From an uncultured Acidobacteriota bacterium (GTDB lineage: Bacteria > Actinomycetota > Acidimicrobiia > Spongiisociales > ZC4RG35): a stretch of 64,000 bases of DNA. Positions 1-64,000 of the stretch are shown one piece after another (the first letter of the stretch is position 1; each line of letters opens with the position of its first letter). The DNA lies in NCBI GenBank assembly GCA_963828465.1, contig CAWHEU010000020.1:1-64000 (forward strand), read 5' to 3'. The notes beneath the pieces are model-generated. The model did not search any database, was not told where the DNA came from, and worked only from the letters and a program-made list of their open reading frames with translations. Position numbers and translations under genes: made by a program.

Positions 1-520
1 GCACCACGGGACATCCGAAGTCCTCGGCCGCCTCCCAGAAAGGGTCGAGCCCGGCCTGATCGAGATCGGTGCCGTCGACAGTCGTGGCGATCTGTATCCC
101 TGCCATGCCCAGGTCTCTCACTGCGAAGGCCAGCTCTTCGGCCGCTCGAGCCGGGTCTTGCAACGGGACCGTCCCCAGAGGTAGGAGTCGATCCGGGTGT
201 CGGCCCGCCTCCGCGGCGATGATCTCGTTGAATCGGCGTGAGTACTCGGTCCCAACGGCAGGGCTCAGTGCATAGGCAGTCAAGTCGATCCAGCCCGAGA
301 TGAGCTGGACGTCGACTCCGGTCGCATCCATGACGCGCAGGCGAGCGTCGAGGTCGGTCAGCACGGGGTTGAAGGGTGCCAGGCGGACCCTGCCGCCGAT
401 CACCGCGTATTCGCCCTTGCCGTCGTTCGCCAGCTCGATGCCGAGGCGGGGCCCTTCGTCGCGCAGCAGGTCCAGCAATGCAGCCGGGATGCAATGTGCG
501 TGGATGTCGTAGGTGGTCAC
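1..520 (-). CDS. Amidohydrolase family protein (ACMSD/LigW-like), 5' part; runs off the window start
   Basis: Manual translation from GTG at 520: VTTYDIHAHCIP...ARLRVMDATGVDVQLISGW...GTVPLQDPARAAEEL...LDPFWEAAE. Has the DxHxH metal motif; GAGGAG RBS upstream. Not in the ORF track. Confidence 0.85.
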   Translation of the reverse strand, partial: MTTYDIHAHCIPAALLDLLRDEGPRLGIELANDGKGEYAVIGGRVRLAPFNPVLTDLDARLRVMDATGVDVQLISGWIDLTAYALSPAVGTEYSRRFNEIIAAEAGRHPDRLLPLGTVPLQDPARAAEELAFAVRDLGMAGIQIATTVDGTDLDQAGLDPFWEAAEDFGCPVV

Positions 521-545
521 GATCGAATCGGGTCTCCTCGATTGC

Positions 546-1730
546 TCACGACGCGGATTGCGTCATGCGGGTGGACAAGGTGATGTCTGGCTCGAGGATG
601 TAAACGCCGCCGTTTACGCGGTCGGTCACATAGACGGTGTGGTCCTCGGAAACGAACACATCGTTGATCTGGGCCGCAGCCTGGTTCGGGGGACATTCGG
701 GGATCCAATGTGCGATCTCCACCGGGTCGTCGGGGTCGCCGAGGTCGTAGACCCTCAGACCGGCGTTGAAGTAGGTGGCGAACACGAGCTCGTGGCTCCG
801 ATAGCTGCTGGGGCGGTTCTCATGCAGGCAGTGTGACCCGAAGCGGAGGCCCCGTTGACAGAAGTCGCCCTCGGGAACCGGGCAGATCGAACGCACGAAG
901 GGGGCGGTCTCATCGGAGATATCCACGACTCTGATCATGTGCCTGTCCCCGTCGCATCCTTCCGTCAACACCTCGTCGGTGACGACCACCAGATCGCGGC
1001 CGGGCAACGGGAGGCAGGTGTGGGTGTGGCCCCCTTCATCCCATCCGAGCCGGGAGATCGTCGTGGGGCTCGACGGGTCGGAGATGTCTATCACCACCAT
1101 CCCTCCATCCCAGAAACCCAAAAAGGCACGGTCATCGTGGACCATCGCGTGGTGGACGAGCCATTCCTCGCCCTCCGGCGTGTCCAGGGTCTCGCCACCC
1201 GAGGTCCACATCCCCGGCCACCACCAGCGCCCGACCTCGGCCGGGTTGGCCGGATCCGACACGTCGACGATCAGCCAGATTCGACCGGTGTAGCCGTCAG
1301 GGGTCGCCGAGACATACGCGAAGTCGCCGCCTTCGTAGACGATTCGGTGGACGCCGCGGCCGCCGGTGTCGAAGAAGCCGAGGCGTTGGGGGTCGTGCGG
1401 GTCATCGAGGTCGTATATGGCCATCCCCACCGGTGCAGGTCCTTCGCTCCGGAACAGCTCGTGGTTGGTCATCAACAGACCGTCGGCCACCTGCACCTTG
1501 TGGGTATGCGATCCGGCTGGGGCATCCCACTGCCGTATCACCCGGGGCGCCGTCCGGTCCGAGATGTCGAGGATCGAGGTGCCCATGCCGCTCGGCCCAA
1601 AGTGACCGACATACAGGGTGTCGCCGTGAGGCATGACCTGCATTCCGTCGCCGAATCCGTTGAGATCGGACTGACCGACGAGTCGAAATCCAGACGTGTC
1701 TTCGGGGTGCATGGTTCCTCGTTTTCCCAC
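546..1730 (-). CDS. LVIVD repeat beta-propeller protein
   Basis: Repeated ILDISD / IYDLDDP / IVDVSDP / VIDISDP / VYDLGDP motifs and His-rich segments (SHTHK, GHTHT). Start may be the ATG at 1712. Confidence 0.85.
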   Translation of the reverse strand: MGKRGTMHPEDTSGFRLVGQSDLNGFGDGMQVMPHGDTLYVGHFGPSGMGTSILDISDRTAPRVIRQWDAPAGSHTHKVQVADGLLMTNHELFRSEGPAPVGMAIYDLDDPHDPQRLGFFDTGGRGVHRIVYEGGDFAYVSATPDGYTGRIWLIVDVSDPANPAEVGRWWWPGMWTSGGETLDTPEGEEWLVHHAMVHDDRAFLGFWDGGMVVIDISDPSSPTTISRLGWDEGGHTHTCLPLPGRDLVVVTDEVLTEGCDGDRHMIRVVDISDETAPFVRSICPVPEGDFCQRGLRFGSHCLHENRPSSYRSHELVFATYFNAGLRVYDLGDPDDPVEIAHWIPECPPNQAAAQINDVFVSEDHTVYVTDRVNGGVYILEPDITLSTRMTQSAS

Positions 1731-1739
1731 CTGGGGGCC

Positions 1740-1757
1740 TGCACAAACGTTTGTAGC
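1740..1757. promoter_or_regulatory. LacI-family operator between divergent genes
   Basis: TGCACAAACGTTTGTAGC contains the perfect palindrome ACAAACGTTTGT with central CG; a LacI gene lies 1.2 kb downstream. Confidence 0.7.
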
Positions 1758-2975
1758 ATGCCCTTTCTATCCATGCGAGATTATCTCCGTCGTCTGCGCG
1801 CGACCACGGGGCTGCGGGAGCCGAGCCTCGTTTCCGCGGCCGTCCTCACCCTCACCGCGGTCGCCTTCTTCCGGGTCGCCCTGCTGCCCGAGTTCGGCCG
1901 CGAGCTGTCGATGTCGACGTTTCAGTTGGGACTCGTCACGACCGTGTTCGCGGTGGGCAGGCTCGTGGCCGACCTGCCGGGCGGCCATTTCGCCGACAAG
2001 GTGAGGGCAATCAACCTCATGGCGCTGTCGGCCGGAGGGGTGGCTCTGGGCAGTCTGCTCCTGGGGCTCTCCTGGGTCGCACTGGTGGTCTACGTTGCCT
2101 CCTTCCTGCTCGGGATCTGCTCGGCCACCACCAATGCCACGGGGATGACCTTCTTCTCGACGGTGTCCGGCGCCAGTCACCGGGGCACGTCCATGGCGAT
2201 CTTCTCGGCTGCCTTGCTGGGCGGGCAGGCCATCGGGCCGGCGGCGGCCGGTCTGATCGCATCGGTCGGTGGCTGGCGTGTTGCGATGTTCGTCGGCGCC
2301 GCCGCCGCCGGGATCGTGGTTCTCGTCTTGCTTATGGCCCGGTCGAGCCGGCCGCCTCTACCCGCGGCAGTGCGGGCGGGAGATCCAGGTCTCACTGACC
2401 CGGGGAGCCGATCGCTCTTGCCACTACTGGTCCTACAGAGCGTGTCGTTCGCCGTCTTCCTCACACTGGGCTCGGTGTCCCAGACAATGGTGCCGATCAT
2501 CGGGGCAGATGATCTCGGGCTGGGCACTGCAGCCATCGGGCTCGCTCTGGGCGTCGGAGGGCTGGCGCGATTCGCGGGGACACTCGTCGGTGGGCGTTTG
2601 TCCGATCGACTCACGAGGAAATCCGTGCTCGTGCCGGGTCTGCTGATCCAGGCCTTCGGCGTGGCCCTTCTGTCGCTCGAACCCACCGTGACCGTGTGGC
2701 TCTCCGCCATCGTCGTCATGTCACTGGCCAGCTTCGCCGTCCCTGTTGCGGCCACGATCCTGGGAGATATCACCGACCCAGCCCGGGTCGGATCGCAGTT
2801 GGGCCGTTTTCGCTTCGTCGGAGATCTCGGCTTGATCACAGGACCGCTGGTTGTGACGGGCCTATTCGCCGGATTCGGCAGAGTTGTCGCCTTCCTGTTC
2901 GTGGCGGCCGTCCTGATGACGGCGGCCGCTCTCTCCTGGAGGTTTCTTCCGGAGACGGGCGGCGTTCAGGCGTAA
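1758..2975 (+). CDS. MFS transporter
   Basis: About 12 hydrophobic helices, with motif A-like GHFADKV and GRLSDRLTRK. This is the C-terminal part of ORF 855..2975; start at ATG 1758 or 1773. Confidence 0.9.
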   Translation: MPFLSMRDYLRRLRATTGLREPSLVSAAVLTLTAVAFFRVALLPEFGRELSMSTFQLGLVTTVFAVGRLVADLPGGHFADKVRAINLMALSAGGVALGSLLLGLSWVALVVYVASFLLGICSATTNATGMTFFSTVSGASHRGTSMAIFSAALLGGQAIGPAAAGLIASVGGWRVAMFVGAAAAGIVVLVLLMARSSRPPLPAAVRAGDPGLTDPGSRSLLPLLVLQSVSFAVFLTLGSVSQTMVPIIGADDLGLGTAAIGLALGVGGLARFAGTLVGGRLSDRLTRKSVLVPGLLIQAFGVALLSLEPTVTVWLSAIVVMSLASFAVPVAATILGDITDPARVGSQLGRFRFVGDLGLITGPLVVTGLFAGFGRVVAFLFVAAVLMTAAALSWRFLPETGGVQA

Positions 2976-2987
2976 CAAGCGGAGGGC

Positions 2988-4073
2988 ATGGGTCGGCTCG
3001 AGGGGGTTGGGTACCCTCGCCCCGTGAGCAAGCCGGGTGGAAATGGCGAGAACCGAGCGGGCAAGCCGCCCACGTTGCGCGATGTCGCCCGCGAGGCCGG
3101 GGTACATGTGTCGACCGTTTCCCGGGTCCTCAACGACCAGGCCGCCGCCGGCCGGATCACCCAGGACACGGACGAGCGGATCCGCGAGGTGGCCCGAAGA
3201 CTTGGTTATCGCCGAAACACCATCGCCCGTGCACTTCGCACCGGACGCACTCTCGTGGTGGGGATGGTCGTTCCCGACGTGGCCAATCTCTACCAGGCGG
3301 GTATCACCCGCGGGGCAGGCGACGTCCTCTACGCCCACGGGTACTCGCTGATACTCGCCAGCACCGACGACGACCCGAAACACGCCGAGTCCCAGGTCTC
3401 TGCGATGCTCGGAGTCCAGGCAGATGGTCTTCTGTACGGGGTGGCGAGGGAGGACGACGCGGTCCTGGCCTGGCTGGTCGACGAGGGCATCCCGGTGGTT
3501 CTCTTCAATCGTGGGGCAGAGGGCCGTGGGATCAGTGCCGTGCTCCCCGACGATCGCACCGGGACCCGGTTGGCGGTGGAGCATTTGTTCTCACTGGGTC
3601 ATCGCAACATCGTGCACGTCGGCGGGCCCGAGGACGTCTCATCCACCGTCAACCGGCTCGGGACCTTCGAAGAGGCGCTCCGGGAAGCGGGCCTGAGCGG
3701 GAGTCACGGCTTTGCCCACCGTCACACCGAGGAGGAGGGCTATCGGGTGACGAGTGATCTGCTCGAGGAGCGTCCTGACACCACTGCGGTGCTCGCGGCC
3801 AATGACCGGCTCGCGCTCGGTGCGATCGACGCCATCCGGGAGGTCGGGCGATCGTGCCCGGAAGACGTCTCGGTGGTCGGGTTCAACGATATGCCTTACG
3901 GCGACCGGTTCTCACCACCGCTCACGACAGTTCACATCTCCCAGAACAACCTGGGCTCGATGGCGGCCAATCTCCTGCTGGAGACGATCGCGGACCCGGG
4001 GCGGCCCGCCGAGACCCATCTCGCCGCGCCGGAGCTGGTGGTCAGGGGCTCCACCGCGCCCGCCCGGAACTGA
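2988..4073 (+). CDS. LacI-family transcriptional regulator
   Basis: [24 protein letters not shown]; C-terminal [11 protein letters not shown]...PPLTTV and ELVVRGST. Confidence 0.95.
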
Positions 4074-4100
4074 CAGCCCAATCTCACCGGGGCTAGTGTC

Positions 4101-4118
4101 TGAACAACCGTTTGTGCA
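4101..4118. promoter_or_regulatory. Second copy of the LacI operator
   Basis: TGAACAACCGTTTGTGCA; its reverse complement TGCACAAACGGTTGTTCA matches the 1740 site. Lies just upstream of the creatininase operon. Confidence 0.65.
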
Positions 4119-4150
4119 AAGGCGCCGACGGTCAGATCGGAGACCGAGAC

Positions 4151-4933
4151 TTGAGCCGCGAGCGCATGCTTCTCGCCAACATGACCCAGCCCGAGGCGCA
4201 GGAGGCGCTGGGTCGGGGAACGGCCGTGCTGGTTACCGGCAGCATCGAGCAGCACGGCGGTCATCTCCCCTTGGGCACCGATGCCTGGGCCGCCCTCACC
4301 ATCGCCCTCCGGGTCGGGGAGCGTCTCGAGGCTCCGGTGGTGCCCATCTCCCCGGTAGGCGTGGCGTCCTATCACCTTCCCTGGCCGGGATCGTTGAGTA
4401 TCAGCCCTGACACCTTGGCCGCGCTGATCGTGGAGGTCTGCGAGGGTTTGGCCAGCGCCGGTGTGGAGAGGGTGATCGTCGTCAACTGGCACGAGGGCAA
4501 CTCCACGGCGATCCGGCTGGGCGCCGACCGGGCCCAGCAGAAGCTCCCCTTGCGTGTGATCGTCGCCGAGTCACATGTGATCACCAACGCACTGTTTCCC
4601 GACGAGATGGAGTTCACCCATGCCGGGTCGATGGAGACGGCGGCGATCCTGGCCCACGATCCCGCGCTGGTGAGACTCGGCGAGATGGTGGACGGTGACT
4701 CGATCGACCGGGCCACAGATGGACACGCCCTCTTCCGGCGTCGCGACGTGTTCCCCATCATGAGGGATTTCAGGGAGGTGGCGGCCAAGGGGTGGTACGG
4801 AACACCCGATTCGATCACCGAGGAGCGAGCCGGAGAGATCATCGACGCGGTGGCCGAGCACATCGTCAGTTCGGTGGAAGAGGTGTGGAAGGGCCTGGCG
4901 GAGCGGGCCCCCGAACCGGAGGGCGGGTCGTGA
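4151..4933 (+). CDS. Creatininase-family amidohydrolase
   Basis: GSIEQHGGHLPLGTD, VNWHEGN and HAGSMET motifs; start at TTG 4151 or ATG 4166. Confidence 0.9.
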   Translation: MSRERMLLANMTQPEAQEALGRGTAVLVTGSIEQHGGHLPLGTDAWAALTIALRVGERLEAPVVPISPVGVASYHLPWPGSLSISPDTLAALIVEVCEGLASAGVERVIVVNWHEGNSTAIRLGADRAQQKLPLRVIVAESHVITNALFPDEMEFTHAGSMETAAILAHDPALVRLGEMVDGDSIDRATDGHALFRRRDVFPIMRDFREVAAKGWYGTPDSITEERAGEIIDAVAEHIVSSVEEVWKGLAERAPEPEGGS

Positions 4934-5982
4934 CCACCATGCGTGCCGCGGTGCTGAAGGGATGGAACGACCTCTCGGTGGAGGACGTCGAGGTCCCCGA
5001 GCCGGCATCGGGGGAGGTTCTGCTCCGGGTCAGGGCATGCGGTCTGTGCGGCACCGACCTCAAGATGGTGCACGGCGCCTTCGAGAAACGCGGGTGGCCC
5101 CCGTCCTTGCCCTTCGTCATGGGCCATGAGTGGTCGGGAGAGGTGGTCGCCCTCGGCGAGGGTCTCGACGACCTGGCGCTGCAGCCCGGCGACAAGGTGG
5201 TTGCCGAGAACCACGTCGGTTGTGGCCGCTGTCCCATGTGCCGGCAGGGCCGGTACAACCTGTGTGAGAAATCGGGCACTCCGGGATATCGCCTCTACGG
5301 ACACACCGCTCCGGGCGCGCTCGCCGAGTTCGCGGTCAGACCGGCCCAGATGCTGCACAAGCTGCCCGACTCGGTCAGTCCCCTGGAGGGGGCGCTGGTG
5401 AATCAGGGTTCGCTGACGGTGCATGCCCTGCGACGGGTCGAGTTCCTGCCCGGGTCGACCGTGGCGATCTTCGGGCCGGGTCTCCTCGGCCTTCTCGCCG
5501 CGGCGGTGGCGTCGGCCTCCGGGGCTGCGCAGCTGATCATGGTCGGGCGGGGTAGCAGACTCGACCTGGCGGCCAAGATGGGCTGTGACGACGTGGTCGA
5601 CTACGAGAAGGAAGACCCCGTCGCCGGAGTGCGTCGTCTCACCGGAGGCCGGGGGGTCGATTACGTCTTCGACTGCACGGGGAACCCGGACGTCCCCGCG
5701 CAAGCCATCGGAGCAGTTCGCCGCGGCGGGAGGATCGCTCTGCTCGGGCTCACCGGAGGCAAGCCGTCCGAGATCGACGTCGATCGTCTCACCCTCGACG
5801 AGGTAGACCTCATGGGGATTCGATCGAGCCCCAACGCATACCCGGCGATGATCGCTCTCATGCGCTCGGGCAAGGTGGACCTGAGCCCGCTGGTCACCCA
5901 CGTCTATCCGCTGGAATCCGTCGGGGAAGCCCTCGCCGCACTCGAGTCCCGCGAGGCGGTCCGACCCATCGTGGAGCTGTGA
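4930..5982 (+). CDS. Zn-dependent alcohol/sugar dehydrogenase (MDR)
   Basis: CGLCGTD, GHEWSG, CGRCPMC...NLC zinc motifs and GPGLLG Rossmann motif; GTGA overlap with the upstream gene. Confidence 0.93.
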   Translation: MTTMRAAVLKGWNDLSVEDVEVPEPASGEVLLRVRACGLCGTDLKMVHGAFEKRGWPPSLPFVMGHEWSGEVVALGEGLDDLALQPGDKVVAENHVGCGRCPMCRQGRYNLCEKSGTPGYRLYGHTAPGALAEFAVRPAQMLHKLPDSVSPLEGALVNQGSLTVHALRRVEFLPGSTVAIFGPGLLGLLAAAVASASGAAQLIMVGRGSRLDLAAKMGCDDVVDYEKEDPVAGVRRLTGGRGVDYVFDCTGNPDVPAQAIGAVRRGGRIALLGLTGGKPSEIDVDRLTLDEVDLMGIRSSPNAYPAMIALMRSGKVDLSPLVTHVYPLESVGEALAALESREAVRPIVEL

Positions 5983-6467
5983 CCGTGGCCTTGGTGGAAC
6001 ATCCGCACATCTCGATGTTCGGCTCCAGCGAGTGCACCTGCACCGAGGAGGAGGCAAAGGCCCTTGCAGTGGTGGCCGCCTACCGGGTGGCGAAGGTATC
6101 GGAGCGTGGCCCGTTCCTGGCTCCCGGCTTCAAGCGCCATCGAGCCGGCTTCACCCACATCGGCGACCTGTGGGAGAGCGAGGGGCCCAAGGGCATGGAT
6201 GACGACTCCATGCGGGACCGTGAGAACATCCTCCTCGACCTCACGGCCAAGAACGACAAGGTGTGGGGGATATTTCGCGTGGTCGGGACTCACACCGGTT
6301 CGCTGTATGGGATCCCGGCCACCGGTCAACACATAGACGTGGTCGAGGTCGGCTTATGGCGTGTCGAGGATGGGGTCATCGCCGAGGCCTGGTACTTCGG
6401 GGACGAGCTCGGGCTCCTGAGGGCGGTCGGAGCCAACCCGCCGGACCTGACGAAGGCGTCGGGGTAG
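5979..6467 (+). CDS. SnoaL-like / ester cyclase family protein
   Basis: GTHTGSLYGIPATG...WRVEDGVIAEAW...DELGLL, an NTF2-like signature. Confidence 0.8.
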   Translation: MTVALVEHPHISMFGSSECTCTEEEAKALAVVAAYRVAKVSERGPFLAPGFKRHRAGFTHIGDLWESEGPKGMDDDSMRDRENILLDLTAKNDKVWGIFRVVGTHTGSLYGIPATGQHIDVVEVGLWRVEDGVIAEAWYFGDELGLLRAVGANPPDLTKASG

Positions 6468-6529
6468 GCCTGTCGGCTGCGACATCGGCGGCGATTCGGG
6501 CCACGGTCCGTCCCGGTTCGACTGACCCA

Positions 6530-7270
6530 ATGACCACCGAAGCCGTTCTCGTGATCCTGGTGATCTCGGCGGCCTACCTGATCAAAGGGGTGACAGGGAT
6601 CGGCGGGCCACTCCTGGCGGTGCCCTTCATCGCCGGGATCGCCAGTGTGGAACTGGCGGTCGTGGTCCTCTCCCTGGGGAACCTGGTGTCGAACGGCTGG
6701 TTGCTTTGGGAGCACCGCTCCGGGGGCCGCGGCACTGGCTTCGTGATGACACCGTTCCTGGTCGTCGGGGTCCCGGCGACCATCGCTGGGACATGGCTCC
6801 TCACCGAGGTGGACGATCGGATCCTCTCGGTGATCATCGCCGTTGTGATCCTGGGATACATCTGGCGCTACCTGGCCGACCCCCATTTCGTGCTCGAGCG
6901 AGACACCGCTCGCCGAATGGCGGCCCCAATGGGCTTGGTGGGAGGTGGGCTGCTGGGTGCCACCGGGACGGCAGGGCCCCTAATCGCCACCTACATGCAC
7001 GCCATCCGGCTCGGCCGCCCCTCGTTCATCCACATGATGAGCCTGACCTTCCAGGTCTTCGGAGTGATCCAGCTGGTGACCCTGGTCGTCCTCGGCGCCT
7101 TCACCCCGGAGCGAACCGTGCAGGCCTTATGGGCCATCGTCCCCGTGACCGTGATGACAGCCATCGGCATACGCATCGGGCGTCGGCTGAATCAGCGGGT
7201 GCTCGAGTTCCTGGTGCTCGCGCTGTTGGGGTTCGCTGCTGTCCGGCTGCTGCTGTCGGCGCTGGGCTGA
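6530..7270 (+). CDS. TauE/SafE-family (sulfite exporter-like) membrane protein
   Basis: IKGVTGIGGPLLAVP and GLLGATGTAGP repeats; about 8 TM helices. Confidence 0.85.
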   Translation: MTTEAVLVILVISAAYLIKGVTGIGGPLLAVPFIAGIASVELAVVVLSLGNLVSNGWLLWEHRSGGRGTGFVMTPFLVVGVPATIAGTWLLTEVDDRILSVIIAVVILGYIWRYLADPHFVLERDTARRMAAPMGLVGGGLLGATGTAGPLIATYMHAIRLGRPSFIHMMSLTFQVFGVIQLVTLVVLGAFTPERTVQALWAIVPVTVMTAIGIRIGRRLNQRVLEFLVLALLGFAAVRLLLSALG

Positions 7271-8637
7271 GGGGGCCAGTTCTGATGCCGCCGCTCGGTG
7301 TGGAGCAGGCAAGCGGTGAGATGACCGTCACCGACGTCCTCCAGCTCGACCGGTTCCACCGGGAAGAACCTGATGTCCAGGCTTCTGCCATCGGTGGACA
7401 CCGTCTCGAGCGCCGCTTTCATGGCCGGCGGGATGTCACCGTCCTGAATTGCCTGGCCCACCGCTGAAGCCGAATCGTCGTCGTGGAAGACCAGAGTGGC
7501 GTCGAAGTTCGATCTGCGCTGCACATCGGCGAGACCGGCTGCCAGTAACTCACGGGTCTGGAGCCACGCCACTGCGTCGTCGACCTCCCACCCGCAGGCC
7601 GGGGTAGCTACCGGGCACCGGGTGTGGAAGCGGCAGCCTTCCGGCGGGTTGGCCGGATTGGGCACCGCCCCCTTCAGGCCCTTCATCACGGAAACCTCTG
7701 CGCGGATGTCGGGGTTGGCGGCGAGGAGAGCGTCGGTGTACGGGTGACGGGGATCTTCGAAAAGCTCTTTGGCAGTGCCGTATTCGGCGACCTTGCCCAG
7801 GTACATGACGGCGATGCGATCGCTCATCAGCCTGACGACACCGAGGTCGTGACTGATGAACAGATAGGTCAGGCCGCGATCTTTCTGCAACTCGTGGAGC
7901 AGGTTGAGGATCTGGGCCTGCACCGAGACGTCGAGGGCGCTCGTCGGCTCGTCGAGGACGATGAACTCGGGGTCGAGGGCAAGGGCCCGGGCTATCGAGA
8001 TCCGCTGTCTCTGACCTCCGGAGAACTGATGGGGGTACCGGTAGAGGTGCTGGCGACCAAGACCGACGCTCTCCAGCAGCGAGACGACGCGCTCGATGAG
8101 CTCCTGGCCGGATGCCTCTTTGTGGACCTGGAGCGGCCGGCCCACGAGGTCCTTCACGAGCTGTCTCGGGTTGAGCGAGCTGAAGGAGTCCTGGAAGACG
8201 ATCTGGCAGTTGCGCCGATATATCTTCCACGCCTTTCCCGAAAGCCCGTCGACGCGGTGATTCGCGTCGATTCGCTCCACCTGCTTTCGTTGCTCCACGG
8301 TGCGATCGGCCTCGGGGATGGGATCGATCTCATCGAGCCTGGCGGCGTCCTCGTCCGAGAGCCTGAAGTAGATCTTGCCGCCGGTCGGGGCCACGAGGCC
8401 GCCGATACATCGACCGAGCGTCGTCTTGCCACATCCCGACTCACCGACGAGACCCATCGTCTCCCCGGGACGGACCTCGAAGGAGACACCGTCGACGGCC
8501 CGCACATTGCCCACCACCCGTTGCAGGGTGCCTTCCTTGATCGGGAAGTACTTCTCGACCCCTCGCACTGAGATGACCGCCCGTTGGGCCGCCCCCGGCG
8601 GCTGGCTCCCTCGTGATGGGCAGTCAACGGAAGTCAC
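7192..8637 (-). CDS. Oligopeptide/sugar ABC transporter ATPase (OppF/AppF-like)
   Basis: [25 protein letters not shown] and CRFHTRC; probable GTG start at 8637. Confidence 0.92.
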
Positions 8638-9817
8638 GAGACCCACCTCTCCAGCGTGGGTAGGACAACGGAGCCATCGCTCGTGTCGTAGGCGAAGCAG
8701 GCAACCGTGTGCTCCGCGCCCACCATCACGACCTCCGGGTCGGTGGTCCGGCATACCTCGACCGCAAATGGGCATCGGGTGTTGAACCGGCATGCCGGCG
8801 GCGGGTCGACCAGTTCGGGCACCGTCCCCTCGATGGCTGCGAGATGGCCTCTCTCATGGAGGGCGGAAGGGACCGCCGCCATGAGACCTCTGGTGTAGGG
8901 GTGCTTGGGGTCGCTGAACACCTCCTCGGTCGTTCCCGTCTCGACGATCCGCCCGGCGTACATCACGGCCACCCGATCGCAGATCTCCTTGACGAGCGAG
9001 AGGTCGTGGCTGATATAGAGGACCGAAGTCTCCAGACGCTGTTGCAACTCGGCGATCAGCTCGAGGATCCTCGCCTGGATGGTGACGTCCAGGGCTGTCG
9101 TCGGCTCGTCGGCGATCAACAGGTCGGGATTGCAGGCCAAGGCCTGGGCGATGAGGACGCGCTGTTTCATTCCGCCCGAGAGCTCGTGGGGGTAGCTGTC
9201 CATGATCGTGCGCGGATTGGAGATCTGGGTCTCGGTGAGGGCGCGGGCGACGAGCTGATCGACTCGCTCTCTCATCTTTTCTGCCTTGGCCCGCCACGGA
9301 GGGAATCTCAGGAGGAACCGCTCGAAGCTGCTCGTTTGCTGGTGGGCGGCGCGACGGATGAGACGGGGCACGTGGTCGCCGAAAGGCTCGAGGATGTCCT
9401 CGGAACGGTGCTGGTAGAAAACCTCGGCCACCTGGCTGCGTATCGACAACGCCGGGTTGAGCGCCTTGCCCGGGTCCTGGAAGATCATCGCGATCCGATC
9501 GCCGCGGATCTCCAGCATCTCGTCGTGGGGGATCTGGAGGAGGTCGATCGGGTCTCTGCCGCTCTTGCGTGCCTCGGTCGACCAGAAGTCGATCTCACCG
9601 CCGGCATAGATCCCGGGGGGGCTGGGGACGAGACGGATGAATGAGCGAGCGGTCACACTCTTGCCGCAGCCGGTCTCGCCGACCAGCCCGAGGGTCTCTC
9701 CATCTCGGATGTCGAAGGAGACGCCGTCGACTGCGTGCACCACTCCAGCCTTGGCCTGGAAATAGACCTTGAGATCCCGGACCGATGCGACCAGGGGCCG
9801 GGTGGTGGCTCGGTCAT
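8634..9817 (-). CDS. Oligopeptide/sugar ABC transporter ATPase (OppD/AppD-like); probable frameshift near the 5' end
   Basis: [25 protein letters not shown]. The in-frame VRDLKVYF lies upstream of 9743 with no start codon. ATG 9817 (MTEPPPGP) joins it if one base is added to the G run at about 9794-9797. Confidence 0.88.
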
Positions 9818-9965
9818 AATGTGGTGTTGATGTCGACGTGACTCTTGGTCACGACCACCCCCCGTCCGGCCAGTCAGTAGCGCCGATCGAGGTCACGCCG
9901 ACCAGTATGTCATGCGACCACCGGCTAGCTGCCTTCACCTCTTCCTCCCTGTGCCCGCTGTTCGC

Positions 9966-9977
9966 GCAATCGATTGC
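9966..9977. promoter_or_regulatory. Palindrome GCAATCGATTGC, possible LacI-type operator upstream of the ABC ATPases
   Basis: Perfect 12-bp palindrome with central CG in a divergent intergenic region. Confidence 0.45.
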
Positions 9978-10095
9978 TGACCGGCAACGCACGATATAGC
10001 GTGGGCGCGCGAGGCGCAATAGTTCGCCGAAGCGGCCACCGGCACTTTCGCGTCGGACTGACGACAGACGATCCGGGCTCGGCCACAATTGCTCC

Positions 10096-10974
10096 GTGCG
10101 CGTCGCCACCTGGAACGTCAACTCGCTCAAGGCTCGACTGGAGGCCGTTGAGAAGTGGTTGGACCGGGCTGCGCCCGACGTGTTCCTCATGCAGGAGACC
10201 AAGGTGGCCGACGATGACTTCCCACACCTCATTCTCCAGGCGGCCGGATACGAAGTAGCTCATCACGGTGAGGGGCGATGGAACGGAGTGGCAATCGCGT
10301 CACGCGTCGGGATCTCGGAGGTGGTCACCAACTTCGGCGATGGCCCGGTGCGCGACAGCCGGGGCAGGAGCCAGGCCGAGGAGGACTTCGATCCGTTCGA
10401 CGAGGCCCGGATGGTGAGCGCGACATGCGCCGGGATCAGGTTCGTCAGCCTGTATGCGCCGAACGGCCGTCAGGTGGGATCGCCGTTCTTCGAGGGCAAG
10501 CTGCGATGGCTGGCCCGGGTCCATGACTGGCTGGCCGAGGAGCTGACGCCGAATGAGCCGGTGGTGCTCGGTGGCGATCTCAACGTCACTCCGGCCGACG
10601 AGGACGTGTGGGATCCGGAGAAGGCGCACGGCGGCACCCATGTCTCTTCCGAGGAGCGTGAAGCTCTGGCACGTCTTCGTGAGTGGGGCCTGGTCGACGC
10701 CTTTCGGATTTGTCGTCCCGAAGCGGGCCGCTTCTCATGGTGGGACTATCGGGCCGGAATGTTCCAACGCAACCAAGGAATGCGGATCGACCTGCTCTAT
10801 GTCACCCAGCCGGTTGCCGAGAGGGTGGTCTGGGCGGAGATCGACCGGGAAGCTCGCAAGGGAAAGCCCACTCCGTCCGACCATGCCCCGTTGGTCGTAG
10901 ACCTCGATGAGCCGGGGACGCCTTTCGATGCTGGTTGGGAGGGTGCGATGGCGAGGATCGCTACCCGGAAATAG
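10096..10974 (+). CDS. xth: Exodeoxyribonuclease III (AP endonuclease)
   Basis: ATWNVNS, MQETK, YAPNG, GDLNV, FSWWDYR, GMRID and SDHAP motifs. Confidence 0.95.
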   Translation: MRVATWNVNSLKARLEAVEKWLDRAAPDVFLMQETKVADDDFPHLILQAAGYEVAHHGEGRWNGVAIASRVGISEVVTNFGDGPVRDSRGRSQAEEDFDPFDEARMVSATCAGIRFVSLYAPNGRQVGSPFFEGKLRWLARVHDWLAEELTPNEPVVLGGDLNVTPADEDVWDPEKAHGGTHVSSEEREALARLREWGLVDAFRICRPEAGRFSWWDYRAGMFQRNQGMRIDLLYVTQPVAERVVWAEIDREARKGKPTPSDHAPLVVDLDEPGTPFDAGWEGAMARIATRK

Positions 10975-11057
10975 CCGCGAGAAGCGTCGTCTTCATCCTG
11001 CCTTCACAGGGCCTGAATAGTCTCGGATTGCACTGACATCGAGGGAGGGGAACGGTC

Positions 11058-11783
11058 ATGAGAATGGGCGCACAGAAGGCGATGTCCGCACTCGTCCTCA
11101 CGACGTTGCTATTGGCCGGGTGCGGGGGCGGGGCCGGGGACACGGCCACCACCACCGGTCCCGATGCGGGCGGGGCGGCCTCCACCTCGGCCGTCGTCGA
11201 GGAAACGACCACCACGGTGGCACAGACCACAACCACCGCGACAGAGACCACGACTGCCGCCGAACAAGGGGCAGGCATCGAGGACATCCCACCCGACTGC
11301 GTGGCCGAGATCGCAGCGATTCTCCAGGTCTTCGAACCGGCGGTGGAGGGCATCGACTGGGAGAACGCCACCATCGACGATTACATCCAGGTCATGACGT
11401 CCCTCGCCGGGACCTCCATCGGCGACACCACGGCGTGTGAGAACGTGGAGCTGGACATGAGCGAAGAGGAGGGGGCGGCGCTGTTCTTCGAGGTCGCCGA
11501 GCAGGAGGTACCGGGGGCCGTCGGCTACTTCACCGCGATCATCGCCATGAACGAGGCACTCGGGGACAGGCAGTCGACCGGGGAGTGTCAGACTGACATC
11601 GGCATCTTCGAAGAGGTAGTCGCCGGGGGAGTGCCTTTTGTCGACCTTCCCCTCCCCGAGCAATGGCTCGTGCTGAACCTCATGGGCTCGATCGGATTTT
11701 GCAACCTGCAAACCCAGGGGGAGCTCAGGTTCCGGCCCGAGGTGGAGGAGTTCCTGGCCGGTTCGCCTTTCGCCGGAGGCTGA
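11058..11783 (+). CDS. Hypothetical lipoprotein
   Basis: LLAGC lipobox, Thr-rich linker, acidic domain with four Cys. Confidence 0.8.
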   Translation: MRMGAQKAMSALVLTTLLLAGCGGGAGDTATTTGPDAGGAASTSAVVEETTTTVAQTTTTATETTTAAEQGAGIEDIPPDCVAEIAAILQVFEPAVEGIDWENATIDDYIQVMTSLAGTSIGDTTACENVELDMSEEEGAALFFEVAEQEVPGAVGYFTAIIAMNEALGDRQSTGECQTDIGIFEEVVAGGVPFVDLPLPEQWLVLNLMGSIGFCNLQTQGELRFRPEVEEFLAGSPFAGG

Positions 11784-11805
11784 TACCAGGCGTTGCCTAA
11801 AGTCG

Positions 11806-12801
11806 ATGGCCATGACTCCGACTGACAATCGCCAGGCCACCATCGACTGGCTGCTCGACTCCGATCCCTCGATCCGCTGGCAGGTGATGAGGGACCTCAC
11901 CGATGAGCCGGCCGATTTGATCGCTGTCGAACGCTCGAGGGTCGCCACGGAGGGATGGGGAGCCCGACTCCTCGCCCTGCAGGACTCGAACGGGCAGTGG
12001 GGCGGTGGCACCTTCCACCCCGAGTGGACGTCGACCTTCAACACCCTGGCGCTGCTGTGGGACCTGGGACTGGACCCGGCCAGCGAGCAGGCCCGCACTG
12101 CTGTGAGCCTGGTCCGGGAGAAGGTCAGCTGGGACGACTATCCGCAAGTCCCGTGGGCCGACAATCCATTCTTCGACGGCGAGGTAGAGCCCTGCATCAA
12201 CGGCCGGGTAATTGCCGTGGGCTCCTACTTCGGCCAGGACGTCCAAGGTCTGGTCAACAAGCTCCTCGGTGAGCAGCTCTCAGACGGAGGCTGGAACTGC
12301 GAGGCAGAGAACGGCTCTACCCGGTCGTCGTTTCACACCACGATCAACGTCCTGGAGGGCTTTCTCGAGCACGAACGCGCCACCGGCACCACCGAAACGA
12401 CGGAGGCCCGACTCAGGGGTGAGGAGTACCTCCTCGAACGACGCATGTTCCATCGACTCTCCACCGGCGAGGTGGTCGATCCGGCGTGGACCTACTTCTT
12501 CTTCCCGACCCGATGGCATTACGACGTGCTCAGAGGGCTCGACTATCTGCGGAGCGCCGGTGTCGAGCCCGATGAGCGATGTGCCGAGGCGATCGAGCTG
12601 GTCCAGAAGCGACGTGGCGAGGACGGGCGATGGACCATGCACTACTCGTACCCGGGTGAAGTTCATTTCGACATGGAGGACGGGGAGGGACACCCCAGCC
12701 GCTGGATCACGCTTGGTGCGCTGCGCGTCTTCGAGTGGTCGTATGGGCATTCGACGGTGAAATGGCCCGACAACGCTATGACCAGGGGAAACAAGGGTTA
12801 G
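11806..12801 (+). CDS. Prenyltransferase/squalene-cyclase-repeat protein; C-terminus altered by an integrated element
   Basis: WLLDSDPSIRWQVMRDL, QDSNGQW and QLSDGGWNC QW-type repeats, SRWITLGALRV. Confidence 0.85.
   Translation: MAMTPTDNRQATIDWLLDSDPSIRWQVMRDLTDEPADLIAVERSRVATEGWGARLLALQDSNGQWGGGTFHPEWTSTFNTLALLWDLGLDPASEQARTAVSLVREKVSWDDYPQVPWADNPFFDGEVEPCINGRVIAVGSYFGQDVQGLVNKLLGEQLSDGGWNCEAENGSTRSSFHTTINVLEGFLEHERATGTTETTEARLRGEEYLLERRMFHRLSTGEVVDPAWTYFFFPTRWHYDVLRGLDYLRSAGVEPDERCAEAIELVQKRRGEDGRWTMHYSYPGEVHFDMEDGEGHPSRWITLGALRVFEWSYGHSTVKWPDNAMTRGNKG
12748..12764 (+). repeat. Left att core (direct repeat)
   Basis: CATTCGACGGTGAAATG, identical to 16018-16034. Confidence 0.9.
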
Positions 12802-12810
12802 CCGGAACCC

Positions 12811-12830
12811 TGTGACACGCTGGTGACACG
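12811..12830 (+). repeat. Putative integrase arm-type sites, left
   Basis: TGTGACACGCTGGTGACACG, two GTGACAC copies; matches 15882-15901. Confidence 0.7.
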
Positions 12831-13031
12831 GGAGCCGACCCTCCAGCGGGGTGGCTCGCAGACCAAACCAGCCGCCACCAGTTGCGCTATTGGACCGGTA
12901 CTGCGTGGTCTGAGCACGTGTCGGACATGGGTGCCACCGACGTGGACCCCGTCTAGGCGGCCACGACCCCAGGGATCGTCCACACCCCAAATCGGTTTAG
13001 CCGTCGAGATAGCCGGGTAAGGGACTCGTAA

Positions 13032-13069
13032 GGAAAGGCCAACGGACCTTCGGGTTTGTTGGTCTTTCC
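13032..13069 (+). terminator. 17-bp hairpin with C(UUCG)G loop; terminator or ncRNA domain
   Basis: GGAAAGGCCAACGGACC-TTCG-GGTTTGTTGGTCTTTCC, fully paired with three G-U pairs, followed by a pyrimidine run. Confidence 0.65.
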
Positions 13070-13191
13070 CCTTTCTCGGGCTCGCAACGATGAAAGCCCG
13101 ATTCGTACTGGGCCTCTTCGGGAAAGCGATAGTGGGACGATGGGGGCCCAAGCCGACCCAATAGCCTTCCGGCGGTCCCCTAATCCCGGTA

Positions 13192-13225
13192 GGAAACCTC
13201 CCGGCGCCCGCACCGGGGGGTTTCC
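13192..13225 (+). terminator. 13-bp hairpin; terminator or ncRNA domain
   Basis: GGAAACCTCCCGG-CGCCCGCA-CCGGGGGGTTTCC. Confidence 0.6.
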
Positions 13226-13249
13226 GTTCATCCTCCTACCCTGCAACGG

Positions 13250-13537
13250 GTGGCCAGTGCTCTCACCTCCCGGGGTAGCACCACCCGATGGCGGAGAATC
13301 AGGAACGCTGTCCTCATCCGAGACAGCCACCGCTGCCAGACCTGCGGACAGCCGACAACCTGTGTCGACCACATCACCCCCCGGTCCCAAGGCGGAGGGG
13401 ATGTATGGCGGAACCTGGCCGCATCGTGCCGGCGCTGCAATGCGAAGAAGGGGACACGGCCCGGCATCGTGCTCAACACCCGGACTGGTCTAACTCTCGA
13501 TGAGCCCGGACCGCTCGGACGCAGCGTCACCCGCTGA
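13250..13537 (+). CDS. Small HNH endonuclease (phage gp74/McrA-like)
   Basis: RWRRIRNAVLIRDSHRCQTCG...VDHITPRSQGGGDVWRNLAASCRRCNAKKG, i.e. CxxC-H-N-CxxCN. Confidence 0.92.
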   Translation: MASALTSRGSTTRWRRIRNAVLIRDSHRCQTCGQPTTCVDHITPRSQGGGDVWRNLAASCRRCNAKKGTRPGIVLNTRTGLTLDEPGPLGRSVTR

Positions 13538-13546
13538 ACCAGATGA

Positions 13547-14062
13547 CTAGCCGACTGTCAGCGTTCCCTTCATGCCGTATGAGGCGTGGTTAAGAATCGA
13601 GCACCATATGACGTACTCACCTGGCTCAAGTCCACGCACCGTGTAGGAGGCCGAAGTTCCCGGCTGAACCGTGTCGCTCCTCGCAATCGTGTAGCCTTGC
13701 TTCAGCCCGATAGCCAGAGTATGAGACGCGAGTGGGTTTTCTGGATCTCCGGTGTTGACCAGGAAGAAGACAGTGTCACCGGGAGGCGCAGTCAATTCAT
13801 TTGGCCGGAAGTGAGGCGGTGGCCCCGAAAGCTCGACCTGCACCGATCCTGGTGGAGCGTCGCTGGCCACCTCCGTGATGGTGTCGAGCAACGTGGTCGT
13901 CGTGTTGGCTAGTACGGAAGTGGTAGGGCTGACCGTGGTGGCTACCGCAGCTTGCGTAGTCGTAGGCAGGGCCGTGGTGGTACTACCTCCTCCATCACCC
14001 CCTCCGCACGAAATCACCACGAGCAACATGATCGAGGTGGTGACGCGCCCGCTCCGTAACAA
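13547..14062 (-). CDS. Cupredoxin-domain lipoprotein
   Basis: VVISC lipobox, Thr-rich linker, His (SHTL) and C-terminal WCSILNHASYGMKG type-1 copper ligands; TTG start at 14062 after GGAGGA. Confidence 0.85.
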   Translation of the reverse strand: MLRSGRVTTSIMLLVVISCGGGDGGGSTTTALPTTTQAAVATTVSPTTSVLANTTTTLLDTITEVASDAPPGSVQVELSGPPPHFRPNELTAPPGDTVFFLVNTGDPENPLASHTLAIGLKQGYTIARSDTVQPGTSASYTVRGLEPGEYVIWCSILNHASYGMKGTLTVG

Positions 14063-14082
14063 GATTCCTCCCTTCAGGTGTC

Positions 14083-14241
14083 CTACCAACCCCCGACGTT
14101 GGGTGGTGGAGGATCATGGTCGTAGGGGCGTCCATGCTTCTTGGTCGGCTTCGTAAAAACGACAGCCGCGACCGCGGCGACGAGGAGCAGGAGCAACCAC
14201 CAATCCAGGATCCAGGCCCAGACGCTTTGCAGGAAGTCGAT
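14083..14241 (-). CDS. Possible small single-TM protein; start unclear
   Basis: Manual translation IDFLQSVWAWILDWWLLLLLVAAVAAVVFTKPTKKHGRPYDHDPPPPNVGGW*; no canonical start codon after the upstream in-frame TAG. Confidence 0.4.
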   Translation of the reverse strand: MDFLQSVWAWILDWWLLLLLVAAVAAVVFTKPTKKHGRPYDHDPPPPNVGGW

Positions 14242-14455
14242 GGTCGAACCCTACATGTCGAGTCTTTCGCTTCGCTGAGGGCGTATGCAGCCGAGGCCAG
14301 AGACGGGCCATTTTTTCTACACGACGCCAGCCGCGGACAGGCCCAAGTGCTTATCTCTCCCCCCACATTTCTTTTCCCGGGGGTTTGGCGGGCATCGGTA
14401 GACGGTGGCGTTTGCTGGCGCCTTGAGGCTTTTCCTGGCGTGAAGTTGGGTGCGC

Positions 14456-14665
14456 TTATCCCAAACGGGGAAAATCGGCCTCGTCGTCCTCGAAAACCCT
14501 TATCTGACGGGTGTAAAACTCTTCGATGGCGTGGATGGGGATGACTCGTCGGGCGCCGATCTTGAACGATCCGAGCTGACGACTGGCGACGAGACGTTGC
14601 ACGGTTCGCCGGCTCACTCGGAGGGCGTTGGCGGCTTCGTCGTAGTTGGCCACGAGCGGTTCCAT
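14456..14665 (-). CDS. Excisionase-like HTH (HTH_17) protein
   Basis: YDEAANALRVSRRTVQRLVASRQLGSFKIGARRVIP. Confidence 0.88.
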   Translation of the reverse strand: MEPLVANYDEAANALRVSRRTVQRLVASRQLGSFKIGARRVIPIHAIEEFYTRQIRVFEDDEADFPRLG

Positions 14666-14703
14666 CGGTCCCGAACTCTACGTCAGTGCTCGCGATCCAG
14701 TCG

Positions 14704-14895
14704 TCATGCCATGTTCCCGCTGATCATGGACACCATGAACACCGAGGCGAATACCGTCGAAACAACGGCGAGTGCCCAGAAGCGCTTATATCTCCGCGCT
14801 TCCTCGTCTTTGATCAAGTAGATCCAGGCGCCGACGGCAAAGATCGGGGAGAACAAGAAGAACCCGATCAGGTAAAGCATCCAACGAATAGGCAT
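14704..14895 (-). CDS. Small two-TM membrane protein
   Basis: Two hydrophobic segments separated by KDEEARRYKR. Confidence 0.6.
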   Translation of the reverse strand: MPIRWMLYLIGFFLFSPIFAVGAWIYLIKDEEARRYKRFWALAVVSTVFASVFMVSMISGNMA

Positions 14896-15269
14896 GGTGG
14901 GGTTACCGCTTCTTTTTCTCTGGGATCTGTGATTTCGTCTACCAGCGCTTCCGCGCGCCTTCAGAGCGCGCGCCTGTTAAAGCGGAGCCGGGCAGGGCTG
15001 GTACGAGCGGCATGCGCTCGACAAGGATTGATCGGCTGATCTCAATCGAACTTAATGCCAAGGCACGCGGCACTATTTGGCGCCGCGTCCCGTGGTGGAT
15101 TGTCCCGACCCGGCTCCGGTCGTCGAACTATGTTTGAGGGTTCCTGCGCAAGGGGCTCGTTCATCGTCTTTCGAGTGCCACGTAGGAGCGGGGAACCCCG
15201 AGCTGTCGAGTCACTTCAAGATCCAGGCCGGTCGGGCTTCTCCCGCGCTGGTCAGCCAAACTGTGCTCA

Positions 15270-15911
15270 GTGGCGATGTACTGCGACTTCTGCGGCACCC
15301 GACTCTCCGAGCATCCGATGACGGCCTGTCGTGTGCTACTGACCACCACGTTCTCTCCAAAGGTGTTGATGCCACGGGATGCCCGGAAGCTCCGGGAGGT
15401 AGCCCTGTGGACCGCGGGCTGGCCGATGGCAAGGATTGCCGCCGAAGTGGGGATCTCCACACGGCAAGTGCATCGGGATCTGGCTTCGAGGCGGAGATCT
15501 ATCCCGGCGCCGGCCAAAGTGGTCACCAGTAACGGTCACCGCTTCCCGGCCAAGATGCCTTCTAGGGAGGCCCGCGCTATTCGTCGGGCCCGGGCGGTCC
15601 GTCTCGTCGTCGGGGAAGGTTGGAGTGTCATCGAGGCCGCCCGGAGGATGGGCTGGCCGGCGACCACCATCCGCGAGGACCTCCAAGCGGTGGGTATCGA
15701 ACGGGTCGGGATGGTGACCACTCGGGATGGTCGGCAAATGCCTGCTCGACGCCCTACCGCGGAGCAACTCGGAGGACGCCGCGCCCGCGCCCGCGCCCTC
15801 CGCACTCAGGGTTGGACGTTCGCCAAGATCGCCGTCGAACTGGGTGTCAGCTACACGACCGCGGAGCGAGATGCTTCATTCCGTGACACAGCTGTGACAC
15901 AGGAGGGGTAG
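15270..15911 (+). CDS. Triple tandem HTH DNA-binding protein with N-terminal Cys/His motif
   Basis: Three repeats: GWPMARIAAEVGISTRQVHRDL, GWSVIEAARRMGWPATTIREDL, GWTFAKIAVELGVSYTTAERDA. N-terminal CDFCG...H....C. Confidence 0.8.
   Translation: MAMYCDFCGTRLSEHPMTACRVLLTTTFSPKVLMPRDARKLREVALWTAGWPMARIAAEVGISTRQVHRDLASRRRSIPAPAKVVTSNGHRFPAKMPSREARAIRRARAVRLVVGEGWSVIEAARRMGWPATTIREDLQAVGIERVGMVTTRDGRQMPARRPTAEQLGGRRARARALRTQGWTFAKIAVELGVSYTTAERDASFRDTAVTQEG
15882..15901 (+). repeat. Putative integrase arm-type sites, right
   Basis: CGTGACACAGCTGTGACACA, two GTGACAC copies in the same orientation as the left arm. Confidence 0.7.
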
Positions 15912-16017
15912 AAACGGGCGCATATTGGCGCGTACTGCTAAGTACGGTCGATTACCCGAAATCCCTGGTCAGACGCCCTTTTTCAGCGTTTCACCTGGTC
16001 AGCGATTTGCAGCCTGA

Positions 16018-16034
16018 CATTCGACGGTGAAATG
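16018..16034 (+). repeat. Right att core (direct repeat)
   Basis: CATTCGACGGTGAAATG followed by A, which restores the TGA stop of the target gene. Confidence 0.9.
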
Positions 16035-16190
16035 ACCACAATTCGGACGATGGAGCCGATCTCACTGACCGTCGACGACAGGACACCTGGAGTCAGGGGC
16101 ATTGTGGTCGGACGGGCTCTCCCCTACCCCCAGAACGACGACGTCGCCGCGGCTGTCGACCTCGCCGCCGGTATCGTCGCCAGGGACTGA
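16032..16190 (+). pseudogene. Short ORF resembling the C-terminus of a Cgl0159-like aldolase
   Basis: Manual translation ...PGVRGIVVGRALPYPQNDDVAAAVDLAAGIVARD*; resemblance recalled from the family, not searched. Confidence 0.5.
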
Positions 16191-16230
16191 ATCGAGTACG
16201 GCAATCGGGGCCGCTCCGCCCGATGAATCT

Positions 16231-16704
16231 CTAGTTGTTGTCGTGAGCGACAAGGAAGGCTTGCTGCTCCTCCTCCGACATCGCCTCCAAGCCGTTGAGG
16301 CCTTCGAAGTACTTCTCTCGCGGGCCCCCAGGAGCGAAGTGGATGAGCATCGAAGCCGGCGCCCCTGACTCGTTGCTGAAGCCGTGGATCCCGCCAGGCG
16401 GGACGTGGAGGAAATCGCCGACTGCGCCGTCGACCCATTCCTTGCCGTCGTACACGCGCACCGTGCCAGTGAGAATGTAGAAAGACTCTGCCATGGTGCG
16501 GTGGAAGTGAGGACTCGCTCCTCCCCGGCCCGGTCCCATCGACCACCGATAGAGCCCGAATAGACCGCCTGTGGTCTCGCCGGTGGCCAGGTAGTGCACC
16601 TCGGTCCCGCTGGACCGAACCAGATCTGGCTCGGCGCCCGCCCTCGAGATCGTGGCTGTGATCTCACCCTCCGATCCGTGATAGAGCGGGTCTGGATAAG
16701 TCAT
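16231..16704 (-). CDS. Cupin domain protein
   Basis: PHFHRTMAESFYILTG and VPPGGIHGFSN. Confidence 0.9.
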   Translation of the reverse strand: MTYPDPLYHGSEGEITATISRAGAEPDLVRSSGTEVHYLATGETTGGLFGLYRWSMGPGRGGASPHFHRTMAESFYILTGTVRVYDGKEWVDGAVGDFLHVPPGGIHGFSNESGAPASMLIHFAPGGPREKYFEGLNGLEAMSEEEQQAFLVAHDNN

Positions 16705-16746
16705 GGCCTTTCGCTACGTTACGCGGCACGCGAACAAGGAGAACGG

Positions 16747-17793
16747 ATGACCGCGGAGCCGGGTCCGGTGGCATCTCCAACCTTGGCCGATCAGGTCAGC
16801 AAGCTCTATGAGTTGATCGCCGGGTACCACGCCACCCACATGATCGAAATCGGGCACCAACTCGGGGCATGGGCAGCCCTCACCGAGGAGCCGGGTCTGA
16901 CCTCCGCCGGGCTCGCAGGCCGCCTTGGCACCGATGGCTTTTACACAGATGTCCTGTGTCGCACCGCCTTTGCCTTCGAGATTCTCGACCGGGACGGGGA
17001 GGGTTGGCGAATGGGGCAGCATTTCGAACAGATCCTCGGAGATCCAGAATCGAGCTTCTATCTGGCCGGGGCGGCCGGGGCTCACATGGAGGTGGGTAAG
17101 GACTACCCGGACTACTTGGATCATTTCCGGGAAGGCACGGTTCGTCCCTACCAGGAGCACGATGAGGCATTCATGCGTGAGGTCGCCGAGGCGCTCAAGG
17201 CACTGCCACGCATCTTCCTCGATCTGGTGCTGCCCCAACTCCCGGTTTTGCAGCAGCGTCTCGAGGAGGGGGGACGGGTGCTGGACGTGGGCTGCGGCGC
17301 TGGGTGGGCGCTCGTCCAGATTGCAGAGCGGTTTCCCGAGGTCGCATGTCTGGGGATCGATGTCGAGCCCTTCTCCGTCGCTCTTGCTCAAGAGCTGATC
17401 GAGGAGCGAGGTTTGTCCGACCGTTGCGAATCGCGTGTGCTCAGCGTCGACCAGCTAGACGAAGCAGGAAGCTTCGATGTCGCAACCAGCTTCCTGGTTG
17501 TTCACGAGATAGCGCCGGCGCTGAAACCAGGAGCCTTCGCCGCGGTCGCCCGGGCCCTGAGGCCGGGCGGCTCCTTCCTGATTTTCGATGAGGTGTACCC
17601 GGTCAGTGACGAGGCCCTGCGAGCCATGCCAACCCGCTTTGCGGCGTTGGCCCAGTGGTACGAGCTCACCTGGGGCAACGTGGTCGACACCCGCGCCGGT
17701 CTCGAGGAGCTCTGCAATCAGGCCGGGCTCACTGTCACCGAAGAGACGAGCTTCTCCCGGTTCCACATAGTGGTCGCAGAGAAGCCCGCCTAG
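16747..17793 (+). CDS. SAM-dependent methyltransferase with N-terminal wHTH-like domain
   Basis: VLDVGCGAGW, FDVATSFLVVHE, ALRPGG. Confidence 0.9.
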   Translation: MTAEPGPVASPTLADQVSKLYELIAGYHATHMIEIGHQLGAWAALTEEPGLTSAGLAGRLGTDGFYTDVLCRTAFAFEILDRDGEGWRMGQHFEQILGDPESSFYLAGAAGAHMEVGKDYPDYLDHFREGTVRPYQEHDEAFMREVAEALKALPRIFLDLVLPQLPVLQQRLEEGGRVLDVGCGAGWALVQIAERFPEVACLGIDVEPFSVALAQELIEERGLSDRCESRVLSVDQLDEAGSFDVATSFLVVHEIAPALKPGAFAAVARALRPGGSFLIFDEVYPVSDEALRAMPTRFAALAQWYELTWGNVVDTRAGLEELCNQAGLTVTEETSFSRFHIVVAEKPA

Positions 17794-17814
17794 TCGCTGG
17801 CCCGGTGCCGCCGA

Positions 17815-18132
17815 TCACATGATGTCGAGCGCCTCGGCGACCTCGATGGTCCCGCCCGAAGGCAGCTGCGGCGAGCCCTTGGCGAAGACGAGGGCCTGCT
17901 CGAGGCTGTCTGCGCTGATGATCGAGTAGCCGGTCACCGGGTTGGCGCCGCCGCCCTGGGTGGTCGACCCATCGGTCCCGACGGTGGCCGATGCCCCGGT
18001 CGGGTGCCCTTGATCAACTACTGCCGAGCCAAGACCGCCCAACCATTCATTCCACGCCTGCATCACCGCCGCCCCCTCCTCCTCCGACTCCGGGGTGCTG
18101 CCGCCGTGATAGACGAACAAGAACTTGGCCAT
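17815..18132 (-). CDS. YCII-related protein
   Basis: KFLFVYHGG...NPVTGYSIISADSLEQA...GGTIEV. Confidence 0.8.
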   Translation of the reverse strand: MAKFLFVYHGGSTPESEEEGAAVMQAWNEWLGGLGSAVVDQGHPTGASATVGTDGSTTQGGGANPVTGYSIISADSLEQALVFAKGSPQLPSGGTIEVAEALDIM

Positions 18133-18261
18133 TGCGTCTCCTTTCGCACGGCCACCTGGTGTGGCCTGTACATCTAGAGACGAACGGGGCTCACGCCTTT
18201 CGACATCTGGTGTCCAGGCTTTCGTCGTAGTGGGCGGGCGTTAACTACCGTCCCGTCGCTG

Positions 18262-18879
18262 ATGAAATTCAGGATCGTCCCCACCAGCCGGGAATTCTTC
18301 GACGATTTCTCTTTGGCAGCGCACAACATCGCGACGTGTGTGGACAAGCTCAACGATGTCCTCGCCGACACAGCACATGCGGCAGAGCTCCATGTGGCGG
18401 TCAAGGAGGTCGAGCGGGCCGGTGACGAGTACACCTCGCGCATTCTGACCCGGCTCGACTCCACATTCGTCACCCCGTTCGACCCTGAGGACATTCAGCG
18501 GTTGGCGCAGGGAATCGATGATGTGGTCGACGACATCTACCACGTGTCCGAGATGGTGGTGCTCACCAACATCACTGAGCTGATCCCCGAGGTTCCCGAG
18601 CAGGTAGAAGTCCTGACGAAAATGGCCGCGAAGATCGTCGAGCTCTTCGATCGCTTCGAGGACATGAGGGGCCTCCGCCAGATCATCGGCGAGATCGAAG
18701 GTCTGGAGAGCGAGGGAAATCGAATCTACCGAAGAGCCGTCGCCAGGCTGTTCTCCGGGGAGATGGAACCAGTCGACGTCATCCGTTGGAAGGACATCGT
18801 CGAGTCGCTGGAAGCGGTGCTCGACCGTATCGAGGACATGACCAACATCGTCACCACGATCGTCGTCAAGCAGGCCTGA
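18262..18879 (+). CDS. DUF47 phosphate transport regulator (PhoU-like)
   Basis: ERAGD...TFVTPFDPEDI...DDVVD...LESEGN; adjacent to PiT. Confidence 0.93.
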   Translation: MKFRIVPTSREFFDDFSLAAHNIATCVDKLNDVLADTAHAAELHVAVKEVERAGDEYTSRILTRLDSTFVTPFDPEDIQRLAQGIDDVVDDIYHVSEMVVLTNITELIPEVPEQVEVLTKMAAKIVELFDRFEDMRGLRQIIGEIEGLESEGNRIYRRAVARLFSGEMEPVDVIRWKDIVESLEAVLDRIEDMTNIVTTIVVKQA

Positions 18880-18892
18880 GGAAGCATCGATC

Positions 18893-19885
18893 GTGGAGAT
18901 CGGCGCGATCATCGTGATTCTGGTCGCGCTGGCCTTTGACTTCACCAACGGATTCCACGACGCGGCCAACTCGATCGCCACGGTGGTGTCGACCAGAGTG
19001 CTCTCACCCCAATATGCGGTGATCTGGGCCGCGTTCTTCAACTTCGTCGCATTTCTCATCTTCAGCACACACGTGGCCAACACCATCGCAAAAGACGTGG
19101 TGGTACAGAGCGCCCTCACCGTTGGGGTGATCTTCGCCGGCCTCCTCGGTGCAATCGCCTGGAATCTGTTGACCTTTTGGCTTGGCCTCCCCACCAGCTC
19201 GTCGCACGCTCTCGTCGGTGGCATGGCAGGTGCGGCGGTCGTGCGTGGCGGGTTCGATGTCCTCATCTCCGAGGGCCTGGCGACCATCGGCGCCTTCATA
19301 GTGCTCTCTCCGTTGATCGGGCTCGCTCTCGGGCTCTTGTTGACCGTGATCATCCAGTGGCTGTTTCACCGCGAAAAGGACATCGACAGATTGAACAAGG
19401 GGTTCCGACGAGGCCAGCTGGCGTCGGCGGCCGCCTTCAGCCTGGGACACGGTGGCAATGACGCCCAGAAGACGATGGGGATCATCCTGGCTGTCCTCAT
19501 CGCGGTCGGGAGCCTTCCTCCCGATGCCGAGGTGCCTCTCTGGGTCGTCCTCTCCGCACACACGGCAATCGCTTTGGGCACGCTTTTCGGTGGATGGCGG
19601 ATCGTCAAGACGATGGGGTTCAAACTCACCAAGCTGCAGCCCTCCGGTGGTGTTGCCGCCGAGACCGCCGCGGCCGCCACACTCTTCTTCGCCTCGGCAC
19701 AGGGCATTCCGGTCTCGACGACGCACACCATCACCGGGGGGATCGTCGGAGTAGGCGCCGCCCGTCGTATGTCGGCGGTGCGTTGGCGGGTGGCCGGCAG
19801 GGTTCTGTGGGCGTGGATCTTCACGATCCCGGGCGCAGCCATCGTTGCCGGCATATTCTCACTGATAGTGGAAGCGCTGGCATGA
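18893..19885 (+). CDS. pit: PiT-family inorganic phosphate transporter
   Basis: NGFHDAANSIAT, GLPTSSSHAL, HGGNDAQKTMG, PVSTTH. Confidence 0.96.
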   Translation: MEIGAIIVILVALAFDFTNGFHDAANSIATVVSTRVLSPQYAVIWAAFFNFVAFLIFSTHVANTIAKDVVVQSALTVGVIFAGLLGAIAWNLLTFWLGLPTSSSHALVGGMAGAAVVRGGFDVLISEGLATIGAFIVLSPLIGLALGLLLTVIIQWLFHREKDIDRLNKGFRRGQLASAAAFSLGHGGNDAQKTMGIILAVLIAVGSLPPDAEVPLWVVLSAHTAIALGTLFGGWRIVKTMGFKLTKLQPSGGVAAETAAAATLFFASAQGIPVSTTHTITGGIVGVGAARRMSAVRWRVAGRVLWAWIFTIPGAAIVAGIFSLIVEALA

Positions 19886-20076
19886 GCGACCGGAGGGCCT
19901 ATTTCTTCCTGGCAGCGGCCCTGGCGGTCCTCGCGGTTCAGGGTCTCGTTCCCCAGTACCGCTGGTTGACCCTCTCCGTAGCGGCCGTCTACTTGGTCTT
20001 CGCTCTGGCTTTTGCGACCGCCAACCTCTCGGCCCGGCGAGCGTCGATCAAGAGGCGTGAATCTCGGGACGGCTGA
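19882..20076 (+). CDS. Small two-TM membrane protein
   Basis: MSDRRAYFFLAAAL...; ATGA overlap with pit. Confidence 0.65.
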   Translation: MSDRRAYFFLAAALAVLAVQGLVPQYRWLTLSVAAVYLVFALAFATANLSARRASIKRRESRDG

Positions 20077-20077
20077 A

Positions 20078-20527
20078 TCAGTCTGTTTGGCGCTTCCGGT
20101 CGATGCCCTCGATGTCAGAACGCTTACCGCTCTCTCTCAGAACACCAACGCCGAGGCCGATCAGGGCGACCGCGAGGAGGACTGCTCCGCTGCGGGTGAG
20201 CAGGGTCCCGGCCGAGGACATCCCTTCCGCACCGACGAGCATGTGTACAAAGAAGCCTCCCGATTGAAGGAGGATCCCGCTCAGCAGGGTCAGTCCGAGC
20301 AACCGTTGGCGCGAGGCGTTGAAGTCTGTCCTATCCATGAGTACGAAATAGATCAGTGCCAGAGTGAGGAGCACGCCGGCATGGGCGTGCCCGGCCCGGA
20401 AGAACTGCTCCTCGAAATCGGTGATGGCTCCCTGGCTGGTCAGCATGCCCAGCAACGACCAGCCGCCGAATTCGACCGTGACAATGGCAAAGAGTGTGAA
20501 GGCGATCATTCGCGACGTGGGTCTCAT
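20078..20527 (-). CDS. Conserved 4-TM membrane protein
   Basis: FFRAGHAHAGVLL motif; ATG at 20527 overlaps the upstream stop. Confidence 0.8.
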   Translation of the reverse strand: MRPTSRMIAFTLFAIVTVEFGGWSLLGMLTSQGAITDFEEQFFRAGHAHAGVLLTLALIYFVLMDRTDFNASRQRLLGLTLLSGILLQSGGFFVHMLVGAEGMSSAGTLLTRSGAVLLAVALIGLGVGVLRESGKRSDIEGIDRKRQTD

Positions 20528-21249
20528 CGGGTTCCCTTCTTCGTTGATGGTCCGCCGGAGCGACGGATGAGCGATGTGCCGAGTGCGAGGAGCCAAATAG
20601 TGATGACCGTCGGCCCGATGATCGTGAGAATCCTCGAGGCCGCGGTTGGCTCTCCGGCGAAGGCCTGAACCAGGCCCGCTCCGATCGACAACACTCCGGC
20701 TGCCACCGCCACCCAGCCAAACCAGGTCGGGTAGTCGTCACCTAACGCCACAGCCAACCCGAACAGGAGGAACGTGGCGCCGGCGAACACCATGTTGAAA
20801 AGACTGGCGAGCGAGAAGTTGAGGGTCTCGTTGGCTCCGACGATGCGTAAGGCGGTCGCCTGCTGATCGGGGGGCGCCAGCACCCACTCCTCGGCGAGCT
20901 GTCGTGCTCCCACCCCGTCCATGATCACCAGCACCAGGCCGATGGTCACGCCGACCACGGCGGCAAGCATCCCGAACTCCGCCAACACCCTCGGAAGCGT
21001 TCCCGTGATCGAGTGGAACAGGGCGTACATCCCCAAGAGCATCAAGAAAATCCCCAGGACGATGATCAGATGGAGCGAGACCCATGAGCCCGACCGGGCG
21101 ATCACCTCGGCGGTCCCAAATGGATCGCCGATCGGGGTTTGAGGATGAAGGAGGTTCCCCACCATCCCCAGGAGTGATCCGACGACGGCGGCCCATCCTC
21201 CGATCTTGAGCACCCATTGCTGATGTGTCGTGGGAGTGAGGGTCTGCAT
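20524..21249 (-). CDS. DUF4386-like membrane protein
   Basis: Six hydrophobic helices; NLLHP and YPTWFGW motifs. Confidence 0.75.
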   Translation of the reverse strand: MQTLTPTTHQQWVLKIGGWAAVVGSLLGMVGNLLHPQTPIGDPFGTAEVIARSGSWVSLHLIIVLGIFLMLLGMYALFHSITGTLPRVLAEFGMLAAVVGVTIGLVLVIMDGVGARQLAEEWVLAPPDQQATALRIVGANETLNFSLASLFNMVFAGATFLLFGLAVALGDDYPTWFGWVAVAAGVLSIGAGLVQAFAGEPTAASRILTIIGPTVITIWLLALGTSLIRRSGGPSTKKGTR

Positions 21250-21278
21250 GGTTGCACTCTGTCTTCAGGTATCTTCAC

Positions 21279-21300
21279 ATATCACAATGACATGTGATAT
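21279..21300. promoter_or_regulatory. Inverted repeat, probable PadR operator
   Basis: ATATCACA-ATGACA-TGTGATAT in the AT-rich divergent intergenic region. Confidence 0.6.
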
Positions 21301-21359
21301 AGGAATAACATTACGACCTGCCACTGTGATGTGTCAACCGAGCAGAAAGGCGAAATGAG

Positions 21360-21881
21360 ATGTCTCGATCCTTGAATGCCACCGCCGCGTCCTTGCTCGG
21401 ATTCCTGCACGAAGGGCCGATGACCGGATGGGACGTCGTTGCTGTAGCCCAACAACGCATCGGTGACTTCTGGTCGCTGACCCAGAGCCAGGTCTACCGG
21501 GAGTTGGCGACCATGGCCGAGCAGGGCCTCGTCGAGGCGGGGGTGCGCGGCAGCAGGGACAAGCGTCCATACGCGATCACGCCGGCCGGGCGGTCCGCAT
21601 TCCGGCACTGGGTGGAACAGATGCCGGGGGACGAGACGATCAGATTCCCCCTCTTACTCACCCTGGCGTTCGGCCGCCATCTCCCGGCGGACCGACTGGC
21701 GACCATGCTCGAACAGCATCGTCTCATCCACTCGGAGCGATTACGTGCCTATGGCCTGCAACTGAAGGAGGTGGAGGCGATAGGGGATCCCTTTGCAAGC
21801 GCCACGCTCGACTTTGGCATCACGTATGAGAAAGCCGTGCTCGAGTGGTTCGACCGACTACCCAAGGACCTCTCCGAGTAA
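21360..21881 (+). CDS. PadR-family regulator
   Basis: LLGFLHEGPMTGWD...SQVYREL...KRPYAITPAGR. Confidence 0.93.
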   Translation: MSRSLNATAASLLGFLHEGPMTGWDVVAVAQQRIGDFWSLTQSQVYRELATMAEQGLVEAGVRGSRDKRPYAITPAGRSAFRHWVEQMPGDETIRFPLLLTLAFGRHLPADRLATMLEQHRLIHSERLRAYGLQLKEVEAIGDPFASATLDFGITYEKAVLEWFDRLPKDLSE

Positions 21882-21894
21882 CGAGAGCCCGGGT

Positions 21895-22605
21895 TCAGAC
21901 CGCGGCCCGATGCCGCATCGCGTCGAGACCCTCCAGGATCAGATCGAGCCCGAACTCGAACTCGAACTGGTCGTCGCACCATCCCAAAGTCGAATCGGGG
22001 TCGTCGTGGGCGACCTCCATCATCATCCCGGTGAGATGAGGGAACTGATCGGCCATCTCCGCCATCGCCTCCGTCAGGTCCTCATCACCCTCGTCGGCAT
22101 TCTCCGGCTCGAACAGCTCCTGGGTGAAGCCCAGGCCCCGACTGCCCAGGGCATGCATGGCGTGATGGGAGAGGTCATATGAGAAGCCACCGGCGTGCAA
22201 CACCCCGAGCAGGTCGTCGAAGTAGCGCATCGTCGATGGACTGATCGCGGTGCGGGTCTCGATCACGCGAGAAGCCCATCGGTGGCGGATCAATACCTCT
22301 CTGGCGGCGAGGATCCTCTTGCGCATCAGAGCCTTCCAGTCCTCGGTCGCCGGAGGGCCATCGACCAACCCGACGGCCTGGTTGATCTCGTCCATGATCA
22401 CTTCCACCACACCGTCGAGTACCGCCTCTTTGTTGGCCACGTGGTAGTAGAGAGACATCGCCTCCGCCCCCAGCTCGCGGGCCAGGTTTCGCATGGTCAG
22501 GGCTTGGATGCCGTCCCGGTCGGCGAGTTCGACGGCGGCGCGCAGGACTCGCTCCCGGGTCAAGGGGTCGCGGGCCCTGGGTCTCGGCTCGGTTTGAGTT
22601 GCCAT
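21895..22605 (-). CDS. TetR-family regulator (TetR_C domain)
   Basis: LTRERVLRAAVELADRDG...LTMRNLARELGAEAMSLYYHV; FEFGLDLILEGL. Confidence 0.95.
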   Translation of the reverse strand: MATQTEPRPRARDPLTRERVLRAAVELADRDGIQALTMRNLARELGAEAMSLYYHVANKEAVLDGVVEVIMDEINQAVGLVDGPPATEDWKALMRKRILAAREVLIRHRWASRVIETRTAISPSTMRYFDDLLGVLHAGGFSYDLSHHAMHALGSRGLGFTQELFEPENADEGDEDLTEAMAEMADQFPHLTGMMMEVAHDDPDSTLGWCDDQFEFEFGLDLILEGLDAMRHRAAV

Positions 22606-22621
22606 CGACCTCCAATCTAAT

Positions 22622-22700
22622 CGTACGAGGTAAGTCTGTCAGGGACTTGACAACCTTACGTCGTACGAGTTACCTTACACCATACGACTTACAACGTACG
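22622..22700. promoter_or_regulatory. Four TetR operator copies overlapping a sigma70-type promoter
   Basis: CTTAC-NN-CRTACG at 22622-22634 (reverse strand), 22655-22667, 22674-22686 and 22688-22700; TTGACA at 22647 and TACCTT at 22671. Confidence 0.8.
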
Positions 22701-22716
22701 AGGAGAAAAGGAGGAC

Positions 22717-23694
22717 ATGGTGAAGGCAATAGTGCAGGACATGTACGGCTCGGCGGATGTGCTCGAGCTGAGGGATATCGATCCACCGGTCATCGGGCCC
22801 GACGAGGTCCTCTTGGAGGTCCATGCGGCTGGAGTCGAACCAGGTGTGTGGCACATCATGACCGGTCTGCCCTATCTGGTGCGAGTCATGGGCTACGGCC
22901 TGACCAAGCCCAAATACCCGGTGCGGGGACGCGATGTCGCGGGGCGGGTCGAGGCGGTCGGCGCCAATGTGACCCGGTTCCAACCGGGGGACGAGGTGTT
23001 TGGAACCTGCGAAGGCTCATTTGCCGAGTATGCGGCCGCCCGGGAAGACAAGCTCGCGCTCGAAGCCGGCCAATCTCACTTTCGAGCAGGCGGCGGTGAT
23101 TCCCATCTCGGGCATGACCGCGCTCCAGGCTCTGCGCGACAAGGGACAGGTGAAGCCCGGTCAGAAGGTGCTGATCATCGGCGCCGGTGGCGGCGTCGGC
23201 ACCTTTGCGATCCAACTCGCCAAGGCGTTCGGGGCCGAGGTCACTGCGGTGTGCAGCACGTCGAAGATCGATCTCGTTGCGTCGATCGGCGCCGATCACG
23301 TGATCGACTACACCCGCGAGGACTTCTCGGACCGGCCGGATCGGTATGACCTCATCATCGACAACGCCGGCAATCGGTCACTTTCTCAGCTCCGAGGCGC
23401 CCTTGCCCCTGAAGAGGAACGCTGGTCATTGTCGGGGGCGAGAACGGTGGAGCCTGGGTCGGTCCCGCCGATCGGATCATCCCGGTGGCTTTGCTCTCGC
23501 CATTCGTCAAGCAGAGGCTTCTGGCGTTGATGGCGACTGAGCGTCAGGAAGACCTCCGCGTTCTTGGTGAGATGGCTGAGGCAGGGAAGTTCACCCCGGC
23601 CCTGGACCGGACGTACCCCCTGGTCGAAGCACCCGATGCCGTCCGTTATGTGGGCGAGGGGCACGCCCGGGGCAAGGTCGTTGTCACGATTTGA
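22717..23694 (+). CDS. NAD(P)-dependent MDR/quinone oxidoreductase, two frameshifts (~23062, ~23414)
   Basis: KAIVQDMYGS...GRDVAG; KPANLTFEQAA...GAGGGVG; GTLVIVG...GHARGKVVVTI, in three successive frames. Confidence 0.88.
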
Positions 23695-23718
23695 CGGATC
23701 TCCTGTGAAAGTTCCGTC

Positions 23719-24691
23719 GTGAAGGCGATCGTTCGCGACGAGTACGGCTCGCCGGACGTGCTCGAGCTGCGGGAAATCGACAAGCCTGTGCCCGGGGACG
23801 ACGAGGTGCTGGTCAAGGTTCACGCCGCCTCCGTCAACACGGCAGACCTCGACTACCTGAGAGGGAGGCCGGCCGCTGCCCGAGTCGCCTCCGGGCTGCG
23901 CCGGCCCCGGAGCGTCCGCATCGGTCTCGATGTCGCCGGCCGCGTGGAGGCCGTCGGTCGAGAGGTGACGACGCTCGGTGTTGGGGATGATGTGTGGGCG
24001 GACTTGTTCGACTTCGGCCAGGGCGCCTTTGCCGAGTACGTCTGTGCCTCAGAGACAGCCTTCACACCGATGCCCTCGGGCGTGACGTTCGAACAGGCGG
24101 CAACGGTTCCCCACTCCGGTGTCCTGGCGCTCCAGGGTCTCCTCGGCAAGGGAAAGATCAATCCTGGAGAGAAGGTTCTGATCAATGGAGCGGGTGGCTG
24201 TGTCGGACCCTTTGCTGTGCAGTTGGCCAAGTCATTCGGCGCCGAGGTGACCGCTGTGGACCACGGCGGGAAGTTCGACCTGATGCGATCGGCCGGGGCG
24301 GACCACGTCATCGACTACACCAATGAGGATTTCATCGAGAACGGTGTGCAATATGACCTGATCCTCGACATCGTGGACCAGCACTCGGTCCTGTACTACC
24401 GACGCTCGTTGGCCCCGGGCGGACGCTACGTCCTCATCGCTCGCACTCTGACCGGATTCGCTCAGGCTTTTCTGGTTGGGGCCGGGGTCTCCATGGCCAG
24501 CAGCAAAGCGAATGGGCATCTTCATGTGGAAGGCGAACAGACGCGCCGACCTGGATCTCCTCAAGAAACTCCTCGAAGAGGAGAGGATCAAGCCCCTCGT
24601 AGACCGACAGTTCCAATTGTCCGAGGTCCCCGAGGCGCTGCGTTACGTCGAGGACGGCCATGCCCGAGGAAAAGTCGTCATATCGATCTGA
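23719..24691 (+). CDS. Second MDR/quinone oxidoreductase paralogue, frameshift at ~24505
   Basis: KAIVRDEYGSPDVL...NGAGGCVG; the C-terminus GHARGKVVISI is in the shifted frame. Confidence 0.88.
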
Positions 24692-24701
24692 CGACGGGTG
24701 A

Positions 24702-25376
24702 TCATCGCCTCTCGGGTGCGCCCCACAGCGAGACGAGGCGCGCCACCAGCGCGACCAGAAATACCTGTCCGACGAACGCCTCGACCACCACCAGTCGCTT
24801 GGCGACGTCGGTGGCGGCGGTGATGTCGCCGTATCCGACGGTGGTCAAGGTGACGAAGGAGAAGTAGACGTAGTCGCCGTCGGATACCACTCCGTTGAGG
24901 AAGGTCGTGCCGGTGAGTAGATCCATGCCGTGGTACAGCGCCGCCATCACAAACGCGATCAGGGCATAGGCGGCCACCCCACCCATGACGGTCTGGAAGG
25001 TCACTTGTCGATGACGGCTGATCCGGTTGAGGATGGCGAGGAGGGCAGCGAATTGGGCGATGCCGAGAAGGATCAGACGCCAACCATCGGCCAATTCGGA
25101 CGAGACAAAACCCAGGGAGAGGGTGGCGAGCAGGACCAGGATCGTGGCAACCGACCCGATCCTGCGGAGCCGCTTCGGGACGCCCGGTGACCACAACGTC
25201 GTCAGGAGCAAGGCGACCCACAAGAGTGAATTCACCGCCAGCAGGAATCGGTTCGATTCGACGCCGGAGAGGACGTAACCCACCAGTATCAGGATCAGGA
25301 CGAGGCCATACCGCTCACGAACCGGCACGCCGGCCACAACCCTGTCCTCAGCCGCGTCCGAGGCCGGGGTCGTCAT
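24702..25376 (-). CDS. Potassium channel family protein
   Basis: YFSFVTLTTVGYGD selectivity filter. Confidence 0.93.
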   Translation of the reverse strand: MTTPASDAAEDRVVAGVPVRERYGLVLILILVGYVLSGVESNRFLLAVNSLLWVALLLTTLWSPGVPKRLRRIGSVATILVLLATLSLGFVSSELADGWRLILLGIAQFAALLAILNRISRHRQVTFQTVMGGVAAYALIAFVMAALYHGMDLLTGTTFLNGVVSDGDYVYFSFVTLTTVGYGDITAATDVAKRLVVVEAFVGQVFLVALVARLVSLWGAPERR

Positions 25377-26053
25377 CCGCTGGTGATCGGCTGTCCCAGA
25401 GCTATCACGAGACCGATGACGAGGCCGATCCCGGCGATGATGAGGAGGGCAACCTGGGCCCTGAAGTATTCGAACCGCTCGGCCATTGCAGCGAAGAAGA
25501 GCACGGCGGCGAAGAGAAGGGTGGTCAATGTGTAGATGTCGGAGATGGTGTTGGCATCTTCTCCGGCTTGAAACAGCTCATCGGCGCGTGCCTCGAGACG
25601 GTCCGCCTCGGCTTCCTGTGAAAGCTGATACTCGGGCATGGCAAACGGGCTCGGCGGCGCATCGGGGTTGTTGAGCGGATCGAGGGCGATCCATGCGTCG
25701 TAGCCCACCCTGAACTCGTCCCTGAACCGCTCGAAGTAGAAGTCGGCAATGACCTCGTTTTCCTCCAGGACTGCGTCGATGTAGTTCTCGAACACACTCA
25801 AGTCAGCCAGACGGAATTGGTTGGCTGCGGTGCGCTGCTGGGCAGCATTGGTGCGTGACCCTGATGCCTGGGTGTAATTGCTCGACTGGATGCCGTCCCA
25901 GAGCGATGCCTGGTATCCGCTCCACGCCGTCGACAGCGCGGCAAACGCCAGGATCGCCACTGTGACGATCTCCATGCGCTTCTCGCTGCGCGACACCGGG
26001 GGGGTTGTGTCTCCCCCCGACTCGGTTGGCTCGGTGTTCTCGGGTCCGGTCAT
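25373..26053 (-). CDS. Membrane protein (DUF4337-like architecture)
   Basis: TM - extracytoplasmic domain - 2 TM; TAWSGYQASLW motif. Confidence 0.75.
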   Translation of the reverse strand: MTGPENTEPTESGGDTTPPVSRSEKRMEIVTVAILAFAALSTAWSGYQASLWDGIQSSNYTQASGSRTNAAQQRTAANQFRLADLSVFENYIDAVLEENEVIADFYFERFRDEFRVGYDAWIALDPLNNPDAPPSPFAMPEYQLSQEAEADRLEARADELFQAGEDANTISDIYTLTTLLFAAVLFFAAMAERFEYFRAQVALLIIAGIGLVIGLVIALGQPITSG

Positions 26054-26204
26054 TCGTCTCCTCGTTTTCGCGCAGCATCATCTTTGTCGGCGTTGCCCGG
26101 CATCACCCGATCTAGGCGAAAATCCGCATTCGCCCGGGACGGTGGAGGATCGTAGGATCGCAGCGACAGTCTGTCTTCGAGGGACAGCGAGCGAGAGGAC
26201 ATCT

Positions 26205-26657
26205 ATGAGCGGCAGCGAAGAAATAGTGATGGGGCCCATCGATTATCTGATCGTCGAGTGGCCGGTGGGTTCGCCCCCGAACGGCGAGGCGTTTCCCCAC
26301 CTCCTCGACCTGGTCGACCGAGGCATCATCCGAATACTGGACATGTCCTTCGTGGAGAAGGATGACGCAGGCAACGTTCTCGAGATCGACATCGCCGACT
26401 TCGACGGAGACGGGACCAACGACCTGTTGGTGTTCGCCGAAGCGTCGTCTGGCTTGCTCGATGAGGAAGATTACGCAGAAGCGGGCGCCGCACTCGAAGC
26501 TGGAACCGCCGCCGCCATCCTCGTGTATGAGAACACCTGGGCCGCTCCCTTCGCCACGGCCCTTCGGAAGAGTGGCGCCCAATTGGTCGCCGCCGGACGA
26601 ATTCCCATCAACGCATTGATCGCCACGCTCGACGAGCTCGAAGCCGCCGAGTCCTGA
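26205..26657 (+). CDS. DUF6325-family protein
   Basis: MGPIDYLIVEW...LVDRGIIRILD...YENTWA...GRIP. Confidence 0.85.
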   Translation: MSGSEEIVMGPIDYLIVEWPVGSPPNGEAFPHLLDLVDRGIIRILDMSFVEKDDAGNVLEIDIADFDGDGTNDLLVFAEASSGLLDEEDYAEAGAALEAGTAAAILVYENTWAAPFATALRKSGAQLVAAGRIPINALIATLDELEAAES

Positions 26658-26676
26658 TCCCGAAAGGAACGAGAAC

Positions 26677-26958
26677 ATGGGATTGATTCGAGGTGTAGCC
26701 CGTACAGCAGTTGTCGCCGGGACCGCCACCGCTGTGTCCAACAGGGTGTCGCGCCGTCAAGGCGAGAAGTGGGCATCCGAGCAAGACGCGGCGTATCAGG
26801 AACAGGCCTACCAGCAGGCCCCGCCACCGCCGCCCCCGGCAGCTCCAGCGGGCGACGACATGTTGGACCAGCTCAAGCAGCTCGGAGAGCTCCACGACGC
26901 CGGTGTCCTCACCGACGAAGAGTTTGCGGCACAAAAGGCCAAGATCCTCGCTCAGTGA
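26677..26958 (+). CDS. SHOCT domain protein
   Basis: ARTAVVAGTATAV...QLKQLGELHDAGVLTDEEFAAQKAKIL. Confidence 0.9.
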   Translation: MGLIRGVARTAVVAGTATAVSNRVSRRQGEKWASEQDAAYQEQAYQQAPPPPPPAAPAGDDMLDQLKQLGELHDAGVLTDEEFAAQKAKILAQ

Positions 26959-27052
26959 TTCGACAGGTCTGATCAAGCCGAGTCGCTGATGGTCGGGGCG
27001 CCCCCTTGTGGGGTGCGTGATTCACGGCCCTCGGGGTGCTTGGATTCGCTCA

Positions 27053-27751
27053 ATGGAAGGCCTGCAGGCACTGGCCCTGGGTGGGCTCGCCCAATCCTCG
27101 TTGCTCTTGGCGGGCCTTGTCGTCTACTGGGTTCGACCGTCGGCCAAGGTGATCGGTGGTCTCGCCGGCTTCGGCGCCGGTGCGTTGATCAGCGCGGTCG
27201 CTTTCGACCTGATCCCGGAGAGCTCGGATCTGGAGAACTGGCAGCTGGGGCTCTGGTTCCTGGTCGGTGCCGCCATCTTCGTTGTTAGCGACAAGATCGT
27301 CGAGTCGAAATTCGGCGAAGGGGACGACGCCGGACCGTTGGGGATCGTGGTCGGTTCGGTGGTCGACGGTGTGCCGGAGTCGATCATCTTCGGCATCCAG
27401 ATCGCGTTGGGCCAGGTCATCAGCGCCGCGTTTCTCGGTGCGGTTTTTGTGTCCAACATCCCACAGGCGCTCGCTCCTTCGGCGGCCCTTGCTGAATCGG
27501 GATGGAGCCGGGCGAAGATGGCGGGCATGTGGGGCTTGGTGGTCCTTGCCTGCGCAGTGACGGCCTGGCTGGGTTACCTGGCCGGAGTGGGCCTCGGGGC
27601 GACCGGGGACCGGGCTGCGGCTCTCGCGGCCGGAGGCCTGCTGGCGATGCTCACCGACTCGCTGATGCCCTATGCGGTGCAAAAGGGTGGCCCTCAGGCA
27701 GGCATCTGGACGGTGGTCGGGTTCGGACTGGCCCTGGCGACATCCTCATGA
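27053..27751 (+). CDS. ZIP-family metal transporter
   Basis: GFGAGALISAVAFDL, VDGVPES, SNIPQA, AAGGLLAMLTDSLMP. Confidence 0.88.
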   Translation: MEGLQALALGGLAQSSLLLAGLVVYWVRPSAKVIGGLAGFGAGALISAVAFDLIPESSDLENWQLGLWFLVGAAIFVVSDKIVESKFGEGDDAGPLGIVVGSVVDGVPESIIFGIQIALGQVISAAFLGAVFVSNIPQALAPSAALAESGWSRAKMAGMWGLVVLACAVTAWLGYLAGVGLGATGDRAAALAAGGLLAMLTDSLMPYAVQKGGPQAGIWTVVGFGLALATSS

Positions 27752-27820
27752 GCCAAGGCTGCGTGATTGCTTTTAGGGCTTTGTCGGGTTGAATGTCAGG
27801 ACTTAGAGCGAGGAGATCGG

Positions 27821-28105
27821 GTGGGTTGTCTGTTTCTGATCCTCTTGGGGGTCAGTCCGCGTCTCGCGGTGGTGACGTTGTGGCTGCTGACCGATTGGGT
27901 CGAACGCGCTTTTGGCGATAGCTGGATCCTCCCGCTGGCCGGGTTGATCCTGTTGCCATGGACCACCGCCCTGTACGTGGTCGGTTATGTCGCCGGTGAT
28001 GCGGCCGCTCCGTGGGGCATCCTCGGGGCGATCATCGGATTGTTCCTCGACATTGCCCTCCACGCCGGTTCGGCAACGATGACTCGGCAGCGATACAGCA
28101 GCTAG
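27821..28105 (+). CDS. Small membrane protein
   Basis: GCLFLILLGVSPRL...LPWTTALY; GTG start after GAGGAG. Confidence 0.75.
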   Translation: MGCLFLILLGVSPRLAVVTLWLLTDWVERAFGDSWILPLAGLILLPWTTALYVVGYVAGDAAAPWGILGAIIGLFLDIALHAGSATMTRQRYSS

Positions 28106-28141
28106 ATCGGCGTTCGACCTAGAGGAGAGCTGACCTCGCCT

Positions 28142-30545
28142 TCAGATGTATTCGTTTCGCTCCAGCCAGCGGGTTCCGAAGAACCCTTCCAGAGCCGGCA
28201 GATAGAAGGTGATGATCCGATACGTGAAGGTGGCCGCGAATGCCGTCGACTCGTCGACTCCGAACGTCACCAGCAGGGCGGTCATCGTGGCTTCGGCCAC
28301 TCCGACGCCACCTGGCACCGGCATGAATCCGGCGAGGAGACTGGTGCCCGCCGCGGCGAACAGTGTCGAGCCATAGCTGAGGCTGACTCCGAGCGCCTGA
28401 AGAGTCAGCCAAAGCGTGATCCCGAGCACGTTCCAGTACACGAAGTTGCTCACGAATAGGCCGATCGCCCGCGACGGCTGCCGAAGCACGACCATCAAGG
28501 CTCCCCACGCCTGGCTCACCACCGGGACCACCCTCTTCCGCACCGCCTCGATCCGGAGTACGGCGATCACCGATCCCACTACCACGATGACGACGGCACC
28601 GAGGATCAGCAGCCAGGGCACTTCTGCGGCGTCGATGGTCAGGTCCAGGTCGAAGTCGCCACCGATCAGGACAATGATCATGATGGCCACCTGGACCAGG
28701 AAACCCGAGAAGCTGTCGATGGCGCCCTGGGCCACGGCAACGGTGGCAGAGACCCCGAACTTGATGAGAAAAGCCGCGTTCATCGCCACCCGGCCGGCGG
28801 CGCTGGGGATCGCCAGGCTGATGAACTGGCTTGCTGTCTGCAGCGTCAACAAGGGCCAGAAAGGGAGCTTGGCGGGAACGGCGAACATGGTGGCGGTCGC
28901 CTGCGGGAAGAACTGGGTGTGGCCGAAGATGAGAGCCAGCACGATCAGTCCCCAATTCGCTGCCTGCAGGACCGTCCAGATCTCGGCGAAGTCCACATTG
29001 GTGAAGGCCGAGATGAGCGCCGACGCGATCAGGAAAAGGAGTACTGCCATGACCACGCTTCGCCCGCTGACCCGGCGCAACTTGACCGGTTCGGGCATCT
29101 CGGCTCCCGTGAGGCCTGCCACCTTTGCGCTCAATGCCGTGATCACTTCTTTCGGGTTCTCAGCGAGCTCCCGGCCGGTTGGGCTCACCGCTGCTAATTG
29201 CAAATAGGGCATGGCTTCGACCAGCCGATCCCGTCCCAGACCGTCGATAGCGGTTCGAACCGCCCTCTCCTCCCCAACGAGAACGGTCAGGCTGTACAAC
29301 AGCTCGACGATGTCGCTCGCCTGGTCGGCTTCGTCCGGTGCCATCGATCCGAGGGCGAAATCGGTGAGGATGGGCCCTTCGGGGCCTAAGTGAACCGCCG
29401 AGGTTCGGAGCGAGCCGTGGCTCATCGGACTGCTCGTGCAAGACCCTCACTTGTGACCAGGTCTGGACCAATAGGTCGTCGGTCACCACGTCAGGGTCGA
29501 GTTCGGGCAGTGCCATTCCGGAGCCGCGGAAGGAAATCAATGCGATTTCCGATGAGGCGGCACCGACGCATGCGAGGCCGGGCACCTTCACGCCCGCCCG
29601 CTCCGCCATGACGGTCATCAGTGCCTCGTGCTCCACCGCCTGGAGCCGCGTGTAACTGACGGCCCTGCTGGTCTCGCGGTACCAGAGGGTGTGCCACAGC
29701 TTGGCGGCGAGTTGGGAATCGAAGGCATCTCGACCGTGCACCTTGACGTCGAGAGTTTCGCCCTCCTCGTCTCTCCCCACCAAGCGGACGACACCCCAGG
29801 TCTGATATGGGGCCGCCGTGAGCCCGCGATTGGGTACACCGAGGTGAGCCAGCGTCGCTGCGACGATCTCTGGGTTCGGGTATCCACGAGGTGAGCCGGC
29901 CACCGAGAGCAGAAGCCCGGCGGCGAAGAGGCCGATTCCGAACGAGCCGATCGTGTGTGAAGGGGTCCCGTAGCCCAGACCGATCGCTGCGAAGGTCGTG
30001 ATGATCATGGCCACCCACCCGAAGCGCCGCAGAGGTCGGGTGACGTGTCGGCCGGCCACAACCAACATCGCCGTCACAATCGCCACCCTCATGATCGGAA
30101 AGCGGGGCACAGGATTCTCGAGATCGATCTCGGGCAATACGTAGGGCCAAGCCTCGTTGACCACGAGCGAGAGCAGAACTACCAGGACTCCCGACCCGAC
30201 GGCCACGATGGCAACGTCACGCAAGGCGGCGCGTCGTTCCTGGCCACCGGTGAGGAGAGCACCGATCAGGATCAGGGAGTAGATGAGGCTCGTCGAGTAG
30301 CCGATCCCGAGCAGCGTGTCGACCCACGGTGGGCCCGCCTGCACCAGCGCGGTGACAGCCTGCTCCCAGCTCGAAAGCTGATCGACCGCGAGAAGCGCCC
30401 AGATCAGCAGCAGGAGCCCGGCGACCGCGGTGAGGATGTCCCGAGGTCGCCGCACCCTCGGCTCGCCCGCCGACTCGACGAAGTAGGAAGCCCGGGGCAC
30501 ATTGAGTGATCTCATCGCCTGCTTGGCAAGCTTCGCATGCGACAT
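28142..30545 (-). CDS. Membrane protein with kinase-like middle domain and lysylphosphatidylglycerol-synthase TM domain; frameshift at ~29426
   Basis: ORFs 29160..30545 and 28142..29425 join at LHEQS/MSHG; PVPGGVGVAEA and YRIITFYLP motifs. Confidence 0.85.
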
Positions 30546-30819
30546 TGCGGGCTGCGTGCTTTTGAGAGCGGACCGGCACGATCGTTGGCTCAGCCATCGG
30601 AGGCACCGGCTGATGGCGGTCTCTTTACGTTCTCTATAGGTGCGTCCGACATCCTTTCCTATGTGGGCTTGGCGTCTTTCAACGCGACGATTCGGGAACC
30701 GCGGTTCGGTACTGCGGCGTCTGAACGCGCACAGGCCCCGGCATTGCCATGACTCGTTCCCTTTTTCGACCCGTCAGCGTGATCGCACGCGCCTCCACCG
30801 GCCACGGGGCCCGGGCCTG

Positions 30820-31515
30820 ATGCGCATCCTCGTCGTCGAGGACGAGCAGGATCTGGCGTCGGCGATCGCCGACAGCCTTCGCCGCGACGGTTACGCGATC
30901 GACATCGCACCTACCGCGTCCACGGCAATCAGTCTGACCTCGGTCAATTCCTACGATGTCGTCTGCCTCGACCTGAACCTTCCCGACGGTGACGGGCTCG
31001 ATGTGTGCCGGCAGGTGCTGGCCGATCCCAACCGGTCATTGGACCTGGCCCCGTCTCCCAAGATCCTGATGCTGACCGCTCGTGGCGGTGTCGACGATCG
31101 GATTCGTGGGTTGGACGAGGGCGCCGACGATTACCTGGTGAAGCCGTTCTCGCTGGGCGAGCTCAGCGCCCGTATCCGTGCGCTGCTCCGGCGTGATACC
31201 TCGACCGGGAGCTCGGTCATCTCCTACGCCGGGATCGAGATGGACACGGCCCGCCATGAGGTCACGTTTCAGGGAGAGGTAGTGGGTGTCACCGTGAAGG
31301 AGTACGCCCTGCTCCGCTGGTTCCTGCTCCATCCCGAGGAAGTCCACAGCGCCGAGCGTCTTCTCGAGCACGTTTGGGACGAGCACGCCGACCCGTTCAC
31401 CAACACGGTGAGGATGACTCTGTCGAATCTCCGCCGAAAGCTGTCATCGGTCGCCAGGGTCCAGCCCATCGTCACTCTGCCAGGACGTGGCTACATGTTG
31501 AAAGCGGACGCATGA
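30820..31515 (+). CDS. OmpR-family response regulator
   Basis: MRILVVEDE, LDLNLP, GADDYLVKPF, NLRRKL, GRGY. Confidence 0.95.
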   Translation: MRILVVEDEQDLASAIADSLRRDGYAIDIAPTASTAISLTSVNSYDVVCLDLNLPDGDGLDVCRQVLADPNRSLDLAPSPKILMLTARGGVDDRIRGLDEGADDYLVKPFSLGELSARIRALLRRDTSTGSSVISYAGIEMDTARHEVTFQGEVVGVTVKEYALLRWFLLHPEEVHSAERLLEHVWDEHADPFTNTVRMTLSNLRRKLSSVARVQPIVTLPGRGYMLKADA

Positions 31516-32588
31516 GCGGATCCAGGATTCGATTGGCGATCGTCCTCATGGCACCTGCCCTGCTCCTCGCACTGGTCGTGATGGTGGTGACGGTCGCGCT
31601 CCTCGTGAGTCAAGAGCCATGGTCTGATGCCCGGACCGGGATTGCCCAAGTCGGTGACGACCTGGCGGTCGTGGTTGTCGCCGAGGAAGGGACGAGCGAC
31701 GGGCTCATCGACTCCGGTCTGCTGGCGCCGGCTTTGGCCCTGATCCCGGCGCTCATTGTCTCCTGGGTGGTGGCCGGTCGCGTGAGACGGGTTGTGGCGC
31801 AAGCCCGAGCGGAAGTGGAGGTCGCCGAGGTCGAGCGTCGCAGCCGGGTGCAGGAAGTGGTTCACGAGCTGCGCACTCCGCTCGCCGTCATGGGGACGAA
31901 TCTCGAGCTGGCCGCCATCGAGGCCGGGCACGAGACGGGAGCAGCCGGGTACATCGACGCCGCCCGGCGTGCGGTCAGCAGGATGGCGCGAACGGTTGAC
32001 GATCTCGCCGGCCATGGTGGGCTCGCGGTCGAGCAGGGAAACGGTCCTGTCGACCTGGCGGATCTCGCCGAGGCGGCCGTGGCCGAGCACGTCGGCCCCG
32101 CTCGGGCCCGCGGGGTGAATGTGGAGCTCGTCGGGACATCTCATATGACCCTCCCCTCGGTCGACCCGGCCGCCGTGCGCACCGCGATCGGAAACTTTCT
32201 CAGCAACGCGGTCCGGATGGCGCCGCAGGGTTCATCGGTTGGCATCGACTGGGGTCGGCTCGACGGTTGGGCCTGGATCGCAGTGATCGACGAGGGGCCC
32301 GGCCTGGCCCCCCATCTCCACGCCCGTGTCTTCGAGAGGGGATGGCAGGGCCACCACGAGCGCGAACGTGGAGGGGGGAATGGCGAGGGGGGATTGGGGC
32401 TCACCATCGCCCGCCAGCTCACCGAAGCCCAGGGCGGGGCGGTAACCGTCGAATCCGAGGAGGGCGGAGGCGCTACTTTTGCCGTTTGGCTGCCGCTGGA
32501 GATCGGCGCAGACCCGAGGACTGTTGTCGCCCCCGATCAGGTCCATGCCCTGGCCCAACCCTGGCTCCGGGCCTCGCTCATCGCTTGA
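31512..32588 (+). CDS. Sensor histidine kinase
   Basis: HELRTPL, NFLSNA, DEGPG, GLGLTIA. Confidence 0.95.
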   Translation: MSGSRIRLAIVLMAPALLLALVVMVVTVALLVSQEPWSDARTGIAQVGDDLAVVVVAEEGTSDGLIDSGLLAPALALIPALIVSWVVAGRVRRVVAQARAEVEVAEVERRSRVQEVVHELRTPLAVMGTNLELAAIEAGHETGAAGYIDAARRAVSRMARTVDDLAGHGGLAVEQGNGPVDLADLAEAAVAEHVGPARARGVNVELVGTSHMTLPSVDPAAVRTAIGNFLSNAVRMAPQGSSVGIDWGRLDGWAWIAVIDEGPGLAPHLHARVFERGWQGHHERERGGGNGEGGLGLTIARQLTEAQGGAVTVESEEGGGATFAVWLPLEIGADPRTVVAPDQVHALAQPWLRASLIA

Positions 32589-32627
32589 CGGGCCTGTCTT
32601 CGGGGTCGAGCGCCTCCGAATTGGAAA

Positions 32628-33386
32628 CTAGGGCGTCGCCGCCAGGGATTGGTCGAGCCATTCTGCGAACCGGGTCGCTCCGAGTGTCGCCTCCCCGGCC
32701 GGGACCAGAGTTCGCTCGCCCAATACAGCACCGAAGTACCTGGCCTCCGGGTCGGCGATCACCTCACGGGGATCTTGACGTGCGCTCAGCCCCTGTTCGA
32801 CGAATTCGTCGAGTCGGAACTGCTCCGGCCCTGCCACCTCGACTGTGCCGTTGACCGGCGGTCCGACGGCGGTCCGGCCCACCACCATTGCCACATCATC
32901 AGCGGCCATGGGCTGGATCAATACCGGCGCCAGTCGGACGATGTTCTCTTCGGTCGCACCGTCGGCGATGCTCTTGAGGAATTCGAAGAACTGGGTGGCG
33001 TGAACGATGGAGTAGGGGATCGGGGACTCTTTGATCAGCTTCTCCTGGGCGATCTTGGCGCGGAAGTACCCACTCTCGGAGAGGCGTTCTGTCCCCACCA
33101 CCGACAAAGCGACGTGATGACCAACCCCAGCCGCTGCTTCCGCGGCGAGGAGATTGCCGGTGGACGTCGAGAAGAACTCGAGCACCGCCGCTTCTTCGAA
33201 CGACGGCGAGTTCGACACATCGACAACCACATCGGCCCCGGCGAGCGCTTCGGACAACCCCTCACCGGTGAGAGTGTTCACCCCGGTGTTCGGGGATGCC
33301 GGCACCGCCTCGTGGCCCTGCTCGATCAGCCCCTTGACCAGCTTGGAGCCGATGAGCCCGGTTCCGCCGATGACGACGAGCTTCAC
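32628..33386 (-). CDS. Atypical SDR / NmrA-like NAD(P)-binding protein
   Basis: KLVVIGGTGLIG, HHVALSVVG, YFRAK, ATQFFEF. Confidence 0.92.
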   Translation of the reverse strand: MKLVVIGGTGLIGSKLVKGLIEQGHEAVPASPNTGVNTLTGEGLSEALAGADVVVDVSNSPSFEEAAVLEFFSTSTGNLLAAEAAAGVGHHVALSVVGTERLSESGYFRAKIAQEKLIKESPIPYSIVHATQFFEFLKSIADGATEENIVRLAPVLIQPMAADDVAMVVGRTAVGPPVNGTVEVAGPEQFRLDEFVEQGLSARQDPREVIADPEARYFGAVLGERTLVPAGEATLGATRFAEWLDQSLAATP

Positions 33387-33480
33387 GATGCGTCCTTTCG
33401 GTGTCTGACACCGGCCTGGCTTGACGGGCCTTTTAAAGGCCATCTCATATGTTGCGGCGGTTGACCACACGGAGGATGCC

Positions 33481-34641
33481 TTGACCCAACTCGACCCTAG
33501 CCCGCCCAAGCTCCGCCCCAGACGGCGGTCCTGGCGCGATCTTCCGGCTTCGCCGCCCATCGGTGAACCGCACCCGCCGATCACCGAGGAGCAACCGGTG
33601 GTGGCCCCGATAGCGCCGGCCGAGGTGACGGAGAAGACGCCGAGAAGCGGTCTGCGCATCTTCACTTACGCGCTCACAGGTGTCGTCGTGGTACTGGTTG
33701 GCGCCGCTGTCTGGCTCTGGCAGCGCGAAGAGCCGGTCGCCACGACACCGACAGTGGCGGCCAATGAGGCCGAAGCCGGCAGTCCGGGCGCCGTTGCAGC
33801 AGCGCTGGGCCCGGCTGTGGTTCACATCGAGATCCTCGGAGGGTTGGAGGCCGGCGGAGGGGTCGGCTCGGGCGTGATCTACGACACCTCAGGACTCGTG
33901 CTCACCGCACATCACGTCGTCTCATTCTCCGACGAGGTCACAGTCATGACGGCCGACGGGCGGTCGTTCAACGGACGAGTGGTGGGGCGGATTCCCGAGC
34001 GTGATCTCGCCATCGTTGCTCTAGACGATGCAACCGACCTGGTGGCGGCGACGATCGCCGAGCCGGGGACGGTCGAAGTGGGCGAGCCGGCCATCGCACT
34101 GGGGAGCCCGTTCGGTTTCCAGCAGTCGGTGACTGCCGGGATCATCTCGGGTCTCGATCGTGAGCTGGAGACGCCAATGGGCACTCTCACCGGGCTCATC
34201 CAGACCGACGCCCCCATCAACCCGGGCAATTCGGGAGGCCCTCTGGCCGACGCCGAGGCCAAGGTGATCGGCATCAACACCGCCATCGCGTCGATGTCGG
34301 GCGGCAACGACGGTGTCGGGTTCGCCGTGCCTGTCGAGGACTTCGCGTCGCTGATCGAAGAGGTCGAGGCGAACGGTGGCGTGGAGGCACCGACCATTCC
34401 CGCCCCCGAGGACGCCGGTTCCATGGGAGGGCTGGTTCCCGGTCTCGAAGACCTTTTGCCCGGGCTCGAAGATCTATTCGGCCCTCAAGGACCGGGAGGT
34501 CTGGAGGATCTTCCCGGCCTCGAAGAGATGCTCGACGAGATGTTCGGCACTACCGACATCCCGCCGGAGCTGCGACAGCTGTTGGAGGAACTGCTTGGGG
34601 TCCCCGCCCCGGCGGCGCCAGGGGAGGGAGAGACCTCATGA
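33481..34641 (+). CDS. S1C (HtrA-like) membrane-anchored serine protease without PDZ
   Basis: GSGVI, LTAHHV, IQTDAPINPGNSGGPL; one TM helix; TTG start after GGAGGA. Confidence 0.92.
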   Translation: MTQLDPSPPKLRPRRRSWRDLPASPPIGEPHPPITEEQPVVAPIAPAEVTEKTPRSGLRIFTYALTGVVVVLVGAAVWLWQREEPVATTPTVAANEAEAGSPGAVAAALGPAVVHIEILGGLEAGGGVGSGVIYDTSGLVLTAHHVVSFSDEVTVMTADGRSFNGRVVGRIPERDLAIVALDDATDLVAATIAEPGTVEVGEPAIALGSPFGFQQSVTAGIISGLDRELETPMGTLTGLIQTDAPINPGNSGGPLADAEAKVIGINTAIASMSGGNDGVGFAVPVEDFASLIEEVEANGGVEAPTIPAPEDAGSMGGLVPGLEDLLPGLEDLFGPQGPGGLEDLPGLEEMLDEMFGTTDIPPELRQLLEELLGVPAPAAPGEGETS

Positions 34642-35681
34642 CCACGAGTCAATTCACACCGAGGAGCGACGCTGCTCAGCCGGAACTCCACGCTGTACAG
34701 CTCCGTGAGGTGATGGCCGAATTGCAGCGGGTCATCGTCGGCCAGGACCGGGTCCTGGAGCGTGTCCTCGTCGCACTCATGGCCGGCGGCCATTGTCTTC
34801 TCGAGGGCGTGCCCGGCCTGGGCAAGACCCTCACGGTGTCCACCCTGGCCAGAACTCTCGGGGGGACATTCACCCGGATCCAGTTCACACCCGACCTGTT
34901 GCCTTCGGACATCGTCGGCACCCGGATCTACCGGCCGTCGACTGAGCGATTCGATGTCGAGTTGGGCCCGGTCTTCGCCAACTTCGTGCTGGCCGACGAG
35001 ATCAACCGTGCCCCGGCCAAGGTCCAGTCGGCCCTGCTCGAGGTGATGGGCGAGCGTCAGATCTCGATCGGGGGCACCACGTATCCGTTGCCATTGCCGT
35101 TCCTGGTGCTTGCCACCCAGAACCCGATCGAGTCGGAGGGGGTATACCCCCTGCCGGAGGCTCAGCGGGACCGGTTCTTGATGCGGATCCCGGTGGACTA
35201 CCCGACACCCGACCAGGAACACGAGATCGTCGATCGTTCCCGGCACCAGGCATCCGGATCACCGGTTGCGCTTCTGTCGACCGATGATGTGGCCGGGCTT
35301 CAGGCGGCCGCGTCTGCGGTTTACGTCGATCGGGCTGTGCAGGACTACGCCGTCAGGCTGGTGCTCGCCACCAGGAACCCGGCCGAGCACGGCGTGGCCA
35401 TCGACGGGCTCCTCGCCTATGGCGCCAGTCCCCGGGCCAGCATCGGGCTCATCAACGCGGGAAGGGCGCTTGCCCTGCTGCGGGGGCGGGACCATCTCCT
35501 TCCCCAGGACGTCTACGACATCGCCTACGACGTACTCAACCACCGGCTGGTCTTGTCCTTTGACGCTGTCGCCGACGGGGTCACCGTCGACGATGTGTTG
35601 GTCGAGGTGCTGACGACCGTGGTCTCACCACGTGTCTCGTCTTCCCAGTTGGCCGGGAACCGGACTTCGCTGGCAGTCTGA
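34638..35681 (+). CDS. moxR: MoxR-family AAA+ ATPase
   Basis: EGVPGLGKT, RIQFTPDLLPSD, ADEINRAPAKVQSALLE, LPEAQRDRF. Confidence 0.96.
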   Translation: MTTSQFTPRSDAAQPELHAVQLREVMAELQRVIVGQDRVLERVLVALMAGGHCLLEGVPGLGKTLTVSTLARTLGGTFTRIQFTPDLLPSDIVGTRIYRPSTERFDVELGPVFANFVLADEINRAPAKVQSALLEVMGERQISIGGTTYPLPLPFLVLATQNPIESEGVYPLPEAQRDRFLMRIPVDYPTPDQEHEIVDRSRHQASGSPVALLSTDDVAGLQAAASAVYVDRAVQDYAVRLVLATRNPAEHGVAIDGLLAYGASPRASIGLINAGRALALLRGRDHLLPQDVYDIAYDVLNHRLVLSFDAVADGVTVDDVLVEVLTTVVSPRVSSSQLAGNRTSLAV

Positions 35682-36652
35682 TGCTGCTCAGACGATCCGG
35701 GCCCCCCAAGGGGGTCGAGCCGATCCCGCGCACCTCGCGTCTCACATCGCCGTCGCAGGTACCGATCGAACGGCTGAGGCTCACCGTGCTCCGCCGGCTG
35801 AATGGCCTACTCGCCGGCGATCATGCCGGGCTCTTCCCGGGCCACGGGACGGAGCGGGGGGAATCCCGGCCCTACGTGCCCGGCGACGATCCCCGTCACA
35901 TCGACTGGGCGGTGACGGCCCGCACCCATGACACCCACGTCCGTGACATGGTTGCCGACCACGAGCTGGACGTCTGGCTGATCCTCGATTCGTCGTCGAG
36001 TCTCGGCTTCGGCACAGGCCGTGCCACCAAGCACGAGGTTGCCTGGTCCGCGGCCGGTGCCTTCGCCCTGCTCGCCTCCAACAGCGGCAATCGGGTGGGG
36101 GCGGCTCGGTCGACCAACCGCAAAGGACGTTCGCGTCCGCTCCTCATCCCGGCCCGTGGTGGCTCGGCACATGCGGGGGGAGTCCTCAGTGCTCTCCTCG
36201 ACGCTCCTGAGGACGGGCAGACCGGGGACCTTGGTCGAGCCATCGAAATGGTTGGCCAGGTCGCTCGCCGTCGGGGCATGGCGGTGGTCATCTCCGACTT
36301 CCTGGGAACTCCCGACTGGGAGCGCCCTCTGCGGGCTATGTCCCATCGACACGAGGTGATCGCCGTGGAGGTGGTGGATCCCCGAGAGATCGACCTGCCG
36401 GATGTCGGGCTGATCGCAGTGGTCGACCCCGAGACGGGCAGGCGTCGATTGATCGACACCGCCCAGGATGGCGTTCGTGAGCGCTACGCCGCGCTGGCAG
36501 AGCAGCGCCGGGCCGATGTCGCGAGCCGTCTCAAGTCGTGTGGCGCTGATCACCTGGTGCTGCGAACTGATCGGGACTGGGTCCTCGACTTCGTGCGCTT
36601 CGTCTCAGGTCGCAAGGCGAGGCTGATGTCGGCCGGGAGGTCGGGACGATGA
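35681..36652 (+). CDS. DUF58 protein
   Basis: RPYVPGDDPRHIDW, VVISDF. Confidence 0.94.
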   Translation: MLLRRSGPPKGVEPIPRTSRLTSPSQVPIERLRLTVLRRLNGLLAGDHAGLFPGHGTERGESRPYVPGDDPRHIDWAVTARTHDTHVRDMVADHELDVWLILDSSSSLGFGTGRATKHEVAWSAAGAFALLASNSGNRVGAARSTNRKGRSRPLLIPARGGSAHAGGVLSALLDAPEDGQTGDLGRAIEMVGQVARRRGMAVVISDFLGTPDWERPLRAMSHRHEVIAVEVVDPREIDLPDVGLIAVVDPETGRRRLIDTAQDGVRERYAALAEQRRADVASRLKSCGADHLVLRTDRDWVLDFVRFVSGRKARLMSAGRSGR

Positions 36653-37635
36653 GTGATTTCGGCTTTCTCTCACCCGGCCGTCTGGCCATTCTCATCGTGC
36701 CCGTTGCGCTTGCGATCGGCTATCTCGTGCTGCAGGCGAGACGGCGTCGCTATGCGGTGCGGTTCACCACGGTCGAGATGCTCGACCAGGTGGCACCCGA
36801 CCGTCCCGGATGGCGCCGCCATCTGCCGGCGATGGGGCTGATAGTTGCCGCTGTGGTGGCGACCATGGCCTTCGCCCGCCCTGTCATTGCCGGTGAGACC
36901 CGCGAGTCGACACAGCTCGTCGTGCTGGCAATCGACACATCGATCTCGATGGAGGCGGAAGACGTGGCGCCGTCGAGGGTCGATGCCGCCCGCGAAGCTG
37001 CCGGGGCGTTCCTCGACTCGGTGCCCGAGGGCGTCGCGGTCGGTGTGGTCGGATTCGACGGCATTGCCCGACAGTTGATTGCCCCCACCACGCGGATTGA
37101 CGCTGTGCGCCGGGTTATCGACGGATCCATAAACCACAGTGGCCTGGGCGAGGGGACGGCGATTGGTGAGGCGGTTTTCCTCGGTATCGAGGCCATAGAG
37201 GCATCCGGCGGTGAGACGGAGGACGAGTCTGCGCCCTCCGCTGAGGCGGCCGGCACCATCGTGGTCCTCTCCGATGGTGAGACGACGATGGGGCGGAGCA
37301 ACGACGAGGCAGCCACCGCGGCGCGCAGCGCCGATATCCCGGTGCACACGATCGCCTTCGGGACTGACGCCGGGACGATTACGGATCCGTTCGAAGGTGA
37401 GATCCCGGTCCCGGTCAACGAGGAGGCTTTGGCCAAGCTGGCAGGCCAGACCGACGGCAAGGCACTCACTGCGGCGTCTGTCGAGCAGCTCAGCCAGGTC
37501 TACGAGGACCTGGGGCGTTCGGTCACCGTGGAAAAGGAACAAGTCGAGATCGGTGACTGGTTTGCCGGCGCCGCTCTGGCACTCCTCAGCCTGGCCGGTG
37601 TCGGCTCGCTGGTTTGGTTCGGCCGTCTGCCCTAA
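36649..37635 (+). CDS. VWA domain membrane protein (BatA-like)
   Basis: DTSISM MIDAS motif, TAIG, LSDG. Confidence 0.94.
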   Translation: MSDFGFLSPGRLAILIVPVALAIGYLVLQARRRRYAVRFTTVEMLDQVAPDRPGWRRHLPAMGLIVAAVVATMAFARPVIAGETRESTQLVVLAIDTSISMEAEDVAPSRVDAAREAAGAFLDSVPEGVAVGVVGFDGIARQLIAPTTRIDAVRRVIDGSINHSGLGEGTAIGEAVFLGIEAIEASGGETEDESAPSAEAAGTIVVLSDGETTMGRSNDEAATAARSADIPVHTIAFGTDAGTITDPFEGEIPVPVNEEALAKLAGQTDGKALTAASVEQLSQVYEDLGRSVTVEKEQVEIGDWFAGAALALLSLAGVGSLVWFGRLP

Positions 37636-37665
37636 CGACGGCCGTCAGCGGCACTTGCAAAGGAC

Positions 37666-38895
37666 TCACTGGAACAGAGAGCGCAGATGTGGGTTGAGAA
37701 AGGTCCCGATGGGGTCGAATCGCCGACGCATCTCGAGGAAGTCCTGATAGCGGGGGAACAGGGTCTCGATGCGCTCCGGTGTCATGAAATGGATCTTGCC
37801 CCAATGGGGCCGGCCGCCGTACTCGGCGAACAGCTTGTCACAGGCGCGGAGGTAGGGCCAGTAGTCGGTTCCCGGCTCGCCCGAGATGGAGACCACGAGA
37901 TTGTCCCTCTGATAATTGGGGCTCAGCCAGGCATCGTCGGCGGCGACCACCCGGATCTCCAGCGGGTAGACGCTCAGCGGGAGCCAATCGAGCATGAGCT
38001 TTCGCATCCCGTCCATGATTTCCCGGGTTTGCTCGATGGGCAGGAAGTACTCGACTTCGTGGAAATTAGGGTCGTAGACCATCGGGTAGATCCGATAGGA
38101 GCGGTCGATTCGCTGATTCTCGGGAAGACCCTCCGACGACGTGCCGGTGTCTACCTCGCGATAGCGCTTGACAACGCAATCATCGGCACCGGCGTCATGG
38201 AGGTTGTAGAGAGTTGCCGAGGCGTCGGTCGGCATCCAGAAGAGGCCGAAATGGCGGTACTCCTCCACGTCTGCCTCGAATCGCTCCATTACCTCGTCGT
38301 ACTTCATGATGTCGACCCGGGCGTGCAGGTCGTAGGCGGGGACTACCTTCAGCGTGACCTCGGTCATGACGCCCAGCAGACCGATCGACGCCTGGAGTGC
38401 GTGGAGGAGATCCGGGTCGCTGTCAATTGTGATCTCGACGAGATTCCCCAACCCGTCGACGATCCTCGCTCCCTCGAGCGCCGCCGAGAAGTTGGGCTGT
38501 TTCAGACCCGACCCGTGAGTCGCGGTGGCGATGGCGCCGGCGATCGCCTGCGTGTCGATGTCTCCTTGATTGGCGAGGGCCAGGCCGTGCTCCCACAGCG
38601 GGTCGCCGAAATCACCGATGGTGGTCTTCGGCCCCGCCTTCACCGTGAGTTGGCTCGTGTCGACATCGATGATCCCGCGGAGCGGGCTGGTGTCGAGCAG
38701 TACGTCGGTCTCGACAATGGGGGTGAACGAATGCCCGGTGCCAACTGTGCGGATCGAGTATTCGCCAGACGCCGCCCTGGCGACTTCTCGCTGCACGTCG
38801 GTTTCGGAATCGACCTTCACCATCTCTCTCGGTGAGAAAGACTGGTTGCCGACCCAATTGGTCCACTTCCCACCGTCGTTCGAACTGGTTGTCAC
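37666..38895 (-). CDS. FAD-linked aldonolactone/alditol oxidase (ALO family)
   Basis: WTNWVG, GTGHSF, ATATHGSG, RPHWGK, FDPIGTFLN. Confidence 0.92.
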   Translation of the reverse strand: MTTSSNDGGKWTNWVGNQSFSPREMVKVDSETDVQREVARAASGEYSIRTVGTGHSFTPIVETDVLLDTSPLRGIIDVDTSQLTVKAGPKTTIGDFGDPLWEHGLALANQGDIDTQAIAGAIATATHGSGLKQPNFSAALEGARIVDGLGNLVEITIDSDPDLLHALQASIGLLGVMTEVTLKVVPAYDLHARVDIMKYDEVMERFEADVEEYRHFGLFWMPTDASATLYNLHDAGADDCVVKRYREVDTGTSSEGLPENQRIDRSYRIYPMVYDPNFHEVEYFLPIEQTREIMDGMRKLMLDWLPLSVYPLEIRVVAADDAWLSPNYQRDNLVVSISGEPGTDYWPYLRACDKLFAEYGGRPHWGKIHFMTPERIETLFPRYQDFLEMRRRFDPIGTFLNPHLRSLFQ

Positions 38896-38943
38896 CGGCC
38901 CGGAATGTACCCAGGGACTCCGGGCCGGTGACAGGTTCGACGA

Positions 38944-40257
38944 TCAACCCTCCAGTGACTCCAACAAACTCTTGGCATGGGGCGCCTGGAGCGGATGGAA
39001 CATTGGTGCCTTGTCCAGGGCCTCGGCCAGCTCGACTCGCGCCTGCTCCTCATTCCCCTCAGCCAGGGCGATCAGGCCAGAGTGGTACAGGATCTGCGGC
39101 TCCCGGAGTCCGACAGCGAGGACCTGGTCGATCTGGCTCCTGGCCTCCTCGACCCGGCCGGCTCTGTACAGGGCCCAGGCGTAGGTGTCGAGGCCAAACG
39201 GATCCGACCGCTGGCTCACGTCGGCCTCGGCGAGCTCGACTGCACGCTCCGGCTCCAGATCGTGATCGGCCAGGTATTGGGCCAACGTCCGCCGATAGGC
39301 GTCTTGATGGACCTCGGTCTCGCTGGCTGCGGGCTCCACCCGGTCATAGAAGGCGTCGGCCGCCCCCTCGTCTCCCAGGGCAACCGAGAGATCACCGAGA
39401 ATGGCGAGGGTGCCGGGGTCCGGGCTCAACGCTGCCGCGACCTCATAGGCGGTGAACGCCTCCTCGAGCCTGCCGTCTGACATCAAGACGGCGCCCAACG
39501 TCGCTCGTGAGGACGGCCACGTGGGATCGACCTCGATGGCCCGGTTCAAAATGGTCTCAGCCTGTTCGTATCGGCCGAGATCGTTGAGAAAGTGGGCTGC
39601 GAAGGTCAGATGGAAGGCGAGACGCCGGGGCTCGGAGCCTTCGGTTTCGGTGATCCGTAACGCTTCCTCGGCATATCCGAGTGCTGCGGGGACGTCCCCC
39701 ATCGAATCGGCGTGCTGAGCGCGGCGAGTCAGGATCTCGGGTATCTCACCCGTCAGCGCGGCCACCTTCTCCAATGCGTCGGCCGCTGCTTCGGCGTCAC
39801 CGAGCTCGAATTGGGCGTCCGCCACCACCAGCTGTGCCGCCGCGTCCGTGGTGTCGGATGCGGCGAGGCTCGAGGCGAGCCCGAGCGCCTCGTCGAAACG
39901 ATGCACGGCGAGCGATGCCTGGGCGAGCCGCAGCGTCGCCGCCCGGTCCTCGGGAGCCAGGCTGACGGCCTGCTCGAGACTTTCGATTGCCGATCCGTAG
40001 TCGCCAAGATCATCGACTAGGTCTGCTCTTTCCAGATAGAGCCTGCCCAGCTCTCCCATGTCCAGCGGGTCGCCGTTCTCGGCAACCCGTTGCTCGAACA
40101 CCGTGATAAGGCGCTCGACCTCACCGAGACGGGGGATCGGGGTCTGTTCCAGCACACCAGGTGGGGCCGCTTCTGTCGTGTCGGTCAGGGAACGGAGGCC
40201 GTAGGAACCGGCAACCAGCAGCCCGACAGCGATGAGGGCGGTGAGTGCTCTTCTCAT
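38944..40257 (-). CDS. Secreted or anchored tetratricopeptide-repeat protein
   Basis: N-terminal hydrophobic segment; helical repeats; DTYAWALYRAG. Confidence 0.9.
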   Translation of the reverse strand: MRRALTALIAVGLLVAGSYGLRSLTDTTEAAPPGVLEQTPIPRLGEVERLITVFEQRVAENGDPLDMGELGRLYLERADLVDDLGDYGSAIESLEQAVSLAPEDRAATLRLAQASLAVHRFDEALGLASSLAASDTTDAAAQLVVADAQFELGDAEAAADALEKVAALTGEIPEILTRRAQHADSMGDVPAALGYAEEALRITETEGSEPRRLAFHLTFAAHFLNDLGRYEQAETILNRAIEVDPTWPSSRATLGAVLMSDGRLEEAFTAYEVAAALSPDPGTLAILGDLSVALGDEGAADAFYDRVEPAASETEVHQDAYRRTLAQYLADHDLEPERAVELAEADVSQRSDPFGLDTYAWALYRAGRVEEARSQIDQVLAVGLREPQILYHSGLIALAEGNEEQARVELAEALDKAPMFHPLQAPHAKSLLESLEG

Positions 40258-40286
40258 TTTTCGAACCTCTCCATAGATATGAGGGG

Positions 40287-40317
40287 TTTGGCCGGTGGGT
40301 CACCCCCACCGGCCAAA
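40287..40317. terminator. Intergenic hairpin
   Basis: TTTGGCCGGTGGG-TCACC-CCCACCGGCCAAA. Confidence 0.7.
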
Positions 40318-40323
40318 GGATCT

Positions 40324-41472
40324 TCAGTGGGGAATCCCCAGGTAGGGGAATTCCGCCATGTAGTCGGTATGGGGCCCGATGCCATCTGTGTTGATGGCGC
40401 CGTCGGCGTCCCGGTCATCGAACAGCTCCAGTGGGTCTCCACCGGTGACAATGCGAAGCTCGACGTCGATGACGTCATCGGCGAGGGCCCGGCCGTTCAA
40501 CGGGCCGGCGGCCGTGGTGGCCGTGTCGTAGGTGATGACATCCGGCAGCAACACGCCTGCGAGGGCGCCTGCCGCGGCATCGCTGTATGCGAGTTCGGTG
40601 TCCAGCGATGAGAAGGCCTTCAGCGCAGCGATGGTGCCAGCTGTGAAGTTGGCCGCGTCGCGCTTCGGCTTACCGGCGTTGAACACGTTCTTGGCATTCG
40701 GATCGGCGCCGACGATCGGACCGGAGCTGTTGACAACGGTGTTGATCGCGGGCCGGCCCATGCGGTCGACCTGGCTTTCTCGACGGCCGTCCTCGGAGCT
40801 CGTGGTCGCCCAGACTCCGATCTGGCTGCCCAGCTTCGAGTCCGGCACTTCGACGACGATGGCAAGTGTGTTCAGTTGAGCAAAGAAGTCGCTCTGCATG
40901 CCGTCATTGAGCGTTCGGGGCCCGACGCCCTCGACGGTTCCACGGAATCCACCCAGATCGAAGAAGAACGGGTCGGACCTGAGCCCGGTGAACGCCTTGC
41001 CCCTTTCGGAGAAGAGCCGGATCGAGTCTTCGGTGGTCCCGAGCCCGATCACCCTTCCGTCAGGGGAGACCTCTCGAGCCTCGGAACCTGTGGCCTTTCG
41101 CACCGTGACGAACTGGCCGTCACGATTCCGGCGATCCTTGAAGCTGAACGTGTACGTCAGATCTTCGACGGCATCGCCGTCCTTGTCGATCCTCAGGTGA
41201 TACGCCCCTTCTCGCTTGTTGGCGAACATGGTGTCGCCAGTGGCCGCCGGATTGACTGTCGCCGCCAGCACTGTGTTCGAGGGGTCAGAACCCTGGAAGA
41301 CGTACACGTCGTTGATGTCGAGTTGGGTCTTGCCTCCCGGCGAGGTCAAACCTGGCGCATCGAGATGATCCGCTCCGCGCGCTCCCAATGGAGCAAGCGC
41401 GAACGTGGCTATCAGGGCGAGCAACACCCAGATCGCCACATTGGACACTGCCTTTCGTGTGGTCGTCATCAC
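40324..41472 (-). CDS. DUF4331 secreted protein
   Basis: ADHLDAP, DINDVYVF, DPFFFDL, DRMGRPAINT, NGRALADDVID, FPYL. Confidence 0.93.
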   Translation of the reverse strand: MMTTTRKAVSNVAIWVLLALIATFALAPLGARGADHLDAPGLTSPGGKTQLDINDVYVFQGSDPSNTVLAATVNPAATGDTMFANKREGAYHLRIDKDGDAVEDLTYTFSFKDRRNRDGQFVTVRKATGSEAREVSPDGRVIGLGTTEDSIRLFSERGKAFTGLRSDPFFFDLGGFRGTVEGVGPRTLNDGMQSDFFAQLNTLAIVVEVPDSKLGSQIGVWATTSSEDGRRESQVDRMGRPAINTVVNSSGPIVGADPNAKNVFNAGKPKRDAANFTAGTIAALKAFSSLDTELAYSDAAAGALAGVLLPDVITYDTATTAAGPLNGRALADDVIDVELRIVTGGDPLELFDDRDADGAINTDGIGPHTDYMAEFPYLGIPH

Positions 41473-41508
41473 TGCCTCCTTCCAAATGTGTGCAGATGAC
41501 GTCTGTGG

Positions 41509-41534
41509 TTCGCCGCAGACGCCGGCATGGTTTG
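41509..41534 (-). promoter_or_regulatory. Possible SigK-type ECF promoter for DUF4331-TPR
   Basis: Minus strand CAAACC-N15-GCGAA, similar to the mycobacterial SigK consensus as I recall it (CCATCC-N15-CCGAA). Confidence 0.5.
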
Positions 41535-41568
41535 GAAGGAATTGGCGCGGTGGGAAGCGGGCCTGCGG

Positions 41569-41985
41569 TCAGGCCCTAACAACCCTCGGGTTCGATCCCG
41601 CCGATACATCCACGAAGTCGGGGAGGGTCTTGAGCACGTCCTCGGCGCCCGCCGGGGCGTAAACGGCGAGGATCACCATCGGCTCGTAGCTGGTGTTCAG
41701 GGTCGAATGCCACACACCTTTTGGGATCCAGACCGCGTCCCCGGGTACCACCGGCTTGGGCTCCCCATCGTCGATCATCTGGTCCCCCCTCCCCGAGAGG
41801 ATGTAGAGGATCTCGTCCGACTCCGGGTGGTTGTGTCGATCGTGGCCCTTTCCCGGGAACAGGATGACGTGCATGAGACTGCAGTCGCCGTCGTCCGTGT
41901 TGTCGGTGGCGATGAGGGGCTTGATGATTCCCCAGTCGAAGGTCCACGTCGGTATGGAATCCGGATCGACGAACTTGGCAGACAT
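41569..41985 (-). CDS. Cupin domain protein
   Basis: GHDRHNHPESDEILYILSG, IPKGVWHSTLN. Confidence 0.92.
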   Translation of the reverse strand: MSAKFVDPDSIPTWTFDWGIIKPLIATDNTDDGDCSLMHVILFPGKGHDRHNHPESDEILYILSGRGDQMIDDGEPKPVVPGDAVWIPKGVWHSTLNTSYEPMVILAVYAPAGAEDVLKTLPDFVDVSAGSNPRVVRA

Positions 41986-41999
41986 GTGCGTTCCTTGCT

Positions 42000-42821
42000 C
42001 TAGACGGTCAGGGACTTGAAGCGTCTCATGTTCTCGGTCATGGCCACCTCGGTGGGCAGACGCTCCATCGATGAGGCGCCGAAGAAGCCCACGATCCCCT
42101 CGGTGCGGTCCAGCACATACTGGGCATCGTCGGGCTCGGCGAGCGGCCCTCCGTGGCAGAGCACGACGATGTCTTTGTTGACGCCCACCGCGGCGTCATG
42201 CATGGCCTGGATCTCGACCACGCAATCGTCGAGCGTCTTGGCTGTCTGTGCCCCGATGGTCCCTGAGGTGGTGAGACCCATATGGGGGACAAGCACGTCG
42301 GCCCCGGCCTTGGCCATGGCAACGGCGTCGTCGGGATCGAACACGTAGGGAGAGGTGAGGAGTCCCAGACCGGAAGCCTCCCTGATCATGTCCACCTCCA
42401 ACCCGTACCCCATGCCGGTCTCCTCGAGGTTGGCGCGGAACGTCCCATCGATGAGGCCCACCGTGGGGAAGTTCTGCACCCCGGCGAATCCGGCATCCAT
42501 GACCTGGCGGAGGAAGTTGGGCATCATCCGAAAAGGATCGGTCCCGCACACGCCCGCCAGCACCGGCGTTTGGTCGACAACGGGCAGCACCTCGTTACCC
42601 ATCTCCATCACGATCGCATTGGCGTCGCCATAAGGGAGCAGCCCTGCCAGCGATCCCCGGCCCGCCATTCGATAACGACCCGAGTTGTAGATGATGATCA
42701 GGTCGGCGCCACCGGCTTCGGCGCACTTCGCCGAGAGGCCGGTCCCGGCGCCGGCCCCGATGATCGGACCCCCTCCCTCGAGGGTGGCCCGCAACCTGGC
42801 TCGAGCTTCATCCCCATTCAT
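42000..42821 (-). CDS. TIM-barrel 'PEP hydrolase'-family protein (Tm-1 C-terminal homologue)
   Basis: [51 protein letters not shown]. Confidence 0.95.
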
Positions 42822-44041
42822 CCTGTCCCTTTCATGTAGTCGTCCAGCTTCTGCGCCATTGCCGCCGCGAATGCGGGGTCATTGATGTCGCATTCCATCT
42901 CGATGAGCTCGACCGAGCTTGCGAGGTTCTCACGAATTGCGGAGAACAGCGCTTGGTCGGCAGCGGCGTCGTGAAAGGGCTGACCTTCGACAGCGATCAT
43001 CGATACGCCTCCCAGCGGCATGAACAGGGCCGTAGGCCCCGAGGCCGCCGAGAGCTTCTCCGCGATCTGCCGACCGAGCTGGGCCGACTCCTCGGCCGTG
43101 GTTCGCATCAGGGTGACGGAGGGGTTGTGTTGGTACATGGTCCGACCCTCGAACTTCTCCGGGACAGTTTCGGGGGCACCGAAGTTCACCATGTCGAGCG
43201 CGCCCAGTGAAACCACCTGGGGGACACCAGTCCGTGCAGCTGCTCCCAACCGGTCGGGGCCGGCCGTGAGGACACCGCCTACCAACTCGTCACAAAGCTC
43301 CGTCGTCGTCAGATCGAGAACCCCATCGAAGAATCCGGCATCGACCAGGCTCTCCATTGCCTTGCCGCCCGTGCCGGTGCAGTGGAATACGAGCACCTCG
43401 TAGCCGCGGCGCTCGAGGTCCTGGCGCGCCGCCGTTACTGCCGGTGTGGTAACGCCGAACATCGTGGCTGCGATCAGGGGGCGCTGATCATCGAGGGAGA
43501 CAGGAGCCTTTTTCACCATGCCTGCCATAGCGGCGGCGGCGTTCGCCAATATCAGAGCCGAGATGGAGTTGACCCCGGCGATATCGGTCACTGACGCCAT
43601 CATCGTTATGTCAATGCTGCCCATATACGACGATGTGTCGCCCGACGCCATCGTCGAGAGCATCAATTTCGGGACACCCACGGGCAGCGCCCGCATGACC
43701 TTGGTTGCGATTGCCGTGCCCCCGGATCCACCTGCCGCGAGGATGCCGTCGAACCTGCCCTCCCCGTAGAGCTGAGCCACGAAGACGGCGGCGGCCTCGG
43801 TCATCGTGGCGACTGCCTGTCCTCGGTCGCCAGCCGCGGCGAGCTCATCGGCGTCGGCCCCGATGGCGGCAGCCACCTGTTGCCGGGTCACGTCCGGTGT
43901 GATGCCTGCGGGCTCATGGACCCCTACGTCGACGACCAGCACCTCGACATCGTCGGCCGACAACCGGTCGCGCAGGTACGAGTATTCGAAGCCCTTGGTG
44001 TCGAGAGTGCCCAGAAGAAGCACGGTTGGCGAGTCAGGCAC
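42818..44041 (-). CDS. Tm-1-like ATP-binding protein (UPF0261), copy 1
   Basis: [47 protein letters not shown]. Confidence 0.95.
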
Positions 44042-44131
44042 AGGTTCTCCTCTCGAGGTATTGACCCGCCGGGGCGGGGCGAATGGTCAGGGTTAGGGTG
44101 GAGTGATGTTCTCGATGGGGGTGTTCTGGCG

Positions 44132-44896
44132 ATGACGGACGGGTTCCGCCTGGATGGCCGGACTGCTTTGGTCACCGGGGCCAGCCGCGGTCTCGGAAGG
44201 GCGATGGCCGAGGCCTTGGGCCGGGCTGGAGCGAGAGTGGTGCTCGTCAGCCGGACCATCGAGGACCTGGACCAAGCCGCCGATGAGCTTGCTGCTGCCT
44301 CGTGCGACGTGGTGGCAAAGGCCTTCGATCTCTCCGAAGTCGCTGGGATCGCGTCGTGGGTGGCCGATGTCTGGTCCGAGGTCGGCCCCGTAGAAATCGT
44401 TGTCCACTCGGCGGGTCATCAGCGCCGCGCCGGAGCGGTCGAGGTGGAGCTCGACGACTGGGATCGGATCCTGACGGTCAACCTCACCGCCCCGTTCTTT
44501 CTGTCCCGCGAGGTGGGGAAGCGCCAGATAGAAGCTGGTTCGACCGGATCCCATATCTTCATCGGGTCCTTGACGACGAACATCGGGATCGCCAGAGCGG
44601 CACCGTATGCGGCTTCGAAGGCCGGCATTGCCGGCGTGGTCAGGACACTTGCCGTCGAGTGGGCTCCTGCCGGGATTCGGGTGAACGCGGTGAGCCCGGG
44701 GTATTTCCGCACCCAGCTGACCGAGGGCGTCTTCCAGGACGCGGAGCGAAGCGCCTGGATTCACTCGCGGATCCCCATGGAGAGGGTGGGCTCTCCCGCT
44801 GATCTCGGTGGGGCCGTCGTCTTCCTCGCTTCCGACGCTTCGTCCTATATGACGGGGACGATCCTCAATGTCGATGGCGGCTGGCTCGCCGGCTGA
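44132..44896 (+). CDS. SDR oxidoreductase (KduD/gluconate 5-dehydrogenase-like)
   Basis: TGASRGLG, YAASK, VNAVSPGYFRT, VDGGWLA. Confidence 0.93.
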   Translation: MTDGFRLDGRTALVTGASRGLGRAMAEALGRAGARVVLVSRTIEDLDQAADELAAASCDVVAKAFDLSEVAGIASWVADVWSEVGPVEIVVHSAGHQRRAGAVEVELDDWDRILTVNLTAPFFLSREVGKRQIEAGSTGSHIFIGSLTTNIGIARAAPYAASKAGIAGVVRTLAVEWAPAGIRVNAVSPGYFRTQLTEGVFQDAERSAWIHSRIPMERVGSPADLGGAVVFLASDASSYMTGTILNVDGGWLAG

Positions 44897-44919
44897 GAAA
44901 TGGTGAGCCGGACCCTGGC

Positions 44920-46371
44920 TCATCGCGGCGGACCGAAGCCGAGCTTGCCGGGATTGAGGATCCCGTCGGGGTCGATCGCCTCCTTGATCGCCTGCAGATA
45001 TGGCCAAGTCTCGCCGTATTGCTCGCGCATGAAACGGCCCAGCTTCACACCCACACCATGGTGCTCGTTGATCACTCCGCCCTGAGCGAGCGAAGTTCGC
45101 ACCGCCGAGTCCCACAGTCGATCGTGGAGGGCGAGCGCTTCCAGCGGGTCATCTGGGGGCTCATGGACGTAGAACCGGTCGTAGACCATCACCCCCCACG
45201 GGAACCAATGCGAGAAATGTGCCGTGTACTTGGCGCCGTACTCGGCGAAGCCCTCCTCGATGTTCTTTCGCTTCGCCCGGTACAGGTCGGGCATGTCGTC
45301 GAACGTGCAGACGGTGTCGGTCGTGCCGAAGATCGTCGGAGGTGTCGGCGCCTTCCCCTCGGCATACGGCTCGTACTTGCCATCCCACCAGGTTCTCGCC
45401 CCTTCGGGACCGAGGTAGGCCCCTCCGGCCTCGGTGCATATCTCGGTGACCGCCTCTGCCTCGAGATCGACGAGGCGCCGGTCCCCGTCGCAGATGACGA
45501 CGAGTAGGGCACCGGTGAGTTGGAGCCCCAGGATGTCGTTGAGCTTGTCCCGATCGGCTTCGTCGTACAGGCGCATGACGGCCGGCCGCCACCGTCGGGT
45601 CATGATCTGACGCCCGGCTTCGAGCCCGTCGAAGACCGTCTCGAACTCGAAGGTGAGAAAGGCCTGCGCCTCCGGAATCGGATCCATGCGAAGCCTGGCG
45701 GAGGTCAGAACACCCATCGTGCCTTCCGAGCCGACGAGCAGGGGGAGGAGCCCCGGTCCGGCGGCATGGCTCGGGACCGGGAGCGTTGAGACCAACCGCC
45801 CCGGAGGGAGGGCGACCTCGGCCTGGAGGACCAGATCTTCGGCCTTGCCATACTTCGTGGACCGGACCCCGGACCCGCGAGCCGCCAGCCAGCCGCCCAC
45901 CGTGGCTCCGAAGTGGAAAGACCCGGGCTCGTGGGCGACGGCGAGCCCGAGAGGGGACAGGGCCTGCTCGAGTTGTGGCCCCGTGACGCCTGCCTCGGCG
46001 GAAACCACCAGGCTCGTCTCGTCGACCTCGATGATCCGGTCCATTCGGGTCAGGTCGATGGAGATCCCGCCATACAGGGCGAAGGTCCCGCCCTGTGTGC
46101 CGGAACCGCCGCCCCGCGGTACCACCGGGACCCGATGGTCGCTGGCTATGCGCAGCACACCCGCGACCTCCTGGGCGGTGCCGGGGCGAACCATGACATC
46201 GGCCACAGGGAGCTGCATCCCGTGGAGCCTGTAGAGCTGAGACATCCAGGACCAGTCCGCGGCCTGCTCGGTGAGCTCACCGGCGTCAATCGAGGTGTGT
46301 TTGGCGCCGACGACGTCGGACAGCTCGTGTTGGAGCATCCTCAGTCGATATCCGGACCGGGCGTCAGACAT
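44920..46371 (-). CDS. FAD-binding oxidoreductase (alkyl-DHAP synthase / GlcD-like)
   Basis: PRGGGSG, STKYGK, GSEGTMG, HFSH, EHHGVG, DPDGILNPGK. Confidence 0.92.
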   Translation of the reverse strand: MSDARSGYRLRMLQHELSDVVGAKHTSIDAGELTEQAADWSWMSQLYRLHGMQLPVADVMVRPGTAQEVAGVLRIASDHRVPVVPRGGGSGTQGGTFALYGGISIDLTRMDRIIEVDETSLVVSAEAGVTGPQLEQALSPLGLAVAHEPGSFHFGATVGGWLAARGSGVRSTKYGKAEDLVLQAEVALPPGRLVSTLPVPSHAAGPGLLPLLVGSEGTMGVLTSARLRMDPIPEAQAFLTFEFETVFDGLEAGRQIMTRRWRPAVMRLYDEADRDKLNDILGLQLTGALLVVICDGDRRLVDLEAEAVTEICTEAGGAYLGPEGARTWWDGKYEPYAEGKAPTPPTIFGTTDTVCTFDDMPDLYRAKRKNIEEGFAEYGAKYTAHFSHWFPWGVMVYDRFYVHEPPDDPLEALALHDRLWDSAVRTSLAQGGVINEHHGVGVKLGRFMREQYGETWPYLQAIKEAIDPDGILNPGKLGFGPPR

Positions 46372-47059
46372 GATCGAGGGCAGAGCTGTTCGTCGAGATG
46401 AATGGACGTGCCACGTCTAGCTGGCGAATCAGGCTGGCCTCCATGTGATCGATGTGGTCGTGGACGAGTCGGCGTGTCGCGTCATGGTCCGAGGCGGCGA
46501 CAGAGCCGGCGATCGAGGCGTGCTCCTCGGCGCAGAGAGCCAGTCGCTCGAGGCGGCCAGGCTCGGACGTCCAGAACCGGTGGAGCCGGCGCCGCTGCTT
46601 GGCTGCGATATCCGAGAGCAAGGTGTGATTGGAAGCCTTCTGCAGGATCTCGTGGAAGACACCGTCGCCTTCCGACCATCGGTCGAGGTCCTGTTCTGCC
46701 GCTGCCTCCTCCATCATGTCGACACACTCGCGCAGTGCCACACCTTGTTCCTCGGTCAGGTTCTCGGATGCTCGAATGAACACCGCGGTGTCGACGAGGC
46801 GGAGCACATCACACACCTCCCGGACATCGGTCGGGGTGAGCCCGGCGACCGAGTACCCGCTGTTGTGATTTCGACGCACCAGCTGGTCCAGCTCCAACCG
46901 TTGCAAAGCCGCCCGCACCGGTGTTCGACTGATTCCGAGCCACTCCGCCAGCGCCACCTCCTTGAGGTGGTCACCCGGGCTCACGCTGTCGCTGGTGAGG
47001 AGCTCGCGCAGCTGGGCGTAGGCCCGGTCGGTGACGGTGGTCGACTCGGCTTCTCCCAT
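46364..47059 (-). CDS. GntR (FadR/FCD) regulator
   Basis: LAEWLGISRTPVRAALQRL; FH...N...EH FCD motif. Confidence 0.93.
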   Translation of the reverse strand: MGEAESTTVTDRAYAQLRELLTSDSVSPGDHLKEVALAEWLGISRTPVRAALQRLELDQLVRRNHNSGYSVAGLTPTDVREVCDVLRLVDTAVFIRASENLTEEQGVALRECVDMMEEAAAEQDLDRWSEGDGVFHEILQKASNHTLLSDIAAKQRRRLHRFWTSEPGRLERLALCAEEHASIAGSVAASDHDATRRLVHDHIDHMEASLIRQLDVARPFISTNSSALDHV

Positions 47060-47967
47060 CACATGACCCGGTCGACGAACTCTCGGTTCTCGACCTTGAC
47101 CGGCACCTGCATGAGCTCGAGCACACCTCGAGCCACGTGCTCGGAGTATCTCCTGAACGACTCCTCGCCCTTCTCCTTGGTGGCGCGCATCGGGTTGCCG
47201 ATCACCCCGGTCTCGGTGAACTCGTGATGATCCATGGGAAAGTTGAAATAGGTGTAGCCCTCGAACTCCACGTCCGGGGCACCGTCGAATTTCCTGAATG
47301 AGTCGGGGAGGAAGTCGGGGATAGACGTGGGGGTGTGCTCGGCCCTGTCCATTCGAACCAGATCCTCGTTCCACGCCAGGCACTGGGAGGTCTCCCACTC
47401 ACTCGAGTGCCAGCCCGGGGTCTCCTCGGGCGGGTTCTCGAAGATCCCCTCGACCACCCCGACGTATCGCTCCATGTAGGGCTTGACCAATCCGATCAGC
47501 GCACCCGTCTCGTACCGGAGTTTGCGGAGGACCGGGTCGACCACCTTGATGTTCGAGCCGTGCCCGTTCACGAACACGATCCGGTTGAACCCGTGGTGGA
47601 TGAGGCTTCGCGCCACGTCTTCCATCAGGGCAAGCAATGTCGTCGAGCGGACAGTGATGGTGCCCCGACCCTCACCGGGACGGTGCATGTGTTGCGGTGA
47701 GTAACCCGTCCAGATCGGCGGGGTGTGCAGAACTCCGATCAGACGGGACACCCGGGCCGATATCTCGATGGCCGTGATGGTGTCGCAGTAGAGCGGGAGA
47801 TGCGGCCCGTGCTGTTCCGTGCTCGCCATCGGCACCAGCACCATGTCCTTCTCTTCGAGGTAGGCACGGATGTCCACATAGGACAGCTCCGCCAGGTTCC
47901 AGGAGACGAACTGCTCTCGGAATGCCCGTTCGGCTTCAGTGATATCCAGCAAAGAGTCTGTGGTCAT
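47059..47967 (-). CDS. Creatininase-family amidohydrolase
   Basis: STEQHGPHLPLYCD, VNGHGSN, WHSSEWET, GVIGNP. Confidence 0.92.
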   Translation of the reverse strand: MTTDSLLDITEAERAFREQFVSWNLAELSYVDIRAYLEEKDMVLVPMASTEQHGPHLPLYCDTITAIEISARVSRLIGVLHTPPIWTGYSPQHMHRPGEGRGTITVRSTTLLALMEDVARSLIHHGFNRIVFVNGHGSNIKVVDPVLRKLRYETGALIGLVKPYMERYVGVVEGIFENPPEETPGWHSSEWETSQCLAWNEDLVRMDRAEHTPTSIPDFLPDSFRKFDGAPDVEFEGYTYFNFPMDHHEFTETGVIGNPMRATKEKGEESFRRYSEHVARGVLELMQVPVKVENREFVDRVM

Positions 47968-49225
47968 TTCGCTCTCTCCAGTTGTGCTGTGGATGGGCCG
48001 GCGTGCTCGCAGCAGGTCGACGAACAGGTCGGCGACGATCTCCCCAAAGCGGGGGTCGTTGACGTGATGCTCGAAGTCGTGAATCGTGATGTCGGGTCGG
48101 AGGTCGTTCCGCAGGCTCGTGACGAAGGCCTGGTCGGCGTCCGGGTCCCAGAACACCCCACCCGGCACATTGGGGATGGACAGACCCTCGGTGGGGATGG
48201 CGAGGGCAATCGGGCCGGTCGCCCGATTGAGGCGCTCTGCGAAGAGATGCCCGATTTGCTCCATCTGGCTCTCCGGTGTCCGGACGAGGGTGTACTCGGG
48301 GTTGTGGTCGTAGGTCGGTCGTGTCGGCCAGATCGGGAGGAACCTGGCCACTGGCGAACACACTGAAATCGATGCACCCCGGAACCACGATCTGAGGCAG
48401 ACCTGCCTCGCCGACCCTCTGTAGTCGGCGCGGCCCTCCGTCGTGGATGCCCCCGACCATCGGATCGGTGACCTCGTTGGTGGTGAAGTCGATGACGCCG
48501 ATGAACTGCCCCGCCTCGGCCAGCTCCTCCATGGCAGGCCCGCCGACACCATTGGAGTGGAAGACGACGGCCTGGTAGCCGTGCTCGGCCAGGCGATCGC
48601 GCAGAGCCATGACCGCCTTGGTGGTGTTGCCGAGCATCGTCACGCCGACGAAACGGCTGTCTGGACCACCTGGTTGGAGTCGGCGCGGATTGGCGGCCAT
48701 GGCGGCCACCGCCGTGGCCACGTTGTCGAACACCGTGGTCGCCACCGGGTTCAGACCCATGATGTCGACCACGGTGTGCACCACCATCATGTCCGAAGTG
48801 CCCACCAGGGGCCCGAACTCGTGACGACCGGACGCGATCGGGCTCAACAGCACTTTTGGCACGCCGATCGGGAGCACCATCAGAGCGGCGGCGCCCATCA
48901 CCGCGCCCTCCGCTCCGCCCAGCCCGATTGCGGCATCGACCATCCCACGATCGTGCAGCTCCGTCATCAACGACTGGATGGCGCTGCGCATCGTGGCGAC
49001 CGCCCGCCCCCGGGTGCCGGCCTGGCGGACCTCCTCGATCGTGGTCCCCGCGTACGCGGCCACCTCGCCGTGGTCTATGTCGGGAACGATGCCGAGTGGC
49101 TCGCCCAGGATCCCGACGTCTATCACCGTCGTGGCACAACCCTGCTCGATGAGACGATCACGGATGTACGCCACCTCCGGGCCCTTGGTGTCCAGGGTGC
49201 CGACGACGACGACGTTTGGGGCCAC
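47964..49225 (-). CDS. Tm-1-like ATP-binding protein (UPF0261), copy 2; frameshift at ~48322
   Basis: GTLDTKG...TMLGNTT...VFHSNGVGG; continues in the other frame as RPTYDHNPEYTLVRT...HVNDPRF. Confidence 0.9.
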
Positions 49226-49227
49226 TC

Positions 49228-50118
49228 TCAGTCTTGGATCAGCGGCAGCACGTGGGCGCTGGCCTTCTCGACCATCCAGTCGTAGAACTCCTCACTGAGG
49301 GTCGAGCTGCCGTGGTCCTGGATGAACTTGAGCTGCTCGGGGGAGATTCCGGCCGGGTTGTTGTCGATCGCGTTGGGATAGGGATTGGCCGGGGTCCGGT
49401 CGATCGGAGCCACGAATTCCATGGTCAACGCACCGTCGTAGCCGACCTGCCGCAGGAGGGCAACCACCTCGGCCCAGTCGTAGTCACCCATGCCCGGGGG
49501 CATCCGATTGTTCTCGGCGACGTGGAAATCGGTGAGACGGTCGCCGACATCGAGGATGGCTTGGCGCCAGTCCGCTTCCTCGATGTTGATGTGGAAGGCA
49601 TCCATGCAAACCCCACAGTCGGGGCCCGTGGCCTCGGCCAGCGCCAGTGCCTGCTCCCCGCGGTTGATGAAGTAGGTCTCGAACCGGTTCAGTGGCTCGA
49701 TACACGGGCGAACGCCCTCGACGAGGGCATGAGCCATGATCTCGGCCATGCCGTCCACGGCCCACTTCCACTCCTCCTCGGGGGAGGCGTCGGGGATGAT
49801 CTTCCCCACCGTGGCGGGCACGATGGTGATCTCCTGGCCCTGCAGCTCTTTGACCATCGTGATGCAGTCCTTGACGTACTTCACCGAGGCTGCCCGCTGT
49901 GCCTCGTCCTTCGCCACCAGGTTGCGATCGCCGAGCATCAGTGTCACCGCACCCCAGCATTCGAGGCCGGCGTCGTCCAGCAGCCCCTTGACATGCTTGG
50001 TGTCGTAGATGTCCGGCTCCCCGCTGATCTCGATGCTCGAGTAGCCGAATTTGGCAAGCCGGGTGATGGTCACCTCGATTGGCTCGGCTCGCATCCAGTT
50101 GTGCATGGACAGGTGCAT
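49228..50118 (-). CDS. Sugar epimerase/isomerase (tagatose/psicose 3-epimerase-like TIM barrel)
   Basis: IEPLNRFETYFIN, DAFHINIEE, HVAENNRMPPG. Confidence 0.93.
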   Translation of the reverse strand: MHLSMHNWMRAEPIEVTITRLAKFGYSSIEISGEPDIYDTKHVKGLLDDAGLECWGAVTLMLGDRNLVAKDEAQRAASVKYVKDCITMVKELQGQEITIVPATVGKIIPDASPEEEWKWAVDGMAEIMAHALVEGVRPCIEPLNRFETYFINRGEQALALAEATGPDCGVCMDAFHINIEEADWRQAILDVGDRLTDFHVAENNRMPPGMGDYDWAEVVALLRQVGYDGALTMEFVAPIDRTPANPYPNAIDNNPAGISPEQLKFIQDHGSSTLSEEFYDWMVEKASAHVLPLIQD

Positions 50119-50173
50119 CGGTCCTCCTCCTCGACTCAGGAGCGTTCTGGGCGCCGCTCACAGGGGCCAGAAA

Positions 50174-50195
50174 TTGTATACACGTTTGTACACAC
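50174..50195. promoter_or_regulatory. GntR/FadR-type operator between divergent operons
   Basis: TTGTATACAC-GT-TTGTACACAC, tandem boxes, AT-rich in a GC-rich context. Confidence 0.7.
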
Positions 50196-50236
50196 GCGCC
50201 CTGGCGAGCCGTGGTACTTTCGTCGCCGGTGAATAG

Positions 50237-51316
50237 ATGAGTCTGGCCAGAACTGCCGGGTCAGAGGCAATGGGAGGCGCCCGGAGACGGCCGGAGCTGA
50301 GGCGCCGCATCCTGATTGCCGTGGCGGCTGTGCCCCTTCTGTTGCTCCTCGCCTGGGTCCTGTTCCTCGCCCGAGGGACATCGGCGGGCCCGGCCATCGC
50401 CGAACCTGGAGAGTTCCTCGTCACGCTGCTCGACGCGATCACCGTGGCCGGGCTGTTCTTCGTGGTGGCTTCGGGATTCACTCTCATCTTCGGCTTGATG
50501 CGAACCGTGAACATGGCCCATGGGTCGCTCTTTCTGATGGCCGCCTATCTCGGCATCACCGTGCAGCAGACCATGGTGGGGAAGACGCGCAACATCGAGC
50601 CTGCAGACGTGAGCATGGCCGCCTGGTTCGTCCCGCTGTTGGTGGGGGCACTGGTGGCTGCTGTGATCGGCATCATCGTCCAGCAGGTGCTGTTGCGTTG
50701 GAACGAGGGTCAGGAGCTGCGCCAGGCCCTGATCACGCTGGCCGTGGCAGTGATCCTGGCCGATCAGATGTTGGCGTGGTTCGGCGGGTTGGCCACCAGG
50801 ATGATCTGGCCCGGAGCGGTGACCCATTTCTTCGAGATCGCCGGTGAGCGCTATGCCACTTCGAGGTTGTTCATGCTCGGCGTCGCCCTGGTGGTCGGTG
50901 TGGCACTTTGGCTTTGGCTGGGCAGGACACGAATGGGAATGATCATCCGTGCCGGTGTCGATGACCGCGACATGGTCCGGGCACTCGGGATAAACATCCT
51001 TGCGGTCTTTGCCATCACCTTCTTCGTCGGCGCTTTCCTGGCCGGTGTGGGTGGGGTCATGGGCGCCTCATTCGCCGGTGTCGCGCCGGGGGCGGACGGG
51101 CAGTGGCTCCTCAATTCGCTGGTGGTGGTGATCGTTGGAGGCTTGGGCTCGCTGAAAGGGGCGGTGGCCGGGTCCCTCCTCTTCGGATTGGTCGTCTCGT
51201 TCTCTCCTGCCTACCTGCCCGCGGAGTTCACCTTCTACAGCATCATCCTCACCTTCGTGCTGCTGGCAGTGGTTCTCGCAGTCCGGCCATACGGTCTGTT
51301 CGGGAGACCGGCGTGA
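50237..51316 (+). CDS. HAAT (LivH-like) ABC permease
   Basis: GFTLIFGLMRTVNMAHG, RTRMGMIIRA, VVVIVGGLGS. Confidence 0.94.
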   Translation: MSLARTAGSEAMGGARRRPELRRRILIAVAAVPLLLLLAWVLFLARGTSAGPAIAEPGEFLVTLLDAITVAGLFFVVASGFTLIFGLMRTVNMAHGSLFLMAAYLGITVQQTMVGKTRNIEPADVSMAAWFVPLLVGALVAAVIGIIVQQVLLRWNEGQELRQALITLAVAVILADQMLAWFGGLATRMIWPGAVTHFFEIAGERYATSRLFMLGVALVVGVALWLWLGRTRMGMIIRAGVDDRDMVRALGINILAVFAITFFVGAFLAGVGGVMGASFAGVAPGADGQWLLNSLVVVIVGGLGSLKGAVAGSLLFGLVVSFSPAYLPAEFTFYSIILTFVLLAVVLAVRPYGLFGRPA

Positions 51317-52333
51317 GCGCCTCACCATCCAAGATCGCCCTCGTCGCGGTGTGCCGCAGCATTGGTGGCACTCCCGCTGGTGTCATCCGAGTTCGTCACG
51401 TCTTTCCTCATGACCAGGATCCTGATCCTCGCCATCGCCGCTGCCTCGATCGTGTTCCTGTTCCGTTATGGCGGGATGGTCTCCCTCGGCCAGTTCCTCA
51501 TATTCGGGGTGGCAGGGTTCATGGTGGGCAACGCGGTGGGCGACTCCGGGTCGAAGGGGCTCAAACTGGGTTGGGATCCCTGGGTGGGAGTGATCTTTGC
51601 CCTTGCGATCTGCCTGGTCGTCGCCTTGGTGCTGGGAGCGCTGGCCAGCCGGACGAGTGGCATCTACTTCCTGATGTTGACTCTGACCTACGCGGTGATC
51701 GGGTACTACTTCTTCGGGCAGGTCACCACCTTGTCGGGATTCGGAGGCATCACCGGGATCAGACCGCCGCCCCTGTTCGAGGGGCACCCCTGGCGTCTCT
51801 ACTACGTCGCCCTCGGCCTCTCGTTGGTGGTATATCTCGGTTTCAAGGCAATCGCCCGAACGCCTTTTGGCCTGGCCTTGCAGGGCACCCGGGACGACCC
51901 GATCAGGATGGCGTCACTCGGCTTCAACGTGCCTCTGCACCGGACCCTGGCATTTGTCATCGCGGGGTTCGTCGCGGGATGCGCCGGGATACTCAACATC
52001 TGGTGGAACGGCCAGATCGACCCGACATCGATCTCGATCGGGCCGACGCTCGATCTCCTCATAATCGCGGTCATCGGCGGCATCTCCTATTTCGAAGGCG
52101 CCTGGCTCGGCGCGGCCGTCTACGTCTCGGCCAACATCTATTTGCGAAACGTCCCGCTGGTCGACCAGATCGGCATCACGGAGGCACGGTTCAACACAGT
52201 GATCGGGCTCCTGGTGCTGTTGATCATGGTTCTCTCGCCCGAGGGAATCATGGGCATCATCGACCGGCTTCGTCGGGGGAAGCGAGAAGCGGAAGCCTCG
52301 GTGCCCGCGATGGCCAGAGTCGGTAGCGGGTGA
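51313..52333 (+). CDS. HAAT (LivM-like) ABC permease; frameshift at ~51352
   Basis: GMVSLGQ, GIYFLMLTL, PFGLALQG, PEGIMG; GTGA overlap at 51313. Confidence 0.9.
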
Positions 52334-52401
52334 TGCCCGAGCCGGCGGACGACAACAAGGAAGAGCGCGAGAGACGAATGCTCGCCGATGAGGAGGAACG
52401 A

Positions 52402-53928
52402 ATGAGAGCAACTGAGACCGGACGGTCGAGGCCAGCTCGGTGGCTGGCCTTACTCGCCGTTCTGGCGTTGACCGTGGCGGCATGTGCCGGCGAGACCACG
52501 GACACCACTGGCACCACGTCAGGTGCCGCGGACACGACCGAGGCCACCGAGGAGACCACGGCGACCACCGAGGCTTCGACCGACACGACCGCAGCAAGCG
52601 GCGAGTCGATCAAGCTCGGGATCCTCGCCGAGTGTGAGGGAGCCTTCGGCGGCTTCAACGAAGATGTCGTGGCCGGGGTGACGTTGGCACTCATCAACCA
52701 CGCTGGAGCTACCAGCAATTCGACGACCACCGCCCTCGACGGGTTCGCCAACGCCGTCGCCGGTGGCCGCGAGATCGAGCTGGTCGGGATCGGTTGTGGT
52801 GATGACACGGCCGACCGGATCATCCAGGAGATACGGACGCTCGTCGAGGAGAACGGCGCCGAGATCGTGATCGGGCCACTATCCGGTGACGAGTCGATCG
52901 CTGTCGCCAACTATGCGAAAGACCATCCGGAGATCACGGTTCTCAGTGGCATCGCCGGTGCTCAAGAGACGACCTTGCAGGTGCAGGCGCCCAACTACTT
53001 CCGGTTCCACGGCGATGGCGCCCAGTGGAATGCGGGTCTGGGTGACATCCTGCACAACCAGGCAGGATGGGACACAGCCGCCATCATCGTCGACGACTAC
53101 AGCTTCGGCTGGACATCGTCTGCGGGGTTCATCGCCGACTTCTGTGCGGTCGGTGGAACGATCGCGCCCGAGGCGCGGATCTACCCGCCATTGGGGACGA
53201 CGGACTACTCGTCGTTCATCCAGCAGCTGCCCGACCCGGATGAGGTCGACGGTTACTTCTGGGTCGTCGGCGGGACCGGGACCACGGCTGCGCTCGAAGC
53301 GTTCGTCAACGCCAAGGGCGAGCTGACTGGCGATCAGCATGCCGGCAACCTGTTCTTCAACCCGGGGCTCGCCTCGACATTGGGCCCGGGCATCGCCGGC
53401 GCCTATGTCGGTGGATTCGCCACTCCTCCAGGTGACGTGAGCTCGCCGGAGATCGACGAGTACCTGGCCAGCGCCGACGCGGCCTGGGAGACCCTGGCGG
53501 GTGCCCTGAGCGGCAACGAGCCCGCACCACCATCGGTGGCGGCTGCGTTCGGGTTCTTCTACGGCTACTACGGCGGCGGTGTTGCGCTGGTCAATGCGCT
53601 GAATGCGGTCGAAGGAGACCTGTCGAACAACCATGAGGCGCTGCGTGCCGAGCTCGCAGGGATGACTCTCGAGCTGCCCTATGGGCCGGTGAGCCTGGAC
53701 GAGAACCGTCACGGCATCGTCGACGTCTACCTCTCCCAGCTGGTCCTCGATGGCGAGGAAGTGGTGCAGAAGACCGTGGCCCTGATCCCGCAAGTGGATC
53801 AGACCTTCGGTGGCACGTTCAGCGCCGACACCCCGGGCCCCTCCAGGGACTTCCCGGAGTGTGAACCGGCGGAGCTGCCGTGGAGCGGGAACGCGATACC
53901 GGTTGTCGACGGTGTCCCGCAGGAGTAG
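52402..53928 (+). CDS. HAAT ABC substrate-binding lipoprotein
   Basis: VAAC lipobox, Thr-rich linker, IGPLSGDE, DDYSFG; GAGGAGG RBS. Confidence 0.92.
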   Translation: MRATETGRSRPARWLALLAVLALTVAACAGETTDTTGTTSGAADTTEATEETTATTEASTDTTAASGESIKLGILAECEGAFGGFNEDVVAGVTLALINHAGATSNSTTTALDGFANAVAGGREIELVGIGCGDDTADRIIQEIRTLVEENGAEIVIGPLSGDESIAVANYAKDHPEITVLSGIAGAQETTLQVQAPNYFRFHGDGAQWNAGLGDILHNQAGWDTAAIIVDDYSFGWTSSAGFIADFCAVGGTIAPEARIYPPLGTTDYSSFIQQLPDPDEVDGYFWVVGGTGTTAALEAFVNAKGELTGDQHAGNLFFNPGLASTLGPGIAGAYVGGFATPPGDVSSPEIDEYLASADAAWETLAGALSGNEPAPPSVAAAFGFFYGYYGGGVALVNALNAVEGDLSNNHEALRAELAGMTLELPYGPVSLDENRHGIVDVYLSQLVLDGEEVVQKTVALIPQVDQTFGGTFSADTPGPSRDFPECEPAELPWSGNAIPVVDGVPQE

Positions 53929-53941
53929 GTGAGGAAGCAGG

Positions 53942-54728
53942 GTGGACCCGAATCCAGAGGTCCCGATCGAAGCACCTCAGGGCCCTGCCCTGAGTCTCCG
54001 GTCGGTGACCAAGGCGTTCGGAGGACTGGTGGCCGTGGACGGCATCGATCTCGATGTCGTCCACGGCCAACGCTTGGGTCTTCTCGGCCCCAATGGGGCC
54101 GGGAAAACCACCCTTTTCAATCTGGTCGCCGGGGACATGCGACCTACCTCAGGGACCATCGAGATCGGAGGCGTGGATTGCACGATGCTCGCCTCGCGTC
54201 ACCGTGCGGCCATGGGCGTCGCCCGCACCTATCAGAGGACCCGTCTCTTCGGAGGATTGACCGTCACCGACAATCTCTATCTCGCCCAGACCGGTAAGAG
54301 CGGGCGCCACAGGGCATTGTGGAAATCCGAGGGGGATGAGTTGCTGCGCGAGAAGGCTGCAGGACGCGGCAGCAAAGGTGTGGCTCGGCAAACGCAAGGA
54401 CGACATAGTGGACGACCTCTCCCACGGTGAGCGCCGGCAACTGGAAGTGGCCATGGCATTGGTCACCGACCCTTCGATCCTCCTTCTCGATGAGCCGGCC
54501 TCGGGCCTCTCCCAGGGCGAGCGGGAGAACCTGACCCAGTTGTTGCTCGGGCTCCCCCGAGAGTTGACACTGGTCCTCATCGAGCATGACATGGATGTGG
54601 CCCTCCGGGCCGCAGAGCGAATCGTGGTCATGTCCGACGGGAAGATGGTGGCCTCCGGCACCACGGAGGAGATCCGGCACGATCCCATCGTCCATGAGAT
54701 CTATCTCGGCGAACCCGGCGAAGACTGA
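53942..54728 (+). CDS. HAAT ABC ATPase (LivG-like); frameshift at ~54359
   Basis: GPNGAGKTT in the first frame; LSHGERRQLE, LLDEP and IEHDM in the second. Confidence 0.9.
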
Positions 54729-55438
54729 TGGCCGACCCACTGCTCCAGGTCGACATGCTCCAGGCCGGCTACGGCCAGTCGACGGTCCTCGACGGGCTCT
54801 CCTTCTCCATGGGAACCGAGTCGGTGGCGATCATCGGGCGCAATGGCATGGGGAAGACGACCCTGTGCAAGACGATCATGGGGCTGGTCAGACCGACCCG
54901 CGGGTCGGTGGTGTTCGACGGCCAGGATCTGACCGGTCTCCCGCCCGAGAAGATATCGCGGGCAGGGATCGCCTATGTGCCCCAGGGTCGGCGGCTCTTT
55001 CCATCGCTCACCGTCGATGAGCATCTGCGGATGCTGGCCAATGGGACCAAGGGCAAACGGTGGACGGCGGATGCCGTGTACGAGTTGTTTCCCCGCCTCG
55101 CCCAGCGCCGCCAGAACCATGGGGGTGACCTGTCCGGGGGAGAGCAACAGATGTTGGCGGTGGGCCGGGCACTGATGCTGAACAGCAAGCTGATCCTGAT
55201 GGACGAGCCATCCGAGGGTCTCGCCCCGACCATCGTGGAGACGCTGATAGCCGCGGTTCACACCCTCGTGGCCGAGGGAGTGGCGGTCCTTGCGGTCGAG
55301 CAGAACATCCATGCCGCAACCGCCATGGCCGAGCGCCAGCTGGCGATGGTGTCGGGGCGGATCGAGGCAGAGTTCGGCGCCGAGGAGATTCGAAACGACC
55401 CCACGCTGCAACGGCTGTACTTGGGCGTCGATGCCTGA
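54728..55438 (+). CDS. HAAT ABC ATPase (LivF-like)
   Basis: GRNGMGKTT, LSGGEQQM, MDEPSEGLAP. Confidence 0.94.
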   Translation: MADPLLQVDMLQAGYGQSTVLDGLSFSMGTESVAIIGRNGMGKTTLCKTIMGLVRPTRGSVVFDGQDLTGLPPEKISRAGIAYVPQGRRLFPSLTVDEHLRMLANGTKGKRWTADAVYELFPRLAQRRQNHGGDLSGGEQQMLAVGRALMLNSKLILMDEPSEGLAPTIVETLIAAVHTLVAEGVAVLAVEQNIHAATAMAERQLAMVSGRIEAEFGAEEIRNDPTLQRLYLGVDA

Positions 55439-55466
55439 GACGGCGGTCTCGAGGAGAGAAAGGCCT

Positions 55467-56651
55467 ATGACCACCACCAACGTCGCACTCCTGGGCTCGA
55501 AGTTCATGGGCCGTGCCCATTCCAACGCCTGGATGAGCGTCGGCAAGTATTTCCCTGATGCCGGAGCCGCCAACCTGCACACCGTGGCGGCCCGGAATGC
55601 AGAAGACCTGGAGAGATTCGCAGACTCCTGGGGGTGGTCGGCTTGGACCACCGATTGGCGCGAGGCCGCGACCCATTCCGAGGTCGATCTGGTGGATGTC
55701 GCCACTCCCAACGATGTCCACGCCGAGCAAGCGATCGCCGCCCTGGAGGCAGGCAAACACGTCGCCTGTGAGAAACCCCTCGCTGCCGATCTGGATGGCG
55801 CCAAGGCCATGGCGGGCGCCGCGGCCAAAGCCGAAGGGAAGGCGTTCGTCTGGTACATGTACCGCCGGGTGCCGGCCCTCGCCCTTGCTCACCGATTGGT
55901 GAAGGACGGCGCGTTGGGCCGGATCTATCACAGCCGGGCGGCGTATCTGCAGAGCTGGGGTGGGCCCGATACTCCCCTCCTGTGGCGCTTTCAGGGCGAC
56001 GTGGCGGGCTCGGGCGCCCACGGCGATCTCAATGCCCACATCATCGATGCCGTGCGGTTCATCACAGGCGAGGAAATCGTCACCGTCGACGGGGCGATCG
56101 AGCACACCTTCATCGAGGAACGAACGGTTCTCGAAGGAGCCGCGGGAGGCGAGATCGCCGGCGCCGGCGCCGCCACCGCGGGCGCCAAAGGCAGGAGCAC
56201 TGTCGACGACGCGGTTCTCTTCATCGGCCGGCTATCAGGGGGCGGGCTGGCCAGCTTCGAGGCGACCCGGCTCGCCACCGGCTATCACAACGCCAACCGA
56301 ATCGAGATCCACGGCGAGAGAGGTGCCCTTCGGTTCGACTTCGAGCGGATGAACGAGCTGGGCTACTACGACGCAAGCGGTGAGCCCTCTACCCAGGGCT
56401 GGACCACGATCGACGTGACCAGGGGAGGCGACGGCCACCCGTACGCCGACGCATGGTGGCCTGCCAGCCATGGCCTCGGATACGAGAACACTTTCGTCAA
56501 CCAGGCCGCCGACATGCTCCGGGCGATCGGGGGGCAAGAGCCTGTGGTACCGCTACCCGACTTCGCCGACGCCCTCGAGACCCAAAGAGTCTTGGCGGCA
56601 GCTCTCGTCTCGGCGCGGGAGCACTCGCCTGTCGACATCGCGGAACTTTGA
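55467..56651 (+). CDS. Gfo/Idh/MocA oxidoreductase
   Basis: [27 protein letters not shown]. Confidence 0.94.
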
Positions 56652-56673
56652 GATCTCCAAGAGAGGAACACAC

Positions 56674-57918
56674 ATGAGCAACGCAGCACCCTTCGATCCC
56701 GTATTCATGCCCGTCGGCGTCTTGACCGCCGCCCTCCAAGAGCTGACACCACGGGACAAGAGAGACCCGGATCCCGACCTCGCGATCGAGGAATGGCTCG
56801 ATTTCGCCTCCGAGCTTGGAGTCGACTGCATCGAGCTTTCCGCCGCCGTCCATCCTGACCTTGCCGACATCCCACCCGAGGCGATGCTCGACCCAGTCGC
56901 CAATACGCTCGACCTGCGCCAACCGTTCGACCAGGGCCGGGCAGATCGCGTTCAGGCCGCGATCAAAGACTCAGGCGTCTGGCTGGCAGACCTCGCCTAC
57001 TTCGACAACCTCCTGCACGACGACCCGGCAATTCGACGCGACAAGCACGATTTCATGCTGAGAGTCATGGACGCAGCCGTGCTGCTCGGAGTGCCGGCGG
57101 TGGCCGGGTTCGTGGGCAGGGACCAGACCAGATCGATGGACCAGAACCTGATCGAGTTCGAGGAGAGCTTCGTTCCACTACTCAAAGCCGCAAAGGATCG
57201 AGGCCTGACCTATCGGGTGGAGCAGTGCCCGATGCCCGGATGGACGCCCAGCGACAATTATCACAACAACATCGGTTACACCCCCGGTATGTGGATCGCT
57301 CTTCATCGGATCGCCGAGAAGCACGGCGTGGGCGACCAGTTCCGGATTCACTACGACCCGTCTCATTCGATTCTGATGGGTCAGGACACCCGTTCCATGT
57401 TTCAGTACCTGGCCGACGAGGGCTACGGGTTCTTGATCGGCGGGCTGCATGTCAAGGGGCAGGTCATCGACAGCAGAGGTGTGGCGGCCTGGGGATACGG
57501 CGGCCAGACAGTGCAGAGAGGCGACTGGATCGACGGCGAGATCTCGCCGAATCCTGTCGACTGGGGCAAGTCATGGCAGATCCAAACGGTGCTGGCCGAG
57601 CACGAGCTGCCCGGCACTGCCAAGCACGACCCTCTGGCCTATCTCCAGAATCGCTCGGTGGACTGGCTGGACCATCAACTCGCTCTGCGTGAGCTTCTCG
57701 ACGTCGACGTGGCGAATACCCCACTCATCGTGGAGCACGAGTACCCGCCGGCCCGTGTGCAGGACAAGGCCGACCTCAAGCCCATCCTGGAAGGGTCGAT
57801 CGCGTTCACCCGCTACATCGATCAGGCGGCCGCCGCCATGTATGCGTTGCAGAACGAGGTGCTCTCCGCTCAGGACATCGCGGTCCAGGGAATCGGTCGA
57901 GAGGCGTTCCGGAGCTGA
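56674..57918 (+). CDS. Sugar phosphate isomerase/epimerase (xylose isomerase-like TIM barrel)
   Basis: [21 protein letters not shown]. Confidence 0.88.
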
Positions 57919-58011
57919 TCGAGGATGCTGAGGCGGAGAGCCGACCCGCTTGACCCTGCGTTTGACGCCATGTGCTCATGACCACTGGGGAGATGGTTGA
58001 GTGCACTTGAA

Positions 58012-59005
58012 ATGCTGAGAAATACCCGTTTGGAGACGGGAGCGACTCGAGCATGAGTTGCTCGCCCCGGAGGCCACGAAAGCATCCGAGTCAGTCGGTC
58101 GGGAGGAGGACGAGGAGCCCGACGAGTTTCGCACTGCATTCGAGCGGGACCGGGACCGCGTCATCCACACCAAGGCGTTTCGCCGTCTGAAGCACAAGAC
58201 CCAGGTTTTCCTCAACCCCGACGGTGACCATTTCGTCACCCGGATGACCCATACCATCCAGGTGAACCAGGTGGGGCGGGCCATGGCCCGCGCCCTCGGC
58301 CTCAACGAGGATCTCACCGAGGCGATTTGCCTCGGTCATGACGTCGGCCATTCACCATTCGGGCACACCGGCGAGGACGCGCTGAGCCCGGTGATCGGGG
58401 AAACCTGGCTCCACTCGGCGCACGGCGTGCGCACTCTGACGCTCATCGAGCCACAAAACCTCACCGGAGAGGTACTCGACGGGATCCGCGCACATTCCTG
58501 GCGAATTGACCCTCCCCCATCAACACCGGAGGGCATGTTGTGTCGGTTCGCAGACCGAATCGCCTATCTCACCCACGACGTGGCCGACGCGTTGCGGGCC
58601 AACGTCATCGAGTACCACCAGATACCCACCCGGGCTCTGACCACGCTAGGAGCGACCTCACGAGAGTGGATCGGGTCGCTCGCAACTTCGGTCATCGAGG
58701 CCAGCGCCGAATCAGGCCAGGTCGTGATGGGCGATCATCATCTGGAGGTGATGGGCGAGCTACGGGAGTTCATGTTTGCCCGGGTCTACCTGACGCCCGA
58801 AAGCGAGATGCAGAAGCAGAAGGCGATAACGGTCATCCAGGACCTCGTCGGCTATTTCACCGACCATCCCGCCGAGGTACCCGATTCGGCCACAGTTCCC
58901 GACGCCGCCGAGCTCGACCGGGCGGTGGACTACGTGGCCGGAATGACCGATCGCTTCGCCCTTCATACCCACGACCGGCTGTTCCGGCCAACACTTCTCG
59001 ACTGA
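58012..59005 (+). CDS. dgt: HD-domain dNTP triphosphohydrolase (dGTPase-like)
   Basis: RTAFERDRDR, FRRLKHKTQVF, TRMTH, GHDVGHSPFGH, DYVAGMTD. ATG 58012 joins via a probable +1 indel near 58036; otherwise the start is TTG 58058. Confidence 0.92.
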
Positions 59006-59021
59006 GGGGAATCCCCAGCGC

Positions 59022-59192
59022 TCAGGCCCTGAGCGGGTCGCGGAGCCGGAGGAAACGCCGTCGCCGTCTCGGCTTCGGCTCTCTGCTGGCCTTGTTGGCC
59101 TGCTTCACCTCACGCACCAACCTCGCGTGCTCGGCCTCCCTCATACGCTCCGCCATCACCGCACTGACATGATCGTTTTGCAAGTAAGTCAT
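59022..59192 (-). CDS. Small basic hypothetical protein
   Basis: MTYLQNDHVSAVMAERMREAEHARLVREVK...; AAAGGGGAA RBS-like sequence upstream. Confidence 0.65.
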   Translation of the reverse strand: MTYLQNDHVSAVMAERMREAEHARLVREVKQANKASREPKPRRRRRFLRLRDPLRA

Positions 59193-59314
59193 CGTGTTTC
59201 CCCTTTGTCGATGCCCGTAGTGGCACATTGCGAAGGTACGACAAGCGCCATCTGATGGAATCGGTGGGAGATGCCTAGATGTTGGGTGCGTGGCTGCCTA
59301 TATGGGCAGAACCG

Positions 59315-61891
59315 TCACCTATCGAGCAGCCCGGCGTCACGCGCCATCGATGCTGCGTCTGAACGACTGTTGGCACCCAGCTTGCCGAGGATGGCCGAGA
59401 CGTGGTGATCGACTGTTCGGTTCGAGACGAAGAGCCGGTCGGCAATCTCGGCATTGGTCATGCCCTCGGAGAGATGGCGAAGCACTTCCAGCTGGCGCGA
59501 TGTCAGGCCGAATGGGTTATCCCGCGTGGTCCTGGTCGGTCCCCTGGGGACTCGATTCACCCCCGCCTCGGCCAGCTCCGCGCGGAGCCGGGCTGCCACC
59601 GGAATAGCGCCGAGATCGTCGAAGATCCCCAGCGCCTCGATACGAGCATCGGTGTCTCCATGACTCAGGGCCAGGGCCCTGTCATAGGGAATGCCGCGCT
59701 CCTTCCAGAATGCGGCGGCGCCCTCCCAGTCCCCAGCGCCGGCCAGGCGATACGGCTCGGGGGCGATATCGGGTATCTGGTCTATCTCGCCGATCAAACG
59801 GAGCCAGAAGGCGAGCTCTCCGGCCATCCATGGAGAGTCGCGTTCGATGCAATCAGCCAGAATCTCCCGCATCTGGGGGAAGATCGTCTCATCGAGCTTG
59901 CCCCCGATCCAGACGTACTCGGCCAGCGAAATCGCCGCCGGCGTGGTCCGCTGAACTTCGTTGGCCTGAAGAGAACGTTCCCACCCATCCATCAAGTGCG
60001 TCTTGGCATCCGGCTCGCCTCGACGGGCCTGAAGTCGACCCAGCAACGTGCTGGCCACGATGTTGGCCGTGCCCAGCTCGGCGAGGGTGTCGAGCACGAA
60101 GCAGACCTTCGCTTCTGCTTCTGCCCAGTTCCCCCTCATCTCGTCAATCAGCGCGAGTTCCCCGGTCACATACGCATCGAACGAAGCGATTTCCCGATCA
60201 ATCGAGAGCTCGTGGGCCCTACCCGCCCACAACTCGGCAGTCGGGAGGTCGCGGTAATAGATCGCGCCCCAGCTGATGTTGACTGCGGCCCGGATCTGGT
60301 CGTGGCTGGAATGGATGTCGGCGGACATGACGTAGCTCTCTTCCAGCTCCTCCATGCCTTCCGGATATCGGGCGATGATCTTCGCCGTCCCGATGTTGTT
60401 GAGGGCGTGTGCCCGGGCCTGGCTCGGCCCCTCGCCGGCCACTGCCAGGGCCTTCTCCCCGTACCAGCGCGTTCGCTTCTCATCGCCGGCCAACATCGCC
60501 AGTTGTGAGATCGCTGAGTATGCGGTCGCCAGAGGTAATCCACCGACCGACTCCAGGACCGACGCCGCCTCATTGGCCATCTCGGTGGCGAGCGCTCGAC
60601 GATTACGCACCCAAGCGATTCGGCTCCCGATCAGCAAGGAGTTGCCGAGCTTCTCTGGATTGCCCAATCTCCGCCGGATGCCTATTCCGATCTCGATGAT
60701 CTCCTCGGCCCATGCGATCTCACTACCGAGGTATTCCTCGAAGGCCCAGAGGTCGTAGTGGTCGGCGCACATCTCGGGTTCCAGCTGATCGACGTACGGC
60801 TCGAGGGCTCGCAGGTGAGCAACCGCCTCACTGTGGCTCTCCATGGCCGAGGCGCGCCGGGCGGCGAGGGGCGCCAAACGCAGGAGAGCTTCGACATCGC
60901 CCCCTACCCGGGCGTGGTGAGCGGCCCGAGAAACGTCGTAGCCGAGGTCCTCTACAGCCCGAAGCACATCGTGATTGATCTCCCGTCTCCTGATCTGGGG
61001 AAGGTCGGTCTCGACCGAGCGGCGGGCGAGTTCGTGCCGAAATGTGAGTGCGTTCTCCGTGAGCACGATTACCCCCGCCGCCTCCGCCTCACTGGCGGCC
61101 TCCTCCGAGGAACCGAGAACAGATTCGACCAGCTCCAACTCGGCCCGGCCCGGCACGACGGAAACCAGGTCTACCAATGCCCGCGAAGCTGGAGAGAGAC
61201 GAGAGACTCTCCCCATCACCGCGTCACGCACCGAGCCAGGAACCGACTCGTGCTCGGCGCCGAGAACCTCGGTCAGAAAGAAGGGGTTGCCCCCGGTCAG
61301 CTCCCAGAGACCGTCAGTGACGCCTCCTTTCTCCGATGCCAGCTCGGACACTGCTGCCGGAGAGAGCGGAGTCAGGGTGATCCGCTCCAGGACCGAAGCA
61401 GCGATGTCTGACAGGGCGACGCGCAGAGGACGGTCGCCCGGCACCTGCCCATCTCGATAGGTGAGGATCAGCAGGCCATGGGTCCGGGCGATTCGTCTGC
61501 CGAGGAACTTGATCAGATCCAGCGTGGCCTCGTCGGCCCAGTGGATGTCCTCGATGACGATCACGGTGGGTCGCAGGGACCGGGACATGAGCTCGAGGAC
61601 GAGGGCGAACACCTCGTAGCGATCGTGGCCGCGCAGAGCTTCGCTCAGAGAAGGTTCGTCGAGGGCCATGTCCCAGATGGGCCCCAGGGGCCGGGCGGTG
61701 AGCAGGTCGTCGCAGCCACCCCAGAGAACGTGGGCGTCTTCCAGATGAGAATCGGTGAAGACGCGGACAGCCGACGTCTTGCCGATACCGGCTTCTCCGC
61801 GTACCAGCACCGCCCGCCCATCGCCATCTCTGGCGGTGGCGAGCAACTTCTCCAGACGCTGGAGGACGTCGTCGCGTTCCAACAGGTTCAT
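59315..61891 (-). CDS. Large ATP-binding LuxR-family (LAL/STAND) regulator
   Basis: GEAGIGKT, IEDIHWAD, TGGNPFF; C-terminal LTSRQLEVL...TVDHHVSAILGKL. Confidence 0.95.
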   Translation of the reverse strand: MNLLERDDVLQRLEKLLATARDGDGRAVLVRGEAGIGKTSAVRVFTDSHLEDAHVLWGGCDDLLTARPLGPIWDMALDEPSLSEALRGHDRYEVFALVLELMSRSLRPTVIVIEDIHWADEATLDLIKFLGRRIARTHGLLILTYRDGQVPGDRPLRVALSDIAASVLERITLTPLSPAAVSELASEKGGVTDGLWELTGGNPFFLTEVLGAEHESVPGSVRDAVMGRVSRLSPASRALVDLVSVVPGRAELELVESVLGSSEEAASEAEAAGVIVLTENALTFRHELARRSVETDLPQIRRREINHDVLRAVEDLGYDVSRAAHHARVGGDVEALLRLAPLAARRASAMESHSEAVAHLRALEPYVDQLEPEMCADHYDLWAFEEYLGSEIAWAEEIIEIGIGIRRRLGNPEKLGNSLLIGSRIAWVRNRRALATEMANEAASVLESVGGLPLATAYSAISQLAMLAGDEKRTRWYGEKALAVAGEGPSQARAHALNNIGTAKIIARYPEGMEELEESYVMSADIHSSHDQIRAAVNISWGAIYYRDLPTAELWAGRAHELSIDREIASFDAYVTGELALIDEMRGNWAEAEAKVCFVLDTLAELGTANIVASTLLGRLQARRGEPDAKTHLMDGWERSLQANEVQRTTPAAISLAEYVWIGGKLDETIFPQMREILADCIERDSPWMAGELAFWLRLIGEIDQIPDIAPEPYRLAGAGDWEGAAAFWKERGIPYDRALALSHGDTDARIEALGIFDDLGAIPVAARLRAELAEAGVNRVPRGPTRTTRDNPFGLTSRQLEVLRHLSEGMTNAEIADRLFVSNRTVDHHVSAILGKLGANSRSDAASMARDAGLLDR

Positions 61892-61956
61892 GGTCGAAGG
61901 ATGGTAACGAGAGGGCGGTTTAGCTCCTATGGGGGACGACCCCTATCCTCCGATCG

Positions 61957-62844
61957 GTGCTCGCCCTGAAAGACCTGCACAAGCGCTACGACGAGGTCGT
62001 CGCCCTCGCCGGGTGCACTCTGCAGGTCGACCGAGGTCGAATGCTCGGTTTCCTTGGTCCCAACGGCGCCGGAAAGACCACTGCCATGCGCACGATTTTC
62101 GGGTTGGTCACGCCCGACTCCGGTGAGGTCACATGGGATGGCGGGCCGATAGGGATCGAGCAGAAACGCCGGTTCGGCTACATGCCGGAGCAGCGTGGCC
62201 TCTACCCCAAGATGCGGGCACAGGAGCAACTGGCGTATCTGGGGCGGCTTCGCGGCATGGACGCCAACGGGGCCTCAGCTTCGGCCGATCGCTGGCTGGA
62301 GCGTCTCGGGCTGGCCGACCGCCGGATGGACCGGGTCGAGGTGCTTTCCCACGGCAACCAGCAGCGTGTGCAGCTGGCGGCGGCCCTGGTGCACGATCCC
62401 GAGCTCTTGATCATGGACGAGCCGTTCAGCGGCCTCGACCCGATCGCCACCGAGACCATGGCCGACATCCTCCGTGAGCAGGCGGCACTGGGCAAAGCTG
62501 TGGTGTTCTCGTCACATCAGCTCGACCTGGTCGAGGACATCTGCGAGGAGGTTGCCATCATCAACGCCGGGCAGATAGTGGTCGAGGGGGACGTGCGCGA
62601 ACTGAAGGATGCGGCTCCGATCCGCCACCTCGAGGTCGAGCTCGATGGGGAGGTCGGGAACCTGTTCGACAGCCTCGATGGAGTGCGCCAGATCCGATCG
62701 GATGATCACATCCACACCGCGATAATCGACTCCGACACCGACGTTCGAAGCTTTCTGTCCAGGGCTCAGGAAATCGGACAGCTGCGTCATTTCGCCTATA
62801 CGACTCCCTCGCTGTCCGACCTGTTCAGGGAGGCGGTCAAGTGA
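61957..62844 (+). CDS. ABC-2 type exporter ATPase
   Basis: GPNGAGKTT, LSHGNQQR, MDEPFSGLD. Confidence 0.94.
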   Translation: MLALKDLHKRYDEVVALAGCTLQVDRGRMLGFLGPNGAGKTTAMRTIFGLVTPDSGEVTWDGGPIGIEQKRRFGYMPEQRGLYPKMRAQEQLAYLGRLRGMDANGASASADRWLERLGLADRRMDRVEVLSHGNQQRVQLAAALVHDPELLIMDEPFSGLDPIATETMADILREQAALGKAVVFSSHQLDLVEDICEEVAIINAGQIVVEGDVRELKDAAPIRHLEVELDGEVGNLFDSLDGVRQIRSDDHIHTAIIDSDTDVRSFLSRAQEIGQLRHFAYTTPSLSDLFREAVK

Positions 62845-64000
62845 GCTCGATGGGAACCGTGTGGCGGATAGCAATGCGGGAAATCCGCGAGCACGGAAGG
62901 TCGAAGTCGTTCTTGATCACGACGGTGGTCACGTTCCTGCTGGTGGGCGCTCTGGTCGTGGTCCCCGGGCTCATCGGCGGGGGCACCGAGGAATCCACTG
63001 TGGGCGGCGTCGGCGAGGGCAATGAGCCGATCGTTGCCGCAGCCGAGCAACTCGGCAATGCCTCCGACGAGCCCGACGCCGAGCCCTCGGTCTCGATGGA
63101 GCTGCAGGAATTCGAGGATCGGGAGGCTGCGGAAGCCGCCCTCGACGAGGGCGAGATCGATGCCATCCTGATCGACGGTTCGGAGGTGGTCGTCGAAAGT
63201 GTTGGAGGCTTTGGCGAGTCGAGCCTGCTCAGCCTCCTCCAGCGAGGCGCTGCTTCGGTCGAGTTGGAGGCCGTCGTCGCTGAAGGTGGCCAGGCCGCGG
63301 CGGATGTGATCGAGGTCATGACGTCGGATCCATTGGAGACCACGACCCTCACGGGTCCTGAAGCCGGTGACGAGACCCGGGGAGCGGTGGCGTACGCCGG
63401 GCTTCTCCTCCTCTATATCGCCGTCTTGCTCTACGGGAACTGGATGCTTTCAGGGGTGACCGAGGAGAAGTCCAATCGAGTGGTCGAGGTCCTCCTGTCG
63501 AGCGTCAAGCCGTGGCAGATCCTCGCCGGGAAGATCATCGGGATCGGCTCACTCGGCATCGCCCAGTTCGCCGGGACCATCCTGGTGGCCTTCCTCGCAG
63601 TCAATCTCACGGGTGCCATCGAATTGCCAAGTCTCGACGTGGTAGTCGTGGCCAACCTCATCTTCTGGTTCATCCTCGGGTTCCTCCTCTTCGCGGTGAT
63701 GTACGGCGCGGCAGGATCCTTGGTCAGCCGCATGGAGGACGCCCAGAACGTGGCCTTCCCGATGTCGATGATCGCTGTTGCCGGGTTTTTCGTATCGATC
63801 GCGGCACTGGGAGATCCCGACGGCACTGTCGCTGTGGTTGGCACCTTCATCCCCTTCACGGCTCCCTTCGTGGTCCCGGTCAGGGCCGCTCTCGGGGCCA
63901 TACCGGCATGGCAGTACATCGCGTCGGTCGTGATCACGATCGCCACCATCGTCGGCCTGGTGCTGGTTGCGGGCCGGATCTATGCCGGAGGACTGCTCAG
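62841..64000 (+). CDS. ABC-2 type exporter permease; runs off the window end
   Basis: Manual translation from GTG 62841: WRIAMREIRE...GVTEEKSNRVVEVLLS...GKIIG...VSRMEDAQ. Confidence 0.9.
   Translation, partial: MSSMGTVWRIAMREIREHGRSKSFLITTVVTFLLVGALVVVPGLIGGGTEESTVGGVGEGNEPIVAAAEQLGNASDEPDAEPSVSMELQEFEDREAAEAALDEGEIDAILIDGSEVVVESVGGFGESSLLSLLQRGAASVELEAVVAEGGQAAADVIEVMTSDPLETTTLTGPEAGDETRGAVAYAGLLLLYIAVLLYGNWMLSGVTEEKSNRVVEVLLSSVKPWQILAGKIIGIGSLGIAQFAGTILVAFLAVNLTGAIELPSLDVVVVANLIFWFILGFLLFAVMYGAAGSLVSRMEDAQNVAFPMSMIAVAGFFVSIAALGDPDGTVAVVGTFIPFTAPFVVPVRAALGAIPAWQYIASVVITIATIVGLVLVAGRIYAGGLL

Follow-up and report, generated by a model that had tools for sequence, protein, structure and literature searches.

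How can a DNA segment carry both ends of an integrated mobile element and encode no enzyme of its own that could have put it there? In the window (the whole stretch of 64,000 nt analysed here), two copies of a 17-nt core enclose 3,253 bp (~3.3 kb) of accessory DNA, inserted at the stop/start overlap of two genes, one encoding a 319-aa protein and the other deoC. The features of the locus, by position in the window, are the following.

11806-12801, plus strand: conserved host gene, 319 aa, read as a 331-aa ORF with 12 codons added by the insertion (WPDNAMTRGNKG)
12748-12764, plus strand: attL core, left copy of the 17-nt repeat
12779-12792, plus strand: left arm of a 14-nt inverted repeat (TGACCAGGGGAAAC), 14 nt inside attL
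12812-12829, plus strand: tandem GTGACAC-N4-GTGACAC, 11-nt period, 47 nt inside attL; candidate arm-type protein-binding site
12965-13255, plus strand: hairpin-rich conserved noncoding module, upstream of the HNH gene
13250-13537, plus strand: HNH endonuclease gene, 95 aa (PF01844 at 48.4 bits)
13547-14089, minus strand: cupredoxin (plastocyanin/azurin-type) with a lipoprotein-like N-terminus, cargo (PF00127, 32.4 bits against a cut-off of 21.2)
14141-14223, no strand assigned: noncoding or short-ORF segment common to the integrase-bearing element of G004 (84.5% over 84 nt to L095:8923-9006)
14456-14665, minus strand: excisionase-family (RDF-type) HTH_17 protein, 69 aa (PF12728 at 42 bits; phrog_66 excisionase)
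14704-14895, minus strand: hydrophobic ORF, 63 aa (from the ORF list)
15123-15214, no strand assigned: second noncoding segment, upstream of the triple-HTH gene (73% over 92 nt to the G004 element, L095:9056-9143)
15270-15911, plus strand: triple-HTH protein, 213 aa, three HTH_23-type modules (PF13384 in three stretches)
15883-15900, plus strand: tandem GTGACAC-N4-GTGACAC, 117 nt inside attR, overlapping the last triple-HTH codons
15988-16001, plus strand: right arm of the same inverted repeat (GTTTCACCTGGTCA), ending 16 nt short of attR
16018-16034, plus strand: attR core, with the restored stop AAA TGA and an ATG overlapping that stop
16032-16190, plus strand: chimeric 52-aa ORF, the first 16 deoC codons fused to ~33 codons from the end of a Cgl0159-like aldolase gene

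An insertion bounded exactly by a 17-nt core

The direct repeat (CATTCGACGGTGAAATG) is exact at 12748-12764 and 16018-16034, as the sequence-only reading had it, and remains identical at 19 of 20 positions when extended by 3 nt; two or more matches to the core pattern occurred in none of 100 shuffles of the window. The repeat alone is little proof because such pairs are not rare in the host genome: on many contigs, a k-mer listing shows isolated pairs of exact direct repeats of 17-21 nt with spacings of 0.5-10 kb (overlapping k-mers from multi-copy repeats swell the listing to 631 rows). The att reading draws its weight from the relatives, where the empty site is bounded exactly by the 17-nt repeat. 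The left flank, core and right flank are contiguous in three loci (G000:C25, G021:C205 and G017:C137), one of which is a second copy of the region in the same assembly, 86-90% identical. The comparison of flanks yielded the empty-site allele ending in HSTVK* that had been predicted (HSTEK* in G017), with the codons AAG TGA and the GTG start of deoC overlapping, and bears out site-specific insertion across a stop codon. Single attB-type copies with one or two mismatches are present in G317, G320, G012 and G319; the exact core was found in no congener searched, paired core copies a few kb apart in none, and the 3.25-kb insert in none of 30.

The reading frames proposed earlier are correct as well: the 331-aa ORF ends HSTVKWPDNAMTRGNKG at the left copy, the right copy reads GTG AAA TGA, and the predicted tail of 12 aa corresponds to 12 added codons. 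The upstream protein gains 12 residues through the insertion, and deoC is no longer coupled to the upstream gene. Orthologues of the 319-aa protein (79-85% identity) end in HSTVK* or differ at the C-terminus. The label "prenyltransferase-like" can be kept for this protein only loosely, as a weak, sub-threshold similarity to squalene-cyclase repeats (SQHop_cyclase_N, E=0.071; osq_cycl, E=0.0095; both far below cut-offs).

The gene after the stop is deoC, the start of which overlaps the core. The right flank consists of 62 nt of native sequence followed by a chromosomal deletion junction, 45 nt beyond the right core, at ~16079-16085 (C25 homology ends at 16079 and C1 homology begins at 16085). 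The chimeric ORF across this junction matches positions 222-251 of 251 in the PF22649 profile, and full-length genes lie elsewhere, DeoC on C25 and Cgl0159 on C1 (426 bits). Both deoC and the junction had been overlooked in the sequence-only reading. Because the assembly mixes two versions of the region, 86-90% identical, the join at 16079-16085 is possibly chimeric. This mixture, the proximity of the junction to the right core and the abundance of similar repeats in the genome would all fit a locus without any site-specific element, that is, a 17-nt repeat arisen by chance or micro-homology, at an ordinary insertion or strain-specific indel that a region prone to rearrangement acquired through recombination, homologous or illegitimate. 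We consider such an origin quite unlikely: the insert is delimited exactly by the repeat in comparison with three empty sites, it contains an excisionase-family gene, its symmetric sub-terminal motifs occur nowhere else in the genome, a relative (L044, see below) is built alike at a tRNA 3' end, and attL is spanned (12444-12810) by a single Logan contig from a soil run.

Genes and noncoding modules of the element

All five ORFs, encoding the excisionase-family, triple-HTH and HNH proteins, the cupredoxin lipoprotein and the 63-aa ORF, are intact. The excisionase call made from the letters alone is upheld by the NCBIfam profile TIGR01764 ("excise"), with 36.2 bits against a cut-off of 28.8. The triple-HTH protein, for which the AF2 model contains three 3-helix modules (pLDDT 62), is presumed to be a regulator or a DNA-binding accessory factor. 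Its homologues are P0001 (81%), P0002 (69%), P0006 and P0007, the last being a WhiB fusion; the family is tiny, with three clusters at E<=1e-30 among 1.84 billion representatives, and no member was found in IMG/VR or among GenBank phages. The 300 genomes of the order yielded 10 weak HTH matches (E from 2e-4 to 1e-3) and nothing stronger, and the gene is present in 0 of 30 congeners; the genes between the two cores are therefore no syntenic part of the core genome, which would have spoken against the sequence-only reading.

The 63-aa hydrophobic ORF, which had no match above family thresholds in family profile searches, is probably a membrane peptide, and the cupredoxin protein appears lipoprotein-like from a lipobox read by eye in the translation. 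In NCBIfam, the HNH protein comes closest to the HNH domain of IscB, but its 51.6 bits fall far short of the cut-off of 175. The adjoining hairpin module folds at -135 kcal/mol (z = -4.07), with none of 200 shuffles equally stable, and matched nothing in Rfam at E<=1; it has a copy in the C22 tRNA-Met islet (76-78% identity) and partial copies in C26, G004, G006 and G019.

Putative arm-type sites and a proposed route of arrival

Near both ends of the element, the tandem GTGACAC and the second motif were found where they had been reported. GTGACAC occurs at 12812, 12823, 15883 and 15894, and the tandem GTGACAC-N4-GTGACAC is confined to 12812-12829 and 15883-15900 across the whole 3.07-Mb assembly; no second GTGACAC-flanked locus was found in the host assembly. 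The other motif (TGACCAGG) lies at 12779, with inverted copies at 15964 and 15994 and a fourth copy at 13756, within the cupredoxin gene, and 12779-12792 forms with 15988-16001 a 14-nt inverted repeat that is 93% complementary. The tandems are candidate arm-type sites for protein binding.

Lambda, mycobacteriophage L5 and pSAM2 possess heterobivalent tyrosine-integrase att systems with arm sites. The element resembles these systems in the short core common to attL, attR and attB, the RDF gene, the motifs repeated on both arms at distances of tens to ~120 nt, and the target at a gene 3' end (a tRNA 3' end in L044); it differs in that it has no integrase gene and in that its arm sites are putative. 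A tyrosine integrase would have recombined attP with a chromosomal attB to produce attL and attR. The attP site would have combined the 17-nt core, the 14-nt inverted repeat around it and tandem GTGACAC on both arms, and attB would have been the same 17 nt at the overlap of the upstream stop codon and the deoC start codon.

Search for a recombinase or helper

Profile searches of 19 element ORFs produced no match to recombinase families, and family profile searches detected in the element no integrase, Rep or capsid gene, as previously claimed, nor any packaging, replication or mobilisation gene. The element retains the excisionase-family gene and the triple-HTH protein, and the recombinase is absent; therefore, it leaves or moves only with an integrase supplied in trans.

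A helper integrase flanked by the same GTGACAC arms, which the sequence-only reading had proposed to seek, did not turn up in the assembly: the six-frame search of the whole genome gave two PF00589 matches, both XerC/XerD-like, and no PF00239 match, and there was no phage-type integrase or fragment in the host genome at E<=0.001. Elsewhere in the genus phage-type integrases circulate, given that 23 of 30 congeners have at least three PF00589 matches (a count that takes in the unpublished G018, G216 and G318). The host genome contains ~13 further att-bounded islets, of which 12 are partial copies of tRNA 3' ends that follow four tRNA genes and the other is the tRNA-Met islet.

With XerC- and XerD-like genes as the sole PF00589 matches in the genome, the segment might be conceived as an IMEX-like element that uses the host XerC/XerD at a non-dif site, with the excisionase-family and triple-HTH proteins as accessory factors. 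The core does read as a partial palindrome (CATTcgAC-G-GTgaAATG), and the related element in G004 likewise has a short, Xer-like integrase. Nevertheless, this scenario is very improbable: known IMEX elements integrate at dif, the site here is a gene junction and not a recognisable dif, and the arm-type repeat layout together with the xis-int pairs described below points to a heterobivalent integrase.

Relatives of the element

A like design was found in the metagenomic locus L044 (seen again in another sample as L045), where the triple-HTH gene, 74% identical at the DNA level, is frameshifted. L044 is bounded by a 53-nt repeat of the 3' part of tRNA-Leu(tag), with no integrase in the visible context. 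On the inner side of attL and attR, a tandem 8-nt motif follows at 43 and 105 nt, respectively, compared with 47 and 117 nt in the window; the motif differs from GTGACAC, and the sub-terminal layout is the same. A target-site duplication was considered for L044 and ruled out because compensatory changes in the variable arm distinguish the two repeat copies. The C22 tRNA-Met islet, which has no integrase, contains a copy of the HNH-plus-hairpin unit (78% identity) with a frameshifted HNH gene.

Integrase-bearing relatives are of two kinds. The congener G004 carries at tRNA-Met a 3.1-kb element (L095:8039-11104) of about the same size and likewise bounded by a tRNA-derived repeat (41 nt, exact), in which the hairpin module and two further noncoding segments are held in common (76%, 84.5% and 73% identity). 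It differs by an inverted hairpin module, a different att site, a ~300-aa Xer-like integrase (PF00589 at 95 bits) and the absence of both xis and the triple-HTH gene. This integrase is no obvious partner for arm-type repeats because it is short and Xer-like, and no arm-binding domain was seen in the translation by eye.

The second kind comprises the nearest homologues of the excisionase among the 300 genomes of the order (39-42% identity), all four of which lie 0.5-0.7 kb upstream of a PF00589 gene on the same strand (3/3 if the unpublished G269 is left out). In three loci (G150, G204 and G294, from related genera), xis-int elements occupy a tRNA next to asd and, like the element in the window, have a minus-strand xis flanked on its other side by a gene transcribed divergently. 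They differ in that the gene immediately downstream of xis encodes an integrase, read as 374 aa (the corresponding open frames span 411-438 aa in the search), and the divergent gene encodes a SEC-C-motif protein, not the triple-HTH protein.

Origin of the element

On this evidence, the segment is best read as an integrated, non-autonomous element of CIME type that, more likely than not, derives as a mosaic from a small element with an integrase. Judging by gene order, the stretch from attL to xis would be the position of int in related xis-int loci; here it is occupied by the hairpin-module-plus-HNH unit and the cupredoxin gene. The xis-int pairing of the nearest homologues and the att layout of L044 suggest a tyrosine-integrase origin, and the frameshift in the L044 triple-HTH gene, the C22 islet and the G004 integrase appear to favour a derivative over a satellite.

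As defined by Guedon et al. (2017, PMC5704250), CIMEs (cis-mobilizable elements) are flanked by attL and attR and lack integration or transfer genes of their own; the element fits this description, and the host genome has tandem att arrays, as in accretion. Unlike the ICESt1/ICESt3-related islands of Streptococcus, it retains an excisionase-family gene and a regulator, resides in a high-GC bacterium and shows no ICE or IME in tandem and no visible conjugation context. We infer that the CIME-like state was reached by decay.

Several observations run against a derivative. All five ORFs are intact and the core and both tandems are perfect, which fits selection for mobility. The elements in the window and in L044, with different att sites and arm motifs, are both without an integrase, and it would be a coincidence if each had lost it independently from the same position. 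Had the islets simply decayed, integrase fragments ought to remain, yet the genome, with its ~13 further islets, yielded none at E<=0.001; in the element itself, all tblastn matches to three family integrases had E>0.2. The poor fit of the short G004 integrase to arm-type repeats also counts against this reading.

The same observations could be accommodated by a dedicated family of integrase-parasitic satellites that never carried an integrase, equipped with att and arm repeats, an RDF and a triple-HTH regulator. Their integration and excision would depend on the integrase of a helper, a phage or a conjugative element, that acts in trans and does not reside in this genome. We regard this as possible, although clearly less probable. 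Both members with visible context lack an integrase and share the sub-terminal layout at different att sites, the genome holds the additional islets yet only XerC/D-like recombinases, and candidate enzymes circulate in the genus. Conversely, searches of the assembly found no helper, the GTGACAC tandem occurs nowhere else in it and the exact core in no congener, packaging, replication and mobilisation genes are absent, the L044 copy is decaying, and the tiny triple-HTH family is missing from the phage collections searched. Known satellite families encode their own integrase together with replication or packaging-hijack genes; the element resembles PICI, P4-like satellites and PICMI in small size and the need for a helper enzyme and differs in lacking all these genes. 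CALINs and MITEs, treated as "hitchers" by Ares-Arroyo et al. (2024, PMC11389934), also lack the recombinase that they need.

Thus, the core of the sequence-only reading stands, including the insertion, the empty site, the non-core genes, the excisionase and the missing integrase. Its preference for an active satellite is not established in view of the frameshifts in L044 and C22, the xis-int pairs, the G004 integrase and the lack of a helper in the assembly; an integrase-less mosaic derivative is more likely than a purpose-built satellite. An element without an integrase is either a stranded remnant or a hitch-hiker on a borrowed enzyme.

An insert between two cores at a stop/start overlap

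An exact 17-nt sequence, CATTCGACGGTGAAATG, occurs in direct orientation at 12748-12764 and 16018-16034, as the sequence-only reading of this DNA had reported, and encloses an insert of 3,253 bp; when both copies are extended by the next three bases, 19 of the 20 positions are identical. No third copy of this core was found in the window or in the genome. In the frame of a 331-aa ORF (11806-12801), the left core reads H S T V K W, with a run-on of 12 codons, and the right copy ends in V K stop, again as that reading had it. Exact 17-mer repeats within 10 kb are not rare in the host genome, so the significance of the repeat rests on relatives of the locus and not on the repeat itself.

Such relatives exist. 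The left flank, a single core, and the right flank are contiguous at three loci, namely, contig C25 of the same assembly and the congeners G021 and G017, with the empty site bounded exactly by the 17-nt core in each. The upstream gene ends there in HSTVK* (HSTEK* in G017), the allele that had been proposed as a check, and its TGA shares bases with the GTG start codon of the gene that follows, a DeoC/LacD-family aldolase (deoC). The core is common to attL, attR, and attB, the attB versions being one position off (AAG versus AAA in the element). Single attB-type copies with 1-2 mismatches are also present in G317, G320, G012, and G319. At core position 15 (12762 and 16032), both window copies have A (AAATG); uninterrupted attB-type copies at seven other loci all have G (AAGTG), so that deoC starts with GTG, not ATG.

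Among the congeners, none has two core copies a few kilobases apart, and none has the exact core; at the orthologous loci of G006, G020, and G019, the gene ends differently, and both the core and deoC are missing. Altogether, the six closest loci inspected comprise three uninterrupted sites and three from which the site is absent, and none carries the insert. The gene for a triple-HTH protein in the insert is missing from all 30 congeners (a set that includes the unpublished G018, G216, and G318), and 300 genomes of the order yielded just 10 weak HTH matches. From the lack of the insert at the six closest loci and of this gene in the congeners, we conclude that the insert is accessory DNA placed precisely at the core. 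A duplication of 17 nt would be unusually long for a transposase, and insertion by a process that is not site-specific seems an improbable explanation of these boundaries.

Much of this neighborhood occurs twice in the host assembly, which consists of 29 contigs (completeness 92%, contamination 4.8%). Positions 3-12767 have a second version on C25 (86-90% identity) and positions 16085-27049 on contig C1 (85%); overall, the first ~42 kb (3-42765) are duplicated at 84-91% identity on contigs C25, C1, C27, and C9, of which C1 and C27 overlap each other. The probable cause is a bin composed of two related populations or else large duplications within the genome. The C25 empty site belongs to the second copy of the neighborhood. 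The deoC homolog at that site (C25:22163-23104; minus strand, 9164-10105 of the fetched locus L025) matches positions 6-120 of the 229 in the DeoC profile, and its ORF continues into unrelated sequence past the match, probably due to a frameshift or an assembly error.

A putative deletion next to the right core

To the right of the insert, homology to the empty-site loci extends over only 62 nt (16018-16079). From 16085 onward, the window contains the 3' end (~33 codons) of a Cgl0159-like aldolase gene followed by cupin and methyltransferase genes, as on C1. Because flank homology switches at 16079-16085, the 52-aa ORF at 16032-16190 is a putative deoC'::'Cgl0159 chimera, in which the first 16 deoC codons run into the ~33 terminal codons of the Cgl0159-like gene. 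Judging from this alignment, everything between deoC codon 16 and the end of the Cgl0159-like gene appears to be missing in this lineage, with a putative junction at 16079-16085. On C25 and C1, the missing interval amounts to at least 23 kb plus 20 kb, if the contigs are linked. The congeners show three arrangements of the locus: with deoC, without deoC, and with other genes.

Gene content and the search for a recombinase

Features of the insert (window coordinates, strand, identification)
12965-13255; hairpin-rich noncoding module; folds at -135 kcal/mol, z = -4.07
13250-13537; plus; HNH gene, 95 aa; profile match
13547-14089; minus; cupredoxin gene with a lipoprotein-like leader; profile match
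14456-14665; minus; excisionase-family gene (xis); TIGR01764, 36.2 bits against a cut-off of 28.8
14704-14895; minus; hydrophobic ORF, 63 aa
15270-15911; plus; triple-HTH protein, 213 aa, three HTH_23 modules; profile matches and AF2 model

The excisionase noticed originally thus scores above the family cut-off, and its TIGR01764 membership makes it a predicted recombination directionality factor (RDF) of the kind found in tyrosine-integrase elements. Tandem motifs of the form GTGACAC-N4-GTGACAC are located within the insert, 47 nt from the left core and 117 nt from the right core, and do not recur elsewhere in the 3.07-Mb assembly; the GTGACAC motifs seen earlier inside both ends are real, then, and their symmetry about the core, together with a similar layout in the metagenome locus L044 (see below), makes them candidate arm-type sites on both arms, the role that the earlier reading had given them. 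Inward of the two cores lie the arms of a 14-nt inverted repeat (12779-12792 and 15988-16001; 93% complementary).

No recombinase, replication, transfer, or capsid family was matched by the 19 insert ORFs scanned, in agreement with the initial impression that integrase, Rep, and capsid genes are lacking. Searches of the insert against Pfam, PHROGs, and NCBIfam retrieved solely the HNH, cupredoxin, excisionase-family, and HTH proteins, and no transfer or mobilization genes; the matches in PADLOC were all generic HNH or HTH ones, Rfam (10000-19000, E<=1) gave nothing within the element, and ARAGORN found no tRNA in the window. Because the element encodes no recombinase, it is non-autonomous. A six-frame search of the whole assembly recovered two PF00589 genes with XerD and XerC as best scores and no serine recombinase, so the suggested search for a tyrosine integrase flanked by GTGACAC motifs led only to XerC/D-like genes and to no further tandem. 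Phage-type integrases do circulate in the genus, given that 23 of the 30 congeners have at least three PF00589 matches. Use of the host XerCD, as in IMEX, seems a very improbable route; known IMEX integrate at dif, with att sites that resemble it, the host has XerC/D, and this element lies at a gene junction.

In the definition of PMC5704250, CIMEs are flanked by attL and attR and lack integration or transfer genes of their own. By this definition, the element fits the class: it has kept attL and attR and has neither a recombinase gene nor transfer or mobilization genes. A CIME would further be a decay product of an ICE or IME and would be mobilized in cis once it has accreted with a functional element. 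Elements of the lambda, L5, and pSAM2 type differ in having their own integrase gene; phage satellites (PICI, P4-like, PICMI) have an integrase and replication or packaging-interference genes, families that are not found here; and AICEs (pSAM2-like) have int, rep, and FtsK-like tra genes, none of which is present.

In four soil-metagenome runs of one study, parts of the window are present only as Logan contigs of 150-570 nt at a depth of 2-5. Neither a junction of the excised chromosome nor one of a circle was among those listed, which at such depth speaks neither for nor against excision. One low-depth contig of run X1 matches the element up to 12838, continues with ~50 unrelated letters, and resumes at 13405 with a 41-nt side; it may represent a variant element without the hairpin module and the 5' half of the HNH gene.

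Relatives of xis and of the hairpin module

The nearest homologs of xis in the 300 genomes of the order are four genes with 39-42% identity (one of them in the unpublished G269), and each of the four is closely followed, on its own strand, by a gene for a tyrosine integrase. For the hairpin-plus-HNH module, contig C22 of the host has a copy with 78% identity in an islet (8983-11013 of locus L026) whose 1.96 kb extend from tRNA-Met to a ~46-nt repeat of the tRNA's 3' part. In this islet, the HNH gene is frameshifted, and no recombinase was found. A 58-aa ORF next to the tRNA-Met (L026:9074-9250, minus strand) was considered as an integrase C-terminus and was not supported by BLASTP or Pfam.

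A relative with an integrase is present in the congener G004 (7998-11182 of locus L095). This 3.1-kb element, which has tRNA-Met at one end and an exact 41-nt copy of the tRNA's 5' part at the other, encodes a ~300-aa Xer-like integrase adjoining the tRNA and a small secreted-protein ORF. It shares with the window the hairpin module (76% identity) and the segments 14141-14223 (84.5%) and 15123-15214 (73%); the counterparts of the latter two are adjacent in G004 but are split in the window by the block of xis and the 63-aa ORF.

Copies of the hairpin-rich module
Window, 12965-13255
C22, locus L026, 9641-9920
C26, 106678-106790
G004, locus L095, 8450-8573

The hairpin-rich module (~110-290 nt) is dispersed in the genus and includes two hairpins, a perfect one of 17 bp and a terminal one of 13 bp, the latter visible in three aligned copies. 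In the host genome, the distance to an att or tRNA end is 0.2-0.6 kb for all three copies. No tRNA was detected in the 3.1-5.5 kb around the hairpin copies of G004, G006, and G019 (none in three); in the wider G004 locus, the copy is inside the tRNA-Met-bounded element. Candidate identities for the module are an RNA, a terminator block, and a miniature repeat.

The triple-HTH protein and a metagenomic relative of the element

The triple-HTH protein belongs to a very small family, with two homologs among 5.8 billion clustered proteins and, at E<=1e-30, three clusters in a set of 1.84 billion representatives. Its AF2 model (pLDDT 62, pTM 0.30) had no Foldseek match in the PDB at E<=0.001 and no score >=0.8 in the ESM Atlas. 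The representative search also retrieved P0007, a more distant homolog of 288 aa with an N-terminal WhiB domain before the HTH modules; the corresponding N-terminal stretch of the window's protein contains three cysteines. Fused or longer forms of the latter were not found, and searches of GenBank phages, of IMG/VR, and, with two peptide patterns, of GTDB species genomes gave no relatives; the back-translated pattern GHRFPA[KR]MP gave 22 stretches, all chance matches.

The sole relative with visible context is the metagenome locus L044, also recovered from another sample as L045. Here, a 2.1-kb element follows tRNA-Leu(tag) and is bounded by a 53-nt repeat of the 3' part of the tRNA. The second repeat copy has compensatory changes in the variable arm, and the non-identity of the att copies excludes a target-site duplication. 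The element contains a frameshifted triple-HTH gene, an ORF with a weak HTH_17 match (E=0.006) in the position of xis, and one further, unassigned ORF; an integrase was not found. A tandem CAACCATT motif occurs near each end, 43 nt inward of attL and 105 nt inward of attR, a sub-terminal layout like that of the window, although the motif sequence is different.

Taken together, the core shared with attB, the symmetric sub-terminal repeats, the predicted RDF gene, and the relative at a tRNA 3' end, with its non-identical att copies, are what integration by a tyrosine integrase would leave, and the insert is consistent with being its trace.

Integrase-less islets in the host genome

In the host assembly, 12 partial copies of tRNA 3' ends lie downstream of four tRNA genes.

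Partial tRNA copies in the host assembly (location, number, spacings)
tRNA-Arg(cct); C25:106033-115500; 5 copies; 3452, 1636, 1231, 2283, 766 bp
tRNA-Arg(ccg); C26:90440-107192; 4 copies; 6713, 2451, 6066, 1422 bp
tRNA-Asn; C22:421226-429980; 2 copies; 2053, 6605 bp
tRNA-Val(gac); C18:98450-102420; 1 copy; 3868 bp

With the tRNA-Met islet, there are ~13 islets of 0.8-6.7 kb, partly in tandem arrays, and at several of the tRNA-Arg copies, the C25 and C26 arrays share conserved sequence immediately beyond the copy. Among the array ORFs scanned (59 of the 196 of >=75 aa, those with GC3 >=0.70), only cargo-type Pfam families were found, including beta-lactamase-fold hydrolases, MFS transporters, an ECF sigma factor, a PAS histidine kinase, and a CAAX protease; none of the 59 matches a recombinase.

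Given the ~13 islets, their conserved right ends, the cargo-like ORFs, and the lack of a phage-type integrase in the genome, the element might tentatively be viewed as one of many cassette-like, integrase-less mini-islands that parasitize tyrosine integrases, as CALINs do integron integrases and MITEs do transposases; we consider this rather doubtful. Such mini-islands would keep only attP (the core and arm-type repeats), here along with the RDF and the WhiB-related triple-HTH regulator, and would depend on the integrases of transient helpers, acting in trans, for both insertion and removal.

Origin of the element

The explanation that we favor, and consider somewhat probable, is that the element is a mosaic derivative that lost its integrase. 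The xis family is paired with int elsewhere; in the stretch between attL and xis, the place of int in related loci, there are unrelated modules; the relatives are visibly decaying, with frameshifts; and an integrase-bearing relative sharing three noncoding segments exists in G004. Against decay from an ICE or IME counts the failure of tblastn with three family integrases to yield anything above noise in the window element, the C22 islet, or the L044 element, the last of which likewise has no int.

The sequence-only reading had preferred a satellite mobilized in trans, which corresponds to the reading of the element as a dedicated hitch-hiker. Its ORFs and att sites are indeed intact, int is absent from the two family members whose context is visible and which occupy different att sites, and the genome is rich in att-bounded islets yet without a phage-type integrase. 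Nevertheless, in view of the xis-int pairing elsewhere and the decaying relatives, we regard this as a possible but unlikely origin and retain the mosaic derivative as the preferred one.

The case is testable; attB, a reconstructed attP, candidate protein-binding motifs, and candidate integrases of congeners are all defined. If the element is a remnant, it would be an ordinary but very clean example of the insertion of a small island at a translationally coupled stop/start overlap, with an altered protein C-terminus and subsequent loss of the integrase. If mobilization in trans holds, att sites, an RDF, and a regulator would constitute a class of minimal hitch-hikers for tyrosine-integrase systems, and the entry and exit of integrase-free islets, which are common in environmental genomes, would become easier to explain.
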